Shown here: positions 1 to 64,000 of the stretch, piece after piece
Numbering within the stretch: the first letter of the stretch is position 1
Layout: the number at the start of each line of letters is the position of its first letter
Notes under the pieces: generated by a model
Seen by the model: the letters and a program-made list of their open reading frames with translations, nothing else
What the model was told of the DNA's origin: nothing
Databases searched by the model: none
Program-made: the position numbers and the translations under genes
Origin: an uncultured bacterium
GTDB taxonomy: Bacteria; Krumholzibacteriota; Krumholzibacteriia; JACNKJ01
Direction: 5' to 3'
NCBI GenBank assembly: GCA_963695095.1
Contig: CAVOFT010000001.1
Coordinates: 3,328,001-3,392,000, forward strand
Length of the DNA: 64,000 nucleotides

Positions 1-1
1 A

Positions 2-646
2 GCAGTTCGCCTCAACGGCTCCGGCGGTGTGTACATGCGCGATTCCGAGGTCATCGATGCGGGCGACATGGGCGTCTACATCCCCGGCAAGACGGCAACG
101 GCGGAGCTCGGCTACATCCTGAGTCCGCCGGTCGCCGGGATGTACGGGGACAACTGCATCGACACCGCCGACTCGACGGACTACCGCGTCTACAACCGGA
201 GCAGCTACACCGCCATGGCGGTGGGCAACTACTGGGGTACGGCGAGTCCGACCTCCGGGCTCTTCTATGGCAGCGTGGCCTGGCAAGACTCCATCGCAAC
301 GACGTGCCCGGGCGGCACGGGCGGCCCGGACCTGAGCATCGTTGCCTTGCCGGGGGCTTCGCCGCGGGCGCTGGCCCTTGGCCAGCCGGTGCCCAATCCC
401 TTCAATCCGAGCTGCGAGCTGAAGTTCACTCTGCCTGCGAGCGGCGCCGCTGCAACGCTGACGATCTACGATCTCAGTGGCCGGCATCTCGCCACGCTGT
501 TCAGCGGGCGGGCCGATGGCCGTGAGCACAGCCTGCGCTGGGACGGTCGCGATGAGCGAGGCCATCCCGTGAGCTCGGGGGTGTACTTCGCCAAGCTGAG
601 CATCGGCTCTGATAGCCAGAGCCGCAAACTCGTGGTCCTGAAGTAG
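2..646 (+). CDS. Secreted protein, 3' part only, with C-terminal FlgD-Ig/T9SS-like sorting domain
   Basis: Frame is open from base 2. The NYWG motif is typical of beta-helix protein ends. C-terminus PNPFNP...IYDLSGR...WDGRDERG..VSSGVYFAKL...RKLVVLK*. Confidence 0.85.
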   Translation, partial: AVRLNGSGGVYMRDSEVIDAGDMGVYIPGKTATAELGYILSPPVAGMYGDNCIDTADSTDYRVYNRSSYTAMAVGNYWGTASPTSGLFYGSVAWQDSIATTCPGGTGGPDLSIVALPGASPRALALGQPVPNPFNPSCELKFTLPASGAAATLTIYDLSGRHLATLFSGRADGREHSLRWDGRDERGHPVSSGVYFAKLSIGSDSQSRKLVVLK

Positions 647-657
647 GAGGTGTGGCC

Positions 658-1156
658 ATGCGCAGAATCTTCGCAGTTCTCGTGACGCTGCTCGTCCCCG
701 CGCTGGCCGGGGCGGCGGTGCTCGAGATTCCCGTCAGCACGCAGTCCGTTGGTGTGCTCAGCTACGGCGAAGGCACGCTGGAGACCTTCACCCTGAACCT
801 GGGCGACCTCGCGGCCGAGGATCTGCTCGAGGCCTCGCTCGAGCTGCTCCTTGCACCTGAGGCCCCGCAGGGCGCCCGCTTCGTTGAGGTGCAGACAGCG
901 GCCTGGGTGTCCGGCGCACCCGTGATGCCCGCCGGCCAAACGGAGTACGTGGCCGAGCTGGCCGCCGACCGCGACGAGGACGCCACGGTCTACCTGGACA
1001 TCACGCCGATCCTGGCCGATGCCCTGGCAGCGCGAGCAGTCCGAACCCACGCTCGTGGTGGGCGCGATCGCCGAGGACGCTCTACCGGGGGCCACGGTGA
1101 TCCCCTGGGACGGTAGCCAGGGCATCTACGGCATCGTGCGAATCCTCAGGAAGTAG
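658..1156 (+). CDS. Hypothetical secreted protein (probable 1-nt insertion near 1030)
   Basis: AGGAGG RBS at 645-650, ATG 658, signal peptide MRRIFAVLVTLLVPALAGA. After ~1030 the shifted frame reads EQSEPTLVVGAIAEDALPGATVIPWDGSQGIYGIVRILRK* (stop 1156), whereas the original frame becomes low-complexity. Confidence 0.65.
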
Positions 1157-1184
1157 GGCGTCAGCAGCCCGACAGCGAATCGAA

Positions 1185-1214
1185 CCCGGGAGTTGCCACG
1201 TGGCAACTCCCGGG
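1185..1214. repeat. Perfect 30-bp palindrome with no spacer
   Basis: CCCGGGAGTTGCCAC|GTGGCAACTCCCGGG equals its own reverse complement. Confidence 0.95.
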
Positions 1215-1270
1215 CCTGGCATGCGTGGTGTGTGCGCTGTGACCGCCGCGGCCCGCCCTCGATGCGGCAA

Positions 1271-1336
1271 GGGATGCGAAGGCCCTCCCCGACAACTCCT
1301 GTGAAGCGGAGTTGGAGGGGAGGGCCTTCGCATCCC
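1271..1336. terminator. Long hairpin between convergent genes (terminator or RNA-stabilising structure)
   Basis: 20-bp perfect stem 1271-1290/1317-1336 plus inner stem CAACTCC/GGAGTTG. There is no clear U-tract, so the function is uncertain. Confidence 0.6.
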
Positions 1337-1373
1337 AGGAGGTATGGTGAGCGAGCCGCAGCGGGCGCGCGCC

Positions 1374-4208
1374 TTACTTGACGAGAATGATCTTCTGCAT
1401 CGCCTGCTCCGCGCTGCCGTCCGCACCGCGCAGCGAAAGCCGCGCCAGGTAGATGCCGCTGGCCAGGGGCTCGCCCGCTTCGTCGCGCGCCAGCCAGGTG
1501 GCGCGGTGCCCGCCGGAGCCCAGGGCCTCGCCGTCGAGCACCGTGGACACCAGGCGCCCCGAGGACTCGAAGATCTCCAGCGTCACCTCGCCCGCCGCCG
1601 GCAGGCTGAAGGTGAAGGTGGTCTGCGGATTGAAGGGATTGGGATAGGCCCCGGCAAAGACGAGGCCCACCGGCGCCGCACCCGCGCCGGTGCTCGGCGC
1701 CGTGAGCGCCGACTCGAAGGCGCCCAGGTCGGGCGCGCTGCCTGCGGGTCGAGGCCGCGCCTCGCCCGCCAGGTCCAGGGCCGGCGCCCCCGCCGGATCG
1801 CCGGCGCCCAGGCAGGGGCTGTCCTCCGCGAGCTGGAAGTCTCCGCCGGCCGCATCGACGAAGCGGGGATCGGCGCTGAGCTGCGTCGGCCCGCCGAGAC
1901 CCCCGGCCACCAGGCAGCTGCGCAGCTCGGCCCGCCCAGCAGCCAGGACCTCCGCCGCCACCGGGGCGAGATTGCCCCAGAGAATCGAGTTGCTGATCTC
2001 GGGCGCGGGCCCCGCGGCCGCGAGCAGCGCCAGGGCGCCGCCGCGCTCGCCGGCGCGGTTGCCCCAGCAGGTGAGCTGGCTGGCCGAGAAGCGGCCGCCA
2101 TCCACGCGCAGGGCGCCCCCCACCGGGGCCTCGTTGTCCGCGAAGAGGCAGTTGGTGACGAGCAGGTCCGCGCCCGGCGCTTCCCAGGCCAGGGCGCCGC
2201 CGCCGCGCAGGTCCCCGGGGCCGCTCTCCACCACGTTGCCGCTGAAGCGAAGGGCATCGAGCCCGGCGCTCACGCCCAGCAGCGCCATCGCGCCGCCGCG
2301 CAGCCCGGCGCGGTTGTCGAGGAAGCGGCAGCGGGCCGCGGCCAGCATGCCGCCGGCCTGACTGAGGGCTCCCCCTTCGGCGGCGGCCGTATTGGCCGCC
2401 AGCACGCAGCCGTCCAGCTCCACGCTGCCGCCGGCGACGTGCAGGGCGCCGCCGCTGCCGCCGCTGCGATTGTCGCGCAGCACGCAGCGCAGCATGCGCA
2501 GCGCGGCGTCCGTCCAGATCGCCCCGCCGCCGCCCTGCTCGGCCACGACCGTGCAGCCGGCCAGCTCGCAGTCCTCCAGGCTGAGGGCCACGCCCTCGCT
2601 GAGGATGGCGCCGCCGCGCTCGGCATCCAGGCCGTTCCAGAGGCTGAGACCCTGCAGCTTCAGGCGCGGCGATGCTCCAGGCGCTCCCGTGACGGCGAGC
2701 CGGAAGTGGCGCCGCTTGCCGCCCGCGTCCAGGATCGCGCTGCCGGCTTCGCTCGCAGCCCTGATCACCAGGTCCTTGCTTCCCGTGAAGAGCTCCGTGT
2801 TCATGCTGCCGCCGTAGCGACCGGGCAGGATCAGCACCGTGTCGCCGCTGGCGGCGGCGTTCAGGGCGAGCTGGATGGCGGCGAAGGGGCGCTCCGCGCT
2901 GCCGTCGCCCTCGTCGACGCCATGCTGGGCCGCGGCATCCACCCGCCAGAGCGGACCGGCGAAGGCCACGTCGATCCCGCCGGCGAGAAGGGCCAGGTCC
3001 TCCCGGCCGGCGGCATCGCGCACGCGCACCGTGGGCTGGTAGCGCCCGGGCCGGCGGAAGACGCGGCTGTGCGGCCCCGGCCCGGTGGCGTCCACCGTGC
3101 CGTCGCCGTCGAAATCCCACTCCCAGCTGCTCAGGCTCGACGCCGCCGTCAGCGAGCGATCCATGAACTGCGCCGCCTGCCCGCTCTGCAGGCGCTGGGC
3201 GGAGACCGCCATCGCCGCGAAGGGGCCCATGCCCTCGGGCGCGAAGGCGACCGAGCGCGTCCAGTCCCCGAAGCCGCAGCCGGCCACATAGGCGATGCGG
3301 AAGAAACCGCCCTCGCCCCAGCTTTCGCCCCAGCTGTTCTTGGCGATGAAGCAGCTCTGCGCGTCGTCGTAGCCGATGATCGCCACCGCGTGGTAGCCGA
3401 CCAGGGGGCCGGAGGCCCGGTAGACGCCCCCGGCGTAGGCGAAGAAGCCCTCGTGCACGGCCATGGTGGTGATCAGGGGGCCCTGCTCCCGCAAGGCGCG
3501 CTTGATCGCCAGGGGATCGGCAGCGGCGCAGACGAGGCCGGCCGGCGCAAAACGGAAGCGCCGGGCAGCGCTATCGGGACAGGCGAGCCGCTCGGTCGCG
3601 GCGTAGGGCAGACGGCCTTCCTCGAGGAGGCCCTCGCTCTCGGCCAGCCAGAGCGCGTCCTCGGGCCAGCCGCCCGCACAGCCCTGGCTGAGTCCGTAGT
3701 CGTCCAGGCAGGAGAGCAGCTGCTGCTCGGCGAGATCGAAGTCGGGCAGCTTTCCTCCCCGCAGCGCGCGCAGGAAGGCACTCTCGAGGGCGGCCGTGCT
3801 GGCGAAGGCCCACCCGGCCGCGCAGGGGCCCTGATCCCGCACCCCGCTGACGAAGTTGCCATTGGCCGCCCGCCAGTCGAGCCGGGCCGGCAGGCCGGCC
3901 TGGGCGCCCGGCCGCAGCGGGGCCGATGGATGCCGGGGGGGCTCGGGCCAGGGCCGCTCGCTCAGCCGCGCGCGCCGCTCGCTCGGGTCCAGGCGGAGCA
4001 TCCCGGTCTCGCCGGCCTGCCAGCGCAGCCCCTCACGCGCCAGGGCCGCCCGCAAGGTGCCCAGCTCCGCCTGCAGCGCCGCCCGGCGGCCGGCCCCCAG
4101 GGTGTCGGGCCCCAGCACCGGCGCCTGCGGCCCGGCCGCCCCGGTCGCCGCGGAGACAGCGAGGGCGATCAGCAGAGCGCAGAACCCAAGGGACCGTTGC
4201 CGGCGCAA
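1374..4208 (-). CDS. Secreted C1A papain-fold domain (catalytic Cys replaced by Gly) + PKD + parallel beta-helix + FlgD-Ig/T9SS-like CTD
   Basis: TTG start 4208 with AGGAG RBS and signal peptide. Motifs LPARLDWR, VRDQGPCAAGWAF, GYHAVAIIGY, KNSWGESWGEGGF. PKD motif WEWDFDGDG. Repeated N.A..GGA beta-helix motifs. PNPFNP CTD. Confidence 0.9.
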   Translation of the reverse strand: MRRQRSLGFCALLIALAVSAATGAAGPQAPVLGPDTLGAGRRAALQAELGTLRAALAREGLRWQAGETGMLRLDPSERRARLSERPWPEPPRHPSAPLRPGAQAGLPARLDWRAANGNFVSGVRDQGPCAAGWAFASTAALESAFLRALRGGKLPDFDLAEQQLLSCLDDYGLSQGCAGGWPEDALWLAESEGLLEEGRLPYAATERLACPDSAARRFRFAPAGLVCAAADPLAIKRALREQGPLITTMAVHEGFFAYAGGVYRASGPLVGYHAVAIIGYDDAQSCFIAKNSWGESWGEGGFFRIAYVAGCGFGDWTRSVAFAPEGMGPFAAMAVSAQRLQSGQAAQFMDRSLTAASSLSSWEWDFDGDGTVDATGPGPHSRVFRRPGRYQPTVRVRDAAGREDLALLAGGIDVAFAGPLWRVDAAAQHGVDEGDGSAERPFAAIQLALNAAASGDTVLILPGRYGGSMNTELFTGSKDLVIRAASEAGSAILDAGGKRRHFRLAVTGAPGASPRLKLQGLSLWNGLDAERGGAILSEGVALSLEDCELAGCTVVAEQGGGGAIWTDAALRMLRCVLRDNRSGGSGGALHVAGGSVELDGCVLAANTAAAEGGALSQAGGMLAAARCRFLDNRAGLRGGAMALLGVSAGLDALRFSGNVVESGPGDLRGGGALAWEAPGADLLVTNCLFADNEAPVGGALRVDGGRFSASQLTCWGNRAGERGGALALLAAAGPAPEISNSILWGNLAPVAAEVLAAGRAELRSCLVAGGLGGPTQLSADPRFVDAAGGDFQLAEDSPCLGAGDPAGAPALDLAGEARPRPAGSAPDLGAFESALTAPSTGAGAAPVGLVFAGAYPNPFNPQTTFTFSLPAAGEVTLEIFESSGRLVSTVLDGEALGSGGHRATWLARDEAGEPLASGIYLARLSLRGADGSAEQAMQKIILVK

Positions 4209-4441
4209 ACCTGCTCCTGACCGAGTTGTGGGGGGGTGTGTGCGTTGGGGAGTAGAGTGTAGCCTGAGTCGGGCCCTCGCGCGAGGGGCGCCGGGCGGGC
4301 AAGGGCAAAATACCGGTCCAGTCCTGTCGAAGCTGGAGATATCCAGTGTTGCAATTGAGAGATGTGGCAAGAAACAAGGCAATATCGGCCACTGCTCGGA
4401 GGCCGAGGGAGTGGGAAGGTAGCGGACAGCCCGGTCCGCAC

Positions 4442-5200
4442 TCATCGGAGGGCCTTGACCGCCAGGAAGACGAGGCGCCTGGCGTCGAGTTCGAAGGGCG
4501 CGCCCTCGTAATCGCCGAAGGCGCGGCAGTCGCCCAGGTTCTCGGCCTCGGCGAGGGCGCACAGCTCGCGCAGCGTGTAGAGCCGGATGCTGCTCCTGGC
4601 GCGCCGGCGCCGGCCGCCCTCCTTCGGGAAGAGGGTCCAATCCGTTTCCACGCGCCCCGCCAGCGCGTCGTAGCGGGTCTGGTTGGTGAGGATGACGCCG
4701 CCGCGCTCGCTCCACTGCTGGCGCGCGAAGCTGGGGAAGATCGTCTCCGGGCTGTGCAGGTCCATGGCAAGGACGCCGCCCGGCTTGAGCGCCCGGGCGA
4801 GCGCGCGCAGCTGGCGGCGATTGCCCTCTTCGTCGAAGTAGCCGAAGCTGCCCCACCAGCACAGCGCGAGATCGAAGCGTTCGCGCCAGCGGACGCGCCG
4901 CATGTCACCCTCCACCCAGTCCAGCTCGAGCCCCTCGGCCCGCGCCTTGCGCCGGCCGGCGGCGAGCAGGGCGGGCGTGGCGTCGAGCCCGGTCACCCGG
5001 TAGCCGCGGCGCGCGAACTCGCGGCCCAGGCGACCGTCCCCGCAGGGCGCGTCCAGCACGCGCAGGGGCGGCCGCAGGTCGAGCACGGCCTCGAGCAGGT
5101 CCACCGCGGGGCGGACCAGGGCCGGCTCGTCCATGGCCAGCTGGTAGCGCAGCCAGGGGCCGCTGAAGAAACGCTCCCACCACTCGCGCCGCTGGGCCAT
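4442..5200 (-). CDS. Class I SAM-dependent methyltransferase
   Basis: Motif I VLDAPCGDGR, VTGLD, EGDMR, SFGYFD, LKPGG. Start overlaps the GNAT stop (TGATG). Confidence 0.9.
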   Translation of the reverse strand: MAQRREWWERFFSGPWLRYQLAMDEPALVRPAVDLLEAVLDLRPPLRVLDAPCGDGRLGREFARRGYRVTGLDATPALLAAGRRKARAEGLELDWVEGDMRRVRWRERFDLALCWWGSFGYFDEEGNRRQLRALARALKPGGVLAMDLHSPETIFPSFARQQWSERGGVILTNQTRYDALAGRVETDWTLFPKEGGRRRRARSSIRLYTLRELCALAEAENLGDCRAFGDYEGAPFELDARRLVFLAVKALR

Positions 5201-5631
5201 CAGTCCTCCCTGAACACCTTGCTCACGCAGAACAGCTCGCTGCGCCCATGGTAGCCGAGGGCTTCGTAGAAGCCGAGCACGGAGCGGTTGGTCTCGAGCA
5301 CGGTGAAGGTGATCTTCACGACGCCCTCGCGCCGCCAGACGGCCTCGAGCGCCTCCATCAGCGCGCGGCCCAGCCCCTCGCCCTGGCGCTCGGGCGCCAC
5401 GGCCAGGTGCCAGAGATTGGCCCGGCGGCCGTCGAAGGTGCCCAGCGCGGCCCCCGCCAGGGCGCCGGCAGCATCCCAGGCGCCCAGGCAGGTCTCCGGG
5501 TTGCGGGCCAGGACGCGCGCCAGTTCGTCGAGACGATCGCTGGTGCCGAGCTCGATCCCCGCCCGCGCCCAGAGCGCGACGGCGGCCGGCAGGTCCGCGG
5601 CGGCCAGGGGCCGAATGCACAGGCCGCTCAC
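5200..5631 (-). CDS. GNAT family N-acetyltransferase
   Basis: LAVAPERQGEGLGRALM acetyl-CoA motif; N...LGFYEALGY. Confidence 0.9.
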   Translation of the reverse strand: MSGLCIRPLAAADLPAAVALWARAGIELGTSDRLDELARVLARNPETCLGAWDAAGALAGAALGTFDGRRANLWHLAVAPERQGEGLGRALMEALEAVWRREGVVKITFTVLETNRSVLGFYEALGYHGRSELFCVSKVFRED

Positions 5632-6938
5632 GGCGCCTCGCCCCGCTGCTCGCGCCGCCAGGCGAGGAACTCGCGGATGCGGGCCTCGTGGCCGTGGCCG
5701 CTCGGCTCGTAGTAGCGCCGCGCGCCGATATCCTCGGGGAAGTGGTCCTGGCGCAGGCCGCCCGCGCTGTCGTCGGGCGCGTAGACGTAGCCGTCCCCGT
5801 AGCCCAGCTCCTTCATCAGTCGCGTGGGCGCGTTGCGCAGGTGCAGGGGCACGGGGGCGTCGGGCAGGGCCTCCACGTCCGCGGCCGCGGCCTTGATCGC
5901 CGTGTAGACGCGGTTGCTCTTGGGCGCCGTGGCCAGGTAGAGCACGGTCTGCGCCACCGCGGTGTCGCCCTCGGGCAGGCCCAGGAAGTGCACGGCCTGC
6001 ATGCCGGCCACGGCGAGCTGCAGCGCGCGCGGGTCGGCGTTGCCCACGTCCTCGCTGGCGAAGCGCACGAGGCGGCGCATCAGGTAGAGCGGATCCTCGC
6101 CGCTGGCCAGCATGCGCGCCGCCCAGTAGAGCGAGGCGTCGGGGTCCGAGTCGCGCAGGCTCTTGTGCAGGGCGCTGATCAGGTTGTAGTGCTCCTCGCC
6201 CGCCTTGTCGTAGCGGTGGCTGCGCCGGCGCATCAGCTCGGCGGCGGCGGCCACCTCAAGTTGCGGCGGATCGCCCGCAAGGCTCGCCGCCAGCATCTCC
6301 AGCGAGTTGAGCGCCACGCGCGCGTCGCCGTTGCTGGCGCCGGCGATGAGCGCAAGGGCGCCCGGCTCGGCGACGACCCCCTGCGCGCCGAGGCCGCGCT
6401 CCGGGTCGGACAGCGCGCGCTCGAGCAGAACCAGGATGTCCTCCTCGTCCAGCGCCTGCAGGGTGAAGACCCGGCTGCGGCTGAGCAGCGCGCTGTTGAC
6501 CTCGAAGCTCGGATTCTCGGTGGTGGCACCGACGAGGATGATCGTTCCGTCCTCGACATGGGGCAGGAAGGCATCCTGCTGGGCCCTGTTGAAGCGGTGG
6601 ATCTCGTCGACGAAGAGCAGGGTGCGCCGGCCGCTGAGGGCCTGGCGGTCCCGGGCCGCGGCGACGATGGCGCGCACCTCCTTGACGCCGGAGGTGACGG
6701 CGCTGAAGGTGGCGAACTCCGCCGCGACGATGCCCGCCAGGATGCGCGCCAGGGTGGTCTTGCCCGTGCCCGGCGGTCCCCACAGGATGAGCGAGCTGGA
6801 CAGGGCCCCGCTCTCCAGGTAGCGGCGCAGGGGCTTGCCCTCGCCGAGGAGCTGGCGCTGGCCGAGGAATTCGTCCAGATCGCGGGGCCGCATGCGCTCG
6901 GCCAGAGGGGCCGGCGCCTTGCTCGCGAAGAGGTCCAT
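5628..6938 (-). CDS. rarA: Replication-associated recombination protein A (RarA/MgsA)
   Basis: PLAERMRP, Walker A GPPGTGKT, FVDEIHRFNRAQQDAFLP, GATTENPSF, ISALHKSLR.SD, ASEDVGNADP. Confidence 0.97.
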   Translation of the reverse strand: MDLFASKAPAPLAERMRPRDLDEFLGQRQLLGEGKPLRRYLESGALSSSLILWGPPGTGKTTLARILAGIVAAEFATFSAVTSGVKEVRAIVAAARDRQALSGRRTLLFVDEIHRFNRAQQDAFLPHVEDGTIILVGATTENPSFEVNSALLSRSRVFTLQALDEEDILVLLERALSDPERGLGAQGVVAEPGALALIAGASNGDARVALNSLEMLAASLAGDPPQLEVAAAAELMRRRSHRYDKAGEEHYNLISALHKSLRDSDPDASLYWAARMLASGEDPLYLMRRLVRFASEDVGNADPRALQLAVAGMQAVHFLGLPEGDTAVAQTVLYLATAPKSNRVYTAIKAAAADVEALPDAPVPLHLRNAPTRLMKELGYGDGYVYAPDDSAGGLRQDHFPEDIGARRYYEPSGHGHEARIREFLAWRREQRGEAP

Positions 6939-6986
6939 GCGGCCAGGATACCAGGGCGGGGCCCCGGGCACCAGGGCCTCCCCGGC

Positions 6987-8405
6987 TCAGCGCACCCGGA
7001 AATCCGCCGGCCGCAGACCCAGCTTCTTCAGCAGCCGGTAGATGGTCTGCCGGGGCAGGCTCGCCAGGCGCGCCACTTCCGTGATGTTGCCGCGGGCGGC
7101 GCGCAGCAGCATGGTGAAGTACTCGCGCTGGAATCGCAGCTCGGCAGCGGCCTTCGCCTGCTTGTAGGAAAAGCCGGCGTAGGTTTCCGGAGCGATGAGC
7201 TGGAAGTCCGAGGCGGCCAGGGTCCCGTCGCGCTGGCGGATGAGCGCATTCTCGATCACGGTGCCCAGCTCGCGCACGTTGCCCGTCCAGGGCTGGCGCT
7301 GGAGCAGGCGCAGGGCCTCGATCTCGAGCGCCGGCACCGGGCGCTTCATCTCCCTCGCCTTGAGGGCGATCAGATGGTGGGCGAGCGGCTCGATGTCCTC
7401 GACGCGCTCGCGCAGAGGAGGCAGGTGCAGGCGCAGACCCAGCTGGAGCAGCAGGGGCTGCAGGAGGCGCCGCTCGCGCACTTCCCGCACGGGATCGCGA
7501 CTGCTGCCGGCGACGATCCTGGCTCGCAAGGGAATCTCCTGCCGGCTGCCCAGGGGGCGGAAGCGGCGCTCGGTGAGCATCCGGCTCAGCTTGTGCTGCA
7601 CTTCCAGGCTCAGCTCGGCGATCCCATCGAGGTAGACGAGCCCCTGCCCCGCTTCCTGGAGGCGGCCGACGCGGCGGCGATGAGCGTCGGCGAAGGCGCC
7701 CTGCTCGTGGCCGAAGAGCTCGCTCTCCAGGAGCGTCGGCGAAAAGGCGGCGCAGTTGATCGCCAGGAAGGGCTCGCTGGAATGCGCCCCGAGGGCATGC
7801 AGGGCGCGCGCACAGAGCTCCTTGCCCGTGCCGCTCTCACCGGTGACCAGCGCCGGCCGATCGCAGGAGGCAAGGCGCCGGATCTCCTCGCGCACGCGGA
7901 CGATGGCCGGGCTGTTGCCCAGCAGCTCCACCGCAGCGCCCTCGCCCGGCGCCTGAATGCGGATGCGCCCGCGGCGCAGCTCCAGGGCCGTGCGCAGGAT
8001 CAGCTTGAGCTCCTCCTCGCTCCAGGTCTTGGAGATGTAGTTGACGGCGCCCAGGCGCATGGCGCGCACGACGTTTCTCGGCTCGATGTGTTCCGAGATG
8101 ATGATCACCGGGATCTCGGGGTAATTGATCTGTAGATCTTCCAGGAGGTCGAACCCGGCCAGGAAGCGATCGAACTGCAGGTCGAGCAGGATCACCTCGA
8201 CGCTGTGCCCCAGGAGGTACTGCTGGGCTTGGCCGGGGCTGGCCACGTAGTCCAGCTCGTAGTCGCTGTCGAGCGCCATGTGCATGTCCGTCAGGAAGGG
8301 CTCGGGGACATCGTCTACCAGGAGAATGCGCGCCTTGGCGGCATCGGCGCCGTCGGCGATTCTCAGCGCGGTGCCATGGACGCTGTCGCCGGGCTCGAGC
8401 CCCAT
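6987..8405 (-). CDS. NtrC-family response regulator (REC-AAA+-Fis HTH) with degenerate sigma54-activation motifs
   Basis: REC (LLVDD, LLDL, YISK), Walker A GESGTGKE, ESELFGHE, PPLRER, GNVREL and C-terminal HTH are present. GAFTGA reads GAFADA and Walker B reads LDGI. GGAGG RBS before ATG 8405. Confidence 0.92.
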   Translation of the reverse strand: MGLEPGDSVHGTALRIADGADAAKARILLVDDVPEPFLTDMHMALDSDYELDYVASPGQAQQYLLGHSVEVILLDLQFDRFLAGFDLLEDLQINYPEIPVIIISEHIEPRNVVRAMRLGAVNYISKTWSEEELKLILRTALELRRGRIRIQAPGEGAAVELLGNSPAIVRVREEIRRLASCDRPALVTGESGTGKELCARALHALGAHSSEPFLAINCAAFSPTLLESELFGHEQGAFADAHRRRVGRLQEAGQGLVYLDGIAELSLEVQHKLSRMLTERRFRPLGSRQEIPLRARIVAGSSRDPVREVRERRLLQPLLLQLGLRLHLPPLRERVEDIEPLAHHLIALKAREMKRPVPALEIEALRLLQRQPWTGNVRELGTVIENALIRQRDGTLAASDFQLIAPETYAGFSYKQAKAAAELRFQREYFTMLLRAARGNITEVARLASLPRQTIYRLLKKLGLRPADFRVR

Positions 8406-8406
8406 C

Positions 8407-8661
8407 TCAGCGACCTCCCCGCCGGTTCGCGCGCTGGCGCTTGCCCTTGGGCCCCAGCTCCGGATAGAGGGGGATGATGGGGGCCAGTCGACTCTCGACG
8501 CCGACCGCTTCATGGGAAAGCGCCGCGATCCCCGCCCGCAGGAAGCAGCGCACCCAGCGATTGAGGGTGCGCGACGGCAGTCGCCGGGCCTGGGCCAGCG
8601 CGGGAATTTCCGCCCCGCGGAGAACTTCGAGAACGAGCTCGGCCTTGTCATTGAGTGTCAT
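8407..8661 (-). CDS. Small HTH protein (DUF1153/SciP-like or transposase-type HTH)
   Basis: KAELVLEVLRG...ALAQ...TLNRWVRCFLRAGIAAL. G-rich RBS. Its stop is one base from the regulator start. Confidence 0.65.
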   Translation of the reverse strand: MTLNDKAELVLEVLRGAEIPALAQARRLPSRTLNRWVRCFLRAGIAALSHEAVGVESRLAPIIPLYPELGPKGKRQRANRRGGR

Positions 8662-8888
8662 GTTGATCCCCCCATTGGCCCGGCCCGGGCGGGATCGCAC
8701 ACGCGGCCAGCGTTTCTTCAACATCGGTGTGACACTGGAGTAGAAACCCCTTCGTCGAGCCTTGCTGGGATTGTCTCAATTAGACTAGGCCCTCCTGCCT
8801 GGGTGCTCAAGCCGGTAGCTAGTTCCGTACACAGAAAGGTGACACTCCTCGGGAGGAAGAATCACAGCGGAGGGAAGATTCTTGGAAG

Positions 8889-11800
8889 TTATTCCAGATT
8901 ACCCAGAAGGCGCAGGTGCAGCTGGAAACGGGCGCCGCCGAGGCTGCCCGGTCCGGGCAGGCAGGCAATCCGACCGCCGAAGCCGACGACCAGCTTGCGG
9001 GCGATCACCAGGCCGTCTCCCCCCAGGGGGACCTTGCTGCTTTCCCAGGGCTCGAAGATCCGCGCGAGCCTGCCGGGCGCGACGCCGGGACCGCTGTCCT
9101 CGAAGAGAAGGCGGAGCTGGTCGCCCTGCACTTCGGCCAGCAAGTGGAGGCGACGGGACGCGCCGGCGCTCATTGCCTCGAGCGCATTGGCAATGAGATT
9201 CTCGAAGACGATCGTGAGCTGCGCCGGCTCGAAGAACACCGGGGGCGCCTGTCCACCGAGGATGGAGAGGCTGAGTTCATCCAGTGGCGGCTCGGCCTGC
9301 AGGCAGCGTGCCAGGGCCGTCTGGAAGCAGGCCACCGGGTCCGCGCCCAGCCGCTCCGCCAGCCTCGCCTCGAGCCCACAAAGCCGGGGACCCAGGCGCT
9401 CCAGCTCCCGCGCCAGCCGGAGCCAGTCTTTCGGCCGCAGCTCCGTGCCGCTGGGCGCCAGCAGCGCTCGCAAGCTGCCGCGGCCACGGGGCTCGAGCTC
9501 TGCAGGCCAGGCTGCGTCCAGGGCTGCCAGGGGAGCGCGCAGGGCTGCCAGGTCGGCGGCGGCACGGCGGCTCGCTTCCGTTCCGCCGCGTGCGGCGAGC
9601 AGGCAGGCCTCGCGCAGGGCGCTGAAGCGCTCCCGCCTCCCCTCGCGGCAGCGCAGATCCTGCAGCAGCCCGAGCAGGAGGGCTCGGGGCTGCCAGGGCC
9701 CGATATCGGGCTCGCCCCGGCGCCGCCACCAGTAGCGTGGCCAGGGTAGCGCCAGGCCGAGCGCGAGGCCGAGAAGGGCCCCGAGACCCGGCCAGACGAA
9801 CCAATCCCGATCGCAGACGCCATGGCCCGAGCCCGGCGCGATCCGGAGCAGGAGCAGCTGGCCCATGCCGAGCAGGGCGACGCCGGACTTCCGCTGGCCG
9901 GGGGAGCAGAGCGCCAGCTCCCGGATGTCACGGGCACCGCCGGGACTCTCGTGCAGGCGCGCGCGCAGCACGAAGTGCCGATCCAGCAGCAGCAGGTCGT
10001 CGGGCAGGACGACCAGCAACTGGCTCGGGCCGTCCGCGATGAAATCCGCCGTGTGCAGGGCGAGCGGCCGCCCCGGCAGGGACCAACGGCCGCGTTCCTG
10101 GAGACGGCGGTCGTAGGCGATGAGCTCGCCCTCCCCGGCGCCGAAGCCGCCGGTCGCCAGCACGAACTCGTCGCTGCCGTCGCCGTCCAGATCGAGAACG
10201 GCCACATCCTGACAGGGCCAGGGCGGCTCGATCACCAAGGTCGGCGAGCCGTCCGCGGGACGATACTCCAGCCGTGTGTTCCCGGCCTGCCCTGACTGCA
10301 GGACCCTGAGCTCGCCCAGGACATGCTTGGCGACTTGCCTGAGCACGTGCCGCCGTAGACTCGAGCCAGGTTGGCCGCAGGCCTCGCCGCGCAGCACGCG
10401 GCCTTCGCCATCCAGATCGAGACACCAGCTCGTGCCGGCCGCCTGCAGACCCGGTGGCGGCCGCGGTCCCGCGCTCGCGGCCACGGAGACCAGCAGTTCG
10501 AGCTGTCCATCGGCGTCCAGATCGGCGAGGCCCTCCAGATGGGCGGGGCCGGAGAGATCGCGCTGCCACAGGATCCCCCGCGCCGGCGAGTAGGCGAGGA
10601 GGCCGCCAGGCGGGTCCAGGCCCGCCTGCGTGTAGGCGAACAAGAAGCCCTCGTCCTCCGGCAACGCGAGCATCTGATTGAAGCGCGGCGCCGGAAAGCC
10701 GGCAGCCGGCCGGGCGGCCGCGGGCAGCGCCAGCAGGCGTTCCGTTCCCGCCGCCTGCGTTGGGGATGCCAGCCGGAGCCTATGCAGCTCGAGAGCGTCG
10801 TCGGCCCAGCGGCTGAGCAGGATCTGCCTCCGCCCGCTGCCGTCCAGGTCCGCTGCGCCCAGGAGGCTCCAGCTGCCGGCACTGGCCAGGGGGATCGACT
10901 CGGACCCAGCCCGCCCTTGCGCCCTTTGCAGCAGCAGCCAGCTTGCCGAAGACGACTCGCTGTGGAGCAGGAGAGCGGCATTGTCCGCACTATCTCCCTC
11001 CAGGTCCGCGCAGAGCAGGTGGGCCGTCGCCGCCTCGAAGGTGATCGACTCCTGCACGCGGAAGTGATGCGTGGTCGGACCTCTCGGCTCAGTGCTGCCG
11101 GCGGGCCGAGCGGCAGCCAGAAGCGCCATCAGCGCGAGCAGGCCGGCCACTGCGCTGCGGGTTCTCGCGGTGGGCCTGCCCTCGTCCCGCATGGGCAGTC
11201 GCAGTCGCAGGGCATCGCCTTCCCGCCGAGCGTCGGCGAGCTCCGATTGCCGCTCGCTGAAGGCTGCCCAGCGCGCCGCCGTCGCCTCGCTGTCACTGCC
11301 GCCCGGCGTTTCGGCACTGAGCTGGAGGACATCCCGCTCTACAGCGAGACAGAGCCGCAGCGACACCCCGCCTTCCCGCGGAATGCGGGTCAAGCCGATC
11401 TCCACGAGGCCGCTGATCGCGTCTGCGAATTCTGCGAATCTCAGATTGAGACGACGCTGCGCGAGGTCGCCGGTCAATCGGAGCTCGAAAGGGACCCCGG
11501 CGGCGGCGGTCAGTCCCTGGAGCGTGGGCAGCAGCTGCAGCAGCTGGTCGAGCACCGGCTTCTGCGCCCGCAAGCGGACGCGCTCGGCGAGCGCCCGCGA
11601 GCATTGGCTCAAGTCCTGACAGCGATCTTGCAGTTCTGCGCCCTGCTCGATGGCGACTGCCCGCGGGTCCCCATCGGCTCGAAGCCGTCCCAGCGCCTCC
11701 CGCAGTGCGCTGGCGCCGGCGAGCACCCTCTCCGCTTCCGGGTCGTCGCCGAGAATGCGGCCTGCCAGCGGCGCCAGCTTGAGCAGTTCGCCCAGCGTCT

Positions 11801-13604
11801 CCTGCACCTCGGCCGCGGTGCCCAGCAGGTTCCTCCGGCGTTCGGCGGTGTCCTGATCCCGCAGGTGACCCACGCGCTTGGCCAGGCTGGGTAGCCGCGC
11901 GGAGAGACTGCCGCCATGGGCGAACAGGCGCAGACCCTCATCCAGCTCCTGCCACAGCGCCTCCTCCTGCTCGGGAGTCGGCAGCGCACTCGAGGCGGAG
12001 TCGCCCCAGCCGCCAGGCCGCAAGCTCCGCTGCTGCCGGCGCAGAAGCAGGACCAGCCAGAGGATCGCCAGCGCCGCAGCGGCGAGGAGGCCAATGAGCA
12101 GGCCGCGCAGGCGGCCCCATCCTGACTTCGGCTCCGTCCCTGTGACCGGGCTCGGTCCGGCAAAATCGGGATTGGGCTCGAGCCGCAGCATCCCGACCTG
12201 CTGCGGAGCCAGGCCGGCGACCGCGAGGCGCGGAATCCCGTCCCCGCCCCGCCAGCAGCGCAGCTGGATAAGGGGATTCACCAAGCGCTCCGTCAGGCCG
12301 CTTGGCCACAGGGCCAGCGGCACGAGCGCCCGGTCGCAGACCAGCAGGTCATCGCCGACGCGCAGGACGAGTTCCGGCCAGGTATCGCCGGTCAGGTCGG
12401 CTGCGCAGAGGGGCTGGACGGAAGGCGCGAACCACCAGCGCGCGCGCTCCTCGAGCCGGCTGTCGAGGAGAAGCAGGCTGCCGTCGGCCAGCCCGATCAG
12501 GACGTCCTCCGCGCCGTCGCCATCCAGATCCGCCACCAGGGGCGGGCCGGTCAGGCCACCTGGCAGCGGCCGCGCCCGCACCAGGAGCCCCGCGGCGTCG
12601 TAGAGGCGCAGCTCGTCAGCCTGGGAGCGGCTCAGGCTCGCCAGCACCAGGGGCAGCGCCTGCGCGCTCGGACGCAGGGGTTGCGTGGCGGCGAGGGTGG
12701 CGAACGCGCCCGCCTGCACGTTCAGCCGATCGCGGCCCGTCAAGTCGATCACCCGCCAGTAGGAATGGTCATCGCTGCCGCGCGCACAGGAGTCGCCATT
12801 GCCGCTGGCGTAGCTGGACAGGAAGAGCTCGCGCTGGGAGTCCCCATCCAGGTCGGCAAGATGATAGCCGAAGGTGTTGTTGGGCAGGCGGATCTGCGTG
12901 CGCAACACTCCCTGCAGGTCGTAGACCAGGAGCCCGCGCGGCGCGCTCCGCCAGTTGAAGCCCGCCATGGTCTGGACAAGGATGCGGCCCTCCGGGGCCA
13001 GGATCCGGCCCTCGAGATGGCTGCGCGGCAAGTGCTCGTGGCCCGAGCCCTCATGTCCCACCGCGATGTCGGCAAGCACGAGCAGCGTGTCGCACTGCAC
13101 CGTTCCCGTAGCGCCCCGCCGCAGGCGCTCTAGCCAGAAGCCCAGGCGCCGGTGCTCGCTGTCGTAGTGCCAGAACAGCAGCTCTTCGGCACCGTCCCCG
13201 TCCAGATCGCCACCGCCGGCCAGGCCGCCCTGATAGAGGGGAAAGTTCCACTGCCAGATCGGATTCTGGGGAGCCGCGAGTTCGAAGAGGAGGACGCTGC
13301 TCAGCCCTTCGCCCAGGGGTTCACGGCCGCTGGCCAGGAACTCGGGCGTCGCGTCGCCCAGGAGCTGGGCCAGCCGGAACTCCGTGGCGGCGAAGGAGCC
13401 CTCCTTGGCCAGGCGCCAGGGCAGGGTGGCGGGAGCCGGCAGGGCGTTGCGAGGCCTGTCATCGCCGACCGCCGAGTTCCCCCGGTGGGCCGGCAGGAAC
13501 AGGAGCAGGCAGAGGCAGGCCGACAGCAGGGGCCGGCGAGGCGGCGTCGTCCGCAGCATGGCGCCCCATTCGATGGGTGACCCATCGAGTCTATCAGCTT
13601 TCAT
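8889..13604 (-). CDS. Tandem double sensor: FG-GAP propeller-TM-degenerate kinase-like region, fused to a second FG-GAP propeller-TM-HATPase
   Basis: Multiple D(L)DGDG..E FG-GAP motifs and three internal hydrophobic segments. C-terminal HATPase boxes ENLIANALEA, EDSGPG, IFEP, GGDGL. Start could instead be ATG 13559. Confidence 0.85.
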   Translation of the reverse strand: MKADRLDGSPIEWGAMLRTTPPRRPLLSACLCLLLFLPAHRGNSAVGDDRPRNALPAPATLPWRLAKEGSFAATEFRLAQLLGDATPEFLASGREPLGEGLSSVLLFELAAPQNPIWQWNFPLYQGGLAGGGDLDGDGAEELLFWHYDSEHRRLGFWLERLRRGATGTVQCDTLLVLADIAVGHEGSGHEHLPRSHLEGRILAPEGRILVQTMAGFNWRSAPRGLLVYDLQGVLRTQIRLPNNTFGYHLADLDGDSQRELFLSSYASGNGDSCARGSDDHSYWRVIDLTGRDRLNVQAGAFATLAATQPLRPSAQALPLVLASLSRSQADELRLYDAAGLLVRARPLPGGLTGPPLVADLDGDGAEDVLIGLADGSLLLLDSRLEERARWWFAPSVQPLCAADLTGDTWPELVLRVGDDLLVCDRALVPLALWPSGLTERLVNPLIQLRCWRGGDGIPRLAVAGLAPQQVGMLRLEPNPDFAGPSPVTGTEPKSGWGRLRGLLIGLLAAAALAILWLVLLLRRQQRSLRPGGWGDSASSALPTPEQEEALWQELDEGLRLFAHGGSLSARLPSLAKRVGHLRDQDTAERRRNLLGTAAEVQETLGELLKLAPLAGRILGDDPEAERVLAGASALREALGRLRADGDPRAVAIEQGAELQDRCQDLSQCSRALAERVRLRAQKPVLDQLLQLLPTLQGLTAAAGVPFELRLTGDLAQRRLNLRFAEFADAISGLVEIGLTRIPREGGVSLRLCLAVERDVLQLSAETPGGSDSEATAARWAAFSERQSELADARREGDALRLRLPMRDEGRPTARTRSAVAGLLALMALLAAARPAGSTEPRGPTTHHFRVQESITFEAATAHLLCADLEGDSADNAALLLHSESSSASWLLLQRAQGRAGSESIPLASAGSWSLLGAADLDGSGRRQILLSRWADDALELHRLRLASPTQAAGTERLLALPAAARPAAGFPAPRFNQMLALPEDEGFLFAYTQAGLDPPGGLLAYSPARGILWQRDLSGPAHLEGLADLDADGQLELLVSVAASAGPRPPPGLQAAGTSWCLDLDGEGRVLRGEACGQPGSSLRRHVLRQVAKHVLGELRVLQSGQAGNTRLEYRPADGSPTLVIEPPWPCQDVAVLDLDGDGSDEFVLATGGFGAGEGELIAYDRRLQERGRWSLPGRPLALHTADFIADGPSQLLVVLPDDLLLLDRHFVLRARLHESPGGARDIRELALCSPGQRKSGVALLGMGQLLLLRIAPGSGHGVCDRDWFVWPGLGALLGLALGLALPWPRYWWRRRGEPDIGPWQPRALLLGLLQDLRCREGRRERFSALREACLLAARGGTEASRRAAADLAALRAPLAALDAAWPAELEPRGRGSLRALLAPSGTELRPKDWLRLARELERLGPRLCGLEARLAERLGADPVACFQTALARCLQAEPPLDELSLSILGGQAPPVFFEPAQLTIVFENLIANALEAMSAGASRRLHLLAEVQGDQLRLLFEDSGPGVAPGRLARIFEPWESSKVPLGGDGLVIARKLVVGFGGRIACLPGPGSLGGARFQLHLRLLGNLE

Positions 13605-13637
13605 CTTTAGGAGATAGCGCTAATTCGAGGATCATCA

Positions 13638-15968
13638 TCATGAATCAGAGGCGGCGACCTGCCGCGAGCGCTCCGGCCCTTCGGCGAGGATGAACGCCAG
13701 CTGCACGCCGCCGTCCTGGCAGCGCAGGCCGCAGTGCAGGCGCGCGGCCGCCGCCGCGATGCCGAGCCGCTCCAGGTCGGCCGCGCCCGGAGCCGATCCT
13801 GCCAAATCGTCCCGGCAAGCGACCAGGAGCTGCGTGGGCTCGCGCCGCGCCTGCAGCAGGAGCACTCCCGCTCCGCCGCGGGCGCGCTGCCGGAAGAGTT
13901 GCCCGAGCAGGACGAAGAGCTGATCGGCCTCATCCGGATTGGCGACTGGCGCCTCGTCCCGCCAGTCGCCGGCGAGATCGAGGCGAAGCGAGAGTCCAAC
14001 GGCGGCGAAGCGGGTGAGCAGGAGGCCGATGAAAGCAGCGGGCGGGACGGCGAGTCGCGCGTCAACCTGCAGGTGCAGGGCCTCGATTCCGGCGCTGATC
14101 GCCCGCGCCGCCCGTTCCGCGGCGGCCAGCTCGTTGGCAGGCGGCAAGCGGTCGGGAGCGAGAACAGAGGCGAGCTGCGCGAGCCGCTCGGCGTCCGCCT
14201 GGAAGGCCCGGCAGCGCAGCTTGTCCCAGGCTCCGGCCGCGGCCAGGTCGCCGATCTGCCGCAGGATGGGCAGCGTCTGCAACCGAAAGGCCGCCGCCGC
14301 CGCCCGCAGGCGGGGGAAATAGCGCGCCGCCGTGTCCCGCTCCCCCTGGCTGTTGCGCAGGGCGAAGATCAGGCTGTCGAGCTGGCCACGGGCGGCGGCA
14401 CTATGGCGAAAGCCACGGAGCTGGTCGCGCAGCGGGCGCCAGCACTCCGCCGCCGTCGCCGCGCCGGCCGCGGACCCTCCCCGCTTCAGCCAGAGCGACC
14501 CTGCGAGCGAACCGATGGCCAGGCCTGCGACAGCTGCGATGAGCGCCAGAAGCCAGCGCGCCGGCTCGCCCCGCGCTTGCGCGGCCGCCCCCGGCAGCAG
14601 CTCGAGCAGCAGCGAAGCCCCCGGCTGACCGCGACTCATGGCGACGAAGCGCCGACCCTCCGCGCTGACCCAGCCGGTCGCTTGCTGAGGCAGCTGATGC
14701 GAGTAGAGCAACTCGCCGTCCCAGAGCGCCAGCGGCGCCAGCGTCTGGTCGAAGAGGCCGAGCCGATTGCCGACCGCGATCAGGAGATCCGGCCGGCCAC
14801 GGCCGCGCAGATCCACCGCCGCCAGTGGGCCCACCGCGGCCGCGAAGCGCCAGTCGGCGAGCAACTGCAGATCGCGATCGAGGAGCAGCAAGCGGCCGTC
14901 CGTGAGGCCGAGCAGCAATTCATCGCTGCCATCGCGGTCCCAGTCGACGACCAGACTGCGCCAGAGGGCCGCCGGCAGGCTACGCTCGCGCAGGAGGCGA
15001 CCGTCCGCGGCGTAGATGCGCAGGGGACAGTGCTCACCCTCGCCGAGCAGCAGCGCCGCAATGGCGGGGGCCTGCCCCGCGATGCGCATGGGCTGGGTCT
15101 GGGCCTCGCTGAAGGCGCCGCCCGCTTCGACGTCAAGCAGGCGGCGGGCGTCGGCATCGATCACCCGCCAGTAGGAGTGGCAGTCGTCCTCGCCGGGCAG
15201 CCTCTGGCCGTTGCAGGTGGCATGCGTGCCGAGGAAGAGCTCCGGCCGGCCGTCGCCGTCGAGGTCGGCCAGCGCCGTGATGTAGACATTCGGGGCGGCG
15301 GCGGCGTGCCGGCGCAGACGACCCTGCGCATCGAGCAGGAGCGGGCCGCGGGGCGCCAGGCCAAAGCCCGCGACAGGCAGGGCGACCCAGAGATCCGCCG
15401 CCGCATCGAGCCGCCCCGACCCGTGCATCTGCGGGGCGAACTCGGCGCCGGCGCCGGCAGTCGGCACTGGAATCGCCTCGCTGCGCCAGAGCGTCTCGGT
15501 CCGCAATCCACCGGGGCCGAGGCGCAGGGCGTCCGCCCGGAGCCGGAAGCCGCCTTCGTCGCGGATCCAGAAGAGCAGCTCTTGGCGTCCGTCGCCGGCC
15601 AGCAGATCCGCCGTGCCGGCCAGGCCGCCCTGGCCGGCGACGAAGTTCCATTGCTTGAGAGGACGCGACACCGAGCCCTCCAGCCGCGAAGCCAGCACGA
15701 AGCTGTGGCTGAGCGTATCGGGGCCTGCCCCGCAGGTGACGAGCTCCGGTGCGCCGTCGCCATCGAGATCGAGGACGAAGAGCTCACTCCCCCGCAGGGC
15801 CAGGCAGGTCTCCAGGGTCAAGGGCAGGGAATCCCGCGCGGGCAGCCCGACGGGCAGGGGCGCCGGCTCGCTGGTCACCCTGTGCGGCACGAGCGCGAGC
15901 AGGAGCAGGGCGACGCCCAAGCGGCGGACAACAGCGCAGCGCCTGCCATTGGGGATCCGGGTGCGCAT
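13638..15968 (-). CDS. FG-GAP beta-propeller membrane sensor with degenerate histidine-kinase-like cytoplasmic region
   Basis: GGAGGG RBS before ATG 15968, signal peptide, DLDGDG repeats, TM WLLALIAAVAGLAIGSLAGSLWL. Paralogous to the modules in 8889-13604 (shared D.HSYWRVID). Confidence 0.85.
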   Translation of the reverse strand: MRTRIPNGRRCAVVRRLGVALLLLALVPHRVTSEPAPLPVGLPARDSLPLTLETCLALRGSELFVLDLDGDGAPELVTCGAGPDTLSHSFVLASRLEGSVSRPLKQWNFVAGQGGLAGTADLLAGDGRQELLFWIRDEGGFRLRADALRLGPGGLRTETLWRSEAIPVPTAGAGAEFAPQMHGSGRLDAAADLWVALPVAGFGLAPRGPLLLDAQGRLRRHAAAAPNVYITALADLDGDGRPELFLGTHATCNGQRLPGEDDCHSYWRVIDADARRLLDVEAGGAFSEAQTQPMRIAGQAPAIAALLLGEGEHCPLRIYAADGRLLRERSLPAALWRSLVVDWDRDGSDELLLGLTDGRLLLLDRDLQLLADWRFAAAVGPLAAVDLRGRGRPDLLIAVGNRLGLFDQTLAPLALWDGELLYSHQLPQQATGWVSAEGRRFVAMSRGQPGASLLLELLPGAAAQARGEPARWLLALIAAVAGLAIGSLAGSLWLKRGGSAAGAATAAECWRPLRDQLRGFRHSAAARGQLDSLIFALRNSQGERDTAARYFPRLRAAAAAFRLQTLPILRQIGDLAAAGAWDKLRCRAFQADAERLAQLASVLAPDRLPPANELAAAERAARAISAGIEALHLQVDARLAVPPAAFIGLLLTRFAAVGLSLRLDLAGDWRDEAPVANPDEADQLFVLLGQLFRQRARGGAGVLLLQARREPTQLLVACRDDLAGSAPGAADLERLGIAAAAARLHCGLRCQDGGVQLAFILAEGPERSRQVAASDS

Positions 15969-16043
15969 GACCCTCCGGGGACGGAATCTACATATAAGGA
16001 GGATAGCGCGATTTGGCCGCGGGGGCGGCATGCAGGACGGGAA

Positions 16044-16063
16044 CTGTCGCCCTGTTGCGACAG
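16044..16063. promoter_or_regulatory. Candidate operator, inverted repeat CTGTCGC-N6-GCGACAG
   Basis: Perfect 7-bp arms, ~75 bp upstream of the sensor operon start. Confidence 0.45.
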
Positions 16064-16091
16064 CTGCTCGCGCGAACGCGCAGCGTCCCTG

Positions 16092-17945
16092 CTACTTGAG
16101 CAAGAGCAGCTTCTGGCGGCCGAGATCGCGGTCGTCCAGCCGCAGGCGGGCGAAGTAGACGCCGCTGGCGACGCGGGCGCCGCGGCTGTCGCGGCCGTCC
16201 CAGCGGGCGAAGCCCGGGCCGGCGGGCAGCGCCTCGTCGAGCAGCGTGCGCAGCGCCCGCCCCTGGGCGTCGAGGATCTCCAGCCTGACGCGGCCGCCTG
16301 CGTTCAACTCGTAGCGCAGTCGCGTGCTCGGATTGAAGGGATTGGGGTGCGGCGCGAGCAGACGCCCCGCCCCAGCGTCCGGGAGCTCAGGCGCGGCGGT
16401 CCAGCCGAAGCCGGCGTCGCTGATCACCTGCCCGAGATAGGGACCCTGGGCAAGCGGCGCCGTGGGCGGCTGCGGATCCTCGCCCGAGCGAATGTACTCC
16501 TCGATGCTGTCAACGGCGATATGGCCCCAGCTCTGGCTGCTGAGGTCCGCGATGACGAGGAAGACGGTCTGCCCCGCGAGGCTGGAGAGGTTCCACAGCC
16601 GCGGCGTGAGGACATGGCTGTCCATGCCCGTCTCCGAGAAGAGGATGCGCTCGTCGCTGGCGCGCACCAAGGCCACGAAGGTGAGGGCGGGCTTGTTGCC
16701 GCCGCCGACGAGCAGCTTCATGCGATCGCCGCTCACGGTGAAGTCGTCGCTGCGGATCAGGCCGGTGGGCACATTGCCCTGGATGCGACCGGGCGGATAG
16801 ATGTCCGGGTCGTGGAAGAACTCATAGGTGGCGACATAGCTGTTGCCTTGCATCCCCGTGGGCACGCCGTTGCGCTCGTAGGGATTGTCGCCCCAGGTCG
16901 GCTGGAAGTTGAAGGCGGTGCCGAAGACGGTCGTCCAGTTGTCGGCGAAGCCTTCGTGGTAGCTGATCGTGGGCTCGCCCCCGGGCTCATCGAAGCTCAC
17001 ATCCCCGAAGCGGAAGAAGAAGCGGGTGCCGTCGCGCAGCTCAAGGCCGCGATGCAGACTCCAGAGGTCGGGCTCGCCGGGAATGCTCGTGATCTCGTTG
17101 GCATGGCCTTCGTCGATGTAGGTGCGATTGGCCTTGGACCAGGCGCCGGTGAAGCTGGGACTGGCGATGTGGCTGATCTGCTGCTCGCCCCCTTCCGTGA
17201 AGAACAGGTGGTAGTAGCCCCCGCGCTTCACGAGCTGCACGCTTTCGAGAACATTCCTGCTATCGTTGACGAAGAAGGCGCCGAGGTCCGTCCAGGGGCC
17301 CAGGTTGTTGCTGATGGCATGGCTGATGCCGCCCATGCTGTCCGGCGCGACGCTGACCGAGTTGAGCAGATACCACTGGGAACTGCCGTCTTCGTGGAAG
17401 AGCTCCGGATCGCGGCAGTTGGACCACTGGCCCGGGCTCCAGATCGCCCAGCTGCCGGGGCGGTACAGCGGGTTGCCCGCCCAGCGATACCAGTGGAAGA
17501 GATCGTAGGACGAGGCGAGGCCCGTTTGCTGCGTCAGGCCCCAGTTGGAGCCCGTGTAGTACATCAGCCAGTCGCCGCTGTTGGGATCGTCGATGATCTT
17601 CGGCGCCCAGACGAACTCCGACTCCCAGGCCGGCGGATTGGGGATGTCGACGGATAGGACGCTGTCCTGGCGCGTCCAGTGCCTGAGGTCGGGGCTCGTG
17701 ATGTGCCCGAACCACTGCTCCTTGCGCAGGTAGTGGCCGTCGGGCGGCAGGCTCTGGATGTAGAACACGTGATAGATGCCGTTGTGCTTGACCACCGCGT
17801 GGTCCTTGCACTGGATGCCCATCGTCTCGAAGAAGAAGGGGCGCTCGAAGTCGGCGAGCAGGAGGGCATCGGCTGCGGAAGTCCGAAGCATGAGAACGGC
17901 AAGGGCCCCTAGGAGAACCCGCGCGGCCATGGGGAAACGTGGCAT
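16092..17945 (-). CDS. Secreted GH32/GH-J-like five-bladed beta-propeller + accessory beta-sandwich + FlgD-Ig/T9SS-like CTD
   Basis: KDHAVVKHNGIYHVFY, HITSPDLRHW, VWAP, NCRDP (RDP motif), VLES; PNPFNP CTD. Confidence 0.85.
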   Translation of the reverse strand: MPRFPMAARVLLGALAVLMLRTSAADALLLADFERPFFFETMGIQCKDHAVVKHNGIYHVFYIQSLPPDGHYLRKEQWFGHITSPDLRHWTRQDSVLSVDIPNPPAWESEFVWAPKIIDDPNSGDWLMYYTGSNWGLTQQTGLASSYDLFHWYRWAGNPLYRPGSWAIWSPGQWSNCRDPELFHEDGSSQWYLLNSVSVAPDSMGGISHAISNNLGPWTDLGAFFVNDSRNVLESVQLVKRGGYYHLFFTEGGEQQISHIASPSFTGAWSKANRTYIDEGHANEITSIPGEPDLWSLHRGLELRDGTRFFFRFGDVSFDEPGGEPTISYHEGFADNWTTVFGTAFNFQPTWGDNPYERNGVPTGMQGNSYVATYEFFHDPDIYPPGRIQGNVPTGLIRSDDFTVSGDRMKLLVGGGNKPALTFVALVRASDERILFSETGMDSHVLTPRLWNLSSLAGQTVFLVIADLSSQSWGHIAVDSIEEYIRSGEDPQPPTAPLAQGPYLGQVISDAGFGWTAAPELPDAGAGRLLAPHPNPFNPSTRLRYELNAGGRVRLEILDAQGRALRTLLDEALPAGPGFARWDGRDSRGARVASGVYFARLRLDDRDLGRQKLLLLK

Positions 17946-17968
17946 CGCTCACCTCACGAGAGGCCACT

Positions 17969-17977
17969 ATTCTAGCA
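17969..17977 (-). promoter_or_regulatory. Extended -10 element TGCTAGAAT
   Basis: TGnTAnnnT about 24 bp upstream of ATG 17945; no well-spaced -35. Confidence 0.4.
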
Positions 17978-18064
17978 GATCCGGCGGCGGGGCGGGGGCG
18001 CAAATGCACGGGTGATCGGGGTCCGAAACGATGCGAAATCAGGAGCTTGTCCTGGAAACGGCGC

Positions 18065-19114
18065 TCAACCGACGGCGTCGCTCTCCCGCTCCCTGGCCTG
18101 CTGGGCAAGCACGCCGAAGGCTTCGGCGCGGCGCGGGTCCTGGCGCTCGGCATAGATGCGGCTGAGCAGGGCATACACCTGGGCCAGATCCCCCTTGCCC
18201 TCGGGAAGGCGCGCGAGCTGCTGCTCGGCGGCACTGAGCTCCCCCATTCCCACCAGCAGCTCGGCCCGACCCAGCGCGGCGCGCGCATAGCTCGGGTTCA
18301 GCTCCAGCGCCTTGCCGAGCTGCAGCAGCGACGCCTCGCGATGCTCGCTCTCCTGGAGCAGGCGGGCGAGATCGTAGCGCAGGTCCGGCCAGTCCGGCTG
18401 CAGGGCCACGGCGCGCTCGAGCAGCGTCACCGCCGCCGCCAGCTCACCCCGTCGATCCCGCTCGGCCGCCAGCTCGCGCAGGAGCTCGATGGACTGCGGC
18501 CAGCGTTGGCAACCGCGTTCGAGCAGATCGCAGGCCGCCTTCGCCTCGCCCGCTCGCCGCTCCCAGCGAGCGCGGTAGAGCCAGTGCCGATCGGGCTGCC
18601 GTCCGCAGAGGGCGGCCCAGGCATAGAGCCGGCGACCAGCTTCCGCCTCGGCGCGATAGCTGAAGAACTCGCCCATGGCCGCGAAGAGGCGGCGGAAGGC
18701 TGGACAGAGCAGCGCCCGCCGCGCTGCCGGCGCTTCGCTCGCCAGAGGCGCCACGGTGGCGAGCAGGGCTTCTCCTTCTTCTGCGCCCACTGAGAAAGCC
18801 TGGCGCAGCTCCTCGGCCACGGCCTCGGCGGCCGGCGGCGGAGCGCTCGGGCGCAGCCCGCCCTGGGCGGCGAGCCAGGTTTCCCAGAGCTGCCGATCCG
18901 CGAAGCCGGCCGCCTGCGCGGCCAGACTCGCTCGGGCCTCGGCGGCCGCGGCGAGGAGGGTATCGGCTGTCGGGGGATCGCTCTCGATCAGCAGCTGCCC
19001 GCGCAGCAGCGAGTAGAGACCCCACTCGAGCGTGAGATCCGGGTAGGGCGGGTGCTGCTCGCGCCGCCACCGGTAATAGGGTTCGATGCGCTCGAGGAGG
19101 GCGATCCAGTCCAT
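18065..19114 (-). CDS. Tetratricopeptide-repeat protein
   Basis: C-terminal TPRs (LERAVALQPDWPDLRYDLA, KALELNPSYARA); 6 bp downstream of glpX. Confidence 0.8.
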   Translation of the reverse strand: MDWIALLERIEPYYRWRREQHPPYPDLTLEWGLYSLLRGQLLIESDPPTADTLLAAAAEARASLAAQAAGFADRQLWETWLAAQGGLRPSAPPPAAEAVAEELRQAFSVGAEEGEALLATVAPLASEAPAARRALLCPAFRRLFAAMGEFFSYRAEAEAGRRLYAWAALCGRQPDRHWLYRARWERRAGEAKAACDLLERGCQRWPQSIELLRELAAERDRRGELAAAVTLLERAVALQPDWPDLRYDLARLLQESEHREASLLQLGKALELNPSYARAALGRAELLVGMGELSAAEQQLARLPEGKGDLAQVYALLSRIYAERQDPRRAEAFGVLAQQARERESDAVG

Positions 19115-19120
19115 GCCGCC

Positions 19121-20065
19121 TCAGCTCTCGAAGAAGTGCTGCGCCTCGATCGTGCGAATCGTGCGCGAATGGCTGCGCATCACGATGCTGTGCGTGCTGC
19201 AGCCGCCCTTGTAGAAGCGCACGCCGCGCAGGAAATCGCCATCGGTGATCCCCGTCGCCGCGAACATGATGTTCTCGCCCATGGCCAGGTCCTGGAGATG
19301 GAAGATCTGGCCCGGATCGACCAGTCCCATGCCCAGGGCGCGCTCGCGTTCGGCCTCGTTGCGGAAGGCGAGGCGCGCCTGCATGTCCCCGCCCAGGCAG
19401 CGCAGCGCGGCCGCGGCGAGCACACCCTCCGGCGCTCCGCCGGTGCCGAGCAGGATGTCCACCGTGGCCTGCTCCACCGCCGTGGCGATGGCCGCCGAGA
19501 CATCGCCATCCGGGATCAGATGGATCCGACAGCCCACCTTGCGCACGCGGGCGATGAGCTGCTCGTGGCGCTCACGGTCAAGGATGGCCACCGTGAGATC
19601 GTGCACGGGCAGGCCCTTGGCCTCGGCGACGGCATGGAGGTTCTCCTCGGGGCTGCGCCGGATGTCGATGGCGCCCACGGCGGCCGGCCCCACGGCGATC
19701 TTCTCCATGTAGGTATCGGGGGCATGCAGGAACTGCCCGCGCGGCGCCACGGCGACCACCGAGAGGGCATTGGGCCGCCCGTAGGCCACGCTGTTCGTGC
19801 ACTCCAGGGGATCCAGGGCGATGTCCACCGCCGGCTCCTCCCCGGTGCCCACCGGCTCGCCGATGTAGAGCATCGGCGCTTCGTCGCGCTCACCCTCGCC
19901 GATGACGACCGTGCCGTCCATCGCGATCCTCGCGAAGCCCTCCCGCATCGCCGTGGTCGCGGCCTGATCGGCAGCATTGGGATCACCGCGTCCCAGCAAG
20001 CGAGACGAGGCGATCGCCGCCGCCTCGGTGACACGAACGATCTCGAGTGCCAGGTTGCGATCCAT
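19121..20065 (-). CDS. glpX: Class II fructose-1,6-bisphosphatase
   Basis: RVTEAAAI, VIGEGERDEAPMLYIGE, DIALDPLE, PDTYMEKI, DGDV, GGAPEGV, ATGITDG. Confidence 0.97.
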   Translation of the reverse strand: MDRNLALEIVRVTEAAAIASSRLLGRGDPNAADQAATTAMREGFARIAMDGTVVIGEGERDEAPMLYIGEPVGTGEEPAVDIALDPLECTNSVAYGRPNALSVVAVAPRGQFLHAPDTYMEKIAVGPAAVGAIDIRRSPEENLHAVAEAKGLPVHDLTVAILDRERHEQLIARVRKVGCRIHLIPDGDVSAAIATAVEQATVDILLGTGGAPEGVLAAAALRCLGGDMQARLAFRNEAERERALGMGLVDPGQIFHLQDLAMGENIMFAATGITDGDFLRGVRFYKGGCSTHSIVMRSHSRTIRTIEAQHFFES

Positions 20066-20083
20066 CTCGAGCCCCCTCCCGCC

Positions 20084-20560
20084 CTAGAGCGTCTGCGTTC
20101 CGGGTAGCGACTCCACGCGCGCCCGCGAAGGCTGCTCGTCATTGAGGATCACCGCTACGTCGTAGGCGTGCAGCATGTAGCCGACGACGAGGAGCGGCAG
20201 GGTTTCGCCGCGACTGACGAAGAGAAGGGCGAGGCCACCGAGCAGACCCCACCAGAACCAGTTGGGCTGCTCGAGGTAGAGATAGCTGAACGGTCCGAAG
20301 AAGAAGGCGAGCGTGGCGGCGAGGTAGGGCCGCTTGGGCAAGCGCGTGCCCTGCAGGCGCAGGGCGCGCGGCCAGAAGCTGTGGCTTCGATCCTCGCCCG
20401 CTGCGCTCTCGAGCGGGGGGTCGGCGCCCAGCGCCTCGGCCCCGTCGAGGGCGCTCTGGAGATCCGCTTCGCTGGGCAGCGTGCTCAGGTCGAGGCCGCA
20501 GGTCGGGCAGAAGCTGGCCTCCGCGGGTGCCGGCTGGGTGCAGCGAGGGCAATTCATCAT
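20084..20560 (-). CDS. Zinc-ribbon membrane protein
   Basis: AAAGGAG RBS; N-terminal CPRC...FCPTCG; hydrophobic C-terminal half (LAATLAFFFGPFSYLYL). Confidence 0.8.
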   Translation of the reverse strand: MMNCPRCTQPAPAEASFCPTCGLDLSTLPSEADLQSALDGAEALGADPPLESAAGEDRSHSFWPRALRLQGTRLPKRPYLAATLAFFFGPFSYLYLEQPNWFWWGLLGGLALLFVSRGETLPLLVVGYMLHAYDVAVILNDEQPSRARVESLPGTQTL

Positions 20561-20702
20561 GGCTCCTTTGCGGTGGCGGGGGTCCGGATCCTCGCGGCGC
20601 GGGTCGCGGCCAGGGCAGTCTAGGAGTCCCCCAGGGATCACGCAAGCATCATTCCGGCCGGATCCCTTGTCTCAATGGCAGCTCCGGCCCTACTCTCCAG
20701 GT

Positions 20703-21659
20703 ATGTGGCGCTCCTTCCTGGTCTCGCTCTTCGCCCTCGCCCTGGTCCTCGGCTGCTCCGGGCGCGAGGGGCCCGAACCAAGCCGCGAGCGCGCCATCCA
20801 GGGCGCGGCCAAGCAGGTCGACGCCGAGCGCCTCTACGCGCATGTCGCGGCACTCAGCAGCATCCACTCGCGCTGGATGCACTACGATCCCGGCACGGCC
20901 GCCACCATCAACTGGCTGCTGGCCACGCTGGCGGCCCAGGGCACGCCCGCTGTCACCGACAGCTTCACCTTCCATCGCCTGCGCGACATCCACACGGCCA
21001 ATGTCGTGGTCACCCTGCCCGGCCACGGCCGACCCGAGGAGTTCATCCTCATCGGGGCGCACTGGGACACCACCTCGTATCCAGAGAGCTGGCAGGACTC
21101 CAGCGCGCGCGCGCCGGGGGCCATCGACAATGCCAGCGGCGTGGCCGCCCTCATCGAACTCGCCCGCGTGCTGGCCGACCGGCCCCTCGAGCGCACGGTG
21201 CAGATCATCTTCTTCGCCGGCGAGGAAATCGGCTTCAAGGGCAGCACGCGCGTGCGCGACTACTGGTTCGCGGAGACCGGGCCCGACAGCCTCGTCTGCA
21301 TGATCAACGTGGACATGCTCGGCTCCGACCCCGATCTCCCCGATGCCAACCTGATCTGCAACGCCCTCAGCGCCCCGCTGGCGGCGGCGGCCTTGCCCTG
21401 GGCGCAACTCGCCGGTCACGGCGTGGCACTCGACACGATGATGCGGAACTCGGGGAACCCGGGGGGAAGCAGCGATTTTCTTCCGTTCTGGTACTACGAC
21501 ATGCCCGCGTTCTGGATACACGAGGGGCCCGAAGACGCCTCTCCGCTCGCCAATGATATGGGCGACAGCTTGCCCGCCCTGCAGCTGGATTTCTTGACCC
21601 ACGGCACGCGCGCGATCGTCGGCGCGGTGATGCACCTGGCCGAGCCCGTGCTACGCTGA
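20703..21659 (+). CDS. M28 family metallopeptidase, lipoprotein
   Basis: Lipobox LVLGC; IGAHWD, PGAIDNASGVA, FAGEEIG, INVDM. The terminal His ligand is not obvious. Confidence 0.9.
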   Translation: MWRSFLVSLFALALVLGCSGREGPEPSRERAIQGAAKQVDAERLYAHVAALSSIHSRWMHYDPGTAATINWLLATLAAQGTPAVTDSFTFHRLRDIHTANVVVTLPGHGRPEEFILIGAHWDTTSYPESWQDSSARAPGAIDNASGVAALIELARVLADRPLERTVQIIFFAGEEIGFKGSTRVRDYWFAETGPDSLVCMINVDMLGSDPDLPDANLICNALSAPLAAAALPWAQLAGHGVALDTMMRNSGNPGGSSDFLPFWYYDMPAFWIHEGPEDASPLANDMGDSLPALQLDFLTHGTRAIVGAVMHLAEPVLR

Positions 21660-22760
21660 GGTCGTGGGCGCTGCCGGTCGCCGGCCGCGGCGCAGGGCCT
21701 CGAGCCGATCCTCGAGCAGATCCCGCCGCAGCACCCCGCGGATGCGCCCTTCAGCGTGCACGGGCCAGGCCTCGCGCCCGCTCGCGCGCAGCCGTTGCAG
21801 CGCCTCGCCGAGCGGCAGGCTGGCGGCAAGGGGCTGCAGCCCCTCCTCCACGAGCTGCGCAAGCGGCAGCCGTACGGGCATGACCAGGCTGGCCGAGAGC
21901 AGGGCGCGCCGTGACAGCAGGCCGAAGCGCCCACCCTCGAGATCCACCACGACCCAGGCCAGACCCTCGCGCACAGCGAGGGCGCTTTGCAGTTCGCCCA
22001 CCGCTGAGTCACGCGACGCCAGCAGCCAGGGCGCGGGATCCAGGTACTCGCCCGCTTGCTGATGGCGGAGCAGATCGTCCGCCCGCACGCCGCGCAGCTC
22101 ACGGCCGCCGGCCACGAACAAGAAGACGCCGATCAGTCCGAGCAACAGGTACTGCGGTCCCAGGAGCGGTAGCAGAATCAGCAGGCCGGCAAAGACGCGG
22201 CCGAGCAGCACGGCCCGCTCGGTGGCGCGCAGGTAGGACAGGCGCAGGGCAAGCCCCGCGCGCAGCACGCGCCCGCCGTCGAGCGGAAAGGCTGGCACGA
22301 GATTGAAGAGGGCAAGGGCCAGATTCGCGTGCAGGAAGCGGGCGAGCAGGCCATCCCCCAGGAGCAGCGAGGTATCAAGCGGCCCCGCGGCCAGCGCGAA
22401 GGCCAGCAAGACGGGCGCGGCGAGGGCGAGATTGACCGCCGGCCCCGCCAGCGCGATCAGGATCTCATCGCGCGGGCGCCGCGGCAGCGCATCCATGAGG
22501 GCGATTCCCCCCAGGGGCATCAGCGTGATCGATCGGATGCGCACGCCCAGTCGCTGCGCCACCAGGCTGTGCCCCAGCTCGTGGAGTAGAACGAGGGCGA
22601 ACAGTACGATCAGGCTGAGCAAGGTGATCGCCGCTTCGCGCCAGCCGCCGCCGAGGCCGTAGAGCAGGGCGAGAAGTAGCAGGAAAGGGGGGAAGCTGCC
22701 GTGTAGGACCACCTCGATCCCGGCGATCCGGCCCATGCGCAGCCGTCCAATGCCGAACAT
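21651..22760 (-). CDS. Site-2 protease (M50) with C-terminal CBS-like domains
   Basis: HELGH, ALAGPAVN, FNLVPAFPLDGGR; RBS GGGAG before ATG 22760. Confidence 0.92.
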   Translation of the reverse strand: MFGIGRLRMGRIAGIEVVLHGSFPPFLLLLALLYGLGGGWREAAITLLSLIVLFALVLLHELGHSLVAQRLGVRIRSITLMPLGGIALMDALPRRPRDEILIALAGPAVNLALAAPVLLAFALAAGPLDTSLLLGDGLLARFLHANLALALFNLVPAFPLDGGRVLRAGLALRLSYLRATERAVLLGRVFAGLLILLPLLGPQYLLLGLIGVFLFVAGGRELRGVRADDLLRHQQAGEYLDPAPWLLASRDSAVGELQSALAVREGLAWVVVDLEGGRFGLLSRRALLSASLVMPVRLPLAQLVEEGLQPLAASLPLGEALQRLRASGREAWPVHAEGRIRGVLRRDLLEDRLEALRRGRRPAAPTTSA

Positions 22761-22821
22761 CTCCCGCCGCCTTCCTTCCCGGTGGCGCTCCGAGACATCT
22801 CGCCTGGAGCGCCCCTGGTGA

Positions 22822-22851
22822 TTGACCTTAAGCGAATTCGTCTGATATAAT
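22822..22851 (+). promoter_or_regulatory. Sigma70-type promoter
   Basis: TTGACC (22822-27), 18-bp spacer, TG-A-TATAAT (22843-51), upstream of ATG 22897. Confidence 0.7.
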
Positions 22852-22896
22852 CTGGTCCATCGTGTGCTCCACCACAACCCCGCGCAGGTGTGCTGC

Positions 22897-24765
22897 ATGA
22901 CCCTTGGTCGGATCCGGTGCCTGCGGCTCTGCGCTGCTTTGCTCGCCACGCTCTTCGCGCTGGCGGCTCCGCTGGCCGGATCCGCCGCCGCTGCGCTGGA
23001 TATCGATTTCGAGCAGCCCTACTTCGTCGAAGCGCTCGGGGTGCAGTGCAAGGACCACGCCCTGGTCAAGGTCGATGGCGTCTACCACGTCTTCTACATT
23101 CACAGTTTTCCCCCGAATCCGCCCGACTATCTGCGCAGCGAGCGCTGGCTGGGCCACCTCACGAGCGAGGATCTGCGCCACTGGTCGCGGCAGGACAGCA
23201 TCCTGCCCGTCAGCGAGACACCTCCGGGAGGCTGGGAAGGCAAGTTCATCTGGGCGCCCAAGCTGATCCAGGATCTCGACACCAGTGCCTGGTTCCTCTT
23301 CTACACCGGGGTCAGCCAGTCCGTTGCCCAGCAGACGGGCCTTGCCTACGGCTGGAACCTCTTCGACTGGACGCGCTGGCCCCTGAATCCCATCTACCGC
23401 CCCGGCGCCTGGTCGAACTGGACCGCCGGCACCTGGGCCAACTGCCGCGATCCCGAGGTCTTCCACGAGACCGGCGACCTCTACTACTACTTGCTCAACA
23501 CCGCCAGCACGGCCGCAGGGCTGGGCGCGATCTCCTTCGCTCGCAGCCAGAACCTGGCCAGCTGGTCCGATCAGCCGCCGCTCTTCGTGAACAACAGCGC
23601 CGCCGTGCTCGAGAGCCCCCAGCTGGTCAAGAACGACGGGCTCTATCACCTCTTCTTCACGGAGGAGACGGTGCAGGGCACCAGCCACATCACGGCGCCC
23701 ACCCTGACCGGCGCCTGGAGCAAGGACAACCTCGCGATCATCGACGCCGGCAATGCGCCCGAGATCTCGGATCTCGGCGATGAGGTCGTCTTCAGCCGCC
23801 ACAACGCGCTGGCGTCCCCCGACGGTCCGATCTTCTACTATCGCTTCGACCACATCGCGCTGGATGGTCCCGGCGGCGCCGCTCAGATCAGCCCCCTCGG
23901 CCCCGCGCTGCCCGGCTGGAGCGTGGTCTTCGGCTCGGCCTTCGACAATCAGCCGACCTGGGGCGACAACCCCCATCAGCGCGGCGCCGGGCACAGCAAC
24001 CTGGAGGGCAACAGCTACCTGGCCACCTACGAGGACTTCCCGGCCCCCGTGGAGGGCGAGGAAGGCAACACCCAGGGGGTCCTGACCGTGGGCCTGCTGC
24101 GCGGCGCTCCCTTCACGATTGCGGAGAATCGCCTGCAGCTCCTGGTCGGCGGCGGCGGCAATGTCGAGCGCGTGTTCGTAGGCCTCGTGCGCTCGAGCGA
24201 CGAGACGCTGCTCTTCCGCGAGACCGGCGAGAACAGCCACGCGATGAGCCTGCGCCTCTGGGACTGCAGCACGCTCATCGGCGAGGAGGTCTACCTGGTC
24301 ATCGCCGACCTCTCGTTCACGAGCTGGGGCTGCATCAGCACCGACGCCATTCGCGAGTACCATGAAGACGGCGAGGATCCCTTCCCCCCCAGCCAGCCCA
24401 ACCTGGCCGGTCCCCTGCTCGAGGATGTGCTCGCCGCGGCCGGCTACGGGCAGACCGGCGTGGCCGGGTCGGCCCCGCTTGCGGTCGCCGCGCGGCTGCT
24501 CGCGCCCTTCCCCAACCCCTTCAATCCGAGCACGCGCCTGCGCTACGAGCTGGCCCGCCCGGGGCGCGTGGAGATCGACATCCTCGATGCCACCGGCCGC
24601 CGGCTGCGCCGCCTGCTGATCGCCAGCCTGCCAGCGGGTCCGGGTTTCGTGACCTGGGATGGGCGCGACGAGGCCGGCCACAGCCTCCCCAGCGGGGTCT
24701 ATCTGGCGCGCCTCACGCGAGACGGTGCCCTCGCCGGTACGCGCAAGCTCCAGCTCATCCGCTAG
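22897..24765 (+). CDS. Secreted GH32/GH-J-like beta-propeller + accessory domain + FlgD-Ig/T9SS-like CTD (paralog of 16092-17945)
   Basis: Collinear with the paralog: QCKDH, WAPK, NCRDPE, QPTWGDNP, GNSY.ATYE, LLVGGG, PNPFNP. Confidence 0.85.
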   Translation: MTLGRIRCLRLCAALLATLFALAAPLAGSAAAALDIDFEQPYFVEALGVQCKDHALVKVDGVYHVFYIHSFPPNPPDYLRSERWLGHLTSEDLRHWSRQDSILPVSETPPGGWEGKFIWAPKLIQDLDTSAWFLFYTGVSQSVAQQTGLAYGWNLFDWTRWPLNPIYRPGAWSNWTAGTWANCRDPEVFHETGDLYYYLLNTASTAAGLGAISFARSQNLASWSDQPPLFVNNSAAVLESPQLVKNDGLYHLFFTEETVQGTSHITAPTLTGAWSKDNLAIIDAGNAPEISDLGDEVVFSRHNALASPDGPIFYYRFDHIALDGPGGAAQISPLGPALPGWSVVFGSAFDNQPTWGDNPHQRGAGHSNLEGNSYLATYEDFPAPVEGEEGNTQGVLTVGLLRGAPFTIAENRLQLLVGGGGNVERVFVGLVRSSDETLLFRETGENSHAMSLRLWDCSTLIGEEVYLVIADLSFTSWGCISTDAIREYHEDGEDPFPPSQPNLAGPLLEDVLAAAGYGQTGVAGSAPLAVAARLLAPFPNPFNPSTRLRYELARPGRVEIDILDATGRRLRRLLIASLPAGPGFVTWDGRDEAGHSLPSGVYLARLTRDGALAGTRKLQLIR

Positions 24766-24773
24766 ATCCGGCG

Positions 24774-26618
24774 CTAGTCCGCGACGAGCAGGCTCAGGTC
24801 CTGCCGCGCGGGCATGTGGTAGAGGATGTGCAGCAGCTTCAGCTCGTCGCCCGAGGGCCGATCCACGGTGTTCGTCGTCGCCAGCACGTGCTGGATCTCG
24901 TTGCTGTGTCGCTGCGGCCCGAGCGCGTGCCCGAGCTCGTGCAGGATGACCCGCTGCAGGGTCTGCTCGGAGCCCGGCTGGCCGTTCGCCACCCAGCGGA
25001 TCTCGCTGCGCAGCGGCACGCCCGTCCCGGGTTCCCAGGCCGTGTAGCGGTGGCTGCTGTAGCCTTCATCGGTGTAGACGATGTCCACGGCGCTCGCTGC
25101 CGGCGAGGCCACCTCGACGAAGAGATCCAGGCCGCAGTCCGCTTCCCAGATGTCCAGGGCGTTGCGCGCCAGCTCGTGGTAGGCGATGCCGGCCGCTGTC
25201 AGCGGCGGCAGGTAGATCGGGATCGGGTAGCGCGGATGAACAAGCACGCCCTCGCCCAGGTCGTTCAGGCCCCCGGTCACTCCCATGCTGAGCAGGTAGG
25301 CGAGGAATTCGGGATAGACGCCGGTCTGGGTGGGCCCGCCGCCAAAGGTGCCGTGCTCGTAATGCAGAGAGTCCCCGATGGCCCGCGTGTCCACGATGTC
25401 GTAGTAAGCGCCGACGCCGACGCCCGGCTCGTCGCGGATCAGGCCCGGCGGATTGCTCTGGCTCGCCGCCTTGGCCGGCACATCGGCACAGTGAAAGCGG
25501 CCTTCGGCGTCCGTGAAGACGCGCACCTCATCCTGCGTGCGTCCGATCCCGTAGCGCACTTCAAGGTTGGGCACCCCCGAGCCCGACTCCCAGTCCAGCA
25601 CCCGTCCGCCCACGGCATAGCCGGCGACCTTGCCCCCGGCGGCCTCGCTCCACGGGGACCGATTGCCGCAGCGATCCTGGGCGCGCACCCGCACGAAGAA
25701 GAGCCGCCCCGGCGCCAGGTTCGGGATCGTGAAGAGCTCCTCATCGGCGCCTGCCGTGGCCGGCAGCAACCCGATCAGGTTGGTCGTGCTCCACTGCTCG
25801 GGCGGCAGCAGGCTGTCCCAGAAGCGGACCTCGTAGCGGGCCGGGGCGCCCATAGGAGCGTCCTCGGACGCGCTGAAGCGGATGACGAGATCGCCCGGCG
25901 CCGGTCCCGGGCCGATGCGCAGGTCGCCGGGGGCTGTCGGCGCTTCCTGATCGCTGCAGGGGGACACCTCCACCCGCCAGTAGTGGTACAGATCGATGGT
26001 CGTCCCGGGCACCCAGGCGTGGCCCTCGACCAGGTTCTCCCCCTCATCCTGGGGAATGAAGGTCAGATTGGCAGCGTCTCCCACGCGGGTGCCGTTCACA
26101 TGCCAGCGGTACTCGACGGGACCCGGAGCGTTCACGATGTCCATGCTGAAGCTGAGCGTATCGCTGACCACGGCCGCAAGCTGGACCTGCGGCGGCACGA
26201 CGATGAACTCGATGCCCGGGGTGACGCTCACGCGCAGCGGCCAGCTGCGGCCCAGGGTGACGCCGGCGTCCTCGATTTCCATCCGAACGGTGATCAGGCT
26301 GTCCTCGCGGATGAGGGGCCAGATGAGGCCGAAATCGGCGGGGCTGAACAGAAACTCCCCGCCGGCCAGGGAGACGGTGTCGGGCAGGAGCGCCCGGTAG
26401 ATCGCGGCAGCGCTGGCCTGGGCGCTGAGAATGAAGCGCTCGGTGCCCTGCTCGTCCAGGACGAGGGTGTCCTCGCCGCTGGGCGCGAAGTACAGCAGGC
26501 GCGGCGGCAGGGTTTCCGGCGGCAGGCTCCGCCCGCAGGAGCCCAGGCCGAGGGCCCCGCCCAGCCCCAGCAGGAGCCCAAGCCGGAGGCCCAAGCGTTG
26601 GAATCGTTTGCTTTTCAT
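24774..26618 (-). CDS. Lipoprotein with Ig-like/FN3 domains and C-terminal matrixin-like zinc metalloprotease
   Basis: Lipobox LGSC; FN3-like APTAPGDL...VRVRAQDRCGNRSPWS; HELGHALGPQRH. Confidence 0.8.
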   Translation of the reverse strand: MKSKRFQRLGLRLGLLLGLGGALGLGSCGRSLPPETLPPRLLYFAPSGEDTLVLDEQGTERFILSAQASAAAIYRALLPDTVSLAGGEFLFSPADFGLIWPLIREDSLITVRMEIEDAGVTLGRSWPLRVSVTPGIEFIVVPPQVQLAAVVSDTLSFSMDIVNAPGPVEYRWHVNGTRVGDAANLTFIPQDEGENLVEGHAWVPGTTIDLYHYWRVEVSPCSDQEAPTAPGDLRIGPGPAPGDLVIRFSASEDAPMGAPARYEVRFWDSLLPPEQWSTTNLIGLLPATAGADEELFTIPNLAPGRLFFVRVRAQDRCGNRSPWSEAAGGKVAGYAVGGRVLDWESGSGVPNLEVRYGIGRTQDEVRVFTDAEGRFHCADVPAKAASQSNPPGLIRDEPGVGVGAYYDIVDTRAIGDSLHYEHGTFGGGPTQTGVYPEFLAYLLSMGVTGGLNDLGEGVLVHPRYPIPIYLPPLTAAGIAYHELARNALDIWEADCGLDLFVEVASPAASAVDIVYTDEGYSSHRYTAWEPGTGVPLRSEIRWVANGQPGSEQTLQRVILHELGHALGPQRHSNEIQHVLATTNTVDRPSGDELKLLHILYHMPARQDLSLLVAD

Positions 26619-26791
26619 GGCCTTCACTGCTGTGGACGGGCAGCCGGGTCCAGCCCCGGCTGCCCGCAATATGCGGGCCCGGCAGCCCGGAAGCAAAGCG
26701 AAGCGGGCAGGGCCGGGCTTGATGCGGTTTCGAGGCTCCTGTATATTGCCCCTGCCTCGAACCGGATTCCCCAATTCTGATGAGGATCGAC

Positions 26792-27937
26792 ATGAAATCT
26801 GCGTTCCGCTTCGCCACCGCCTTGCTCTGCCTCTCCTTCGTCGCTGCCGATGGGATCGCCCAGCCCAGCGAGGTGGATCAGCTTGTCGCCAGCGGCGAGG
26901 AGTACTACCGCAACGGCTTGTACCGTCAGGCCGTTGCCAGCTTCCGGCAGGCCTTCACCCAGGACAGCAGCAACCTGCAGGCCGCCAGGGGCTTGGGCAG
27001 CTCGGCCATGCAACTCCAGGATTGGCGGAACGCCAAGACCGGCTTCGAGGCCGCCCACAGCCTGTCTCCCGAGGACTGCAGCGTCACCAACAGCCTGGCC
27101 TACGTCTATCTCGCCCTGAAGATCGAGGAGCGGGCCAAGGCCACCTATGAGGAGATCGTCGGCAAGCCGGGCAGTCCCGGCTGCGATCCGGGCAACAACT
27201 TCGCCAAGGTCAACCTGGCGAGCCTCTACCTCCGCTCCCGGAACGAGGAAGATAAGGGCCGAGCGCTGCAGGTCCTCAACCAGGTCGTGAATGCGGAGAG
27301 CCAGGACACGTCCCTGCTGGCGCGCGCCCACTTCTCCCTGGGCACGCTCTACAGACAGAACAAGAACTACGATCTGGCGATCACCCACCTGGAGAAGACT
27401 TTCGAGTACGATCCGGCGAAGCTGGATGGGCGCTACAACCTCGGCTTGCTGTACTTCAACAAGCAGCAATTCGACAAGGCGCTCATCCATCTGGAGAAGG
27501 CCTACGCCGAGCAGGAGGGCGACTACAACATCAACCTGATGCTCGGCCTCGTGCACAACGAGATGCCGGGCGGCCAGGAGAAGGCCCAGGGCTATCTGCA
27601 GCGGGCCGTCGATCTCATCGCCGACCTGGAGCCCAGCGCGCGGCCGGACAGGAACCTCCCGCACCGCTACCTTGGCAATATCTACAACGACATGGGCGAG
27701 CCGGCAAAGGCCATCGAGGTGATCCAGGCCGCGCTGCCGCTCGTCAAGGATGCCACCGAGCGGGCCGGCCTGCTCTGCACCAAGGGCAAGAGCCTGGAGA
27801 AGCTGGGCCGCTATGAGGAAGCGCTGGGCATCTTCGAGTCGATCGCCGGCGACCCCCAGTGGGGCAGCTACGCGCAGACCGAGATCAAGCGGCAGGAGAA
27901 CCTGATCGCGCGCGACCAAGCGCAGCGGGGAAACTAG
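26792..27937 (+). CDS. Secreted TPR protein
   Basis: GAGG RBS, signal peptide, many TPRs (AHFSLGTLY, RYNLGLLY, HRYLGNIY). Confidence 0.9.
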   Translation: MKSAFRFATALLCLSFVAADGIAQPSEVDQLVASGEEYYRNGLYRQAVASFRQAFTQDSSNLQAARGLGSSAMQLQDWRNAKTGFEAAHSLSPEDCSVTNSLAYVYLALKIEERAKATYEEIVGKPGSPGCDPGNNFAKVNLASLYLRSRNEEDKGRALQVLNQVVNAESQDTSLLARAHFSLGTLYRQNKNYDLAITHLEKTFEYDPAKLDGRYNLGLLYFNKQQFDKALIHLEKAYAEQEGDYNINLMLGLVHNEMPGGQEKAQGYLQRAVDLIADLEPSARPDRNLPHRYLGNIYNDMGEPAKAIEVIQAALPLVKDATERAGLLCTKGKSLEKLGRYEEALGIFESIAGDPQWGSYAQTEIKRQENLIARDQAQRGN

Positions 27938-27953
27938 CCACCGCGCGGAGAAC

Positions 27954-29231
27954 ATGCGCCTCACCTGGTTTCTCGCCCTCAGACAGCTCGGTAGCCCCCG
28001 CCGCGGCCGCGCTGTGACGATGACGGCCCTGGTCGCCATGGGTGGCATCACTGTCGGCGTCCTCGCGCTGACGGTGATCCTCTCCGTGATGAACGGGCTC
28101 GAGGCGGAACTGCGCCGCCTGATCAACGACGGCGAAGCGCACATCGAGCTGCGGCCAGCCGGCAGCGGCGCGATCGCGGCGCCGGAGGGCATCCTGGACG
28201 CTCTGGCCGCACGCCCCGCCGTCGCGGCCGCTGCGCCCTTCGTCCGCTCCGAGGTGCTCGCGGTCGCGGCCGGCGCCAGCGGGCACGAACTCATGGAGAC
28301 GGCCACCCTGAGCGGCATCGCCCCCGCCCGCGAGGCGGCGGTGACGGGCGTGCTCGCCATGAGCTATCCCGACTTCACCGGCTTCGCGCCCCACCCCGGC
28401 TGGATCCTCCCCGAGGGCGACAGCGGCGAGCCTGGCATTCTCCTCGGCGAGGAACTCGCGCGCAATCTCCAGCTCGGCCTCGGCGAGCGACTGCGGCTCG
28501 TCGTACCCGACGCCAGCACCCTGGCCACCAGCGATCTGGACTCCCTGCGCGGCCGCGAGGCCTGGTTCCGCCTCGTCGGCTTCGTGGATGCGGGGCTCTA
28601 TGAGTTCAACGCGACCCGCGCCTTTGCCGACATCGCCGTCTGCGCCGATTTCCTGCAGGTGACCGGTGCCGCCCAGGGCATTGGCGTCCGCTGCCGGCGT
28701 CCGGAGCGGGCAGGCGCCGTAGCGGAGAGCTTGCTCAGCCTGCCGGCCCTGGCCGGCTTCCGCGCGGAGACCTGGCAGCAGCGCAACCAGGTGCTCTTCG
28801 ACGCGATGCGGCGTGAGAAGGTGATGATGTACCTCTTCCTCCTGCTCACGGTGTCCGTGGCCAGCTTGGGCATCGTCAGCGCCTTGACGCTGATGGTCAG
28901 CGCCAAGCGCGCCGAGCTGGGGATCCTGCGCACCCTGGGCATGAGCCGCGGCGGCATCCTGGGCCTCGTGGTGCTGGAAGGCTGGCTGGTTGGACTGCTC
29001 GGCGTGCTGGCCGGCCTCGCGGGCGGCTGGCTGCTCGGGCTCTTCCTGCAGAGCCATCCCCTGCACATCCCCTGGGACCTCTTCGTGCTCGAGACGGTCC
29101 CAGTCTTGCTGAATCCCATTGACTTCCTGCGGGTTGGAGCCATTACGCTGGCGGTCTGCCTGCTGGCCACCCTCTATCCCGGCTGGGAGGCGGCGCGCCT
29201 GGATCCCATCGCGGCGATCCGGGCCCTCTGA
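27954..29231 (+). CDS. LolC/E-family (MacB/FtsX-like) ABC transporter permease
   Basis: GITVGVLALTVILSVMNG, GLYEFN, KRAELGILRTLG, ATLYP..AARLDP. Confidence 0.92.
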   Translation: MRLTWFLALRQLGSPRRGRAVTMTALVAMGGITVGVLALTVILSVMNGLEAELRRLINDGEAHIELRPAGSGAIAAPEGILDALAARPAVAAAAPFVRSEVLAVAAGASGHELMETATLSGIAPAREAAVTGVLAMSYPDFTGFAPHPGWILPEGDSGEPGILLGEELARNLQLGLGERLRLVVPDASTLATSDLDSLRGREAWFRLVGFVDAGLYEFNATRAFADIAVCADFLQVTGAAQGIGVRCRRPERAGAVAESLLSLPALAGFRAETWQQRNQVLFDAMRREKVMMYLFLLLTVSVASLGIVSALTLMVSAKRAELGILRTLGMSRGGILGLVVLEGWLVGLLGVLAGLAGGWLLGLFLQSHPLHIPWDLFVLETVPVLLNPIDFLRVGAITLAVCLLATLYPGWEAARLDPIAAIRAL

Positions 29232-29255
29232 CGCCGCGGGCGAAAGGGTCGCGCA

Positions 29256-30056
29256 TTGGGCATCGATTACGTCATCCCCTTTCCCTGCCGCAATCGGGAG
29301 GAACTCGGCGAGCCCGGGCTGCGCCGCTGGACCTTCCTCTTCATGATTCACAAGTACCTGCAGGATCACCCGGAGCTGAGCCGCCGCGGCCTCGAAGCCA
29401 AGGAATGGCAGATGCCCTCCTACAAGGGCGAGTTCAGCGAGCCGCAGAGCTTCACCATCGAGGATGTGCGCCAGGTCGGCGCCGCCATCGGCCAGCGCTT
29501 GCGCATCTGCCAGGACTGCCAGGCCAACCTGGATCCCAAGGCCGAGGAGTTCGGCTGCGTGGGGCGGATCAACTACCCCTTGCTGGCCAGTTTCGAGGAC
29601 TTCATCGCCGAGCGGCTGCAGCGCGTCATCGACCGCCGCGGTGTGGAAGAGTGGCCGACCCTCCTCAACCTGATCCTCCGCAGCGACTCGCCCTTCGACG
29701 GCGCCACCATTGCCCGACTGCGGGCCACCGAGCTGCGCGGCGGCAGCCGCCTGCTCGAACGCCGGGAGCCCGTGGCCTTTCAGCGGGCCGGCGACGGCAT
29801 CTCCACCGACCACATTCTGCACGCCCTGCTCGGCCTCGCCTCCCCCAGCCACGCCGAGACCGGCTACAGCCGCGAGATTCCTCGGGAGCTGGTGAGCATC
29901 TACATGGACTTCCTGGCCGGACTGCTCTACGCGCACCTCAGCGAGGAGCGCGTCGTCGACTTCTCCCGCAGCTGCTCGACCTATCTGCAGTTTCGCTGGA
30001 TGCACCGGGCCCTGCGCCTGGCCTTCAAGCTGGACGCGCCGCTGCTCATCCACTGA
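29256..30056 (+). CDS. Hypothetical protein with Cys motifs
   Basis: Protein-like composition and GC3 bias; PFPC, CQDC, FGCVGRINYP. TTG start is uncertain. Confidence 0.75.
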   Translation: MGIDYVIPFPCRNREELGEPGLRRWTFLFMIHKYLQDHPELSRRGLEAKEWQMPSYKGEFSEPQSFTIEDVRQVGAAIGQRLRICQDCQANLDPKAEEFGCVGRINYPLLASFEDFIAERLQRVIDRRGVEEWPTLLNLILRSDSPFDGATIARLRATELRGGSRLLERREPVAFQRAGDGISTDHILHALLGLASPSHAETGYSREIPRELVSIYMDFLAGLLYAHLSEERVVDFSRSCSTYLQFRWMHRALRLAFKLDAPLLIH

Positions 30057-30064
30057 GGACGGGC

Positions 30065-31546
30065 CTAGATCTCGTGGGGGAGCACTTCCTCGGGGCTGAG
30101 GAAGTACTTGTCGGCCGGGTAGAAGAGGACGTTGCTCACGCGCGAGGTGTAGAGGCAGGCGAAGTCGCCCATCTGGTCCCCGAAGCGACTCAGCTCGTTC
30201 TCCACCTTGCACAGGGGCCCCCAGTAGGGGTTGAAGCGCCGCCGGATGCCGGCCTCGATCTCCTTGATCGCCAGCAGGTTCGCCGTCAGCTGCTGGTCGA
30301 GCGCCCGTTCCTCGGCGCTCTGGTGGACAAGGCGTTCGTCGATGGCCCGCATGGCCTCGGGCGCCAGGGAGCGGTAGCCGGTGAGCTTGGCTTGCCGGGC
30401 GGCGTCCAGGGCCTCGCGCACCTCGAGGAGGCGCTCCAGGATGGCCTCGTTCTCCGCCTGCAGCCCGTCGATGCGCTCGGTGTCCGGGGCGCTGGCTTCC
30501 ATGGCCCGCAGCTCGTGCTCCAGCTCCTCGACGATCATCATCGTCCGCCAGCCGCAGCTCTTCTTGGAGCGCAGGATGTCCCCGTAGATGTGATCGCCGA
30601 CATAGAGGATCGCGTCCCCCGCTGCCCCGAGCTCTTGCTGGAGGAGCTGGACGTTGCCGCCGGCGAAACAGGGAACGCCGTGGCAGTCGCCTTCCACTGG
30701 CCGCCAGGCCGCCTGCTCCGAAAAGAAGCCCGGCTTGCGGGAATCCGTGACGATCAGGTCGAAGTAGGCCCACCAGGGCCGCTCGAGCAGCCCATCCGCC
30801 AGAACGTAGGCGAGAACGGCCTCCGTGTACTCGAGATCCGAGTTCGTGAGCAGGAAGAGCTTCTTCCCGGAGCGGCGCAGCTTGTCCAGGGCCGCCGGCA
30901 GCCGCGGATCGCGCAGGAAGCACTCCCCCAGCCGATCGAGGATGAGGCTCTTCAAGGTCCCATCCCGGTGCACCTGATCGACGCTGCTGCGGATCTCGTC
31001 GAAGAGGCGGCGGTAGTCCGGTTCGCTCTGGGCTTCGGCTTCGAGCGCCTGGACCACGCCGGCGTAGAGGGAGATCTCCGGCAGGCCGAAGAGCGTATCG
31101 TTGCTCCAGAAGCGGTCGCCGGACATGCGCAGGCCGTCGCTCGTGTAGAGGTCCTTCCGCTTGTCCTTGTCCAGACGCCGGCGTCCGTGCAGGGCTTCGG
31201 CAACATACTGGAACTTGTCCATTTTCAGGATGTTGCCCTTCTCCTTGTCCACCACCAGGCCGCGGATCCCGAAGTCCGGGTCGTAGCGCACCTCGCGCAG
31301 GAGGGCGGGGTAGCCATGGTCGCGGATGAGGGCATCCTTGGCGAGATCGAAGGCCAGGGCCTCGATGAAGTTGCGGTTGTAGAGGGCCAGGGTATGGTCC
31401 ATGTCGAAGCCCACCCAGCGGATGCTGCCCATGCGCAGGTTCCGATTGACGAAGATCCGGTTGGGCTTGGCGATGAAGCGCTCGAAGCGGTGCGAGGCCA
31501 CCGTCGGCAGTCTGTAGTCGGGGAGGTCGGAGGCCTTGCGCATCAT
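30065..31546 (-). CDS. HAD-IG (cN-II/NT5C2-type) 5'-nucleotidase
   Basis: RIFVNRNL, GFDMDHTL, FLLTNS, KPGFF, YVGDHIYGDI, WRT..IVEEL, FACLYTSRVSN. Confidence 0.95.
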   Translation of the reverse strand: MMRKASDLPDYRLPTVASHRFERFIAKPNRIFVNRNLRMGSIRWVGFDMDHTLALYNRNFIEALAFDLAKDALIRDHGYPALLREVRYDPDFGIRGLVVDKEKGNILKMDKFQYVAEALHGRRRLDKDKRKDLYTSDGLRMSGDRFWSNDTLFGLPEISLYAGVVQALEAEAQSEPDYRRLFDEIRSSVDQVHRDGTLKSLILDRLGECFLRDPRLPAALDKLRRSGKKLFLLTNSDLEYTEAVLAYVLADGLLERPWWAYFDLIVTDSRKPGFFSEQAAWRPVEGDCHGVPCFAGGNVQLLQQELGAAGDAILYVGDHIYGDILRSKKSCGWRTMMIVEELEHELRAMEASAPDTERIDGLQAENEAILERLLEVREALDAARQAKLTGYRSLAPEAMRAIDERLVHQSAEERALDQQLTANLLAIKEIEAGIRRRFNPYWGPLCKVENELSRFGDQMGDFACLYTSRVSNVLFYPADKYFLSPEEVLPHEI

Positions 31547-31619
31547 CGTCCTGAGAATGTGGGCCAGCGCCGGGCGCGCGGCAAGGCGAAGCCAGAGGAT
31601 GGTGAGAACTTCCCGTTAA

Positions 31620-31636
31620 TGCATAATCCTTGCCAA
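31620..31636 (-). promoter_or_regulatory. Candidate sigma54 (-24/-12) promoter for the 5'-nucleotidase
   Basis: Minus strand TTGGCAAGGATTATGCA with exact GG-N10-GC spacing. Confidence 0.5.
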
Positions 31637-31730
31637 TAGTGCCGAGGCTGCACAAATTCCTTCGACAGGGGCTTGACCGCACTCCCCCCGTCTGCCAGAC
31701 TCAGCGCTTGACCCCAACCACTGGCCGTTC

Positions 31731-32237
31731 ATGAAGACCACCCTCGCGCCTGTCCTTGCCCTCGTGCTCACCCTGGGTCTGCGCCCTGCCCAGCCCTGGC
31801 AGCAGCAGGCTTCAGAGGCGGGCCCGGAGGCGGACTCCGCTTCGGGGCTGCAGCTCGCCTCCCCGACCTGGGCTGTGGTGGACGAATGGCTAGGCCTGCT
31901 CAGTGCGCCCATCTATGCCGTCACCGTGACCGGCTACTCCAGCAGCGCGGCCCAGTGTGACGCCACCCCCCACCTGACGGCGACCGGGACCCCTGTTCGG
32001 CGTGGCATCATCGCCCTGAGCCGGGACCTGCTGCAGCAATTCAACCCCGAGGCCCCCTTCAGCTGGGGCGACCGGGTGCACGTGGAGGGTCTGGGAGAGT
32101 TCATCGTCGAGGATACGATGAGCGGGCGCTATGCCCGGCGGGCCGACATCTGGTTCCCGGATTCCTCGAGCGCCGCCGCCTGGGGGATCCAGGAACTGAA
32201 GCTGGCGCCGATCCCGGAGAATCCGCTGGGCCTCTAG
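31731..32237 (+). CDS. Secreted 3D-domain protein (peptidoglycan-related)
   Basis: Signal peptide; VTGYSS, TATG, IALSRD, VEDTM, ADIWF. Confidence 0.88.
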   Translation: MKTTLAPVLALVLTLGLRPAQPWQQQASEAGPEADSASGLQLASPTWAVVDEWLGLLSAPIYAVTVTGYSSSAAQCDATPHLTATGTPVRRGIIALSRDLLQQFNPEAPFSWGDRVHVEGLGEFIVEDTMSGRYARRADIWFPDSSSAAAWGIQELKLAPIPENPLGL

Positions 32238-32246
32238 GCCGACGGC

Positions 32247-32277
32247 AAAGGGAAACGGGAGCCCGTCCGGACTCCCG
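32247..32277 (-). terminator. Intrinsic terminator after the sugar transferase
   Basis: Minus strand CGGGAGTCC-GGAC-GGGCTCCCG followed by TTTCCCTTT. Confidence 0.65.
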
Positions 32278-32307
32278 CCACTCAGTAATCCATTCAAAGA
32301 CAGCGAT

Positions 32308-33141
32308 TTACATCGCGCCTTCGCCGCGCACGACAACGCGCAGGGTGCGGAAGATGATCTTCAGGTCGTTCACCAGCGAGCACTTCTGGATGTAGTAGCG
32401 ATCCAGGGTGATCTTGCGGCGGATGTGCTCCAGATCCGTGTCGTAGCCGTTGCGGATCTGGGCCAGGCCGGTGATGCCCGGCCTGACGCCGAGGCGGTCG
32501 GTATAGCCCGGGATCTGCTCGGCCAGATAGGCGATGATCTCCGGGCGCTCCGGGCGCGGGCCGACGATGCTCATGTCGCCCCTGAGGACATTCCAGAACT
32601 GGGGCAGCTCGTCGATGCGGGTCCGGCGCATGAGCTTGCCCAGGCGAGTCACGCGGGCATCGTTCTTCTTCGCGAGCTGGATGCCGTTCTTTTCAGCATC
32701 CGTCACCATGCTCCGGAACTTGTAGATCTGGAAGGGGCGGCCGGGCACGCCGGTCCGCCGCCGGTCCAGTCGCCGACGCTCGTCGAGCACGCGGATCTTC
32801 GTGTTTCGCCGGCGGTCGTCGGTACGCAGGTTCAAACCCGTGCGCAACTGCTTGTAGATCACCGGACCCGGGCTCTCCACCCTGATGAGGATGGCCAGGA
32901 TCAGGAAGAGGGGGCTCAGGAGGATCAGGGCCAAGGACGAAGCCACGATGTCGAAGCCCCGGATGGCGCGGCGCGTCAGCGGGCTGAGGAAGCGCTCATT
33001 GGGGATGGGACCGCGCTTGTGGTAGCTGCTCAGCCAGGTCAGCGTGGGGTCAGCATCGAGATCGATGACCGTGCTGAGTTCCGGCCGTGCCTTGCTGCGG
33101 AAGGACTCCAGGAAGTCGTCGGCAAAGACTGTCTTTTTCAT
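32308..33141 (-). CDS. Priming polyprenyl-phosphate glycosylphosphotransferase (Bac_transf family)
   Basis: [59 protein letters not shown]. Confidence 0.95.
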
Positions 33142-33187
33142 CGTAGACCACGCCTGCTGTTCGTCACATGGGGTGCCAAGGCACTGA

Positions 33188-33204
33188 CGCAATCAGGATA
33201 CCAA
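33188..33204 (-). promoter_or_regulatory. Candidate sigma54 (-24/-12) promoter for the priming transferase
   Basis: Minus strand TTGGTATCCTGATTGCG, GG-N10-GC with TTGC at -12, ~47 bp upstream of ATG 33141. Confidence 0.55.
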
Positions 33205-33544
33205 GTCGAGGAACGCCGGCATGTAAGGGTTCCCACATTCTGCACAGATTCGGCCGGCTAAAAAAAATCAGGGCGAATCCTGTGTTTCCCCCTGTGCCCC
33301 TCGAGATCCCGCGAGCCCGAGCCATGGCGTCACACTCCGCCGCCGCTCTCACCCGCCGGGTTCATGTCTGCCTACCGGAATCCATTCCGGACAGCACTTC
33401 CTACCGGGCTTCAGTATACAACCCCGCTCCTTGGAGCCGCAAGTGGGTCAGATGCTAAATCACGAAAATATAAGAAGAAGGCCCACCTGATTCGCTGAAT
33501 TCAGACATCAATACCGCCTACTTGGATTCGCCGTACACCCTAGA

Positions 33545-33571
33545 TAGGGTGGCTGGTTAGGGTGGCTAACC
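33545..33571. repeat. 10-bp direct repeat TAGGGTGGCT overlapping a GGTTAG/CTAACC inverted repeat
   Basis: Copies at 33545-54 and 33558-67; inverted arms at 33555-60 and 33566-71. Confidence 0.8.
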
Positions 33572-33621
33572 GCTAGATCCTGTGCTCTATCGACTGAGGC
33601 CGGCGAGGCGTCACCACCCGG

Positions 33622-34734
33622 CTAGAAGCGCGCACTCAGGCCCAGCGCGGGCGCGCCGCTTGGGGCCGCCAGCAGGCTCAGCCTGGGCACTTGGCCCCGC
33701 GGCCGCGCCCCCTCCGGGTGGCTGAGCAGGGCGTCCAGGGTGTTCACCAGCCACAGGCCGCCAGCCATGGCGGCAAGGAGGTGAAGATCGTCCTCCGCCT
33801 CCTGCAGTCGCGATTCGAGGTGGCGTAGCTGCTCGGCTTCCGTCGCCTCCAGGCCACCCTGGCTCAGGAAGCTGCGCGTCTGTTCCAAGTGGAGTTCGTG
33901 GAGGTCTCGGCGGCTGTAGGTATCCAGGAGTTCCTGCACCAGGAAGACCTCGCCCGCCAGATAAACGCTCGACCGCCACTGGTGCCGATAAGCCTGCCCC
34001 ATGCCGGGCAAGACCATCGAGGCCAGGACCGCCTTGCCCCGCGAGAGCCGCGGCACCTGCAGCCCGAGCTGCTGCCCGCGAGTCTCGGCATCCAGAGGTC
34101 GGTTGAACCACCAGGCCTCGACCGCACTCAGCCCGAGGAACGCACCCGCGAAGCGCAGCTGGCGGTCCCGGTGATGCTTGGACTCCGACCACCTGGCCAG
34201 CGCGAGCTTCGCCTCCTGCTCGTAGGTCGTCGGATCGTTGGCGTCCTCGGCCAGGCTGCGCCAGCGCTCGTAGTCGGCCAGAGCGGCATCGCGATCGTCC
34301 CCGGCCCAGACGATGCCCAGGCCGAGATAGGCCGCACTCGCCAGCTCCACGGCGCCGTGCAGCCGGCGTCCCGAGACCATGCTGCCCGCGCCGGGCAGCA
34401 GGATGCCGAGCAGGGCGCGGCGGCCGGCATCGTTCGTGAGCACGGGGTGGCCTTGGGCGTCCCAGCCGAGTCTGGCCCGGCGCGATTCGAAGCCTCGCCC
34501 ACCGACCCGCAGGCGCGTGTAGGCCGCGCCGTTGCTGAGGCTGAAGGGCGTCATCGCCTTCAGCGGCTGCGGGCCATCCAAAGTGACGGGCAGGCCTGCC
34601 TCCGCAGAGAGCACGCCCAGCTCCTGGGCGCTTGCCGGCGGCGCCTCGGCCAGGCCGATCAAAGCAAGGGCCAGCAGCCCAAGACCGAGAAGGCGCAGGT
34701 GCCGGGCGTGCTGCTTCGAGGTTGCCATCATCAT
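33622..34734 (-). CDS. Hypothetical envelope protein with two DUF5683-like repeats
   Basis: Signal peptide; two LPG.G segments each followed by hydrophobic and coiled stretches; ends ALGLSARF. Confidence 0.75.
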   Translation of the reverse strand: MMMATSKQHARHLRLLGLGLLALALIGLAEAPPASAQELGVLSAEAGLPVTLDGPQPLKAMTPFSLSNGAAYTRLRVGGRGFESRRARLGWDAQGHPVLTNDAGRRALLGILLPGAGSMVSGRRLHGAVELASAAYLGLGIVWAGDDRDAALADYERWRSLAEDANDPTTYEQEAKLALARWSESKHHRDRQLRFAGAFLGLSAVEAWWFNRPLDAETRGQQLGLQVPRLSRGKAVLASMVLPGMGQAYRHQWRSSVYLAGEVFLVQELLDTYSRRDLHELHLEQTRSFLSQGGLEATEAEQLRHLESRLQEAEDDLHLLAAMAGGLWLVNTLDALLSHPEGARPRGQVPRLSLLAAPSGAPALGLSARF

Positions 34735-35753
34735 CAACTCCCGCTCGCTTCCAGCTCGGGCTTCGCCTCGCGAGCTGCGCTTGAGGTATCGAATCCTGCC
34801 CAGAGCCGCGCGCCCAGGTGCCAGCGCCGATCCAGCCAGAGCAAGGCCAGCAGGCCCAGACCCACGGCGAACCAGAGCGTGCTGGCGCGGATGATCACCG
34901 TGGCGGCGGCCGCCGGGCCCGCGGGCAACCCCGCGCCACGCCCCAGCATCAGGGCCAGGCTGCCCTCCGTGACTCCCAGGCCGCCGGGAACGAAGGCCAG
35001 GGCGCCCAGCAGCGTTGCCAGCGAGTAGAAGCCCACGGCCTGGCCGAGGGCGAGCTGCTGCCCGCAGGCCCGCGCTGCGTAGACCAGGGCCCAGCCCTCC
35101 CAGAACCAGGCAAGCGCGCTCACCAGAAGCAGCAGGGGCAGGTCGCGAGGCCGCAGCAGGACCCGCGCGCTCGCGAGCGCGCCGCGCATCGCCGCGCTGC
35201 GCGCCCGCAGCGCAGGCAGGCGGCCGAGAGCGCCCAGGAGGCCCTGCTCCATGCGCCCGGAGCCCAGCACGACGAGCAGCAGAATGAGCAGGAAGGCACC
35301 GGCCAGCCAGGCCAGGCCGCCCTGGCGCCCGCTCCAGACGCCCAGCGCCGCCAGCAGCAGCAGCCCCCCCAGATCCGTGATGCGTTCGGCCAGTACCACT
35401 GGCGCCGTGCGCGCCAGGGGCGCCCCGTTGATATGCTTCAGGAGCACGGACTTGAAGACCTCGCCGAGCTTGCCCGGCGTCACCGAAAAGGTGAAGCCGC
35501 CCACGAAGACCGCCACGCTGTCGGCTCGCCGAAGGCGCAATCCCAGGCGACGCAGGAAGAACTCCCAGCGCCCGAAGCGCGTGAGGTAGTTGGCCAGCGA
35601 GAAGGCGAGCAGCAGCGGCAGCCAGATCGGCCGCAGGCCACGCAGCGAGGCAGCGGTCGCCCCGAGATCGGCGAACAGGGCCAGGATCAGCATCACCAGC
35701 AGGCCCGCGGCCAGGGACAGCCAGAGGGTGCGGCTAAGGCGCGGGCCCGCCAT
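34734..35753 (-). CDS. Lysylphosphatidylglycerol-synthase TM (flippase-like) protein
   Basis: Polytopic; RFGRW, TPGKLGE, ERITD, PGGLGVTEG. Confidence 0.9.
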   Translation of the reverse strand: MAGPRLSRTLWLSLAAGLLVMLILALFADLGATAASLRGLRPIWLPLLLAFSLANYLTRFGRWEFFLRRLGLRLRRADSVAVFVGGFTFSVTPGKLGEVFKSVLLKHINGAPLARTAPVVLAERITDLGGLLLLAALGVWSGRQGGLAWLAGAFLLILLLVVLGSGRMEQGLLGALGRLPALRARSAAMRGALASARVLLRPRDLPLLLLVSALAWFWEGWALVYAARACGQQLALGQAVGFYSLATLLGALAFVPGGLGVTEGSLALMLGRGAGLPAGPAAAATVIIRASTLWFAVGLGLLALLWLDRRWHLGARLWAGFDTSSAAREAKPELEASGS

Positions 35754-35756
35754 GAC

Positions 35757-36770
35757 CTAGTTGTTCCTCAGCAGGATGAAGCTGGTCATGAGGGTGGCGA
35801 AGGTCGTCAAGATGGCCAGATTCGAGCGGATGAGCCCGATCACCGCTGTTTGGCGCGGGATGAAGATGGTATCGCCGACCTGGACCTTGGGATTGTGGCT
35901 GGCATCGGCGTCGGCGAGGTACTCCTTGAGATTCATCTCCAGGCGCAGCAGGCTGCCGTCGGGGCGCGGGCGCAGCAGGACCACCTTGCCCAGATCCGCG
36001 TCGCTCAGGGGACCGCCTGCCTGGAGCACGAAGCCCAGCACGTCGCGGGCCCCGGCCTCCACTCGGTAGACCCCGGGGTTCAGCACCTGGCCGAACACGT
36101 AGATGCCGTCGCTGCCCACGTAGCCAGCGGGGTTGACGGGCCGATGCGGCACCTCGACCGTCTCGCCGGGCGCGAGCTCCGGCAGCGCGAGCACACCCTC
36201 CTGAGCGGTCAGGGCTTCGATGTTGTAGGTCTCGAGCACCTGCTGGCCGTCGCGCAGGCGATAGACCCGCACATGGCTGAGGTCGCCGTCGGGAGCGACC
36301 CCGCCCGCCTCGCGAATCGCCCGCCAGACATCCGGCATCGGCCAGGCCGCATAGCGACCAGGCGTGATCACGGCGCCGAGGACGTAGAAGGCCTTGCTGT
36401 TGTAGGCGGTGAGCTCCAGCGAGACGCGGCTGACGTTGCGGTGGAAGACCTGGATGCGCTCGACGATCTCCGCTTCGATCTCGGGCGCCGTTCGCCCGGC
36501 GGCCTGCACGTCGCCGATGAGGGGCACCGTGAAGCGGCCATTCTCGTCCACGGTGAGGCTGCGGTCCAGGTCGGGCACCTGCCACACACGCAGATTGAGG
36601 GCGTCGCTGGGTCCCAGGCGATACAGGGGTATCTCGGTTTGGGCCGCGCTGGGAATGGGCCAGGTGGCGGCCAGGAGCGCGGTCAGGAGCAGCACAACTG
36701 CCGGCGAGCAGCCCCGGTGGAGCCGAGGGCGACCAAGGCCGGGCCAGCGATAGAATTTGCGTGCAGGCAT
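35757..36770 (-). CDS. Polysaccharide export protein (Wza-like Poly_export + two SLBB domains)
   Basis: YRLGPSD.LNLRVW, VDENGRFTVPLIGDV.AAGRT, VLGAVITPG, VFGQVLNPG, GDTIFIP. Confidence 0.9.
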   Translation of the reverse strand: MPARKFYRWPGLGRPRLHRGCSPAVVLLLTALLAATWPIPSAAQTEIPLYRLGPSDALNLRVWQVPDLDRSLTVDENGRFTVPLIGDVQAAGRTAPEIEAEIVERIQVFHRNVSRVSLELTAYNSKAFYVLGAVITPGRYAAWPMPDVWRAIREAGGVAPDGDLSHVRVYRLRDGQQVLETYNIEALTAQEGVLALPELAPGETVEVPHRPVNPAGYVGSDGIYVFGQVLNPGVYRVEAGARDVLGFVLQAGGPLSDADLGKVVLLRPRPDGSLLRLEMNLKEYLADADASHNPKVQVGDTIFIPRQTAVIGLIRSNLAILTTFATLMTSFILLRNN

Positions 36771-36984
36771 CTTCCCCCCCGATCGGAAATCCCAAGGACA
36801 GTAAGCAGCCCCACAGGCAGTGTCTAGTGCTTTGTCGGACACCGGCACCGCTTCCCGCTCGGGGCCTGAACGGCAAGGTCGGCAAGGGCCTGCAAGCCCG
36901 GGAGCCGGCCTCCTGGTTCCGGGAGTCCTGGACCTGTATTTGCTTCTCGCCCGAAGAGCAGCTTGCCACTCGCCCGCCAGACAC

Positions 36985-37019
36985 AAGGAAAGGCCGCCCC
37001 TCCGTCAGGGGAGCGGCCT
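36985..37019 (-). terminator. Intrinsic terminator after the acyl-CoA ligase
   Basis: Minus strand AGGCCGCTCC...GGGGCGGCCT followed by TTCCTT. Confidence 0.6.
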
Positions 37020-37064
37020 GGCGGCATTTTCGGCGCTCGCCGGCCGACCGGCAGCGCCCGGATG

Positions 37065-38597
37065 CTACGGCTCGGCCTCGAGCTGGGCCTGCAGCAGGTG
37101 CTTGCGAATCTTGCCCGAACTCGTGCGCGGCAGCTCCTCGAAGAAGCGCACGGCCTGGGGCAGCTTCCAGTGCGGTAGCCGGCGCTTCAGATGACCGAGC
37201 ACCGCGGCCGGGTCCAGCGCTGCGGCCGGCCCCGGCACCAGGCAGACGACCATCTTCTCGCCCAGCAAGTCGTCGCCGACGCCGACCACCGCGCAGGCGA
37301 GCACGCCCTCCAGCTCCTGGACGATGTCCTCGATCTCCTTGGGATTGATGCGGAAGGCGCCGCTCTTGATCATGTCCTTTTCCCGGCCGACCACCCAGAG
37401 GTAGCCCTCCTCGTCGACGCGGGCCAGGTCGCCGGTCCAGAGCCGGCCCTGCTCGTCGATCACCTTCGTCGTCTCGGCCGGATCGCCCCAGTAGCCGCGC
37501 ATGATGTTCTCGCCCGCGGCGACGATCTCACCCGTCTCGCCGGGCGGCAGGGGCCGGCCCTCCTTGTCCAGCACCGCCAGGGTCACGCCCGGGATGCCGC
37601 GCCCGATGGAGCCGGACTTGCGGTCGACGTCCGCCGGCGGCAAGTAGGAGAGGCGCGCAGTGCCCTCGGTCTGGCCGTACATCACGATGGGCTTGGCGGC
37701 CGGCAGCATGGCGCGCAGCCGCGCCAGACCCGCGGGCGGCAGCGCGCCGCCGGCGGTGGTGAAGTAGCGCAGGCTGGGCAGGCCCGTCTCGGGCAGTCGG
37801 CTGCGCTGCATGAGGATGTTGAAGGTCGAGGCCACGCCGGGCAAGCCGGTCACCTGCTCGCGCAGGGCGGTGTCGAGCACCGCGTTGGGAAAGCCGAAGC
37901 GGTTGTCGATGACGAGGCAGCCGCCCACGGCCACATGCGTGAGCAGCAGCGAGTGGCCGTAGGAGTAGTAGAAGGGCAGCAGCACGAGGACGCGCTCGGT
38001 CGCGTCGAGCGCGAGGTACTCGTTGATCGAGTCCGTGTTGGCGATCAGGTTGCGCTGGGTGAGGCAGACGCCTTTCGGCGCCCCCGTCGTGCCCGAGGTG
38101 TAGAGGATCATCGCCAGATCCGCCGGCCCCGGGCCGGTGAGCGCCGGTGCCTCGCCCTCGCTCGCATCCAGCAGGCCGACCTCGCCGGCGAGCTCGAGCT
38201 CGAGAGGCGCGTCCAGGAGCAGGCGCGGCGGCAGGAGGGCCGGATCCAGCCCCGCCGCGAAGCGGCGCAGGAACTTCTCCTGGGCGATCAGCAGCGCCGG
38301 CTCGCAGTCGGCCAGCACCTTGTTGATGTAGGATTCCTCGTTGACCGGATTGAGGGCCACGAGCACGGCGCCCAGGCGCATCACCGCGAAGTAGATCTGG
38401 ACGTAGGCCGGCGAGTTCTCCCAGAGCAGAGCCACGCGATCGCCTGACCGGATGCCCAGGCCGTCCAGGCGCGTGGCCAGGGCGCCCGCGCGCAAGGCGA
38501 GGGCCTCGTAGGTCCAGCGCTCCTCGCCCTGAACCACGGCTTCCCGCGCGCCGTGGGCGCGCCGGGTGGCTGCGAGGTACTCCCAGACGGCGTTCAT
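37065..38597 (-). CDS. AMP-forming acyl-CoA/ACP ligase, EPS-locus associated
   Basis: YTSGTTGAPKG, MYGQTEG, TGDL, GREKDMIK, PRTSSGKI. Confidence 0.93.
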   Translation of the reverse strand: MNAVWEYLAATRRAHGAREAVVQGEERWTYEALALRAGALATRLDGLGIRSGDRVALLWENSPAYVQIYFAVMRLGAVLVALNPVNEESYINKVLADCEPALLIAQEKFLRRFAAGLDPALLPPRLLLDAPLELELAGEVGLLDASEGEAPALTGPGPADLAMILYTSGTTGAPKGVCLTQRNLIANTDSINEYLALDATERVLVLLPFYYSYGHSLLLTHVAVGGCLVIDNRFGFPNAVLDTALREQVTGLPGVASTFNILMQRSRLPETGLPSLRYFTTAGGALPPAGLARLRAMLPAAKPIVMYGQTEGTARLSYLPPADVDRKSGSIGRGIPGVTLAVLDKEGRPLPPGETGEIVAAGENIMRGYWGDPAETTKVIDEQGRLWTGDLARVDEEGYLWVVGREKDMIKSGAFRINPKEIEDIVQELEGVLACAVVGVGDDLLGEKMVVCLVPGPAAALDPAAVLGHLKRRLPHWKLPQAVRFFEELPRTSSGKIRKHLLQAQLEAEP

Positions 38598-38607
38598 CCC
38601 GGGCCGG

Positions 38608-38853
38608 CTAGCCGAGCTTGCCCTGCACGAAGCCGGCGACCTTGGCGACGGAGTCGAAGTTGTCGGGCGTGAGCTCGCTGTCCTGCACGCTGATGCCCCA
38701 CTCCTCCTCCACGAACTCGAGCAGCTCCATGATGCCCGTCGAGTCGATGACCCGGGTTTCCATGAAGGAGTCGCTGTTCTTGAAGTTGGCGTCGTCCTTG
38801 CCCGCCAGGAAGTTCTCGACGATGAACTGGCGGATCGAAGTCTCCATGCTCAC
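38608..38853 (-). CDS. Acyl carrier protein
   Basis: Acidic 81 aa; IDSTGIMELL phosphopantetheine site; PDNFDS. Confidence 0.93.
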   Translation of the reverse strand: MSMETSIRQFIVENFLAGKDDANFKNSDSFMETRVIDSTGIMELLEFVEEEWGISVQDSELTPDNFDSVAKVAGFVQGKLG

Positions 38854-38856
38854 GGC

Positions 38857-40862
38857 TTACCTCGCAGGGGCCGCGGGGCTGCCCAGGGGCAGCGCCTCGC
38901 GGAAGCTCGCATCCGGCGTGCTCGCATCGGCCGGGCTGCTGTCGATGAATGTGTGCACAAGCAACTGCGTGGAGAGAATCCCCACCAGCAGCATGTTGTC
39001 CCGGAAACCGATCTGGCCTCCGCGCCGACGGTGCATCTTCGCGGCGAGGGCCGCCACCGCCTGGGGATCGAAGAGACCATACCGAGCAAGGCGCTCGCTC
39101 GCAAGCATCTCCCGCACCCAGTCCGGCGCGCCCTCGGCAAAGAAGCAGGGCGCGTCGGGGGCCATGTAGGGCTGCTTCGGCCGCTCGAGCACGGCCGGCG
39201 GCAGCACGCCGCGGGCGGCGCGCTTGAGCAGGTCCTTCTCGTGAAGGACCGGCAGGCGCAAGCGCCAGGGCAGGGAGGCGGCCAGCGCCGCCACGTCGCG
39301 GTCGAGGTAGGGGAAGCGGCCCTCGACGCTGTGGGCCATGGCCGGCCGATCGCCCTGGCTGCTGAGCAGGTAGCCTCCCAGCAGGGTCTCGCTCTCCAGG
39401 AGCTGGGCGCGGTCCAGCCAGTTCCAGCGGTCGAAGTCGGGCGGCAGCGCGTCCAGGTACTCCGCATCCCAGGCCGGCACGCGGGCCAGGAGGGCGGCCA
39501 GCTCCGGCTGCAGGTAGTTGTCCAGCACGCCCAGGGTGGTCTCCCAGCGCGGGCGGTGACTGAAGCCGCGGTCCGCCGGATCGTGGATCCAGCGGCCGTA
39601 GTACTGGTGCAGGTAGTCCGCGCGCCCGGCCCGCGCCAGCACGGGACTGGTCGGATACAGGCGCGTGAGCAGCAGCGGCCTGAGCCGGCTCTCCGGCCGC
39701 CGCGCCCACCAGTGGCGGATCTTGGCGTCCTTGAAGAGGTCGTAGCCGGCGAAGACCTCGTCGGCGCCCTCGCCGGTGAGGACCACCTTGACGCCCACCT
39801 CGCGCACCTTCTCCGCGAGCAGCATCAGCGGCGTCGGCGCCGTGCGCAGGACCGGCTTCTCGCTGTGGCGGATGAGCCGCGGGAAGGCCGCGGCAATGTC
39901 CGCACCGCTCACCTCGACGAAGTGGTGCTCGCTGCTCCAGCTGCTGCGACCATGAGATCCTGGTAGGGGCGCTCGTCGAAGACCTGGTCCGTGAAGCGGA
40001 TCGAGAAGGTGTGCATGCCCGGATTCTCGTCCTTGATGAGCGAGGCGAGCAGCGAGCTGTCGATGCCGCCGCTGACGTAGGCGCCGACGGGCACATCGGC
40101 GCGCAGGCGCAGGCTGGTGGCCTTGCGCAGGGCCTCGCGCAGGGCCTCGGCGGCCTCTTCGGGCCGCCGCGGCGCCGGCTCGCCGGCGCGGAAGGGGAAG
40201 CGCCACCAGCGCTCCTCGCGCCAGCTGCCGTCCTCCGCCAGGCGCGCCCAGTGGCCGGCCTTCAGTTCGCGGATGCCCGCGAAGGCCGTCCGGCCCGGCA
40301 GGGGCGTCCAGTAGCGGAACAGCTGCAGCAGCGCTTCGCGGTCGATCTCGCGCGGCACCTCGGGATGCGCGAAGAGCGCCTTGACCTCAGAGGCGAAGGC
40401 GAAGACGCCGTCGCCTTGCCAGAAGTGCAGGGGCCGGATGCCGAAGCGGTCGCGGGCCAGCAGGAGCGAGCGATCGCGGGCGTCCCAGAGGGCGAGCGCG
40501 AACTGTCCGTTGAGGCGGGGCAGGGCATCGGGCCCGGCCAGCATCAGCATGCGCAGCAGCACTTCCGTGTCGCTGGTGGTGTGGAAGCGATGGCCGGCGG
40601 CCTCGAGTTCGGCCCGCAGCTCGATGTAGTTGAAGATCTCGCCGTTGAAGACGAGCCAGTAGCGCCCCGAGGGGTCGGCCATCGGCTGGTCGCCGCTCGA
40701 CAGATCGATGATGGCCAGACGGCTGTGGCCCAGGGCCGCCATGCCCTCAACGCGCACGCCGAAGCCGTCCGGCCCGCGGTGGCCCAGCGTCGCCGTCATC
40801 CGGCGCAGGAGGGCGGGATCCGGCGCGCGGCGCCGGTCGATGAAGCCCGCGATACCGCACAT
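38857..40862 (-). CDS. asnB: Asparagine synthase (glutamine-hydrolysing)-like amidotransferase; frame broken near 39935-39950
   Basis: MCGIAG, HRGPD, RLAIID, FNGEIFN, RDRFGIRPL, SGGIDSS in one frame; GEGADEVFAGY, EGRFPYLD in another. Removing two single bases gives MVQQLGSEHH. Confidence 0.9.
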
Positions 40863-41818
40863 CAGGAAGCGCCTCCCGGGCCGGGGTCGCGCTCCTCGAG
40901 CCGGGCGAGGATGTCCCGGTACAGGAGCAGCTCCAGTTCGTCGCGGCGCTCGGCCATGCGGGCCAGCAGCGCTTCGAAGCCATCGAGCTGAGGCAGATCC
41001 CAGGGATCGAGGTAGATGTTCACGTAGTTGCCGTGGGCGATGGCCGCCTCGGCCGTCTCCCAGAGCAGGTCGCAGAACTCCCGCGCCGTGTTGTGGCTCC
41101 ACTTGTAGAAGGGATGGCCCACGTGCAGGCTGTGCCAGGTGTCGAGCACGGTGAGCGGGTGCTTGGGGCAGGTGGTGAGGGGGAACTCCCAGATGCCCTC
41201 GGGGCCGAGGAAGGGCCGGCCGCCGCCCAGCGAGCCCGTCATCAGGGTCGAGGAGTCGAAGCGATAGCCCAGCTCGGCGAGGATGCCGTAGATCTCCGGC
41301 GTGAACAGGTCCTTGAAGTGCGGGATGCGGCAGCCCTCGCAGTCCACGCCCATCACCTTGCGGATGACCTCGTGGGCGCGCGCGACCTCGTCCTTCTTCT
41401 CTTCGCGGCTGATCAGGCGGAACTTGCGGCCCGGGTTGATCTCCTCGTTATCCGGATGGCTGTAGGTGTGGTTGATGATCTCGTGGCCGTCCTCGAGCAG
41501 GGCCTTGTGCAGGTCGGGATAGCGCTCCACCCACATGCCCACCACGGCGAAGGAAGCCGGGATGCGATGGCGCTTGAGCATCTCGATCACGAAGGGATAG
41601 GTCTCGACATCCTTGCTGTAGTCGCAGTCGAAGCTGAGCGTGAGGGCGCCGCGCCCGCGCAGCCAGCCCAGCGGAGTCGCCTCGGTCAGGCGCATGAAGG
41701 AGGCGAAGAGCCGCCGCGGCGCCAGCAGCGTGGTGGCCGCCATCAGGGGGCGCGACTCGTGGTGGCTGACCACGAAGCGCTGGAGCCGACTGAGCGACGG
41801 CATGTCCTTGGGTGTCAT
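40862..41818 (-). CDS. Polysaccharide deacetylase (CE4/NodB-like)
   Basis: LTLSFDCD, ASFAVVG, GHEIINHTYSH, RIP, YRFDSS. Confidence 0.9.
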   Translation of the reverse strand: MTPKDMPSLSRLQRFVVSHHESRPLMAATTLLAPRRLFASFMRLTEATPLGWLRGRGALTLSFDCDYSKDVETYPFVIEMLKRHRIPASFAVVGMWVERYPDLHKALLEDGHEIINHTYSHPDNEEINPGRKFRLISREEKKDEVARAHEVIRKVMGVDCEGCRIPHFKDLFTPEIYGILAELGYRFDSSTLMTGSLGGGRPFLGPEGIWEFPLTTCPKHPLTVLDTWHSLHVGHPFYKWSHNTAREFCDLLWETAEAAIAHGNYVNIYLDPWDLPQLDGFEALLARMAERRDELELLLYRDILARLEERDPGPGGAS

Positions 41819-41831
41819 CGGGCTTCCTCGT

Positions 41832-43376
41832 TCATGCTCGGCGCTCCCCGCCGCGGCGGATGGTGGCGCGCAGGGGAGCGCCGGCGGCGAGCGGCAGGCG
41901 CCAGCGCCGGCTCTGCCCGTCGCCCGGCGCTGGCTCCCCGACCCCGGTCAATTGCAGGTTCCCTGCCAGCTCCAGCTCCAGATCGCCGTCGCCGGCGGCC
42001 TCCAGAGTCCAGGCGCCCTCCGCTTCGCCGGCCAGCGCCAGGCTGGCCAGCGGCCCGCGCAGCGCGCGCAGGCCGCCCGTGCGAAAGGCCAGTTCCAGGT
42101 CCGCGCCGGGCTCCGGCACATGCAGGGCCAGGGCGGGTAGCGCGTCGCCCGTCGCCGGCGCGAAGCGCTCGGCGCGGTAGCGACGGTTGCAGCGGATGGC
42201 GCGGGTCAAGTAGGGAGGGATCTCGTAGTCGCGGAACTCCCCCGCGTTCCCGCCGGCGCCGTCCTCCGCGGCGCGCGCGATGTTGACCATCTCGCGCGCG
42301 TTGACGAAGTGCAAGCGCCAGCGCTCGCCGTCGTTGAACTCCCGGCAGAGCGTCTCGAACATGCGGGCCGCTCCCTCGCCAAGCAGCGCATCGCGGTGGC
42401 GCTCCGGCGCCCCGTGCGTGTGCACCTTGACGAAGATCCACTCCGGTCGGTCGGCCACGTGGATGCCCGTGTTCACCCAGCTGCGCACCCGCGCCGGCGT
42501 GCCCGGTCCCTCGCCGGTGACGTCCGCGTCCTCCACGCTGAAGAAGGGGAAGCGACGGCGCGGTCTGAGCCCGATGGGGCCCGTGATCATCGCGAACTCG
42601 CTCGGCGCGGGCCGGCGGCCGGCGCGCATCAGCGGACCGTCGTCGTAGCTCTTGGGCGCCGCCGGGTCGTCGATGGCGCGGTACAGGGCATTCACGCGCC
42701 GCGGCTGGGCGGCGTAGAGGCTGGGGAAGGTGAAGTCCCCGTAGCAGCCGGTCTCGCGCAGGATCGTCAGCTCGTCGTTGACGCCGCAGTACTCGGGGCG
42801 GCTGTTGTCCAGGGCCCAGTTGCCGTGGATGAAGCCGTAGGCGCGCCGCACGGGATCGCCCTGGCACTGGAAGACGCCGTAGTCGGCGTAGCGCTCCAGG
42901 GTCTCCTCGAGCAGGCTGCGCAGGCTGACGCTGGTGTCGTGGTCGTGGTGCAGGTGCAGTTCCGTCTCGCCGACGCCCTGCCAGTCCATGGCGGCGAGGC
43001 CGAGCAGGTACTCCTCGCGGAAGTAGTGCGGCGGAAAGAAGAAACCGTGCTGGGGATGCCGGCCCTCGGCGTCGGCGAAGCGGCGGGCGAGGGGCGGATA
43101 GAGCTCCGTCCAGGCGGCGAAGCGCTCGCGGGCGCGCTCCAGGGACGCGCCCTTGGTGCCGGGCTCGAAGTGGTCGACGAAGCAGAAGAGCAGATCGCGC
43201 GGGGTCCCCGCGGGCACCGCCGGCGGGCGGCCGCCCAGCTCGAGGCGACGGGCGAGCCAGGGCTCCAGCCAGAGGTCGAAGCGCAGCAGGGCCGCGCGCT
43301 GCGGCGCCAGGAGACCGAAGAGCCCCGCCCCCAGGCGAGCGGCTCCCAGCTGCGGCGCGTGCAGGAGGCGGCTCAC
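41832..43376 (-). CDS. Uncharacterised EPS-locus protein with His/Asp-rich putative metal site
   Basis: GTG start overlaps the upstream stop (GTGA); FVDHFEP, ELHLHHDHD, FIHGNWALDNS, FVKVHTHG. Confidence 0.75.
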   Translation of the reverse strand: MSRLLHAPQLGAARLGAGLFGLLAPQRAALLRFDLWLEPWLARRLELGGRPPAVPAGTPRDLLFCFVDHFEPGTKGASLERARERFAAWTELYPPLARRFADAEGRHPQHGFFFPPHYFREEYLLGLAAMDWQGVGETELHLHHDHDTSVSLRSLLEETLERYADYGVFQCQGDPVRRAYGFIHGNWALDNSRPEYCGVNDELTILRETGCYGDFTFPSLYAAQPRRVNALYRAIDDPAAPKSYDDGPLMRAGRRPAPSEFAMITGPIGLRPRRRFPFFSVEDADVTGEGPGTPARVRSWVNTGIHVADRPEWIFVKVHTHGAPERHRDALLGEGAARMFETLCREFNDGERWRLHFVNAREMVNIARAAEDGAGGNAGEFRDYEIPPYLTRAIRCNRRYRAERFAPATGDALPALALHVPEPGADLELAFRTGGLRALRGPLASLALAGEAEGAWTLEAAGDGDLELELAGNLQLTGVGEPAPGDGQSRRWRLPLAAGAPLRATIRRGGERRA

Positions 43377-44587
43377 GCGCGCCGCCCGTCGCCGGACGCC
43401 GCCGCCAGCGCCGCCTCGACGCGGCGCCAGTTCTCCTGCCAGGTGTGCCGCTCGCCCACGCGCCGCCGCCCCGCCGCGCCCAGGCGCGCGCGCAGGGAGG
43501 CATCGGCCAGCAGGGCGGCCAGCCCGGCCTCGAGGGGCGCCACGGAATCGGCAGCCGCGCGCGCGTCCGCCACGGGAAAGAGCCGACCCTCGACGTCGTC
43601 GTCGATGGCATCGCGCAGGGGCGGCAGCGCGGGCGCCAGCACCGGCCGACCCAGGCTCATGTACTCGAAGACCTTCATCGGCGAGCCGTAGTCGTTGGAA
43701 TCCGGCATGACGCAGATGTCCATCGCCGCGATCCAGGCGGGCAGTTCCCCGTGCGGCAGCGCGCCGGTGAGCAGCGTGCGCTCGGCCAACCCCGCGGCGG
43801 CCACGGCGGCCTCGATGCGCGGCCGCTCGGGACCGTCCCCCACGAGCAGCAGCCCGCCGGGCAGGCCGGCGGCCCGACAGCGCCGCAGGGCCTCGACGAG
43901 GCGATCCACGCCGTGCCAGGGATAGAAGCCGCCCACGAAGCCCACCACGGGCTCCCCGCGCAGCCGCTCCGGCAGGGTCGCGGGCCGCTGCGCAGCCGCC
44001 GCCTCCCACCAGCGGCGGTCCACCGCGTTCGGCATCAGCAGGATGCGCTCCGCGGGCACGCCCTGGGCGGCCACGCGCTCGACGAGACGGCTCGAGACGG
44101 CCGCCAGCAGCGCGGCGCGACGAAAGAGCGACCCCTCGCTGCGCCGCGCGGCGCCGGCCAGCAGCCGGCTTCGCTTGCGCACGAGCGGATCCGCGACCGT
44201 GTAGTTGATCTCGAGCACATGGGCCAGGCTCAGGCGAGCGGCCAGCCGGCCACCCGCGCTGCCGAAGAAGGCATAGCGCTCGTAGATCAGCTCGGGCCGG
44301 AAGTCCGCGGCCAGGGCAGCCAGGCGGCCGGCCAGGCGGAGGTCGTAGGCCTGCTCGGCCAGCTCGAAGAGCAGCTCCGGGGCCCGGCGCGCGAAGCGCG
44401 CGGCCAGGGAGGGCCGCCCGGCGGGCCCCGGGGCCGCGTAGGGATCGGCGCCCGGCGGGCCGAGCAGTTCCACCCGATGGCCGGCATCCCGCATGGCGTC
44501 CACCATGCCCCGCAGGTGGACGGCCTCCACACCGTGGCCCTGCGTGCGGTGCAGGACCAGGATCCGCTTGCCGGCGCTCAGGCTCAT
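43373..44587 (-). CDS. Glycosyltransferase family 4
   Basis: IYERYAFF, PNAVD, VGFVGGFYPWHG, VGDGPE, SPMKVFEYM. Confidence 0.93.
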   Translation of the reverse strand: MSLSAGKRILVLHRTQGHGVEAVHLRGMVDAMRDAGHRVELLGPPGADPYAAPGPAGRPSLAARFARRAPELLFELAEQAYDLRLAGRLAALAADFRPELIYERYAFFGSAGGRLAARLSLAHVLEINYTVADPLVRKRSRLLAGAARRSEGSLFRRAALLAAVSSRLVERVAAQGVPAERILLMPNAVDRRWWEAAAAQRPATLPERLRGEPVVGFVGGFYPWHGVDRLVEALRRCRAAGLPGGLLLVGDGPERPRIEAAVAAAGLAERTLLTGALPHGELPAWIAAMDICVMPDSNDYGSPMKVFEYMSLGRPVLAPALPPLRDAIDDDVEGRLFPVADARAAADSVAPLEAGLAALLADASLRARLGAAGRRRVGERHTWQENWRRVEAALAAASGDGRRA

Positions 44588-45801
44588 GATCTGGCGCGCC
44601 CCCGCTTCCGCTCGGCGCGCATGGCGGCGATGAGCGCGTGCATTTCGTCGGCCACATCGTCCCAGCGCCGGCGGCCGGCAGTGCCCGCCGCCGGATCGAA
44701 ATCGAAGCCCTCGACCATGCGCAGCATGGCATCGGTGAGCGGCCAGGCCTCGCCCGGCGGCACCAGGATGCCCGTGGCGCCGTCGACGACGATCTCGGGG
44801 ATGCCGCCCACCCGCGAGGCGATCACCGGCCGCTCGGCGGCGAGGGCCTCGACGAGCACGTTGGGATAGCCCTCCATCGTGCTGGGCAGCACGAGGCAGT
44901 CGCAGGCGCCTACCCAGCGCGGGATCTCGGCGTGAGGCACGGGCGGCAGGAGGCTCACCTGCGCGCTCATGCCGAAGCGCTCGATGCGGTTCCTCAGCTC
45001 CGTCTCCAGCTCGCCCTCGCCGATGAAGACCAGTCGCGAGCGGCGGCGCTGCTCCTCGGGCAGGGCGCGAAAGGCCTGGAGCAGAGTGGTGACGCCCTTG
45101 ATCTCCCGCAGGGTGCCGACGAACAGGAAGAGGAAGGGCGCTTCGGGCAGCTTCAGCTCGCGGCGGCAGGCCGCGCGGTCGCGGGGCGCAAAGCGCTCCA
45201 CGTTGACGCCGTTGGGCATCACGGTCACTTCTTCCGGAGGCAGACCGAGCTCGACCATGCGCTCCTTGAGGGCGGCGCTGACGGCCACCACGCGATCGGC
45301 GCCGCGCAGGGTGCCCAGGGTCAGGCGCCGGCGCAGGTAGCTCTCGGTGAACAGATTCACGTCGGAACCCCGCACCTTGACGAGCAGCGGCAGCCGGTAG
45401 CGCCGGGCCAGGCGCAGGGCAGCGTAGCCGTCCGGGAACGCGTAGTGGGCGATGAGGAAATCCACCGGCCGCGCGGCATGGAGGCGCGCGAAGAGCCTGC
45501 TCAGCCCCCAGTACACGTAGTCGCCATAGCAGAAGCGGAGCACGCGCGGAGTGACGAGGTGTCGCGGGTGGTGCACCTCGAGGCCCTCGATGCGCTCCTC
45601 GGCAGGCGCGGCGTGGTAGGCGTAGCGGCCATTGCTGCGCAGGAAGGGCGGCACCCAGGGCAGGGGCGCCAGCACGCGCAGGTCGTAGCCGTGGCGCTCG
45701 CTCAGGCGCTGCGTCTCCTGCCAGACGAACATGCCTCGCGTCGGCTCCGCCGCGCTCGGGAAGAGATTGGTGATGACGATGCCCCGTTGCTGGCTCTCCA
45801 T
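44584..45801 (-). CDS. Glycosyltransferase family 4 (TuaC-like)
   Basis: TNLFP...RGMFV, AHYAFPDG, RGSDVN, PNGV, EGYPNVLVEALA, SRVGGIPE. Confidence 0.93.
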   Translation of the reverse strand: MESQQRGIVITNLFPSAAEPTRGMFVWQETQRLSERHGYDLRVLAPLPWVPPFLRSNGRYAYHAAPAEERIEGLEVHHPRHLVTPRVLRFCYGDYVYWGLSRLFARLHAARPVDFLIAHYAFPDGYAALRLARRYRLPLLVKVRGSDVNLFTESYLRRRLTLGTLRGADRVVAVSAALKERMVELGLPPEEVTVMPNGVNVERFAPRDRAACRRELKLPEAPFLFLFVGTLREIKGVTTLLQAFRALPEEQRRRSRLVFIGEGELETELRNRIERFGMSAQVSLLPPVPHAEIPRWVGACDCLVLPSTMEGYPNVLVEALAAERPVIASRVGGIPEIVVDGATGILVPPGEAWPLTDAMLRMVEGFDFDPAAGTAGRRRWDDVADEMHALIAAMRAERKRGRARS

Positions 45802-45847
45802 GATCCTCGTTTTCTTGACCTGGTCCGCGCCCCGTCGCCCGGCGCCT

Positions 45848-48089
45848 CTAGATCGCCGCCGGTAGCGCTACGGCGCCGAGGGCGATCCGCTGGGCAGCGG
45901 AACCTTGGCGCTGGATCTCCAGCTCGAGACCGCCCGCGGCGTCCAGGCCCAGACGGCTGGCCAGCGGGCCGCCGGCCGGGTCGGCCAGCAGGCTGAGACA
46001 GAAGCCGGTGGCCGGCCCCTGGCCGGCCAGCCGCCACTGGGGAGCGGGCAGGCGCTCCCCGTAGGCCGGCGATACCCAGCCCGCGGGTGCTTCCTCATCC
46101 CCTATCCGCAGGGCGCTGTCAAGGCCCGCCGGCAGGAAGCTCTGGATCCAGAGTCGCGCCCGCGCGCCCTCCGCCAGGGCCAGGCGCTGGACGGACAGGC
46201 CGGGCAGGGCGCTTTCGGCCGCCGGGCCAGGATCGCTCAGGGGGGCCAGCCCCGGCGCCGCCTGCCAGAGGAGTTCCAGCTCCAGCGGAGCCTGGGCGAT
46301 CCAGCCGTCCAGCACGACGAGCAGATCCGCCGCCAGCAGGGCGACGCGGCGGCTAACGGCCACCGGGCGGCCCTGGGCATCCCGATCGCCCTCGCGGCGG
46401 GCCGTCCAGTCCAGGAGGGCGCCGGGCCAGGGCGTCGGACTCTCCTCCAGGGTCGCCGCGCAGCGCCGCGCCCAGCCGAAGCGGTCCGGCGCGGGCAGGG
46501 GCGCGGCCGGGTCGCGCCCCCCCACGCGGAGCAGGTTGTGGGCGGCAGCGCCGCGGAAGTGATCGCGCCAGCGCTGGGGGCCGTTGTAGAGGTAGGTGCC
46601 GGCCTCGACGAGCAGGGGCCGGCCGCCGAAGGCGAGGCAGAGGGAGAGGGCGTCGGCGTGGCTGTGGCCCGCTCCGCCCCTGCCCATGGGTCCGGCCTTC
46701 AGCACGAGCTGGCCGCCGGGCAGCCCCGCGGGGCCGGCGGGCTCGCCCCAGCGCGCGCTGTGCCAGCCCGCGGTGGGGAAGCGCAGCAGGGAGAGGGAGT
46801 GCTCCTCGCTGCCGTTGGCGGCCGCGCCGCTGGAACGCCCGCGGCCGGCGGCGGATCCCGCCGCGAGGGCCGGCCCCGCCAGCCAGAGCGCCTCGCCGGC
46901 GAGGGGTAGACTGCGCGCCAGCGGGGCCACCTCCGGCCCCAGGGCCTCGGTGCCGATCAGGCGCCCCGCCAGGGCGAGCAGCCCGCGGGCATCCCGGCGG
47001 GGGCTCTCCTCGAGGCGCAGGACGCGGCCGGCATCGTCGTCGCCCAGCGAGACGAGGAGGCCGTCCGGCCCGGTCAGCGCGGCCAGGGGTCGAAGCATCG
47101 CGGCCAGGGGCGGCAGCCAATCCTCCGCCGCCGGATCCCCGCCCGCCCGGCCCCAGAGCAGGCACTGGAGCAGGAAGTCGAGCACGAAGCGGTGGTACTC
47201 GACGGCCTGCTCGGCGAGCACGCCGTCGCTCAGAAGCTGCAGGGGCAGCTCGCGGATGAGGATGGCCCTGCCGCGCGCGCTCCAGTCCGCGGACTCGGGA
47301 AAGATGGGCAGGGCGGCGCCCAGGCAGTAGAGGGCAGCCGCCTCGCCGAGCAGGTGGTTGTTGGCGATGGCCTTCTCGGACAGGTGCGCGGCGGTGAAGC
47401 GTCCATTCTCGCGCAGCGCCGCGGCGAGCAGCAGGGTGGCCGGATCGCTCAGGGCCGCCGGCGGCAGGAGCTGCCAGGTCCACAGGAGCGAGAAGATGCG
47501 CAGTCCGCTCTCCAGCCCGGCGATCCAGTGCGGCCCCCAGCCCAGGGGATTCGCGGCGCGGAAGTCGGCGGCAAGCTCGAGGGCAGCCTCGCCGTAGCGC
47601 GCAGCGCCGCGCGGGTCGGCGGGCGATGCCAGGCGCGCGGCGGCCGCCAGGAGGGGCAGACTCTGCAGGCGCCCCAGTTCCCAGAGGCCGCGCACGTCGC
47701 CGTGGGCGATGAAGTCCCTCGGCTCGTAGGCCGCGGCCGGGAGCAGGGGCCAGCGCTCGCCGTCGGGCACCTGCAGCCAGTCCAGCGGCAGGGCGGCATC
47801 CAGGCTGCGGTCGAAGTAGGGCAGACGGCCGGCCAGGATGCCGGCGGCCAGGTCGAGCAGGCCGCGGTCGGCGGCGGGCGAAGCCGCCAGGGCGGCCAGA
47901 GCGCCCTCATCGTGAAGGGGGCGAAAGGCCTCGCGCAGGCGGGCGGCATCCGGCCGGCCCTTGCGCAGGTAGGCGGGCAGGAGGGCGCCGCCGGCGAGGG
48001 CCGCCGCCGGCGAGGGCACATCGGGCCGGCGCGCCAGGCGCCCCTGCAGGCGGCGGGCGGCGCGGCGCAGGCGGCCGATCTCCGCGCAT
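45848..48089 (-). CDS. Heparinase II/III-like protein; probable 1-nt insertion at ~48082
   Basis: DVRGLWELGR, NNHLLGE, EQAVEYH, GDDD, GHSHADALS, GTYLY, AHN. ATG 48089 overlaps the wecB stop and joins the frame (MREIGRLRR) if one G is removed. Confidence 0.88.
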
Positions 48090-49267
48090 CAGGCCTCCAC
48101 GGCGAAGGGCTCGGGCAGGTTCTCCCCGTGGAAGCGGTGGGCCAGACGCTGCACGATGCGGCGGGCGGCCTGGCCGTCCCCGTAGGGGTTCACCGCGCCC
48201 GCCATCTCGGCGTGGGCGGCCGGGTCGTCGAGGAGGCGGCTCAGCTCCAGCCGAATGCGCTCGGGGTCCGTGCCGACCAGGCGCACGGCGCCGGCCTCCA
48301 CGGCCTCGGGCCGCTCGGTGACCTCGCGCATCACGAGCACCGGCACGCCGAGGCTGGGCGCCTCCTCCTGCACGCCGCCGCTGTCGGTGATGATCACATG
48401 GGCCCGCTTCATCAGGTGCACGAAGGGCGCGTAGTCCAGCGGCTCGCAAAGGACCACGTTGGCGAGGCCGCCCAGGATGCGCGCGGCCGGTTCCTTCACG
48501 TTCGGGTTCGGATGCACCGGGTAGACGAGCAGGCAATCCGGATGGCTGTCGGCGATCGCCGCCAGCGCGGCAAAGGCGCGCTCGAGCGGAGCGCCGAAGG
48601 ACTCGCGGCGATGGGCCGTCATCAGCAGCAGGCGCCGGCCCGTCAAGTCGGGCAGCGCGGGCAGGCCGGGCGGCGCCTCCGGGCGCGCGGCCACGGTGAG
48701 CAGGGCGTCGATCACCGTGTTGCCGGTGACGAGGATGTCGTTGCCGTCCACGCCCTCGCTGCGCAGGTTCCAGGCCGCCTTGTGCGTGGGCGCGAAGTGC
48801 AGGTCGGTGAGCACGCCGGCGAGATGGCGGTTCATCTCCTCGGGGAAGGGGCTGTAGCGGCGGCCCGTGCGCAGGCCCGCCTCGACGTGGCCGACGGGGA
48901 TCTTGAGATAGTAGGCGGCCAGGGCGCCGATGAAGGTGGTGGTCGTGTCGCCGTGGACGAGCACCATGTCGGGGGTCAGCTCGCTGAAGGTCCGCTCCAG
49001 GCCGCGCAGCGCGCGCTCGGTGACGTCGAAGAGGCTCTGGCCCGCCTGCATGATGTCCAGGTCGCGGTCCGGCTGGATGTCGAAGAGACGGAAGACCTGA
49101 TCGAGCAGCTCCCGGTGCTGAGCCGTGGCCACGACGAGGGGCCGCCAGCGGGCCGGCGCGGCGCGCAGCTCGCGGATCACGGGGGCCATCTTGATGGCCT
49201 CGGGGCGGGTGCCGACCACGACCGCGATGGCGGTGGGGCGATTGTTCGAGCTCGTGCTGGGGGTCAT
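48089..49267 (-). CDS. wecB: UDP-N-acetylglucosamine 2-epimerase (non-hydrolysing)
   Basis: GTRPEAIKMAP, VHGDTTT, HVEAGLRT, PFPEEMNR, HRRES, TDSGGVQEEAP, NPYGDG. Confidence 0.97.
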   Translation of the reverse strand: MTPSTSSNNRPTAIAVVVGTRPEAIKMAPVIRELRAAPARWRPLVVATAQHRELLDQVFRLFDIQPDRDLDIMQAGQSLFDVTERALRGLERTFSELTPDMVLVHGDTTTTFIGALAAYYLKIPVGHVEAGLRTGRRYSPFPEEMNRHLAGVLTDLHFAPTHKAAWNLRSEGVDGNDILVTGNTVIDALLTVAARPEAPPGLPALPDLTGRRLLLMTAHRRESFGAPLERAFAALAAIADSHPDCLLVYPVHPNPNVKEPAARILGGLANVVLCEPLDYAPFVHLMKRAHVIITDSGGVQEEAPSLGVPVLVMREVTERPEAVEAGAVRLVGTDPERIRLELSRLLDDPAAHAEMAGAVNPYGDGQAARRIVQRLAHRFHGENLPEPFAVEA

Positions 49268-49406
49268 GCGCAGTCTCATCTCCGGGCAAATCCTGAAACC
49301 TATAGCAACATTGCCCGGCCGCCGCCATGAAAATGGCATGATATCGCTTGGGGCGGGCGCGAGCCTGGTCTAGGCTGCGCGCGCGACTCGCTTCCAGGAG
49401 CGCGCC

Positions 49407-50297
49407 TTGAAGACTCCGATCCAGAGGGTGAGCAGCATCTACCACGAGGCGCTGGCCAGCCTGCGCTCGTGGCGGAACTGGTTTCCTCTCTTGATCTTCT
49501 GGCTGGCGCAGGGAATCGCGCTCGGGATCCTGGTCGCGCTCATCGCCCGGCCCGGCGGCGGCTGGCTGCGCTGGCTGCTGCACGCCCTGTCCGGCCCCGA
49601 GGCCACGGACTACCCGCGCTTCTTTCTCGTCCTGCCGGACCTCCACCGGCGCCTCTACCTGGTTCTGGCCGCCAGCCTGGGCGTCTATCTGCAGGGCGTG
49701 AGCCTTCTGCAACTGCTGAACTGGCATACCAGGGGAAAGCTGCGGCGCGAGACGCCCTGGCGCCGCGCCTTCGCCCGCTGGCCGGGGCTCATCCTGATCA
49801 ACCTGGTGCTGCTGGCGTGCTTTCTGCTGCCCCTGGCGGCGGTGGAGCGGGTGCTGCTGCCCCTGTTCGGCGACCAGGTGCCCGATCGCCTGTCCCTGCT
49901 GGCCGCCTACGCTTTCGGCTTCGTGGCTGCCATCGCCCTGCTCTACGCGCCCTTCCTCTACGTGGCCTTCAGCAGCGGCTGGTGGGCGGCCATCCGCGGC
50001 AGCTTCCGCTTCGCATGGAAGCACGCCAGCGTCAGCCTGGTCCTCGTGCTCGTGCCCTTCCTGCTCGCCTTGCCCATCCACGGGCTGATGCTCCTGCGCC
50101 GCACCATCGTCATGGACTTCCGGCCCGAGCTGATGCTGCACCTGCTGCTCTTCGGGAGCTTCTTCACCTTGCTCCTGCTCTTCGTGGAGCTGTCCACCCT
50201 CGTGCGCTACTACGCCGAGGAGGAGCTGCGCCGGCCCTACCAGGGCGAGTGGGACGACAAGCCCGAGATCACGCGCGCCTACACGGACGCCGGCTAG
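49407..50297 (+). CDS. Hypothetical polytopic membrane protein
   Basis: AGGAG RBS before TTG; about six hydrophobic segments. Confidence 0.75.
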   Translation: MKTPIQRVSSIYHEALASLRSWRNWFPLLIFWLAQGIALGILVALIARPGGGWLRWLLHALSGPEATDYPRFFLVLPDLHRRLYLVLAASLGVYLQGVSLLQLLNWHTRGKLRRETPWRRAFARWPGLILINLVLLACFLLPLAAVERVLLPLFGDQVPDRLSLLAAYAFGFVAAIALLYAPFLYVAFSSGWWAAIRGSFRFAWKHASVSLVLVLVPFLLALPIHGLMLLRRTIVMDFRPELMLHLLLFGSFFTLLLLFVELSTLVRYYAEEELRRPYQGEWDDKPEITRAYTDAG

Positions 50298-53200
50298 CGC
50301 AGCAGCACCAGCTTCTGGCTCTCGTTCACGCCCGCCGCCTGCAGGCGGATGAAGTAGACGCCCGAGCCGGCAGCGCGGCCCGCCTCGTCGCGGCCGTCCC
50401 AGACCAAGGCATGCGGGCCCGCCGCCTGCTCGGCGTCCAGCAGCCGGCGCACTTCGCCGCCCCGCCACGTCGTAGACGCCCAGGCGCGCCCGACCCGCCG
50501 CGCCCAGCGTGAAGGGCACCGTCACGCTCGGGATTGAAGGGATTCGGGTGCGCGGCGAGCAGCGCCGTGCGCAGGGCGAGGCCCGCGACCGCGAGCTGCT
50601 CGTCGCGCAGGGGCTGCCAGTCCTCGCCGGGCAGGCGGCCCCAGAGCCGGTAGCGCACCGAGCCCGCGCTCGCCAAGGCCGCGGCGTGGTCTTCGGCGGC
50701 GTACTGGCCCGGCGCCGTCTCCTGCCAGGGCACCAGCCAGGAGAGGCCGTCCCGCTCGCCCTCGAGGCGGAACTCCGCGTCGCCGCCGCCCAGGTAGCTC
50801 CAGCGGATGCGGGCGGCGCCGCCCAGGTCCTCGAGGCTGAAGTCGGCGAGCGCGACCGGCATTGCGATCGTGCAGCTGCAGCCGCCGGGCAGGGACCCCG
50901 TGCAGTTGAAGGTGAAATGGCCCGGCTCGCACCAGTACTCGACGTAGTCGGTGCCCACCAGCACGAGGTTGCCGCTGTCCAGGCTCTCGCGCATGGTGAT
51001 GCGGTGGTCCACGCCGATCCAGCTCTCCTGGATCTCGAAGAAGTCGATGGTGCCGAGCAGGGCGATCGGCCCGGGCAGCGGCGGGTTGAAGGCCAGGGCG
51101 ATGCCGTGGCCGGCCTCGCCGATCACGAGCGGGGTGTGCCAGTTGTAGGTGATGATGCCGCCGCTGCCCGCTTCCGGCAGGTTGGCGATGCTGAACTCGG
51201 CGGCCGTGATCCCCGCGAAGTACTCCGGCAGGATCGCGAAGACGTAGACCGTAGCGGTCTGGAAGGGGAGCTGGTTCAGCTCGCAGAGGACCGCGTTCTC
51301 CTCGCCGTAGAGCCCGAGCAAGGGCGTGCCCCCGCCACCGCCCGTTCCCGTGCCGTAACAGGAGATCGACGGGCAATCGGCCAGGCCCGTCGTGATCAGG
51401 GCCGAGAAGACGCCCATGCCGCCGGGGTGGAAGCTGGCCCGCGCATTCAGGGTCTCGCCGGGATCGAGGAGGAAGGGGCCCGCGCCCAGGCTCAGCGAGA
51501 AGTACTGCCCGCTGATCTGGAGGTTGCCGGCCAGAGGCCCGTAGCCGATGTTCGTGATGCTGAAGTCGCGGTGGGCGGTGTTGCCGTAATGGACCAGGCC
51601 GAAGATCAGCTCGGTAGCGGAAAGCTGGCAGGCGCCGGCCTCGAAGTCCAGGCAGTCACAGAGCCCGGGATCCAGGCAGTTGAGCGTGCAGCGGCCCCCG
51701 CCCACATCCCAGCTCAGCCCGTCAGCGTCGTCCACGCGCAGCTGGTCGCCGTCCAGGGAGCGCTCCACGCGCAGGACGAGGTTGTCGGGCAGGCTGACGA
51801 GGGGATAGACCGTCAGCCACCCCAGCGCGACGAGTTCGCCCGGCTGCGGGGCTGCGAAGTCGAAGCGGATGCCCGTGGCGATGTCGCCGCTCGCAGGCGG
51901 CGTGAACCACAGCGCGTCGACTTCGGCCAGTCCGGCGAGCGCCTCGAGCCCGGCGACGCGGAACTCCGCACCCGTGATGCCGGGTTCGGCGAAGCTCGGC
52001 ACCTTGGCCAGCACGAAGAGCGTGTCGGCCGTGCCGATCGGGAAGTCGCCCGCGCAGAGAGTGCCCGCCTCGTCCAGAAAGAGGCCGATATGATCGCCGG
52101 CAGGCACCGGATTGCGGGCGAAGCCGCGCAGGGGGACGATCGCGCAGGAGGAGGCGCCCAGGTCGACCTCGGCGGCATGGGGGCCATAGCCGGCGGGATC
52201 GTAGCGCAGCGTCACCTGCCGTCCCTGTCCGGGCTGCAGCGTGAAGGCGCCGCCGCCGGTGAGCAGGTGGAAGTGCTCGCTGTCCAGGGTGACATCGCCG
52301 ACCAGGGGGCCGTCGCCGGTGTTCGCGATGTTGAAGCTCGCGTTGGCGTAGGTGCCCAGGATCAGCTCGCCGAAGTCGAGGCTGTCCGGTTCGATCAGGC
52401 AGATCGGCGCCGGCTCATGGGCCTGCCCGTTCAGGGGCAGCTCGCCGCAGGTGGCATTGCCCGTCTCCACGACGGCGGGGTGAGGGCCGAAATCCAGGGG
52501 CGTGTAGCGCACCGTGAAGGCCCGGGTCGCGCCCGGCGCCAGGCTGTAGGCTCCCCCACCCTGAGTGACGCTGTAGTTCGGGTCGCTCACGCTGATCGCG
52601 CCTTCGAGCAGGCCATCCCCCGTGTTGCGCAGCTCGGCCGGCAGCTCGGCGCTCGTGCCGAGGGCGATGTCGCCGAAGTCGAGCGCGGCCGGATCGAGCG
52701 TGCAGCCATAGCACCGGCTCATGGGCCGCGCCCGTGCAGGGCACGGCCTCGCAGTACTCGCTGCCCAGGTCGACGGCGCACTCGTAGGCCCCCGGCGCGC
52801 TGGGCGCGAAGCGCAGGGTCACCGTGCGCGTCTGGTTGGCGGCCAGAGAGTAGGCGCCTGCCCCCGCGATGAGGGAGAAGTGCGGGCAATCCTCGCTGAC
52901 GACTCCCGTCAGCTCGCCCACGCCGATGTTGCGGATGACGAAGCTCAGGTCCTGCGTGGCGCCCACCGCGAGGTCGCCGAACTCGAGGCTCGCGGGCGTC
53001 ACCTGGCAGTGGGGCTCCGGCGCATAGCCGGTGCCGCTGCAGATCAGCTCCGGGCAGTAGGTGTTGCCCAGCTCGATGGCACAGGTCTTCGGACCGCTGC
53101 TCTCGGGGGCGAAACGGACGTAGACCGCACGCCCATCGCCCGCGGCCAGGCTGAAGGGTCCGGCGCCGGCGGTGATGGAGAAGTCCGGACAGTCCTCGCC

Positions 53201-55303
53201 GACGAAGCCGGCGAGGATGCCCTCGCCCTGATTCCAGATCGTGAATTGCTGCTGCGAGGAGCTGCCCACGGAGACGACGCCGAAGTTGAGCGAGGGCGGC
53301 TGCAGCACGCAGACAGGCTCCAAGGGGGAGAAGCAGGGGCAGCTCGGCGGATCGCTGCAGTTGAAGGTGAAGGCGCCGCCGGCGACGGCCAGCTCGTCGT
53401 AGTTGTCGTCCACGATGACCAGACCGCTGCCGTTGAGGGCGGGCGCCACGCTCACCGTGTGGTCGGGGCCGATCCAGTCGGTCTGTTCGTAGCTGCTGAA
53501 GACGAGGTAGCCGATCTCGACGATGGGCCCGGGCTGCGGGCTGGACCAGGCCAGCGCGATGCCGTCCTCGAGATTGCCGATGACCAGCGAGGTGCTCCAG
53601 GTGGCCGTGTAGCTGCCGGCAGGGGGCACTCCATTGAAGGGCAGGTTGGCGAGGCGGAATTCGCAGGCCGTGATGCCCGCGCCCGCGAAGTCCGGCAGCA
53701 CGGCCAGCACGCGCACCTGCACGACCTGGCTGGAGCCGTCCAGGGGTCCCTGGCAGATCTGCGCCTCGGGATCGCGATAGAGGCCGATGTGATTGCCCGC
53801 GGGCTCGCTGATCTCCTGGCCCCATCCCCTGAGAGTCACCGGCGGGCAGTCGTTCGTGCCCAGGTCCAGCGCGCACTCGTGGGCACCGGCTGCTGTCGGA
53901 CTGAAGCGGATCTGGATCACGCGGCTGGCGCCGGGCGCGACATCGAAGTGCCCGCTGGTGAGCACGGTGAAGGCCGGCACCTCGGGGCAGGGTTGAGCCG
54001 GGATGTCCAGGGGCAGGCTGGCCGTGCCCGTGTTCGTCACCGTCAGCACGCGCAGGCGCTGTTCGCCCAGGAGCGTGGCGCCGAAGTCGAGGCTTTCGGG
54101 CGTCACCTCGCAGCTCGCTTCTCCCGCGAAGGCGGTGCCGAAGCAACGCAGCTCCGAGCACTGGTCGGTGCCGAGATCGACATCGCAGTGCAGGTTGCCG
54201 CTGACCAGGGGCGCAAAGCGGACGGTGATCGTGTGTCCCTCGCCGCCCGCCAGGCTGAAGGCCCCGGCGCCGGCGACGACCTCGAAGTCCGGGCAATCCT
54301 CGCCGACGAAGCCGGACAGGACGCCGCCGCCCAGGTTCCAGATCGTGCAATCCAACTCGGCGCTCTCGCCGACATCGAGGCTGCCGAAGCCTAGCGAGTT
54401 GGGCAGGAGCTGGCAGACCGGTTCGCTTCCCTCATAGCAGGGACAGCTCGGCGGATCGCTGCAGTTGAAGGTGAAGCGGCCCCCGCCGACGCTCAGCTCC
54501 GTCGCGCTCTCGGCATCGACAACGATCAAGTCGGCGTGCGAGAAGCCGGGAAGGGCTGCGAGCGTGTGATCGGGACCGATCCAGTCGTCGGCCTGGAGCG
54601 ACATGAAGGTGATCGTGCCGATCTCGACGATGGGCCCGGGCTGTGGCGTGCCCCAGGCCAGGGCGATGCCGGTCTCCAGGTTGCCGATGATCAGGTCGGT
54701 GGTCCAGGTGACCGACCAGAAGCCCTCCGGCGGCGCGCTCGGGGGCAGGCCGGCGACGCTGAACTCACAGGCCGAGATGCCCGAGCCCTCGTAGTCCGGC
54801 AGCACGGCGAGCACGCGCACTGTCACGATCTGCCCGGGGCCGTCCAGCGGCCCCTGGCAGATCTGCGCGTCCGTGTCCAGGTAGAGGCCGATGTGGTTGC
54901 CCAGCGGCTCGCTGGGTTCTTGACCCCAGCCGGCAAGAGTCACCGGGGGGCAATCGTTCGTGCCCAGATCCAGTTCGCAGCTGTAGGCACCGGCCGCGGC
55001 GGGAGCGAAGCTGATCTCGATCGCCTGGCTCTCGCCGGGCGGGACATCGAAGTGCCCGCTGGTGAGCGCGGTGAAGGCCGGGGCTTCGGGACAGGGTTGC
55101 GCGGGGACGTCCAGCGGCAGCGCGGCCGTGCCCGTGTTCGTCACCGTCAGCACGCGCAGGCGCTGTTCGCCCAGGAGCGTGGCGCCGAAGTCGAGCGTCT
55201 CGAAGTCCACCGCGCAGTCCTGCGCCCGGGCGACTCCGAGCGGCAGGGCTGCCGTGGCGAGCAGGAGCAATCCCCAGAGGCGCAGCTGTCCTTTCACCGC
55301 CAT
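50294..55303 (-). CDS. Giant secreted Cys-rich protein: 8 ASH/choice-of-anchor-D domains + 4 IGL(Y/F)-type domains + PVxL Ig + CTD; apparent insertions at ~52710, ~50530, ~50452
   Basis: GAAGGAG RBS, signal peptide, repeats C.V.P.SL.FG...N.G...F.L.PG...V.F.P...G...C..DLG...C. Frames rejoin collinearly with paralog 55365-59262; ends QKLVLLR*. Confidence 0.85.
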
Positions 55304-55364
55304 CTCCTTCCCCGTGCAGGGCGCTCGATGCGGTGGCCCTGCCGCCTTTGATAAAAGCCGCCGC

Positions 55365-58300
55365 CTAGCGCAGCAGCACCAGCTTCTGGCTCTCGTTCAC
55401 GCCCGCGGCCTGCAGGCGGATGAAGTAGACGCCCGAGCCGGCAGCGCGGCCCGCTTCGTCGCGGCCGTCCCAGATGAGCGCGTGCGGCCCCGCCGCCGAT
55501 TCCTCATCCAGCAGCGACCTCACCTGCCGGCCCGCCACGTCGTAGACCGCCAGGCGCACGCGGCCGGCCTGGCCCAGCGTGAAGGGCACCGTGACGTTCG
55601 GATTGAAGGGATTCGGGTGCGCGGCAAGCAGCGCCGTGCGCAGGGCGAGTCCCGCCACCGCGAGCTGCTCGTCGCGCAGAGGCTGCCAGGTCTCCCCGGG
55701 CAGGCGGCCCCAGAGCCGGTAGCGCACGCTGCCCGCGCTGCTCAAGGCCGCGGCGCGGTCCTCGGCGGCGTACTGACCCGGCGCCGTCTCCTGCCAGGGC
55801 ACGAGCCAGGAGAAGCCGTCCCGCTCGCCCTCGAGGCGGAACTCGGCGTCGCCGCCGCCCTCATGGCTCCAGCGGATGCGGGCGCTGCCGCCCAGATCCT
55901 CGAGGCTGAAGGCGCTCAGCGCGACGGGCATGGTGATGAAGCAGTCGCAACCACCGGGCAGGCCGCCCTCGCAGTTGAGCGTGATGTGCCCCGGCTCGCA
56001 CCAGTACTCCACGTAGTCCGTACCCACGACCACCATGTTGCCGCTGCCCTGGCTGGGCACGATGGTCATCCGGTGGTCAGCGCCGATCCAGTTCGGACTG
56101 ATCGGGAAGAGCTCGATCGTGCCCAGTTGCGCCAGCGGGCCCGGCAGCCAGGGGCTGAAGGCGAGGGCAACGCCGTAGCCGGGCTCGCCGATCACGAGCA
56201 TTGTATTCCAGTTGTAGGTGACGATGCCGCCGTTGCCCGACGCCGGCAGGTTGTCGATGGCGAACTCCGCCGCCGTGATGCCGGGCAGCCAGTAGGGCAA
56301 GAGCGCGGTCACGTAGACCGACGCCGGCTGGTAGAGCGGCACGTCCAGCTCGCAGTAGACCGCATTCTGGTCGCCGTAGAGACCGAGGAAGGGATTGCCG
56401 CCGCCGCCGCCCGTGGCGGTGCCGAAGCAATGCACCTCGGGGCAATCCGCCAGGCCCGTCGTGACGGTGGCCTCGAAGATGCCCACGCCGCCCGGCTGGA
56501 AGCTGACGCGGACCAGCCGCATCTCGCCGGGATCGAGCAGGAAGGGCCCCTCGCCCTCGGTGATGTGGAAGTAGGTGCCGCTGATCTGCACATCGCCGGC
56601 CATCGGCGCGTAGCCGACGTTGCTGATCGTGAAGTTGCGGTGGGCGCTGTTGCCGTAGCTGACGGTGCCGAAATCCAGCTCCGTGCTCGAGAGCGCGCAG
56701 GCGCCGGCCTCGAAGTCCAGGCAGTCGCAGAGCTCGGGATCCAGGCAGTTGAGCGTGAAGCGGCCGCCGCCCAGGTCCCAGCCCAATCCGGCGCCGTCAT
56801 TCACCCGGAGCTGATCGCCGTCGAGTGAGCGCTCCACGCGCAGGACGAGGTTGTCGGGCAGGTTGACGAGCGGATAGACCGTCAGCCAGCCCAGCGCCAC
56901 GAATTCTCCGGGCAGTGGCGCGCCGAAGTCGAAGCGGATGCCGATGGCGATGTCGCCGCCCAGGGGCGGGTAGAACCAGGTCGCGGTGACTTCGGCCAGA
57001 CCGGCGAGCGCCTCGAGCCCGGCCACGCGGAACTCGGCCGCCGTGATGCCGGGGTCGGCGAAGCTGGGCACCTTGGCGATCACGAAGACGGTGTCGGGAA
57101 TGCCGATCGGGAAGTCACCGGCGCAGAGGGTGCCCGCCTCGTCCAGGAAGAGGCCGATGTGATCGCTGGCCGGCACCGGATTGCGAGCGAAGCCGCTCAG
57201 CGGCACCGTCGCGCAGGCCGCCGCGCCCAGCTCCACCTCGGCGCCGTGCGGACCGTAACTCGCGGGATCATAGCGCAGGGTGACCTGCCGCGCCTGGCCG
57301 GCCGGCAGGGTGAAGGGACCGCCGCCCGACAGCAGGTGGAAGTGCTCGCTGTCGAGGGTGATGTCGCCGACCAGGGGCCCATCGCCATCGTTGGCAAGGG
57401 TGAAGCTGCCGTTGGCAGAGTTGCCCAGCAGCAGTTCGCCGAAATCGAGGCTGGCCGGCAGGATCTCGCAGGTCGGCGCCGGCTCGTGGGCCTGCCCGTC
57501 CAGGGGCAGCTCGCCGCAGGTGGCATTGCCCGTCTCGACGACGGCCGGATGCGGCCCGTAGTCCAGGGGCGTGTAGCGCACCGTGAACTGCCGCAGGGCT
57601 CCCGCCGCCAGGCTGTAGGCCCCGCCGCCCTGAACGACGCTGTAGTTGGGATCGCTCACGCTGATCGTGCCTTCGAGCAGGAGATCGCCGGTGTTGCGCA
57701 GCTCGGCCTGCAGATCGGCGCTCGTGCCGAGGGCGATGTCCCCGAAATCGAGCGCGTCCGGATCGAGCGTGCAGCCAAGGACCGGCTCATGGGCCGCGCC
57801 CGTGCAGGGCACGGCATCGCAGTACTCGCTGCCCAGATCGACGGCGCACTCGTAGGCCCCCGGCGCGCTGGGCGCGAAGCGCAGGGTCACCGTGCGGGTC
57901 TGGTTGGCGGCCAGCGAGTAGGCGCCCTCCCCGGCGATGAGGGAGAAGTCCGGGCAGTCCTCACTGACAGTGCCCTCCAGCAGGCCGACACCGGTGTTGC
58001 GAATGACGAAGCTCAGGTTCTGCGTCGCGCCGACCGCCAGATCGCCGAAGGCAAGGTGGTCGGGCGTCAGCTGGCAGATCGGCACCGGCGCGTAGCCGCT
58101 GCCCGTGCAGACCAGCTCCGAGCAGTAGCTGTTGCCGAGATCGATGATGCAGGTCTTCGGACCCGTGCTCAGGGGCGCGAAGCGCACGTAGACCGTGTGC
58201 CCCTCGCCGCTCGCCACGCTGAAGGTGCCGGCGCCGGCCAGGATGGAGAAGTCCGGGCAGTCGGCGCTGACGAAGCCGGCGAGCGGCCCGTCGCCCTGGT

Positions 58301-59262
58301 TCCAGATCGTGAAGCTCTGCTCCGAGCTGTTGCCCACGTTCACGACGCCGAAGTTCAGCGAGGGGGGCTGCAGCACGCAGAGCGGCGGGGACGGTTCGAA
58401 GCAGGGGCAGCTTGGCGGGTTCGTGCAGTTGAAGGTGAAGGCGCCGCCGCCCACGGCCAGCTCGTTGTAGTTGTCGTCCACGATGACGAGCGCATCGCCC
58501 CAGAGTGGAGCGTTCCACGGTCATCGTGTGGTCGAGGCCGATCCAGTCGGTCTGCTCGAAGCTGCGGAAGACGATGTAGCCGAGCTCGACGATGGGCCCC
58601 GGCTGCGGGGCGGGCCAGGCCAGCGCGATGCCCTCTTCGAGATCGTCGCCGATCACGAGCGAGGTGTTCCAGTTCACCGTGTAGCTGCCCGCCGGCGGGA
58701 GGCCGTTCTCCGGCACGTTGGCGATGCGGAACTCGCAGGCGGTGATGCCCGCGCCCGCGAAGTCCGGCAGCACGGCGAGGATGCGCACCTGCAGCACCTG
58801 GTTGGCTCCGTCCAGGGGCGCCTGGCAGACCTGCGCTTCGGGGTCGCGATAGAGACCGATGTGATTGCCCGCGGGCTCGCTGATCTCCTGCCCCCAGCCC
58901 GTCAGGGCGACCGGCGGGCAGTCGTTCGTGCCCAGGTCCAGCTCGCATTCATGGGCGCCGACGGCCGCCGGCGTGAAGCGGATCTGGATCACCCGGCTCG
59001 CACCGGGCGCGACATCGAAGTGCCCGCTGGTGAGCACGGTGAAGGCCGGCACGCCGGGGCAAGGTAAGGCCGGAATGTCCAGGGGCAGGCTGGCGGTGCC
59101 GGTGTTGGTCACCGTGAGCGAGCGCAGGCGCTGCTCGCCGAGGAGCGCGGCTCCGAAGTCGAGCGTCTCGAAATCGACGGCGCAGTCCTGCGCAAAGGCG
59201 CCGCCGGCGGCCGCGATCAGGACGACGAGCGCAAGCAGCGCGCGGAGATTCAGCCTGGACAT
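55365..59262 (-). CDS. Paralogous giant secreted protein: 6 ASH domains + 3 IGL(Y/F)-type domains + PVxL Ig + CTD; apparent insertion at ~58500
   Basis: GGGAGG RBS, signal peptide MSRLNLRALLALVVLIAAAGGAFA; ORFs 57961-59289 and 55365-58481 join by removing one base. Confidence 0.87.
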
Positions 59263-59297
59263 GGTGGCCTCCCTTCGTTCCCCTCTCACCCCCTCGA

Positions 59298-59306
59298 ATT
59301 ATAGCA
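59298..59306 (-). promoter_or_regulatory. Extended -10 element TGCTATAAT
   Basis: Perfect TGnTATAAT about 36 bp upstream of ATG 59262. Confidence 0.6.
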
Positions 59307-59396
59307 TAGAGCACCCCGAAATGCCGAATTCCAGACTTCGATTCGAGAATTGCGCCGTGATCGGGCATCAGGCCGCGCCAGCGGCGCCGCCGCGCG

Positions 59397-60293
59397 TCAA
59401 TCCCGATTCTGGAAGACGCCCGCCACGCCCGCCACGACGAGGGCCGCGCCGGCGAGCGTCCAGGCCGTCACCCGCTCGTCGAGCAGGAGCCAGCCCAGGA
59501 AGACGGCGATCACCGGATTCGCATAGGTGTAGGTGGCGACCACGCGGTAGGGCAGGCGCCGCAGCGTGCCCATGTAGCTGGTGAAGGCCAGCACGGAGCC
59601 GAAGAGCACCAGGTAGGCCCAGGCCAGCCAGGCCTCGCCCGTCGGGCGCGGCAGGGGCTCCCGCAGCGCCAAGGACGCGGCCAGCAGCGCCAGCCCGCCC
59701 AGCCCCTGCTGCCAGCCGGAGATGGCCAGGATGCCGAGATCGGGCCGCCGCCGCTGCAGCCAGATCGATCCGAGCGCCCAGAAGAAGGGCGCGGCGAGCA
59801 GGGCCACCACGCCGAGCACATCGGCCCGCGTCCCCGCCCGCAGCAGCGGCCAGGACAGCACGGCCACCCCGGCGAAGCCGATGAGCACCGAGCCCACGGT
59901 GCGCCAGCTCGGCAGGCGGCGATCGAGCAGGATCGCGATCAACTCGGCCCAGATCGGCATCGCCGCCACCAGCAGGGCCGCGAAGCCCGAGTCGGCGTGC
60001 TGTTCGGCGATGGTCACCAGGCCGTTGCCGCCCAGCCAGAGCAGGGCGCCCGTGGCCGCGAGCAGCCAGAACTCTCCGCGGCTCACCCGCACGCGCTGCC
60101 GGCGCAGCCGCGCCCAGCCGAGCAGGATCGCCGCCGCCAGGACCACGCGCATGGCGGCCATGATCAGGGGCGGGAAGCCCGCGCCCTCGCGCACGGCCAC
60201 GCGGATGGCGAGGTAGGTGCTGCCCCACACCAGGTAGACGATGGCCAGTTGCGCCAGGCCGAGGCGGTCGAGCCTAGCCCGCGAGGGTGCCAT
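59397..60293 (-). CDS. EamA/DMT family permease
   Basis: VYLVWGSTYLAIR, GGNGLV, LFGSVLAFTSY, YANPVIAVFLG. Confidence 0.93.
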   Translation of the reverse strand: MAPSRARLDRLGLAQLAIVYLVWGSTYLAIRVAVREGAGFPPLIMAAMRVVLAAAILLGWARLRRQRVRVSRGEFWLLAATGALLWLGGNGLVTIAEQHADSGFAALLVAAMPIWAELIAILLDRRLPSWRTVGSVLIGFAGVAVLSWPLLRAGTRADVLGVVALLAAPFFWALGSIWLQRRRPDLGILAISGWQQGLGGLALLAASLALREPLPRPTGEAWLAWAYLVLFGSVLAFTSYMGTLRRLPYRVVATYTYANPVIAVFLGWLLLDERVTAWTLAGAALVVAGVAGVFQNRD

Positions 60294-61407
60294 AGAATGC
60301 CGCGTAGTCGTCCACCATGCGCTGGAGACGGAACTTCGCGCGCACCTCGCGGCCGGCGGCCTCGGCCAGGCGCTGCCGCTCGGCGGCATTGCGGAGCAGG
60401 CGCGGGATCTCGCGCGCCAGGGCCGCGCGCTTCGCCTCGCCCAGCGGCGGCACGAGCAGGCCGTTCACGCCGCTCTCGATCAGGTGGCGGTTGCCCTCGA
60501 TCTGGGTGGCGACGACCGGCGTGCCGGCGGCCATGGATTCGAGAATCGCATTGCTCGTTCCTTCGTTGCCGTAGGAAAGCAGGCAGAAAAGGTCGAAGGC
60601 GGCGTAGCACTCGGCCACGTCGCTGCGGAAGCCGGGCAGGTGCATGCGGTCCGCAAGGCCGCGCCGCGCGGTCTCGGCGCGGAACCAGTCCGCCTGGTCC
60701 CCGTCGCCGATGATCACCGCGTGCAGGGGCCGCCCCGCCACCTCGGGCACCCGCTCGAGCAGATCGAGCATGGCCGGATGGTCCTTGAAGGGGAAGAAGC
60801 GCGCCACCGTGCCCAGCAGCCAGACGTCCTCGGGAATGCCCAGCTCGCGGCGCTTGGCGGCGGCATCGACGCGCAGCGAATCGAAGCGCTCGAGCGAGAC
60901 GCCGTTGATGATCACCTGCACCTGGCCCGGCGGGTAGTGCAGGGTGCCGACGAGGTAGTTGCCCAGGCCGGGCGAAACGCAGAGCACGCGGTCGGCCATG
61001 ACGGCGAGCGCGCGGCTCACCAGCTTCTTGCGCCAGCCGACCAGCTGCACCATGCCGTGCTCGCCGTTGATCACGGCCGGCACCCGGGCCAGGCGCGCGC
61101 CCAGCGTGCCGTAGAGGTTGGGCGTGTAGTTGCGGCAGTGCACGATGTCCGGCGCCAGTTGCCGGAACAGCTTGGCCAGGCGGAAGGGCAGCTCGGGGGC
61201 CAGGCGGTCCGGGTAGGCGAGATTGATCACGCGCGCGGTCGGGTTCGTGATGCGCGCGGCCAGGGCGCCCGCATCGTGCAGGCAGACCACCGTCGAACGG
61301 AAGCGCTCCCGATCGAGGCCGTTGACGACATTGACCACGCCGTTCTCCAGCCCGCCGGAGCGCAGGGTGGTCTGCACGTGGCAGATGTGGATGGGCGCGC
61401 GCGCCAC
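60274..61407 (-). CDS. Glycosyltransferase family 4 (resembles exosortase-A/PEP-CTERM locus sugar transferases)
   Basis: GGLENGVVNVVN, DIVHCRN, GEHG, EGTSNAILESMAAG. Confidence 0.92.
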   Translation of the reverse strand: MARAPIHICHVQTTLRSGGLENGVVNVVNGLDRERFRSTVVCLHDAGALAARITNPTARVINLAYPDRLAPELPFRLAKLFRQLAPDIVHCRNYTPNLYGTLGARLARVPAVINGEHGMVQLVGWRKKLVSRALAVMADRVLCVSPGLGNYLVGTLHYPPGQVQVIINGVSLERFDSLRVDAAAKRRELGIPEDVWLLGTVARFFPFKDHPAMLDLLERVPEVAGRPLHAVIIGDGDQADWFRAETARRGLADRMHLPGFRSDVAECYAAFDLFCLLSYGNEGTSNAILESMAAGTPVVATQIEGNRHLIESGVNGLLVPPLGEAKRAALAREIPRLLRNAAERQRLAEAAGREVRAKFRLQRMVDDYAAFYGTLAG

Positions 61408-61408
61408 C

Positions 61409-62161
61409 CTAGTTGCCGCCGGCCGCGAGCAGTCCCTCGAGCACGGGCCGGGCCGCCGCCGTCATCGCCGCATAGCCCTTCTCGTTGGGATGGATGTCGT
61501 CCACGGCCATGTCCGCGGGCAGGAAGCCCTTTTCGTCGGCCATCGCCTGGTAGAAATCGATGAGCCCGTAGCCGCGCTCGGCGGCGAGCTGGCGCAGCCA
61601 GTCGTTGTAGGGCAGCAGGCGGTCGTTGATGCCGCTGGGCTGCTTCTTGCCGTCGGAGCCGTAGACGGCGTTGCCGTCCTCGCGCACCGGCACGCAGGTG
61701 GCGAGCACGGGCCTCACGCCAGCCGCCTCGGCCTGGGCGACCATGTCCAGCAGGGCGCGCCGCGTGCCCGCCTCGTCCACGCCGGGCCGGAAGGTGATCG
61801 CGCAGGCCTTGATGACCACCGCGCGGGGCTTCAGGTCGAGCACGTCGCTGGCGAAGCGCAGCAGGTAGTGGCTGGGCCACTGCCCGCCTACGCCGCGCTG
61901 GGCTACCTTGAGCGCGCCCAGCTTGCCTTCGGGGTCCCAGCGCTTCGTGATCGAGGCGCCCATGAAGACCACGTCCGGCCGCTCGCCGCGCTCGAGCCAC
62001 TGGCGGTTCTCCGCCGCGAAGAAGTCGCTCTTCGTGAAGCGCTCGCTGATCACCTCCACCTTGGCCATCGCGGCCAGCGCGCCCTTGCGATAGGCCCAGG
62101 CCTTGTAGGCGACGCCGGCCAGCACCACGAGCAGGATCAGGATCGTCAGTCGTCCAAGCAC
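61409..62161 (-). CDS. Membrane-anchored SGNH/GDSL-family esterase or acyltransferase
   Basis: N-terminal TM; VVFMGASIT, RGVGGQ, RF..DV..LKP, DDIHPNEKGY. Confidence 0.85.
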   Translation of the reverse strand: MLGRLTILILLVVLAGVAYKAWAYRKGALAAMAKVEVISERFTKSDFFAAENRQWLERGERPDVVFMGASITKRWDPEGKLGALKVAQRGVGGQWPSHYLLRFASDVLDLKPRAVVIKACAITFRPGVDEAGTRRALLDMVAQAEAAGVRPVLATCVPVREDGNAVYGSDGKKQPSGINDRLLPYNDWLRQLAAERGYGLIDFYQAMADEKGFLPADMAVDDIHPNEKGYAAMTAAARPVLEGLLAAGGN

Positions 62162-62201
62162 GGTTCTTCCTCCAGGCAGGAGGCGGGGCGCAAGCCCGGC
62201 C

Positions 62202-63389
62202 TCAGTTCATGCGGTCGGCGGTGCGCTCGATCAGCTCCACCAGGCGATTGGCGATGTCCTTCCAGTCGAAGGCGGCCTTCACCCAGGCCCGGCCGGCCTC
62301 GGCGCGGCGCGCGCGCTCGGCGGGATCGGCCGCCAGGCGCCTCAAGGCGGCGGCCGCCTCGTCGGCGCTCCCCACGGTGATCAGGAAGTCGACGTCGTAG
62401 CGGCGCACCTCGTCCAGGTCCGTCGTCAGCACCGGCTTGCCCATGGCCAGGTACTCGAAGAGCTTCATCGGGCTGGCCTTGTGGCTGATCGGGATGGGCA
62501 CGAAGAGATTCAGGCAGACGTCCATCGCCGCGATTTCGGCAGGGACCCGGTGAAAGGGCACTGCCCCCGGCAACTCGACGTTCTCGAGCCCGCGCTCGGC
62601 GGCGGACCTGCGCACCTGCTCGAAGTCCCGCCCGGCGCCGATTAGCCGAAAGCGAGTGTCGGGCATGCGGGCGGCGATGTCCAGGATGAGCGCGAAGTCG
62701 ATGAAGTACTCGAAGGCGCCGAGATAGCCGACCACCGGGCGCCGGCCCTCGCCCTCGCGGCCCACCCGACCCGCGGTGGCCGCGTACACGGCGTCGAAGC
62801 GCGCGAAGTCCACGCCGTTGGGGAGCACCTCGATGTGGCGGCTGGGATAGTCCTCGGCCAGGCTGTGGCTCACGCTGAGCACGAGGTCGGCGGCCTCGAT
62901 CATGCCGTTCAGGGTGCGCCGGCCCTGCCAGAGCAAGGGCCCGACGGCCAGCCGCCCCAGCTCCTTGGCCAGCATCGCCTCGTAGTCGTCGGCCAGGTCG
63001 AAGACGCGCACGAGCTTGCGCCCCCGCGCGTGGATGTCGAGCAGCCCCGCCTGCGGCAGGTTGTAGACGATGAGCGCGTCGACGGGATCCTCGGCCACGA
63101 TGCGCTCCACGGTGTCGCGGCAAACCAGGCCGTAGCTGCCCTTCTTGACCAGCTTGTCCAGGGGCCAGCGTCGCCCCCAGAACCAGCCGGGCATGGCCAC
63201 GTCCCGCAGCGCGATGCCCTCGGGCAGTTCCACGTCGATCTCCTGGAAATTCGTCTCGCCGATATCCGCGGCCGGCGGCTGCAGGACGCTGATGCGGTGG
63301 CCCATGGCCGCGAGCTGGCCGAAGAGATGGTGGTAGCGGGTCCAGTTCACGGCGCGATAGCGGGCGAGATACGGAAAGAGGATGTGCAC
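62202..63389 (-). CDS. Glycosyltransferase (GT-B, GT4-like)
   Basis: FDLADDY, PNGVDFARF, VGYLGA, SPMKLFEYLAMGKPV. Confidence 0.9.
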   Translation of the reverse strand: MHILFPYLARYRAVNWTRYHHLFGQLAAMGHRISVLQPPAADIGETNFQEIDVELPEGIALRDVAMPGWFWGRRWPLDKLVKKGSYGLVCRDTVERIVAEDPVDALIVYNLPQAGLLDIHARGRKLVRVFDLADDYEAMLAKELGRLAVGPLLWQGRRTLNGMIEAADLVLSVSHSLAEDYPSRHIEVLPNGVDFARFDAVYAATAGRVGREGEGRRPVVGYLGAFEYFIDFALILDIAARMPDTRFRLIGAGRDFEQVRRSAAERGLENVELPGAVPFHRVPAEIAAMDVCLNLFVPIPISHKASPMKLFEYLAMGKPVLTTDLDEVRRYDVDFLITVGSADEAAAALRRLAADPAERARRAEAGRAWVKAAFDWKDIANRLVELIERTADRMN

Positions 63390-63392
63390 CCG

Positions 63393-64000
63393 TCAACCTC
63401 CCTGCGCGCTGCGGGCGCTGCCCGCGGCGTCATCCAGCACCTGCGCCAGTCGCCGGGCGAGGCCCGGCCGTCCGAAGCGCTCCAGTTCCTCGGGCCCGCG
63501 GCGCGGCAGCACCCCGCGCTCGGCGATGAGCGCGAGGATGGCGGCCGCGATGCCCGCCGCGTCATCGGGCGCCACGGCGCGGCCGCCGTCCACCGAGGCG
63601 ACGAGCGCCGCCGTCGCCCCCGGCGGCGCGATGGCCAGGATGGGCCGCGCCGCACGAATATACTCGAAAGCCTTGGCCGGCACCTGCATGTGAAAGCTCT
63701 CGCCATTCTGGAAGAGCAGCAGGGCATGGCTCGCGGCCAGCTCGCCGGGAATCTCGGCGTGGGGCAGGAAATCGATCACTTCCACCATGGCCGCCAGCGC
63801 CGGCGACTCCATGAGCGCGGCGAACTGGGGCAGCCGCGTGTACTCGCCGCTGCCGACGAGGCGCACGCGCAGGGCGGCGGGATCGAGGCGGCCGCTCTCG
63901 GCGAGGTCGCGCAGGACGGCCAGGAAGGGATCGGGCACGCGCAGATTGCGCGCGGGGAAGAACTCGCCGGTGTGCACGAAGCGGAAGGGCCCCGCCGCCG
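63393..64000 (-). CDS. Glycosyltransferase (GT4-like), 3' part only
   Basis: FRFVHTGEF, PAKAFEYI..RPILA; start lies outside the window. Confidence 0.82.
   Translation of the reverse strand, partial: AAGPFRFVHTGEFFPARNLRVPDPFLAVLRDLAESGRLDPAALRVRLVGSGEYTRLPQFAALMESPALAAMVEVIDFLPHAEIPGELAASHALLLFQNGESFHMQVPAKAFEYIRAARPILAIAPPGATAALVASVDGGRAVAPDDAAGIAAAILALIAERGVLPRRGPEELERFGRPGLARRLAQVLDDAAGSARSAQGG

Follow-up and report, generated by a model that had tools for sequence, protein, structure and literature searches.

Within the 64,000-nucleotide stretch of bacterial DNA analyzed here (the window), three paralogous modules encoded by two neighboring minus-strand genes, A and B, have lost complementary parts of a histidine kinase: A and B1, the first module of B, keep a near-invariant histidine, with the ATP-binding N, G1 and G2 boxes gone, and B2, the second module of B, keeps the ATP-using domain, with the histidine gone. 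Because two of the modules retain just the histidine and one just the ATP-using domain, the three probably function only jointly. The reading that we favor, with moderate confidence, is that A and B form a subfunctionalised, split, heteromeric transmembrane histidine kinase in which B2 would phosphorylate A or B1, or both, in trans, the phosphate then passing to a response regulator. Judging from sequence comparison, A, B1 and B2 are derived, lineage-specific members of a large, uncurated family of propeller histidine kinases of the phylum.

An earlier note on this DNA had assigned the three modules to four genes; the three paralogous, co-oriented modules are indeed present, but they occupy two open reading frames, of 776 and 1571 aa, the second being a fusion. 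In each module, an FG-GAP propeller is followed by a membrane helix, then by a helical bundle and finally by a kinase-like tail. Gene A (13638..15968, minus strand; 776 aa) encodes a signal peptide or anchor, the propeller (residues ~46-470), a membrane helix (473-489), a bundle with the family's near-invariant histidine, His522 (codon 14403..14405, minus strand), and a degenerate CA-like tail (residues ~640-776; 13641..14051, minus strand); three orthologues (P0002-P0004) are 64-68% identical to it over the full length. Gene B (8889-13604, minus strand) encodes 1571 aa, or 1556 aa counted from the second Met. Its B1 module (residues 1-810; 11175..13604, minus strand; likely true start Met16 at 13559) comprises a propeller, a membrane helix (502-518), a His-bearing bundle and a truncated CA-like tail, and its His563 (codon 11916..11918, minus strand) shares an alignment column with A His522. 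The B2 module (residues 811-1571; 8889..11174, minus strand) starts with a re-entry membrane helix (~816-832), followed by a propeller, a membrane helix (1270-1286), a shortened bundle without the histidine, whose column is occupied by Cys1319 (codon 9648..9650, minus strand), and an intact HATPase_c domain (residues 1461-1566; 8907..9224, minus strand) with the N box FENLIANA, G1 EDSGPGV and G2 GGDGL.

The paralogy is clear-cut for A and B1 (41% identity, BLASTP E 4e-55) and extends to B2 (E 6e-8 with A, 8e-11 with B1). The extracytoplasmic propeller modules with a membrane helix that the earlier note described are borne out by Pfam FG-GAP_3 matches above the cut-off in both proteins (36.5 and 58.5 bits vs 26.9), by DxDGDG-type motifs (at 88, 256 and 363 of A and at 133, 251, 359, 1028 and 1138 of B, in ORF numbering) and by hydrophobic segments that fit an out-in-out-in topology. 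Gene B is followed by a gene for an 84-aa HTH protein (8407..8661, minus strand) and then by one for an atypical NtrC-like response regulator (6987..8405, minus strand; 472 aa) consisting of a receiver, an AAA+ domain and a Fis-type HTH; 15 bases downstream of the latter lies a gene for an MgsA-type AAA+ ATPase (5628..6971, minus strand). Upstream of A is a gene for a secreted GH32/GH43-like protein with an FlgD_ig-type C-terminal domain (16092..17945, minus strand). This gene is syntenic in G002, a genome of the same genus (63% identity over 617 aa), with the HTH and regulator genes immediately after it.

A profile (A2), which A, B1 and B2 all match near full length with the same order of parts, gives matches of almost full length across many of the phylum's genomes (best E <= 1e-60 in 67 of 208) and retrieved 1328 representatives at E <= 1e-30 from a library of 1.84 billion proteins. 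Among the 145 top representatives that were aligned and from which the motif counts are drawn, 140 have a histidine in one column and 139 combine it with the N, G1 and G2 boxes; normal members are thus single, complete proteins, as are 50 of the 53 modules seen, whereas in each module of the window either the CA motifs or the histidine is gone. The histidine is the most conserved position in the whole helical region (98% of 143) and the sole strongly conserved polar residue there, and we propose that it is the phosphoacceptor. It does not occupy the canonical DHp position: in the profile-to-PDB alignment, the ZraS H-box falls ~60 positions downstream, where no histidine is conserved in the family, and the helical module has no Pfam family match even at E <= 10. 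The earlier note had recognised no described system with this layout, a claim that does not stand, given that the locus is an offshoot of a large family, most of whose aligned representatives carry all four motifs, and that split kinases are already published.

The pattern of losses is specific. Across the 53 modules from the family loci and the window, the N, G1 and G2 boxes are all absent only in A, B1 and g1, the first gene of a tandem pair in the sister-genus genome G003; the histidine is absent only in B2, in g2, the second gene of that pair, and in one canonical-HisKA-type outlier (L022). The histidine column is kept in 4/4 A-type sequences and, overall, in 11/11 His-type modules without working catalytic-domain boxes. 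The tail of A has no Pfam HATPase_c match, with the N, G1 and G2 columns not kept, whereas that of B2 matches PF02518 with E 5.4e-12 (46.6 bits vs a cut-off of 26.4). B2 contains no histidine anywhere from its last membrane helix to the N box and, since no cytoplasmic histidine is conserved among its orthologues, appears to have no acceptor of its own. In an AF2 model of the cytoplasmic part of A (pLDDT 83.9), a helical bundle with the histidine at a helix break precedes a CA-like fold; the tail retains this fold (VIA Z 10-11, rmsd 2.8-3.0 over ~120 residues, against kinase CA domains), and for the bundle, the fold matches have Z 9.7-11, values that the tool rates as unspecific for helical bundles. 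That no module is a complete canonical kinase, as had been noted, holds but is imprecise: the HATPase_c of B2 is complete and only its histidine is missing, and A and B1 miss N, G1 and G2. With no module self-sufficient, these complementary losses favor the hetero-oligomeric receptor that had been suggested, without bearing on its supposed role in surface or contact sensing.

The B1-B2 fusion was found again in five other sequences (1518-1553 aa, 41-60% identity); in 5/5, the B1 part retains the histidine, whose place in the B2 part is taken by Cys, Leu or Arg, with the CA motifs of B2 retained. The g1-g2 pair of the sister genus shows a matching complementary loss. All 16/16 degenerate modules form one clade (SH-aLRT 99), in which g1 falls together with A and B1 (82 and 93) and the B2-like sequences together with g2 lie on one side of a branch (66.7), in a tree built by a quick method with both G003 sequences on long branches. 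The ancestor would have been an ordinary single-chain member of the family, whose periplasmic FG-GAP propeller was joined by a membrane helix to a helical bundle with one near-invariant histidine, and this in turn to a catalytic domain of the GHKL type. Of the two copies that a duplication produced, one (B2, and g2 in G003) would have retained ATP binding but not the histidine, and the other (g1 in G003) the histidine but not the ATP-binding boxes; a second duplication of the latter would have yielded A and B1, and B1 would have been joined to B2 via the extra membrane helix, producing a single-chain pseudo-heterodimer. The catalytic domain of B2 would then act in trans, phosphorylating the histidine in B1, in A or in both. 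Given three propeller receptors and one catalytic domain, the three propellers would gate one catalytic site.

The regulator, in which the phosphate would be received by Asp75, matches Response_reg, Sigma54_activat (E 4.7e-48) and, just below the 22-bit cut-off, HTH_8 (E 2.6e-4, 21.1 bits), and its receiver retains both Asp75 and Lys126. As the earlier note stated, the activation motifs are lacking: Walker A is kept, but GAFADA replaces GAFTGA, YLDGI replaces FLDEI (Walker B DG), and sensor I and the arginine-finger motif FRxDLYYR are lost. The regulator belongs to a clade of 13 sequences (52-100% identity; next relatives <=38%), among which the GAFTGA Thr is lost in 13/13, Walker B is DG in 8/13 and the arginine-finger motif is kept in 1/13; even so, no part of the protein is better conserved than the AAA+ domain (62-87% identity). 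On these motifs, the protein cannot be a working sigma-54 activator, in agreement with the sigma54-independent regulator suggested previously; unable to engage sigma-54 or to hydrolyse ATP, it would activate or repress transcription in an atypical, sigma-70-type manner, perhaps jointly with the small HTH protein. The existence of the latter is supported by Pfam matches (HTH_28, E 8.9e-6, 26.1 bits vs a cut-off of 25; HTH_23, E 1.4e-4), a coding-like GC content by codon position (0.75/0.53/0.79) and a 37%-identical homologue at the equivalent place in G002. The two genes appear to be translationally coupled because the HTH stop codon lies one base before the regulator ATG.

The absence of catalytic motifs from two modules and of the histidine from the third could mean that the cassette consists of decaying duplicated kinase genes, pseudogenes in the making without a joint function, and our queries found no family member in two genomes of the same genus, G002 (98% complete) and G001 (95% complete), so that the expected conservation of the cassette holds for metagenomic relatives but not for these genomes. 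We consider decay highly improbable: all reading frames of the locus, as claimed earlier, are intact, with A and B open over 776 and 1571 aa; GC3 of A and B (0.85-0.86) is like that of adjoining genes; three A-type and five B-type orthologues, down to 41% identity, share both the architecture and the losses; and the degenerate tails, rather than evolving neutrally, are 35-65% identical to those of orthologues (53-65% for A) with <=2 gaps, that is, conserved to the same degree as the other cytoplasmic parts. Nor are the orthologues ordinary kinases, at least the close ones, which are equally degenerate; among the distant homologues, the kinases are complete and have NtrC-type partners. Alternatively, A and B1 could be non-phosphorylated pseudokinase co-receptors that only modulate B2, in the manner of RetS with GacS or of an accessory sensor, the histidine having a structural or other non-acceptor role and B2 acting on another acceptor or merely as an ATPase. 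Heteromeric kinases in which one partner merely regulates the other have been reported (RetS/GacS; PMC12675982), and the off-canonical position of the family histidine, in a module without a Pfam match, agrees with this possibility. We nonetheless regard it as unlikely: no other polar residue of the helical region is strongly conserved, the histidine is conserved jointly with the N, G1 and G2 boxes, as is typical of kinases, and it is lost exactly where the catalytic domain is kept and retained in every module that lost that domain, a complementary pattern that a structural role does not predict, and B2 appears to lack an acceptor of its own.

The split kinase and the adjoining regulator might not be partners; A and B would then signal to a different response regulator, and the HTH and regulator genes would form an independent, conserved orphan unit next to mgsA. 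The regulator (with the HTH protein in G002) stays beside mgsA without adjoining kinases in G002, G008 and G003, and the g1-g2 pair of G003 is on a different contig from the regulator, with no regulator beside it, so the pairing is not obligatory. In the window, a 228-base gap of low GC content (58%) sets the HTH and regulator genes off from B, which may mean that the two are transcribed separately from it, and genome G000 has 17 NtrC-like matches at E <= 1e-40. Against such independence, an NtrC-type regulator directly follows 16 of the 48 assessable family kinases; orthologues of the kinase and the regulator are found on contigs of equal size in three cases (22851, 269238 and 15681 bases), the sole basis for co-location in the metagenomic relatives; and G002, in which, alone among the genomes seen, the syntenic regulator occurs without a family kinase, carries Glu in place of the phospho-accepting Asp and Leu in place of the conserved Lys in the receiver, a single case, whereas G003, which has g1-g2, keeps both. 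On balance, we find it rather improbable that the two are unconnected.

The split kinase and its candidate regulator are not a new kind of system: split or heterodimeric kinases and enhancer-binding proteins without GAFTGA are already published. The best matches of the cytoplasmic part are NtrB/ZraS/AtoS-type sensor kinases (ZraS 9jfj, profile E 1.3e-26, Foldseek E 5.7e-6), which likewise pair with NtrC-type regulators; the family, including the modules of the window, differs from these in the lack of a HisKA H-box, in the propeller sensor and in the conserved histidine ~170 positions before the N box, compared with the usual 100-120 positions. In the CheA3/CheA4 split histidine kinase of Rhodobacter sphaeroides, catalysis and the phospho-accepting histidine are reported to reside on separate proteins (PMC3591291); as would be the case here, ATP binding is apart from the histidine, neither protein suffices alone, and together they serve one response regulator. 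As described in that source, however, these chemotaxis kinases are soluble and have no sensor domains, each simply missing the domain of the other, whereas in the window every part is a full receptor that spans the membrane and has a propeller of its own, the domain that was lost is still present as a conserved pseudo-domain, two modules bear the histidine, one of them fused to the catalytic module, and trans-phosphorylation is predicted.

For the three-component system FasB/FasC/FasA of group A Streptococcus, heterodimer formation between two paralogous, kinase-like membrane proteins has been reported, with one response regulator after them, FasC being proposed as a pseudokinase whose histidine is needed and whose partner supplies the kinase domain (PMC12675982). 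According to this report, the kinases belong to another family and the regulator to another (ComE-like) family, with neither propeller sensors nor a fusion, and candidate histidines remain in the catalytic partner, in contrast to B2, which has none. Finally, the atypical enhancer-binding proteins VpsR, TyrR, HupR, HsfA, PhhR, NtrX, and NtrC of R. capsulatus and Caulobacter are reported to be active at sigma-70 promoters (PMC6158489; bioRxiv 10.1101/2023.06.06.543975). As far as these sources describe them, they have in common with the regulator of the window the REC-AAA+-HTH layout, the absence of GAFTGA and a non-consensus Walker B; the latter differs in forming a clade of its own, in having also lost the arginine-finger motif, in that its promoter class is a prediction, and in the closely spaced small HTH gene ahead of it.

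The locus consists of six co-oriented genes on the minus strand between positions 5628 and 17945 of the window, whose first 24 kb have a G+C content of 64-76%. In the order of reading, these genes encode a secreted GH32/GH43-like protein with a FlgD_ig-type C-terminal domain (16092-17945, -); protein A, of 776 amino acids (13638-15968, -); protein B, of 1571 amino acids, or 1556 when counted from the second Met, the start used in the database record P0007 (8889-13604, -); an 84-aa HTH protein (8407-8661, -); a REC-AAA+-HTH regulator of 472 amino acids (6987-8405, -); and an MgsA-type ATPase (5628-6971, -). The earlier note assigned the receptor part of the locus to four genes; the three receptor modules actually occupy two open frames, and B is made up of two fused modules, B1 (residues 1-810) and B2 (811-1571). 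Genes A and B are separated by 33 bases (78 from the second Met of B), a single base lies between the HTH stop codon and the regulator ATG, and 15 bases separate the regulator from mgsA. The 228-base gap between B and the HTH gene (58% G+C) suggests that the HTH gene and the regulator form a separate transcription unit. A promoter scan of 6800-16300 yielded no promoter-like site, and a terminator scan of the same interval gave a single terminator-like site, on the opposite strand and below the shuffle expectation.

Several features of the surrounding sequence are worth recording. The open reading frame downstream of mgsA (4442-5620, -) reads, from its translation, as a class I SAM-dependent methyltransferase, and a similar N-terminus is found in the frames after mgsA in the sister genus (G003) and in a further genome (G008), so that the block of regulator, mgsA and this frame is syntenic across the taxonomic family. 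Upstream of the GH gene lies a 349-aa protein (18065-19114, -; start MDWIALLERIEPYYRWRREQHPPYPDL) that appears TPR-like by sequence reading and has close counterparts at the same position in G008, in G003 and in a genome of the same genus as that of the window (G002). The G+C content dips to 0.64, against about 0.72 in the surroundings, at 8001-9000, which takes in the gap behind B, the HTH gene itself and the first part of the regulator gene, and at 17001-18000, within the 5' part of the GH gene.

Both A and B contain FG-GAP repeats with DxDxDG loops, the signature of FG-GAP/VCBS β-propellers, and match the Pfam models FG-GAP_3 (PF13517; 36.5 bits for A and 58.5 for B, cut-off 26.9) and FG-GAP (PF01839; 23.8 and 24.2 bits, cut-off 22.1). 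The hydrophobic segments of B (residues 26-42, 502-518, 816-832 and 1270-1286) are consistent with a topology in which an outside propeller is followed by a cytoplasmic part, a return across the membrane, a second propeller and a second cytoplasmic part. The propellers are paralogous by BLASTP (A versus B1, 41% identity, E 4e-55; A versus B2, E 6e-8; B1 versus B2, E 8e-11), and the cytoplasmic parts of the three modules have diverged beyond the reach of that program. Weak propeller similarities were seen to a carrageenase, for A and B, and to rhamnogalacturonan-lyase propellers, for one relative (L027). Together with the GH32/43-like neighbour, they hint, speculatively, at a glycan as the sensed signal; for the surface or contact sensing envisaged previously, we found no support.

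The three modules belong to a widespread family of ordinary kinases, in which a propeller is followed by a membrane helix, a helical bundle and an ATP-binding CA domain, and this membership disposes of the idea of a wholly new system. As a single query, A retrieved three full-length orthologues (64-68% identical) and two distant proteins, one of them annotated as a histidine kinase with HisKA and HATPase_c. Among 208 genomes of the phylum, all of one single class, the A query gave matches in eight at E <= 1e-5, among them a protein of the sister genus (g1 of G003; E 5.1e-46) and six more single kinases (E 1e-13 to 1.1e-6). In the six genomes concerned, these are single genes of 770-913 aa encoding a propeller and HATPase_c, and four of the six are immediately followed by a REC-Sigma54_activat-HTH_8 regulator. 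A profile built from 13 members, A2, has its best match at E <= 1e-60 in 67 of the 208 genomes; A, B1 and B2 are themselves among its rows, so that their own matches to it are circular. In a library of 1.84 billion representatives, 1328 proteins match the profile at E <= 1e-30, an upper limit, given that long FG-GAP proteins with many repeats also score; nearly all of the best 150 of these are 700-900 aa long and align over almost their full length. A, B1 and B2 all fall inside the family tree. The curated NCBIfam collection holds no model for the family: nothing exceeded a curated cut-off, and only CA domain and generic NtrC-type models matched. A literature search for FG-GAP sensor kinases found no description of the propeller kinases; in one candidate paper (PMC3147164), the FG-GAP protein is the product of a neighbouring gene only. 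The window genome encodes a second family kinase outside the window (G000:C1, about 3511795-3516903; L065:6796-9243 (+)), a complete 815-aa protein in which the histidine and all three boxes (N, G1 and G2) are intact, followed by a gene for an 830-aa GAF-SpoIIE protein (PP2C-type phosphatase; L065:9412-11904 (+)) and no response regulator.

In the aligned cytoplasmic parts of the family, five near-invariant positions were listed, comprising a histidine, the N-box Asn, the G1 DxGxG and the G2 GxG. The histidine is located about 30 residues past the membrane helix and about 170 profile positions ahead of the N box. It is the most conserved position of the entire helical region (98% of 143 sequences), being present in 140 of the 145 aligned top representatives, 139 of which combine it with N, G1 and G2. 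It is not a canonical H-box: in a profile search of the PDB, the H-box of ZraS aligned some 60 positions downstream of the family histidine, where the family has no conserved histidine. No match to HisKA, HisKA_2, HisKA_3 or Hpt was obtained for A, B or six complete relatives in Pfam at E <= 0.001, and six isolated helical regions searched at E <= 10 gave chance-level matches only, none of them HisKA-type or Hpt. For the helical region of a complete relative, the best Protein Atlas features (HEF_HK, HisKA and HisKA_2) reached 0.83, against a lead level of 0.9. This histidine is the putative phosphoacceptor, and the analysis flags an uncurated kinase family with a conserved histidine outside the canonical H-box.

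An AlphaFold2 model of the cytoplasmic part of A (48 sequences; pLDDT 83.9, pTM 0.79) contains an up-down helical bundle at residues 5-144, with the histidine (residue 27 of the fragment) at the break between the first two helices. The bundle is followed by an α/β domain that superposes on kinase CA domains (VIA Z 10-11, rmsd 2.8-3.0 over some 120 residues) and is matched by Foldseek to ZraS, CpxA and DesK with probability 1.00. The bundle itself matches CheA P1 (1tqg; Z 9.7, rmsd 3.1, 104 aligned residues), designed four-helix bundles and FAT domains, with Z scores of 9.7-11 overall. Since the tool rates all of these scores as unspecific for helical bundles, neither an Hpt nor a DHp identity was assigned. 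In the model of B2 (pLDDT 83.8), the bundle is shorter and less confident and the CA domain is complete. A prediction of the complex of the A and B2 cytoplasmic parts, run without controls, scored 0.00 against a mark of 0.32 and speaks neither for nor against binding.

Against this family background, the key feature of the locus is the complementary loss of kinase motifs. HATPase_c (PF02518) was detected only at the C-terminus of B, in B2 (E 5.4e-12), with the boxes FENLIANA, EDSGPGV and GGDGL; A and B1 have no HATPase_c match in Pfam and have not kept the N, G1 and G2 columns. The family histidine column, conversely, is occupied by His522 in A and His563 in B1, and by Cys1319 in B2, which is devoid of histidines over the whole stretch from its last membrane helix to the N box. 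The sister genus carries a split pair of the same kind, encoded by genes that overlap by four bases: g1 (807 aa) has no HATPase_c match and g2 (831 aa) has one at E 1e-10. Among 53 modules aligned from the fetched loci and the window, N, G1 and G2 are missing in exactly three, A, B1 and g1, and the histidine is missing in exactly three, B2, g2 and an outlier (L022) with a canonical HisKA-type H-box elsewhere. Thus, the modules that keep the histidine have lost ATP binding and those that bind ATP have lost the histidine, with none in this clade having both and none having neither; at the level of sequence motifs, the putative phosphoacceptor and the ATP-binding site reside on different modules and none is self-sufficient. 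The exceptions among the 145 representatives are P0017 and P0019, which are of the G003 type, two truncated entries, and P0048 (772 aa; Leu) and P0138 (1062 aa; Gly); the last two lack the histidine, have an intact CA domain and lie outside the group of A, B and the G003 pair.

The complementary pattern is conserved among orthologues. The B1-B2 fusion recurs in five further sequences (1518-1553 aa, 41-60% identity, 96-99% coverage), in all of which the B1 part retains the histidine and the B2 part, which shows Cys, Leu or Arg at the equivalent position, keeps FENLI(A/G/T)NA, EDSGxG and GxGL; the three orthologues of A also retain the histidine. Degenerate modules of this kind might be read as decaying pseudogenes, and we reject this reading because the fusion, the motif states and the near-gapless degenerate tails are all held across orthologues. 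The CA-like tails are 53-65% (A) and 35-58% (B1) identical to those of the orthologues with 0-2 gaps, that is, they are conserved as well as or better than the adjoining helical regions. In A and B1, conservation is highest in the propeller (56-74%), and in B2 the propeller (32-60%) is less conserved than the CA domain (54-66%). A pattern search of genome contigs for close relatives returned 135 matches, none of which was confirmed, and a metagenome scan (alignment A1, generic DLDGDG pattern) gave eight weak loci among the matches listed, with 24-34% identity and no orthologous contig.

A tree of 63 rows was computed by a quick method with an arbitrary root from propeller and helical columns, with the CA part and the histidine region excluded. 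The 16 degenerate modules all fall into a single clade (SH-aLRT 99); within it, g1 of the sister genus joins the A and B1 clades (82 and 93), and the B2-type rows, a clade of their own (100), are set apart together with g2 by one branch of the best tree (66.7). The two sister-genus rows have long branches, and the composition of the data is skewed. This topology fits one split event that preceded the divergence of the two genera; the histidine-bearing copy would later have been duplicated and B1 joined to B2. In other genomes of the phylum, tandem or fused pairs of family kinases were found in which both copies are complete, with the histidine and the CA motifs (L058:7032-11968, L059:5198-10113, L060:4038-9933 and L061:4783-8816); the split at the A/B locus probably arose from pairs of this sort. 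The evolutionary intermediates remain readable, from complete single genes through complete tandem pairs and the split pair to the split triple with a fusion described here.

The regulator downstream of the receptors belongs to a compact clade that comprises, besides itself, 12 sequences with 52-79% identity in alignment A6, the next matches having 38% or less. Its AAA+ domain (PF00158, E 4.7e-48) and receiver (PF00072, E 3.8e-15) are readily recognized, and the Fis-type HTH domain (PF02954, E 2.6e-4) scores 21.1 bits, just below the 22-bit cut-off. The receiver retains the acidic pair, Asp75 and Lys126. In the AAA+ domain, the Walker A motif (GESGTGKE) is present, and the GAFTGA loop reads GAFADA, Walker B reads YLDGI and the arginine-finger site reads LLQPLLLQL. 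The Thr of GAFTGA is lost in all 13 members of the clade (GAFADA, GAFAEA, GAFDAA, GAYEGA and similar), Walker B has DG in eight, DE in four and EE in one, and the FRxDLYYR arginine-finger motif is kept in one (P0173); Walker A and Sensor II (GN[VIA]RE) are kept throughout. With GAFTGA, the Walker B Asp-Glu and the arginine fingers gone, the protein, judged by its sequence, is no working activator of sigma-54, the gene for which is present in the window genome. The AAA+ domain is nonetheless the most conserved part of the regulator (62-87% identity within the clade, versus 35-65% for the receiver), which argues that this "dead" domain retains some function, most likely in nucleotide binding or oligomerisation. 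The earlier note's description of a dead-ATPase, sigma-54-independent regulator agrees with these motif losses, and its small HTH gene likewise holds: it appears to be real, judging from the Pfam match (HTH_28, 26.1 bits, cut-off 25), a coding-like GC pattern and a syntenic homologue in G002. In the phylum, the HTH search gave matches at E <= 0.001 in four of the 208 genomes, of which only that in G002 is syntenic. The HTH protein goes with the regulator, not with the kinases, and our guess is that it serves as a co-regulator or DNA-binding partner. The regulator resembles the atypical enhancer-binding proteins, a class described in PMC6158489, in combining the layout of these proteins with the lack of GAFTGA and a non-consensus Walker B; for VpsR, TyrR, HupR, HsfA, PhhR, NtrX, and the Rhodobacter capsulatus and Caulobacter NtrC, action at sigma-70 promoters has been reported (PMC6158489; bioRxiv 10.1101/2023.06.06.543975). 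By this analogy, the regulator would act without sigma-54, and its clade stands as a conserved group of NtrC-like regulators that are GAFTGA-less and ATPase-dead.

The A/B kinases and the neighbouring regulator are probably partners. In the window they are adjacent and co-oriented, and NtrC-type regulators are recurrent neighbours of family kinases, lying directly next on the same strand for 16 of the 48 kinases assessable in the fetched loci (two more, at contig ends, were left out of the count). Kinase and regulator orthologues also occur on equal-sized contigs in three cases, of 22851 bases (P0002, P0008, P0162), 269238 bases (P0003, P0011, P0164) and 15681 bases (P0012, P0165), where linkage is indicated by the equal size only. 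Further relevant evidence comes from G002, which is 98% complete and yielded no family kinase with any query used. Its genes follow the order TPR protein, GH (63% identical), HTH (37%), regulator (51%) and MgsA, that is, the same order without the kinases, so that A and B amount to a 7.6-kb presence/absence difference. The regulator of this genome (L084:12166-13560 (+)) carries Glu where the phospho-accepting Asp is expected and Leu at the site of the conserved Lys, its receiver is the most diverged of the clade (35% identity), and the GAFTGA-less AAA+ domain is kept; it may be a phosphorylation-independent derivative. Against the pairing, the regulators of G008 and G003, in which both Asp and Lys are kept, stand next to mgsA with no kinase gene adjoining, the split pair of G003 is on another contig with no adjoining regulator, and the 228-base gap ahead of the HTH gene in the window suggests separate transcription.

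Taken together, these data lead us to propose, tentatively and with a confidence that falls somewhat short of even, an obligate receptor kinase with three sensors and one catalytic site. In it, a kinase module without a histidine would use those of two pseudokinase receptors, one of them free and the other joined covalently to the catalytic receptor in a natural single-chain heterodimer, and the three propellers would feed one output. The bundle, which is not a recognised Hpt and not a DHp of any Pfam HisKA-type family, would be a new phosphoacceptor module. The architecture, the motif states, their conservation and the clade structure are the observed part of this proposal. In the general mechanism that underlies it, which we consider somewhat more likely, the CA domain of B2 would act in trans as the kinase of A, of B1 or of both; with B1 covalently joined to B2, A would enter as a second substrate or sensor, and the phosphate would then pass to Asp75 of the regulator, with an output predicted to be independent of sigma-54. 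If the proposal is correct, the new phosphoacceptor module would be common to a kinase family of up to about 1300 clusters at 50% identity. The locus would also represent a natural, conserved split case among transmembrane receptor kinases, and it bears on how duplicated sensors become interdependent and how several inputs are combined at one catalytic site.

Complementation between molecules of a histidine-less and a catalysis-dead kinase is a classic laboratory result, obtained with EnvZ. Natural split kinases are described as rare in PMC3591291, where CheA3/CheA4 is presented as the one biochemically characterised case, 1556 of 42417 HisKA proteins are counted as split-kinase candidates for want of HATPase, and a switch-like behaviour of split kinases is modelled; the A/B locus bears on whether they respond in this manner. 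A recent addition is the FasB/FasC heterodimer, in which FasC is a proposed pseudokinase whose histidine is needed (PMC12675982). The A/B locus follows the same logic as these two systems, as they are presented in the cited sources, and differs from both in that every partner is a full transmembrane receptor and has a propeller of its own; conserved pseudo-domains persist where domains have been lost; the histidine is supplied by two donors, one of them fused to the catalytic module; and this histidine resides in a helical module outside any curated family.

Follow-up and report, generated by a model that had tools for sequence, protein, structure and literature searches.

Could kinase-like proteins that lack either the H-box histidine or the ATP site, and that are usually dismissed as orphans or pseudokinases, work together as the parts of a naturally split kinase? 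This question is raised by a locus within a 64,000-nucleotide stretch of DNA (termed here the window), where two genes lying side by side seem, from their sequences, to encode three paralogous membrane sensor modules: two, A and B, that combine a conserved histidine with a dead ATP domain, and one, C, that shows the reverse combination. The definition given in passages of PMC3591291 is that a split histidine kinase performs ATP binding and phosphotransfer on two distinct proteins or modules. The sequence features of A and B, on the one hand, and of C, on the other, are segregated as this definition requires, and the conserved histidine would then take the phosphotransfer role.

Layout of the locus

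All modules follow one plan: first a signal/anchor, next an FG-GAP beta-propeller of about 430 residues in the periplasm, then a transmembrane (TM) helix and, after 13-23 residues of flexible linker, a cytoplasmic core that resembles a kinase. Gene A encodes one such module, in the order signal/anchor, FG-GAP propeller, TM helix, histidine-bearing hairpin and degenerate kinase core; modules B and C are covalently joined in a single polypeptide, which contains four hydrophobic segments. Both genes are full-length open frames with a coding-type GC3 of 0.85-0.86. Database copies exist of gene A (P0014, which starts at M22, 15966-15968) and of gene B-C (P0018, 1556 aa). The features of the locus are as follows.

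16092..17945, minus strand: GH32/GH43-like secreted protein of the five-bladed-propeller type with a FlgD_ig tail; upstream same-strand neighbour, given for context
13638..16031, minus strand: gene A (P0002; 797 aa as the longest ORF), a stand-alone His-type module
14592..15854, minus strand: A, periplasmic FG-GAP/VCBS-type beta-propeller (about residues 60-480; Pfam FG-GAP_3, E 7.3e-9)
14496..14552, minus strand: A, transmembrane helix (residues 494-512), with a Gly/Ala-rich linker at 513-529
14370..14432, minus strand: A, conserved motif LRDQLRGFRHSAAARGQLDSL (residues 534-554), its His invariant in 4/4 sequences of the A family and in 11/11 His-type tails
13641..14495, minus strand: A, cytoplasmic tail (513-797), a helical region plus a degenerate GHKL-like domain that lacks the N-box Asn and the G2 box
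8889..13604, minus strand: gene B-C (P0001, 1571 aa), a single ORF in which His-type module B is fused to kinase-type module C
13479-13529, minus strand: B, signal/anchor (residues 26-42), N-terminal to the B propeller
12135..13442, minus strand: B, periplasmic FG-GAP propeller (about residues 55-490), from Pfam and likeness to the A propeller
12045..12101, minus strand: B, TM2 (residues 502-520), a hydrophobic segment
11976-12044, minus strand: B, Pro/Gly-rich linker of 23 residues (521-543), predicted to be disordered (pLDDT below 50 over tail residues 1-18)
11883..11945, minus strand: B, conserved motif LDEGLRLFAHGGSLSARLPSL (residues 554-574), its His invariant in 6/6, 10/10 and 11/11 sequences of three alignments
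11568..11975, minus strand: B, helical region (residues 544-679) with six helices predicted by AF2
11190..11555, minus strand: B, degenerate GHKL-like domain (residues 684-805), from AF2, Foldseek and the B-C alignment
11109..11159, minus strand: TM3 (residues 816-832), where the chain returns to the periplasm; Arg residues flank its cytoplasmic side
9810..11027, minus strand: C, periplasmic FG-GAP propeller (about residues 860-1265; Pfam FG-GAP at 1134-1157)
9735..9797, minus strand: TM4 (residues 1270-1290), a hydrophobic segment
9348..9695, minus strand: C, helical region (residues 1304-1419), predicted by AF2 to be a His-free juxtamembrane hairpin followed by a DHp-like pair
8907..9338, minus strand: C, catalytic ATP-binding domain (residues 1423-1566; Pfam HATPase_c)
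8407..8724, minus strand: small HTH_28 ORF (105 aa; HTH_28, E 8.9e-6) between the kinase gene and the regulator
6987..8405, minus strand: response regulator of the NtrC type (472 aa with the ATG at 8403-8405 as start) with REC, sigma-54 AAA+ and HTH_8 domains

The propellers of A and B are 41% identical (E 4e-55), and that of C is about 30% identical to each of them (E 6e-8 to A and 8e-11 to B). As a weak lead, the ligand of the propellers may be a glycan. Downstream, the stop codon of the HTH_28 ORF overlaps the probable ATG of the regulator, whose Pfam matches (Response_reg, E 2.9e-15; Sigma54_activat, E 3.4e-48; HTH_8, E 3.3e-4) place it in the NtrC family. The regulator retains the full set of REC residues (DD, D, S and K), with the phospho-acceptor Asp at 8181-8183; its sigma-54 contact loop reads GAFADA, not GAFTGA. 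A scan of 44 ORFs of the window found no HATPase_c protein besides P0001.

ATP site and kinase fold

The original prediction had described module C as devoid of histidine yet equipped with the boxes of a HATPase, and both halves of that description hold. Within P0001, HATPase_c is matched at residues 1461-1566 only (Pfam, E 5.4e-12), and the boxes (N, 9171-9218; G1, 9081-9101; F, 9048-9062; G2, 9006-9026) contain the strings ENLIANA (from residue 1468), EDSGPG (1502), IFEP (1516) and GGDGL (1528), with LLQDLRCREG from residue 1313. Nine residues of these boxes--E1468, N1469, N1473, D1503, G1505, G1507, F1517, G1529 and G1531--are invariant in 6/6 C modules. The stretch of P0001 from residue 1262 to 1486 is free of His, no column that is invariant across the six C tails contains one, and the H-box has decayed to AALRAPL at 1353-1359 (9528-9548). 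Aligned by hhalign to 96 canonical kinases, the C tail gives a probability of 100% (E 1.6e-42), and it is best aligned, by sequence and by fold, to two-component kinases of the NtrB/FixL/ZraS type. Sequence searches of the PDB matched the C region only, DivL being among the matches, and found nothing in the His-type tails; the ESM Atlas yielded HATPase_c clusters at 0.92-0.93, which is a lead at most.

The set of N, G1, F and G2 boxes that marks a class I kinase is thus found in C and not in A or B. That the tails of A and B lack these boxes had been claimed as well, and it holds inasmuch as neither gene A nor the B half of P0001 gives a kinase-like Pfam match, even when the isolated tails are searched at E<=10; what the claim missed is that a degenerate GHKL-like alpha/beta domain has been kept. 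In B this domain has Ile in place of the Mg-binding Asn and is without ATP lid and G2 box, so that residues 684-805 would, judging from these replacements, form a CA-like domain unable to bind ATP; it superimposes in Foldseek on the CA domain of VanS with a TM-score of 0.67-0.68 and an rmsd of 3.3-3.4 A. The tails of A and B align with each other over 273 columns (hhalign probability 93%, E 5.5e-8), and that of A with the 96 canonical kinases at a probability of 49% (E 1.7e-4). Between the A/B tails and the C tail global hhalign failed, and local alignments, colinear over 240-249 columns, reached E 0.03-0.055.

A DHp-CA fold, which a kinase of this kind would need, is predicted by the AF2 models of the B tail (pLDDT 84.4, pTM 0.70) and the C tail (pLDDT 88.2, pTM 0.82). 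Foldseek matches the former to the DHp-CA structures of SrrB, HK853 and CpxA (E about 1e-4) and the latter to those of YF1 (E 6e-11) and ZraS (E 1.7e-10), with a probability of 1.00 to all five, as is expected of a DHp-CA fold. Hence a histidine-kinase-like fold is the predicted fold of all three tails, from these models for B and C and from the hhalign alignment to B for A.

A predicted complex of the C tail and the B tail with ATP and Mg scored 0.47, as compared with 0.24 for the best control; at least 88% of contacts agreed between runs, and the pLDDT of the partner was at least 79. Among solved complexes, 116 of 157 attain the pass mark of this procedure, as do 2 of 215 mismatches, and passes at or below 0.60 comprise 18 of the 157 solved complexes together with both of the mismatches that passed. 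Because solved kinase dimers exist, the pass may reflect likeness to them and not real binding; the model weakly suggests that the B and C tails form a complex.

The conserved histidine

A and B share the invariant motif L-x3-L-R-x3-H. Its histidine is encoded in A at 14403-14405 (His543, with Arg539 at position -4) and in B at 11916-11918 (His563, with Arg559 at -4), exactly the codons to which the original prediction had drawn attention, and the motif strings quoted there are likewise all present: WRPLRDQLRGFRHS in P0002 and WQELDEGLRLFAHG in P0001. The prediction would have suffered had this histidine varied; it is invariant in the 4/4 sequences of the A family, in 6/6 B-C proteins and in all 11 His-type tails of a joint alignment that includes a distant tail only 29% identical to A. 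Among the first 100 columns of that alignment only L(-9), R(-4), H(0) and L(+8) are invariant, and the residues after the histidine vary (GG, SA, HG, SN, SR) while H and R(-4) stay constant. Judged by these alignments, the conservation of the motif appears to exceed chance, the statistics being those of few and partly close sequences (three A relatives, five B-C relatives and one distant pair).

Where the original prediction of a split kinase requires revision is in the location of this histidine, which falls outside any recognisable DHp H-box. It lies some 35 residues upstream of the canonical H-box position, where a helical hairpin next to the membrane is predicted to turn; in B, the AF2 secondary structure puts His563 at the end of predicted helix 1, at the turn into helix 2. 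The canonical position itself is Ala in all three modules: A580 in A, A598 in B (within the H-box remnant A598-E-V-Q-E-T-L, as compared with the canonical H-E-L-R-N-P-L) and, in C, either A1353 (from hhalign to the 96 kinases) or A1357 (from the YF1/FixL alignment). The alignments of B and A to the canonical kinases are of low confidence (hhalign probability 61% and 49%), and A580 was transferred through the A-B alignment. Against a DHp-only profile of the 96 kinases, the 11 His-type helical regions gave no significant alignment (probability 1%, E 0.05), and as this register differs from that of the alignment which gave A598, it is uncertain exactly which residue of B is equivalent to the canonical one; in none of the registers tried does His563 fall on the canonical His. 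The presence of Ala at the canonical site in both module types suggests, by parsimony, that the canonical site was already lost or displaced in the ancestor they share.

In the 11-tail alignment the hydrophobic residues at -12, -9, -5 and -2 follow a 3-4-3 heptad in which R(-4) and H(0) occupy positions b and f, that is, an exposed face; from this spacing it can be argued that the R-x3-H tip is exposed. Its LRxxxH element may resemble an H-box of the CitA/DcuS type. Neither the A and B tails nor 81-aa fragments around the histidine match HisKA, HisKA_2/3, His_kinase, SPOB_a or Hpt at E<=10.

Three known identities were considered for the hairpin and rejected: HPt and Spo0B-type, for which there were zero Pfam matches at E<=10, and HAMP, for which Pfam likewise gave no match at E<=10. 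Helices 1 and 2 of B are separated in the AF2 model by a 3-residue turn, with no long HAMP-like connector.

The two kinds of module have been retained together. The B-C fusion is kept in 5/5 full-length relatives, the architecture of A and B-C in relatives at 41-68% identity and also in a distant, long-branched lineage, and the complementarity of histidine and ATP site in every relative found, which supports that part of the split-kinase prediction at the level of sequence and fold. The distant lineage is represented by a MAG locus (L001) in which a His-type gene (P0174, with the motif REFRHS) shares 4 nt with the beginning of a kinase-type gene (P0026, recovered by exhaustive search only) whose HATPase_c is intact (E 1e-10); for 10 kb to both sides of this locus there is no response regulator. 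A near-length search with module C alone returned 10 matches, each covering 14-20% of the query (the catalytic domain), and no stand-alone C. In what could be checked, therefore, His-type and kinase-type modules are obligately co-encoded. Relatives of the A type and of the B-C type are inferred to share contigs, from equal contig sizes (22851 and 269238) only; a scan of genome contigs with the A family gave 30 pattern matches and 0 relatives. In a tree of all 18 modules, the His-type and kinase-type modules separate with 100/99 support, so that the division of labour is older than the divergence of those lineages.

Competing readings and known systems

The reading preferred here, with a probability of about 0.45, is that of a naturally split kinase in which C phosphorylates the hairpin histidine of B and/or A and the phosphate then passes to the regulator. 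C would bind ATP and phosphorylate His563, which lies on the same chain in B, and/or His543 of A; from the phospho-histidine the phosphate would move on to the Asp of the NtrC-type regulator encoded downstream, an activator of sigma-54 promoters. The conserved histidine is thereby taken, from its sequence context, as a candidate phosphotransfer site; to our knowledge, an R-x3-H site at a hairpin tip is not a described type of phospho-histidine site in two-component systems. Since disorder is predicted for the linkers that connect the cores to the membrane, ligand-dependent association or rearrangement of modules would be likelier than a rigid helical relay. A broader proposal, possible but somewhat doubtful, is that a lineage of class I transmembrane kinases has independently come to share the logic of CheA: the histidine of the bundle was lost, the acceptor came to lie at the R-x3-H hairpin tip, acceptor and catalyst were segregated after duplication, and output depends upon the encounter of two or three differently liganded propellers. 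An AND gate over several propeller inputs, the logic put forward in the original prediction, would be one conceivable way of combining the signals.

The main alternative, somewhat less likely, is a pseudokinase assembly without any phospho-histidine, in which C serves as a switch whose conformation depends on ATP binding or hydrolysis, as in NifL or DivL, A and B are scaffolds, the R-x3-H tip is a site of protein contact or ligand binding, and control of the regulator comes from direct binding or from a kinase encoded elsewhere. Such an assembly would account for the absence of the canonical H-box His from all three modules, for the failure of the His motif to match any phosphotransfer family and for the lack of an adjacent regulator in L001; moreover, NifL is the second-best NCBIfam match to the catalytic domain of C (E 1.2e-10, far below its cut-off), and DivL is among the PDB sequence matches. 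The NCBIfam matches are restricted, however, to the catalytic domain, and the NifA-type partners of NifL are not known to keep the REC phospho-acceptor residues, whereas the regulator adjacent to C keeps every one of them. It is also left unexplained why, across a deep split, the histidine is kept exactly where ATP binding has been lost, and vice versa.

It is improbable that C is instead a GHKL Ser/Thr protein kinase, akin to the mitochondrial PDK/BCK enzymes or to SpoIIAB/RsbW, that acts on the A and B tails or on another protein, with the histidine as a non-acceptor. C does lack a His acceptor, and the Foldseek matches to the B tail include PDK3 (1y8n, rank 42) and PDK2 (7ea0, rank 50) over 321-348 aligned columns; the TM-scores to PDK are low, however (0.26 on the query), the C tail is closest to two-component kinases of the NtrB/FixL/ZraS type, and the operon encodes a regulator with a REC domain. 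Least probable is that A and B arose by duplication of a sensor kinase and are now in decay, their histidine being structural (helix capping) and C being dead or served by an unlinked partner, for although their GHKL domains are degenerate and the histidine sits at a helix C-terminus, followed in B by Gly, both genes remain full-length with GC3 at coding values, the architecture persists at 41-68% identity and in the distant lineage, and H and R(-4) are constant among varying post-histidine residues.

What sets the locus apart is a conserved natural pair or triple of modules with exactly complementary defects, each with its own extracellular sensor, fused or adjacent, and with a sigma-54 regulator downstream. 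A literature search returned no histidine kinase with a periplasmic FG-GAP propeller and no heterodimeric histidine kinase, and its pseudokinase matches were unrelated. If phosphotransfer does occur in the split kinase proposed here, this would be the first transmembrane split kinase outside the CheA class, with a new position for the phospho-acceptor histidine; it would be a clear case, in signaling, of duplication, degeneration and complementation, and a natural template, with multi-input logic, for engineered two-component systems. If it does not, the locus still represents a pseudokinase assembly that has been conserved, and its invariant Arg-His tip calls for an explanation.

Among known systems, the closest in logic are CheA3/CheA4 of Rhodobacter sphaeroides, described in parts of PMC3591291 as carrying ATP binding and the histidine on separate cooperating proteins, and PilL-N/PilL-C (Hik36/Hik43) of Synechocystis, for which the relevant passages of PMC7656254 describe the same separation. 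As those passages portray the CheA class, the dimerisation bundle that adjoins the ATP domain is free of His and the histidine is on a separate helical element, as seems to be the case here; its members are soluble, use an HPt domain (P1) and are coupled to chemoreceptors, whereas A, B and C are transmembrane sensors. In the present locus the kinase derives from an NtrB/FixL-like class I ancestry, the histidine element has no HPt match, and two additional TM helices connect one of the His modules with the kinase module in a single chain.

Spo0B and ChpT have a C-terminal kinase CA fold that no longer binds ATP. They also bear their histidine on a helical hairpin, as described in part of PMC11481889, much as A and B are predicted to do. 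Spo0B and ChpT are, however, soluble and are fed by relay from a receiver domain; no extra REC domain is present here, so that the donor would have to be the catalytic domain of C. Neither of the two is among the best 50 Foldseek matches to the B tail.

Module C resembles kinases of the NtrB/ZraS/FixL type, to which it aligns by sequence and fold (YF1/FixL, 4gcz; ZraS, 9jfj), and, as in those systems, it is paired with a downstream regulator composed of REC, sigma-54 AAA+ and HTH_8 domains. It differs from them in that the H-box His has become Ala (AALRAPL as opposed to HELRNPL), in its FG-GAP propeller input, and in the disordered linker that replaces HAMP or PAS between TM helix and core.

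Finally, DivL, with Tyr in place of the His, is an allosteric regulator of CckA, and in EnvZ an H-box mutant and an ATP-site mutant complement each other within one dimer. The modules described here are likewise kinase-fold proteins that miss one catalytic requirement yet would take part in signaling. The splitting of EnvZ in vitro is mentioned in a passage of PMC3591291. Unlike the engineered pair of EnvZ mutants, the defects of A, B and C are natural, conserved and encoded side by side.

Gene order, architecture and topology

The original prediction was of a split kinase made of three modules, A, B and C, of which C alone carries a recognizable HATPase and acts on a histidine in A or B, which might create an AND-gate over several propeller inputs. 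The sequence strings and coordinates on which it was based are all correct, and all three modules are present, with the refinement that B and C are the N- and C-terminal halves of a single protein, P0001. The window has a GC content of 70%, and the features considered here are the following:

16092-17945, minus strand: secreted GH32/GH43-like protein, in a gene row with A and P0001
13638-16031, minus strand: gene A (P0002, 797 aa)
14445-14495, minus strand: linker from TM segment to first helix, A
14403-14405: His543 of A
8889-13604, minus strand: P0001 (1571 aa), modules B and C
11976-12044, minus strand: linker from TM segment to first helix, B
11916-11918: His563 of B
about 9696-9734, minus strand: linker from TM segment to first helix, C
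8407-8724, minus strand: small ORF (105 aa) with HTH_28 (E 8.9e-6), between kinase gene and regulator
6987-8405, minus strand: NtrC-type response regulator
5200-5631, minus strand: GNAT acetyltransferase which, with MgsA, comes last in the minus-strand gene row

The TGA of the HTH_28 ORF overlaps the likely regulator ATG (TGAGATG, about 8403-8409); a 554-aa ORF at 6987-8651 is therefore probably an over-extension, with the regulator starting at 8405.

All three periplasmic parts contain FG-GAP repeats (Pfam); the propellers of A and B are 41% identical (E 4e-55), and the C propeller shares about 30% identity with each of them. Four hydrophobic segments occur in P0001 (residues 26-42, 502-518, 816-832 and 1270-1286), and their Arg-rich flanks lie on the sides required to be cytoplasmic. 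These features predict the order propeller(out)-TM-tail(in)-TM-propeller(out)-TM-tail(in), and place both P0001 tails, as well as that of A, in the cytoplasm. Sensor kinases normally run the TM helix on into a HAMP or DHp domain, so that a disordered linker is unusual; here, in each module, the TM segment is followed by a Gly/Pro/Ala-rich stretch of 13-23 residues that varies between relatives and is predicted to be disordered (pLDDT <50). Linkers of this kind speak against a rigid helical relay and would favour control through association of the modules.

A glycan ligand for the propellers is only a lead, suggested by the adjoining GH32/43-like gene, by a Pfam match to the lambda-carrageenase propeller that falls below cut-off (25.5 versus 26.8 bits) and by PDB matches to YesW/PL11 at E about 0.1. 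Four secreted proteins--two GH32/GH43-like paralogues, a papain-family peptidase with PKD and an ASH/HYDIN-Ig protein--end in an FlgD_ig domain (16092-17945, minus; 22864-24765, plus; 1374-4862, minus; 55365-58481, minus); together with weak NCBIfam matches of protein P0003 to T9SS sorting domains, this suggests that the organism has a T9SS-like C-terminal sorting signal. The window also holds a large polysaccharide synthesis and export region (32308-49339 and 60274-63998), with Bac_transf, Poly_export/SLBB, several GT4 glycosyltransferases, a heparinase II/III-like protein, UDP-GlcNAc 2-epimerase, asparagine synthase, an AMP-binding enzyme, polysaccharide deacetylase and a GDSL lipase.

Conservation and homology of the modules

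Besides its own record, A has three relatives (64-68% identity). P0001 has five full-length relatives (1518-1553 aa, 41-60% identity), plus one unrelated catalytic-domain match, and these five show the B-C fusion to be genuine and conserved. An exhaustive HMMER search of 1.84 billion representatives, with module C as query, yielded 46,153 matches at E<=0.001, two of which, both fused B-C proteins, reached E<=1e-30; among the matches listed, the remainder align to the catalytic domain only, except for P0026 (831 aa), where the propeller is matched as well. The family is rare and its architecture conserved.

HATPase_c is restricted to P0001 residues 1461-1566 (Pfam, E 5.4e-12), as predicted, and HisKA has no Pfam match anywhere in A or P0001. 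In C, residues 1463-1533 contain the N, G1, F and G2 boxes, and E1468, N1469, N1473, D1503, G1505, G1507, F1517, G1529 and G1531 are invariant in all six sequences. Also as predicted, C lacks a phosphoacceptor histidine: P0001 residues 1262-1486 contain no His, and none is conserved in the C tail among the six aligned sequences. Conversely, His543 is invariant in A (4/4) and His563 in B (6/6), and the GHKL domain of the A and B tails is degenerate, with neither ATP lid nor G2 box and without the Asn that binds Mg, which is replaced by Ile in B as well as in P0174 (introduced below).

From end to end, the tails of A and B are homologous (hhalign, 273 columns, probability 93%, E 5.5e-8), with the histidines aligned. 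Alignment of either to the C tail reaches only E 0.03-0.055, yet is colinear across 240-249 columns, with the B segment FAEFADAISGLVEIGLTR opposite the N-box region of C. AF2 models of the B tail (residues 521-817, 10 aligned sequences, pLDDT 84.4, pTM 0.70) and C tail (1291-1571, 14 sequences, pLDDT 88.2, pTM 0.82) are alike: in each, a disordered linker leads into consecutive helices and then an alpha/beta domain. In Foldseek searches of the PDB, the C model retrieves YF1/FixL (6e-11) and ZraS (1.7e-10), then CpxA and HK853; the B model retrieves the DHp-CA structures of SrrB, HK853, CpxA and AgrC (E about 1e-4) and superposes on the isolated VanS catalytic domain (TM 0.67-0.68, rmsd 3.3-3.4 A). 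By these models and the A-B homology, A and B are degenerate kinase cores rather than unrelated domains.

A genome scan with P0026 as query located this gene on a distant MAG contig (L001). P0026 is a single kinase-type module--propeller, TM, helical region and intact HATPase_c (E 1e-10)--whose helical region aligns to the C tail (probability 98%, E 3.7e-14). The gene directly upstream shares 4 nt with it and encodes P0174 (807 aa), a His-type module comprising a propeller, a TM segment and then YWQELYPSIREFRHS, with no HATPase_c match in its tail; the identity of P0174 to A is 29% across 513 aa (E 2e-39). The His is invariant in 11/11 His-type tails (MAFFT), where the motif L, R, H, L supplies the only four invariant columns among the first 100. 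An ML tree of all 18 modules, with no rows dropped, separates A, B and P0174 from C and P0026 with support of 100/99, both L001 branches being long and deviating from the rest in composition. Given this support and the distant adjacent pair, the division into His-bearing, ATP-dead and His-less, ATP-competent modules is old and has been maintained, the two types staying adjacent or fused.

The L001 pair is flanked by citrate-lyase/aconitase genes and heterodisulfide-reductase-like Fe-S/FAD genes (598-6534 and 13428-21859), and the 10 kb on either side of it contain no response regulator. In both L001 (12772-13386, plus) and the window, the kinase genes are followed at a short distance by one for a GNAT acetyltransferase, which may be coincidence. 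The scan's other locus (L002, 10001-10252, Lentisphaeria MAG) matched only 73 residues of FG-GAP repeat (38% identity) and was rejected as a relative.

Position of the conserved histidine

Structure prediction, proposed originally as a check for DHp-like bundles with an exposed His, recovers the DHp-CA fold for B and C but puts the His elsewhere. His563 is residue 43 of the B model, between helix 1 (24-42) and helix 2 (46-63), and hence is predicted to form the tip of a hairpin that lies next to the membrane, ahead of the DHp-like helices. Across His-type tails, hydrophobic residues at -12, -9, -5 and -2 from the His have 3-4-3 heptad spacing, which would put R(-4) and H(0) at b and f positions on an exposed face. 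HisKA types, SPOB_a and Hpt gave no Pfam match at E<=10 to the tails or to 81-aa His fragments.

Against a profile of 96 canonical kinases with an HE[LI]xxPL H-box, the C tail aligns with probability 100% (E 1.6e-42), the H-box facing the remnant AALRAPL (1353-1359) and its His facing A1353; PDB profile alignment to YF1/FixL instead places the His at A1357, so that neither register has a His. The B tail aligns with probability 61% (E 8.1e-5), HELrnPL facing the remnant AEVQETL, which begins at A598; carried over to A by way of the A-B alignment, A598 corresponds to A580, which is invariant. The canonical phospho-His position is thus Ala in A, B and C, and Arg in P0026. The helical-region alignments are weak, the helix-only comparison being non-significant and in a different register, and in none of their registers does the invariant His fall on the canonical site.

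Because Ala occupies this site in both module types, parsimony suggests that their common ancestor had already given it up, a point in favour of the hairpin His as the functional acceptor; alternatively, the ancestor may have been a pseudokinase.

Proposed phosphotransfer, output and related systems

The best-supported reading, to which a probability of roughly 0.45 is assigned, is that of a natural split kinase in which the C catalytic domain would phosphorylate the hairpin His in B, in A or in both, whence the phosphate would be handed to the downstream regulator. The original interpretation is thereby supported in part: the complementary features, folds, co-encoding and tree agree with C acting on A or B, whereas the His lies off the canonical H-box. 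A predicted complex of the C and B tails with ATP and Mg scored 0.47 versus 0.24 for the best control, a weak signal that may reflect likeness to solved kinase dimers.

The regulator, the putative target, comprises REC (E 2.9e-15), sigma-54 AAA+ (3.4e-48) and HTH_8 domains, and looks phosphorylation-dependent, since its REC residue set is complete (VDD, LLDLQ, IIISE, YISK). Its sigma-54 contact loop reads GAFADA (7683-7700, minus), the usual consensus being GAFTGA. No other HATPase_c protein was found among the 44 window ORFs scanned, a set that leaves out 50326-52872, where two long ORFs (798 and 787 aa) overlap on opposite strands.

In the open-access literature searched, no description of FG-GAP-propeller kinases or of a 'heterodimeric histidine kinase' was found. 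Spo0B and ChpT carry an ATP-less CA-like domain. These two are described as hairpin-type phosphotransferases (PMC11481889). CheA3/CheA4 and Hik36/Hik43 are known split kinases of the CheA class, and in an earlier survey 3.66% of HisKA proteins lacked HATPase (PMC3591291; PMC7656254). The system described here shares its logic with both groups, and would belong, as a variant, to the known kind of split or complementing histidine kinases. Unlike either group, however, it is transmembrane, derives from an NtrB/FixL-like kinase, contains an unclassified His element and has two additional TM helices by which one of its His modules is fused to the kinase.
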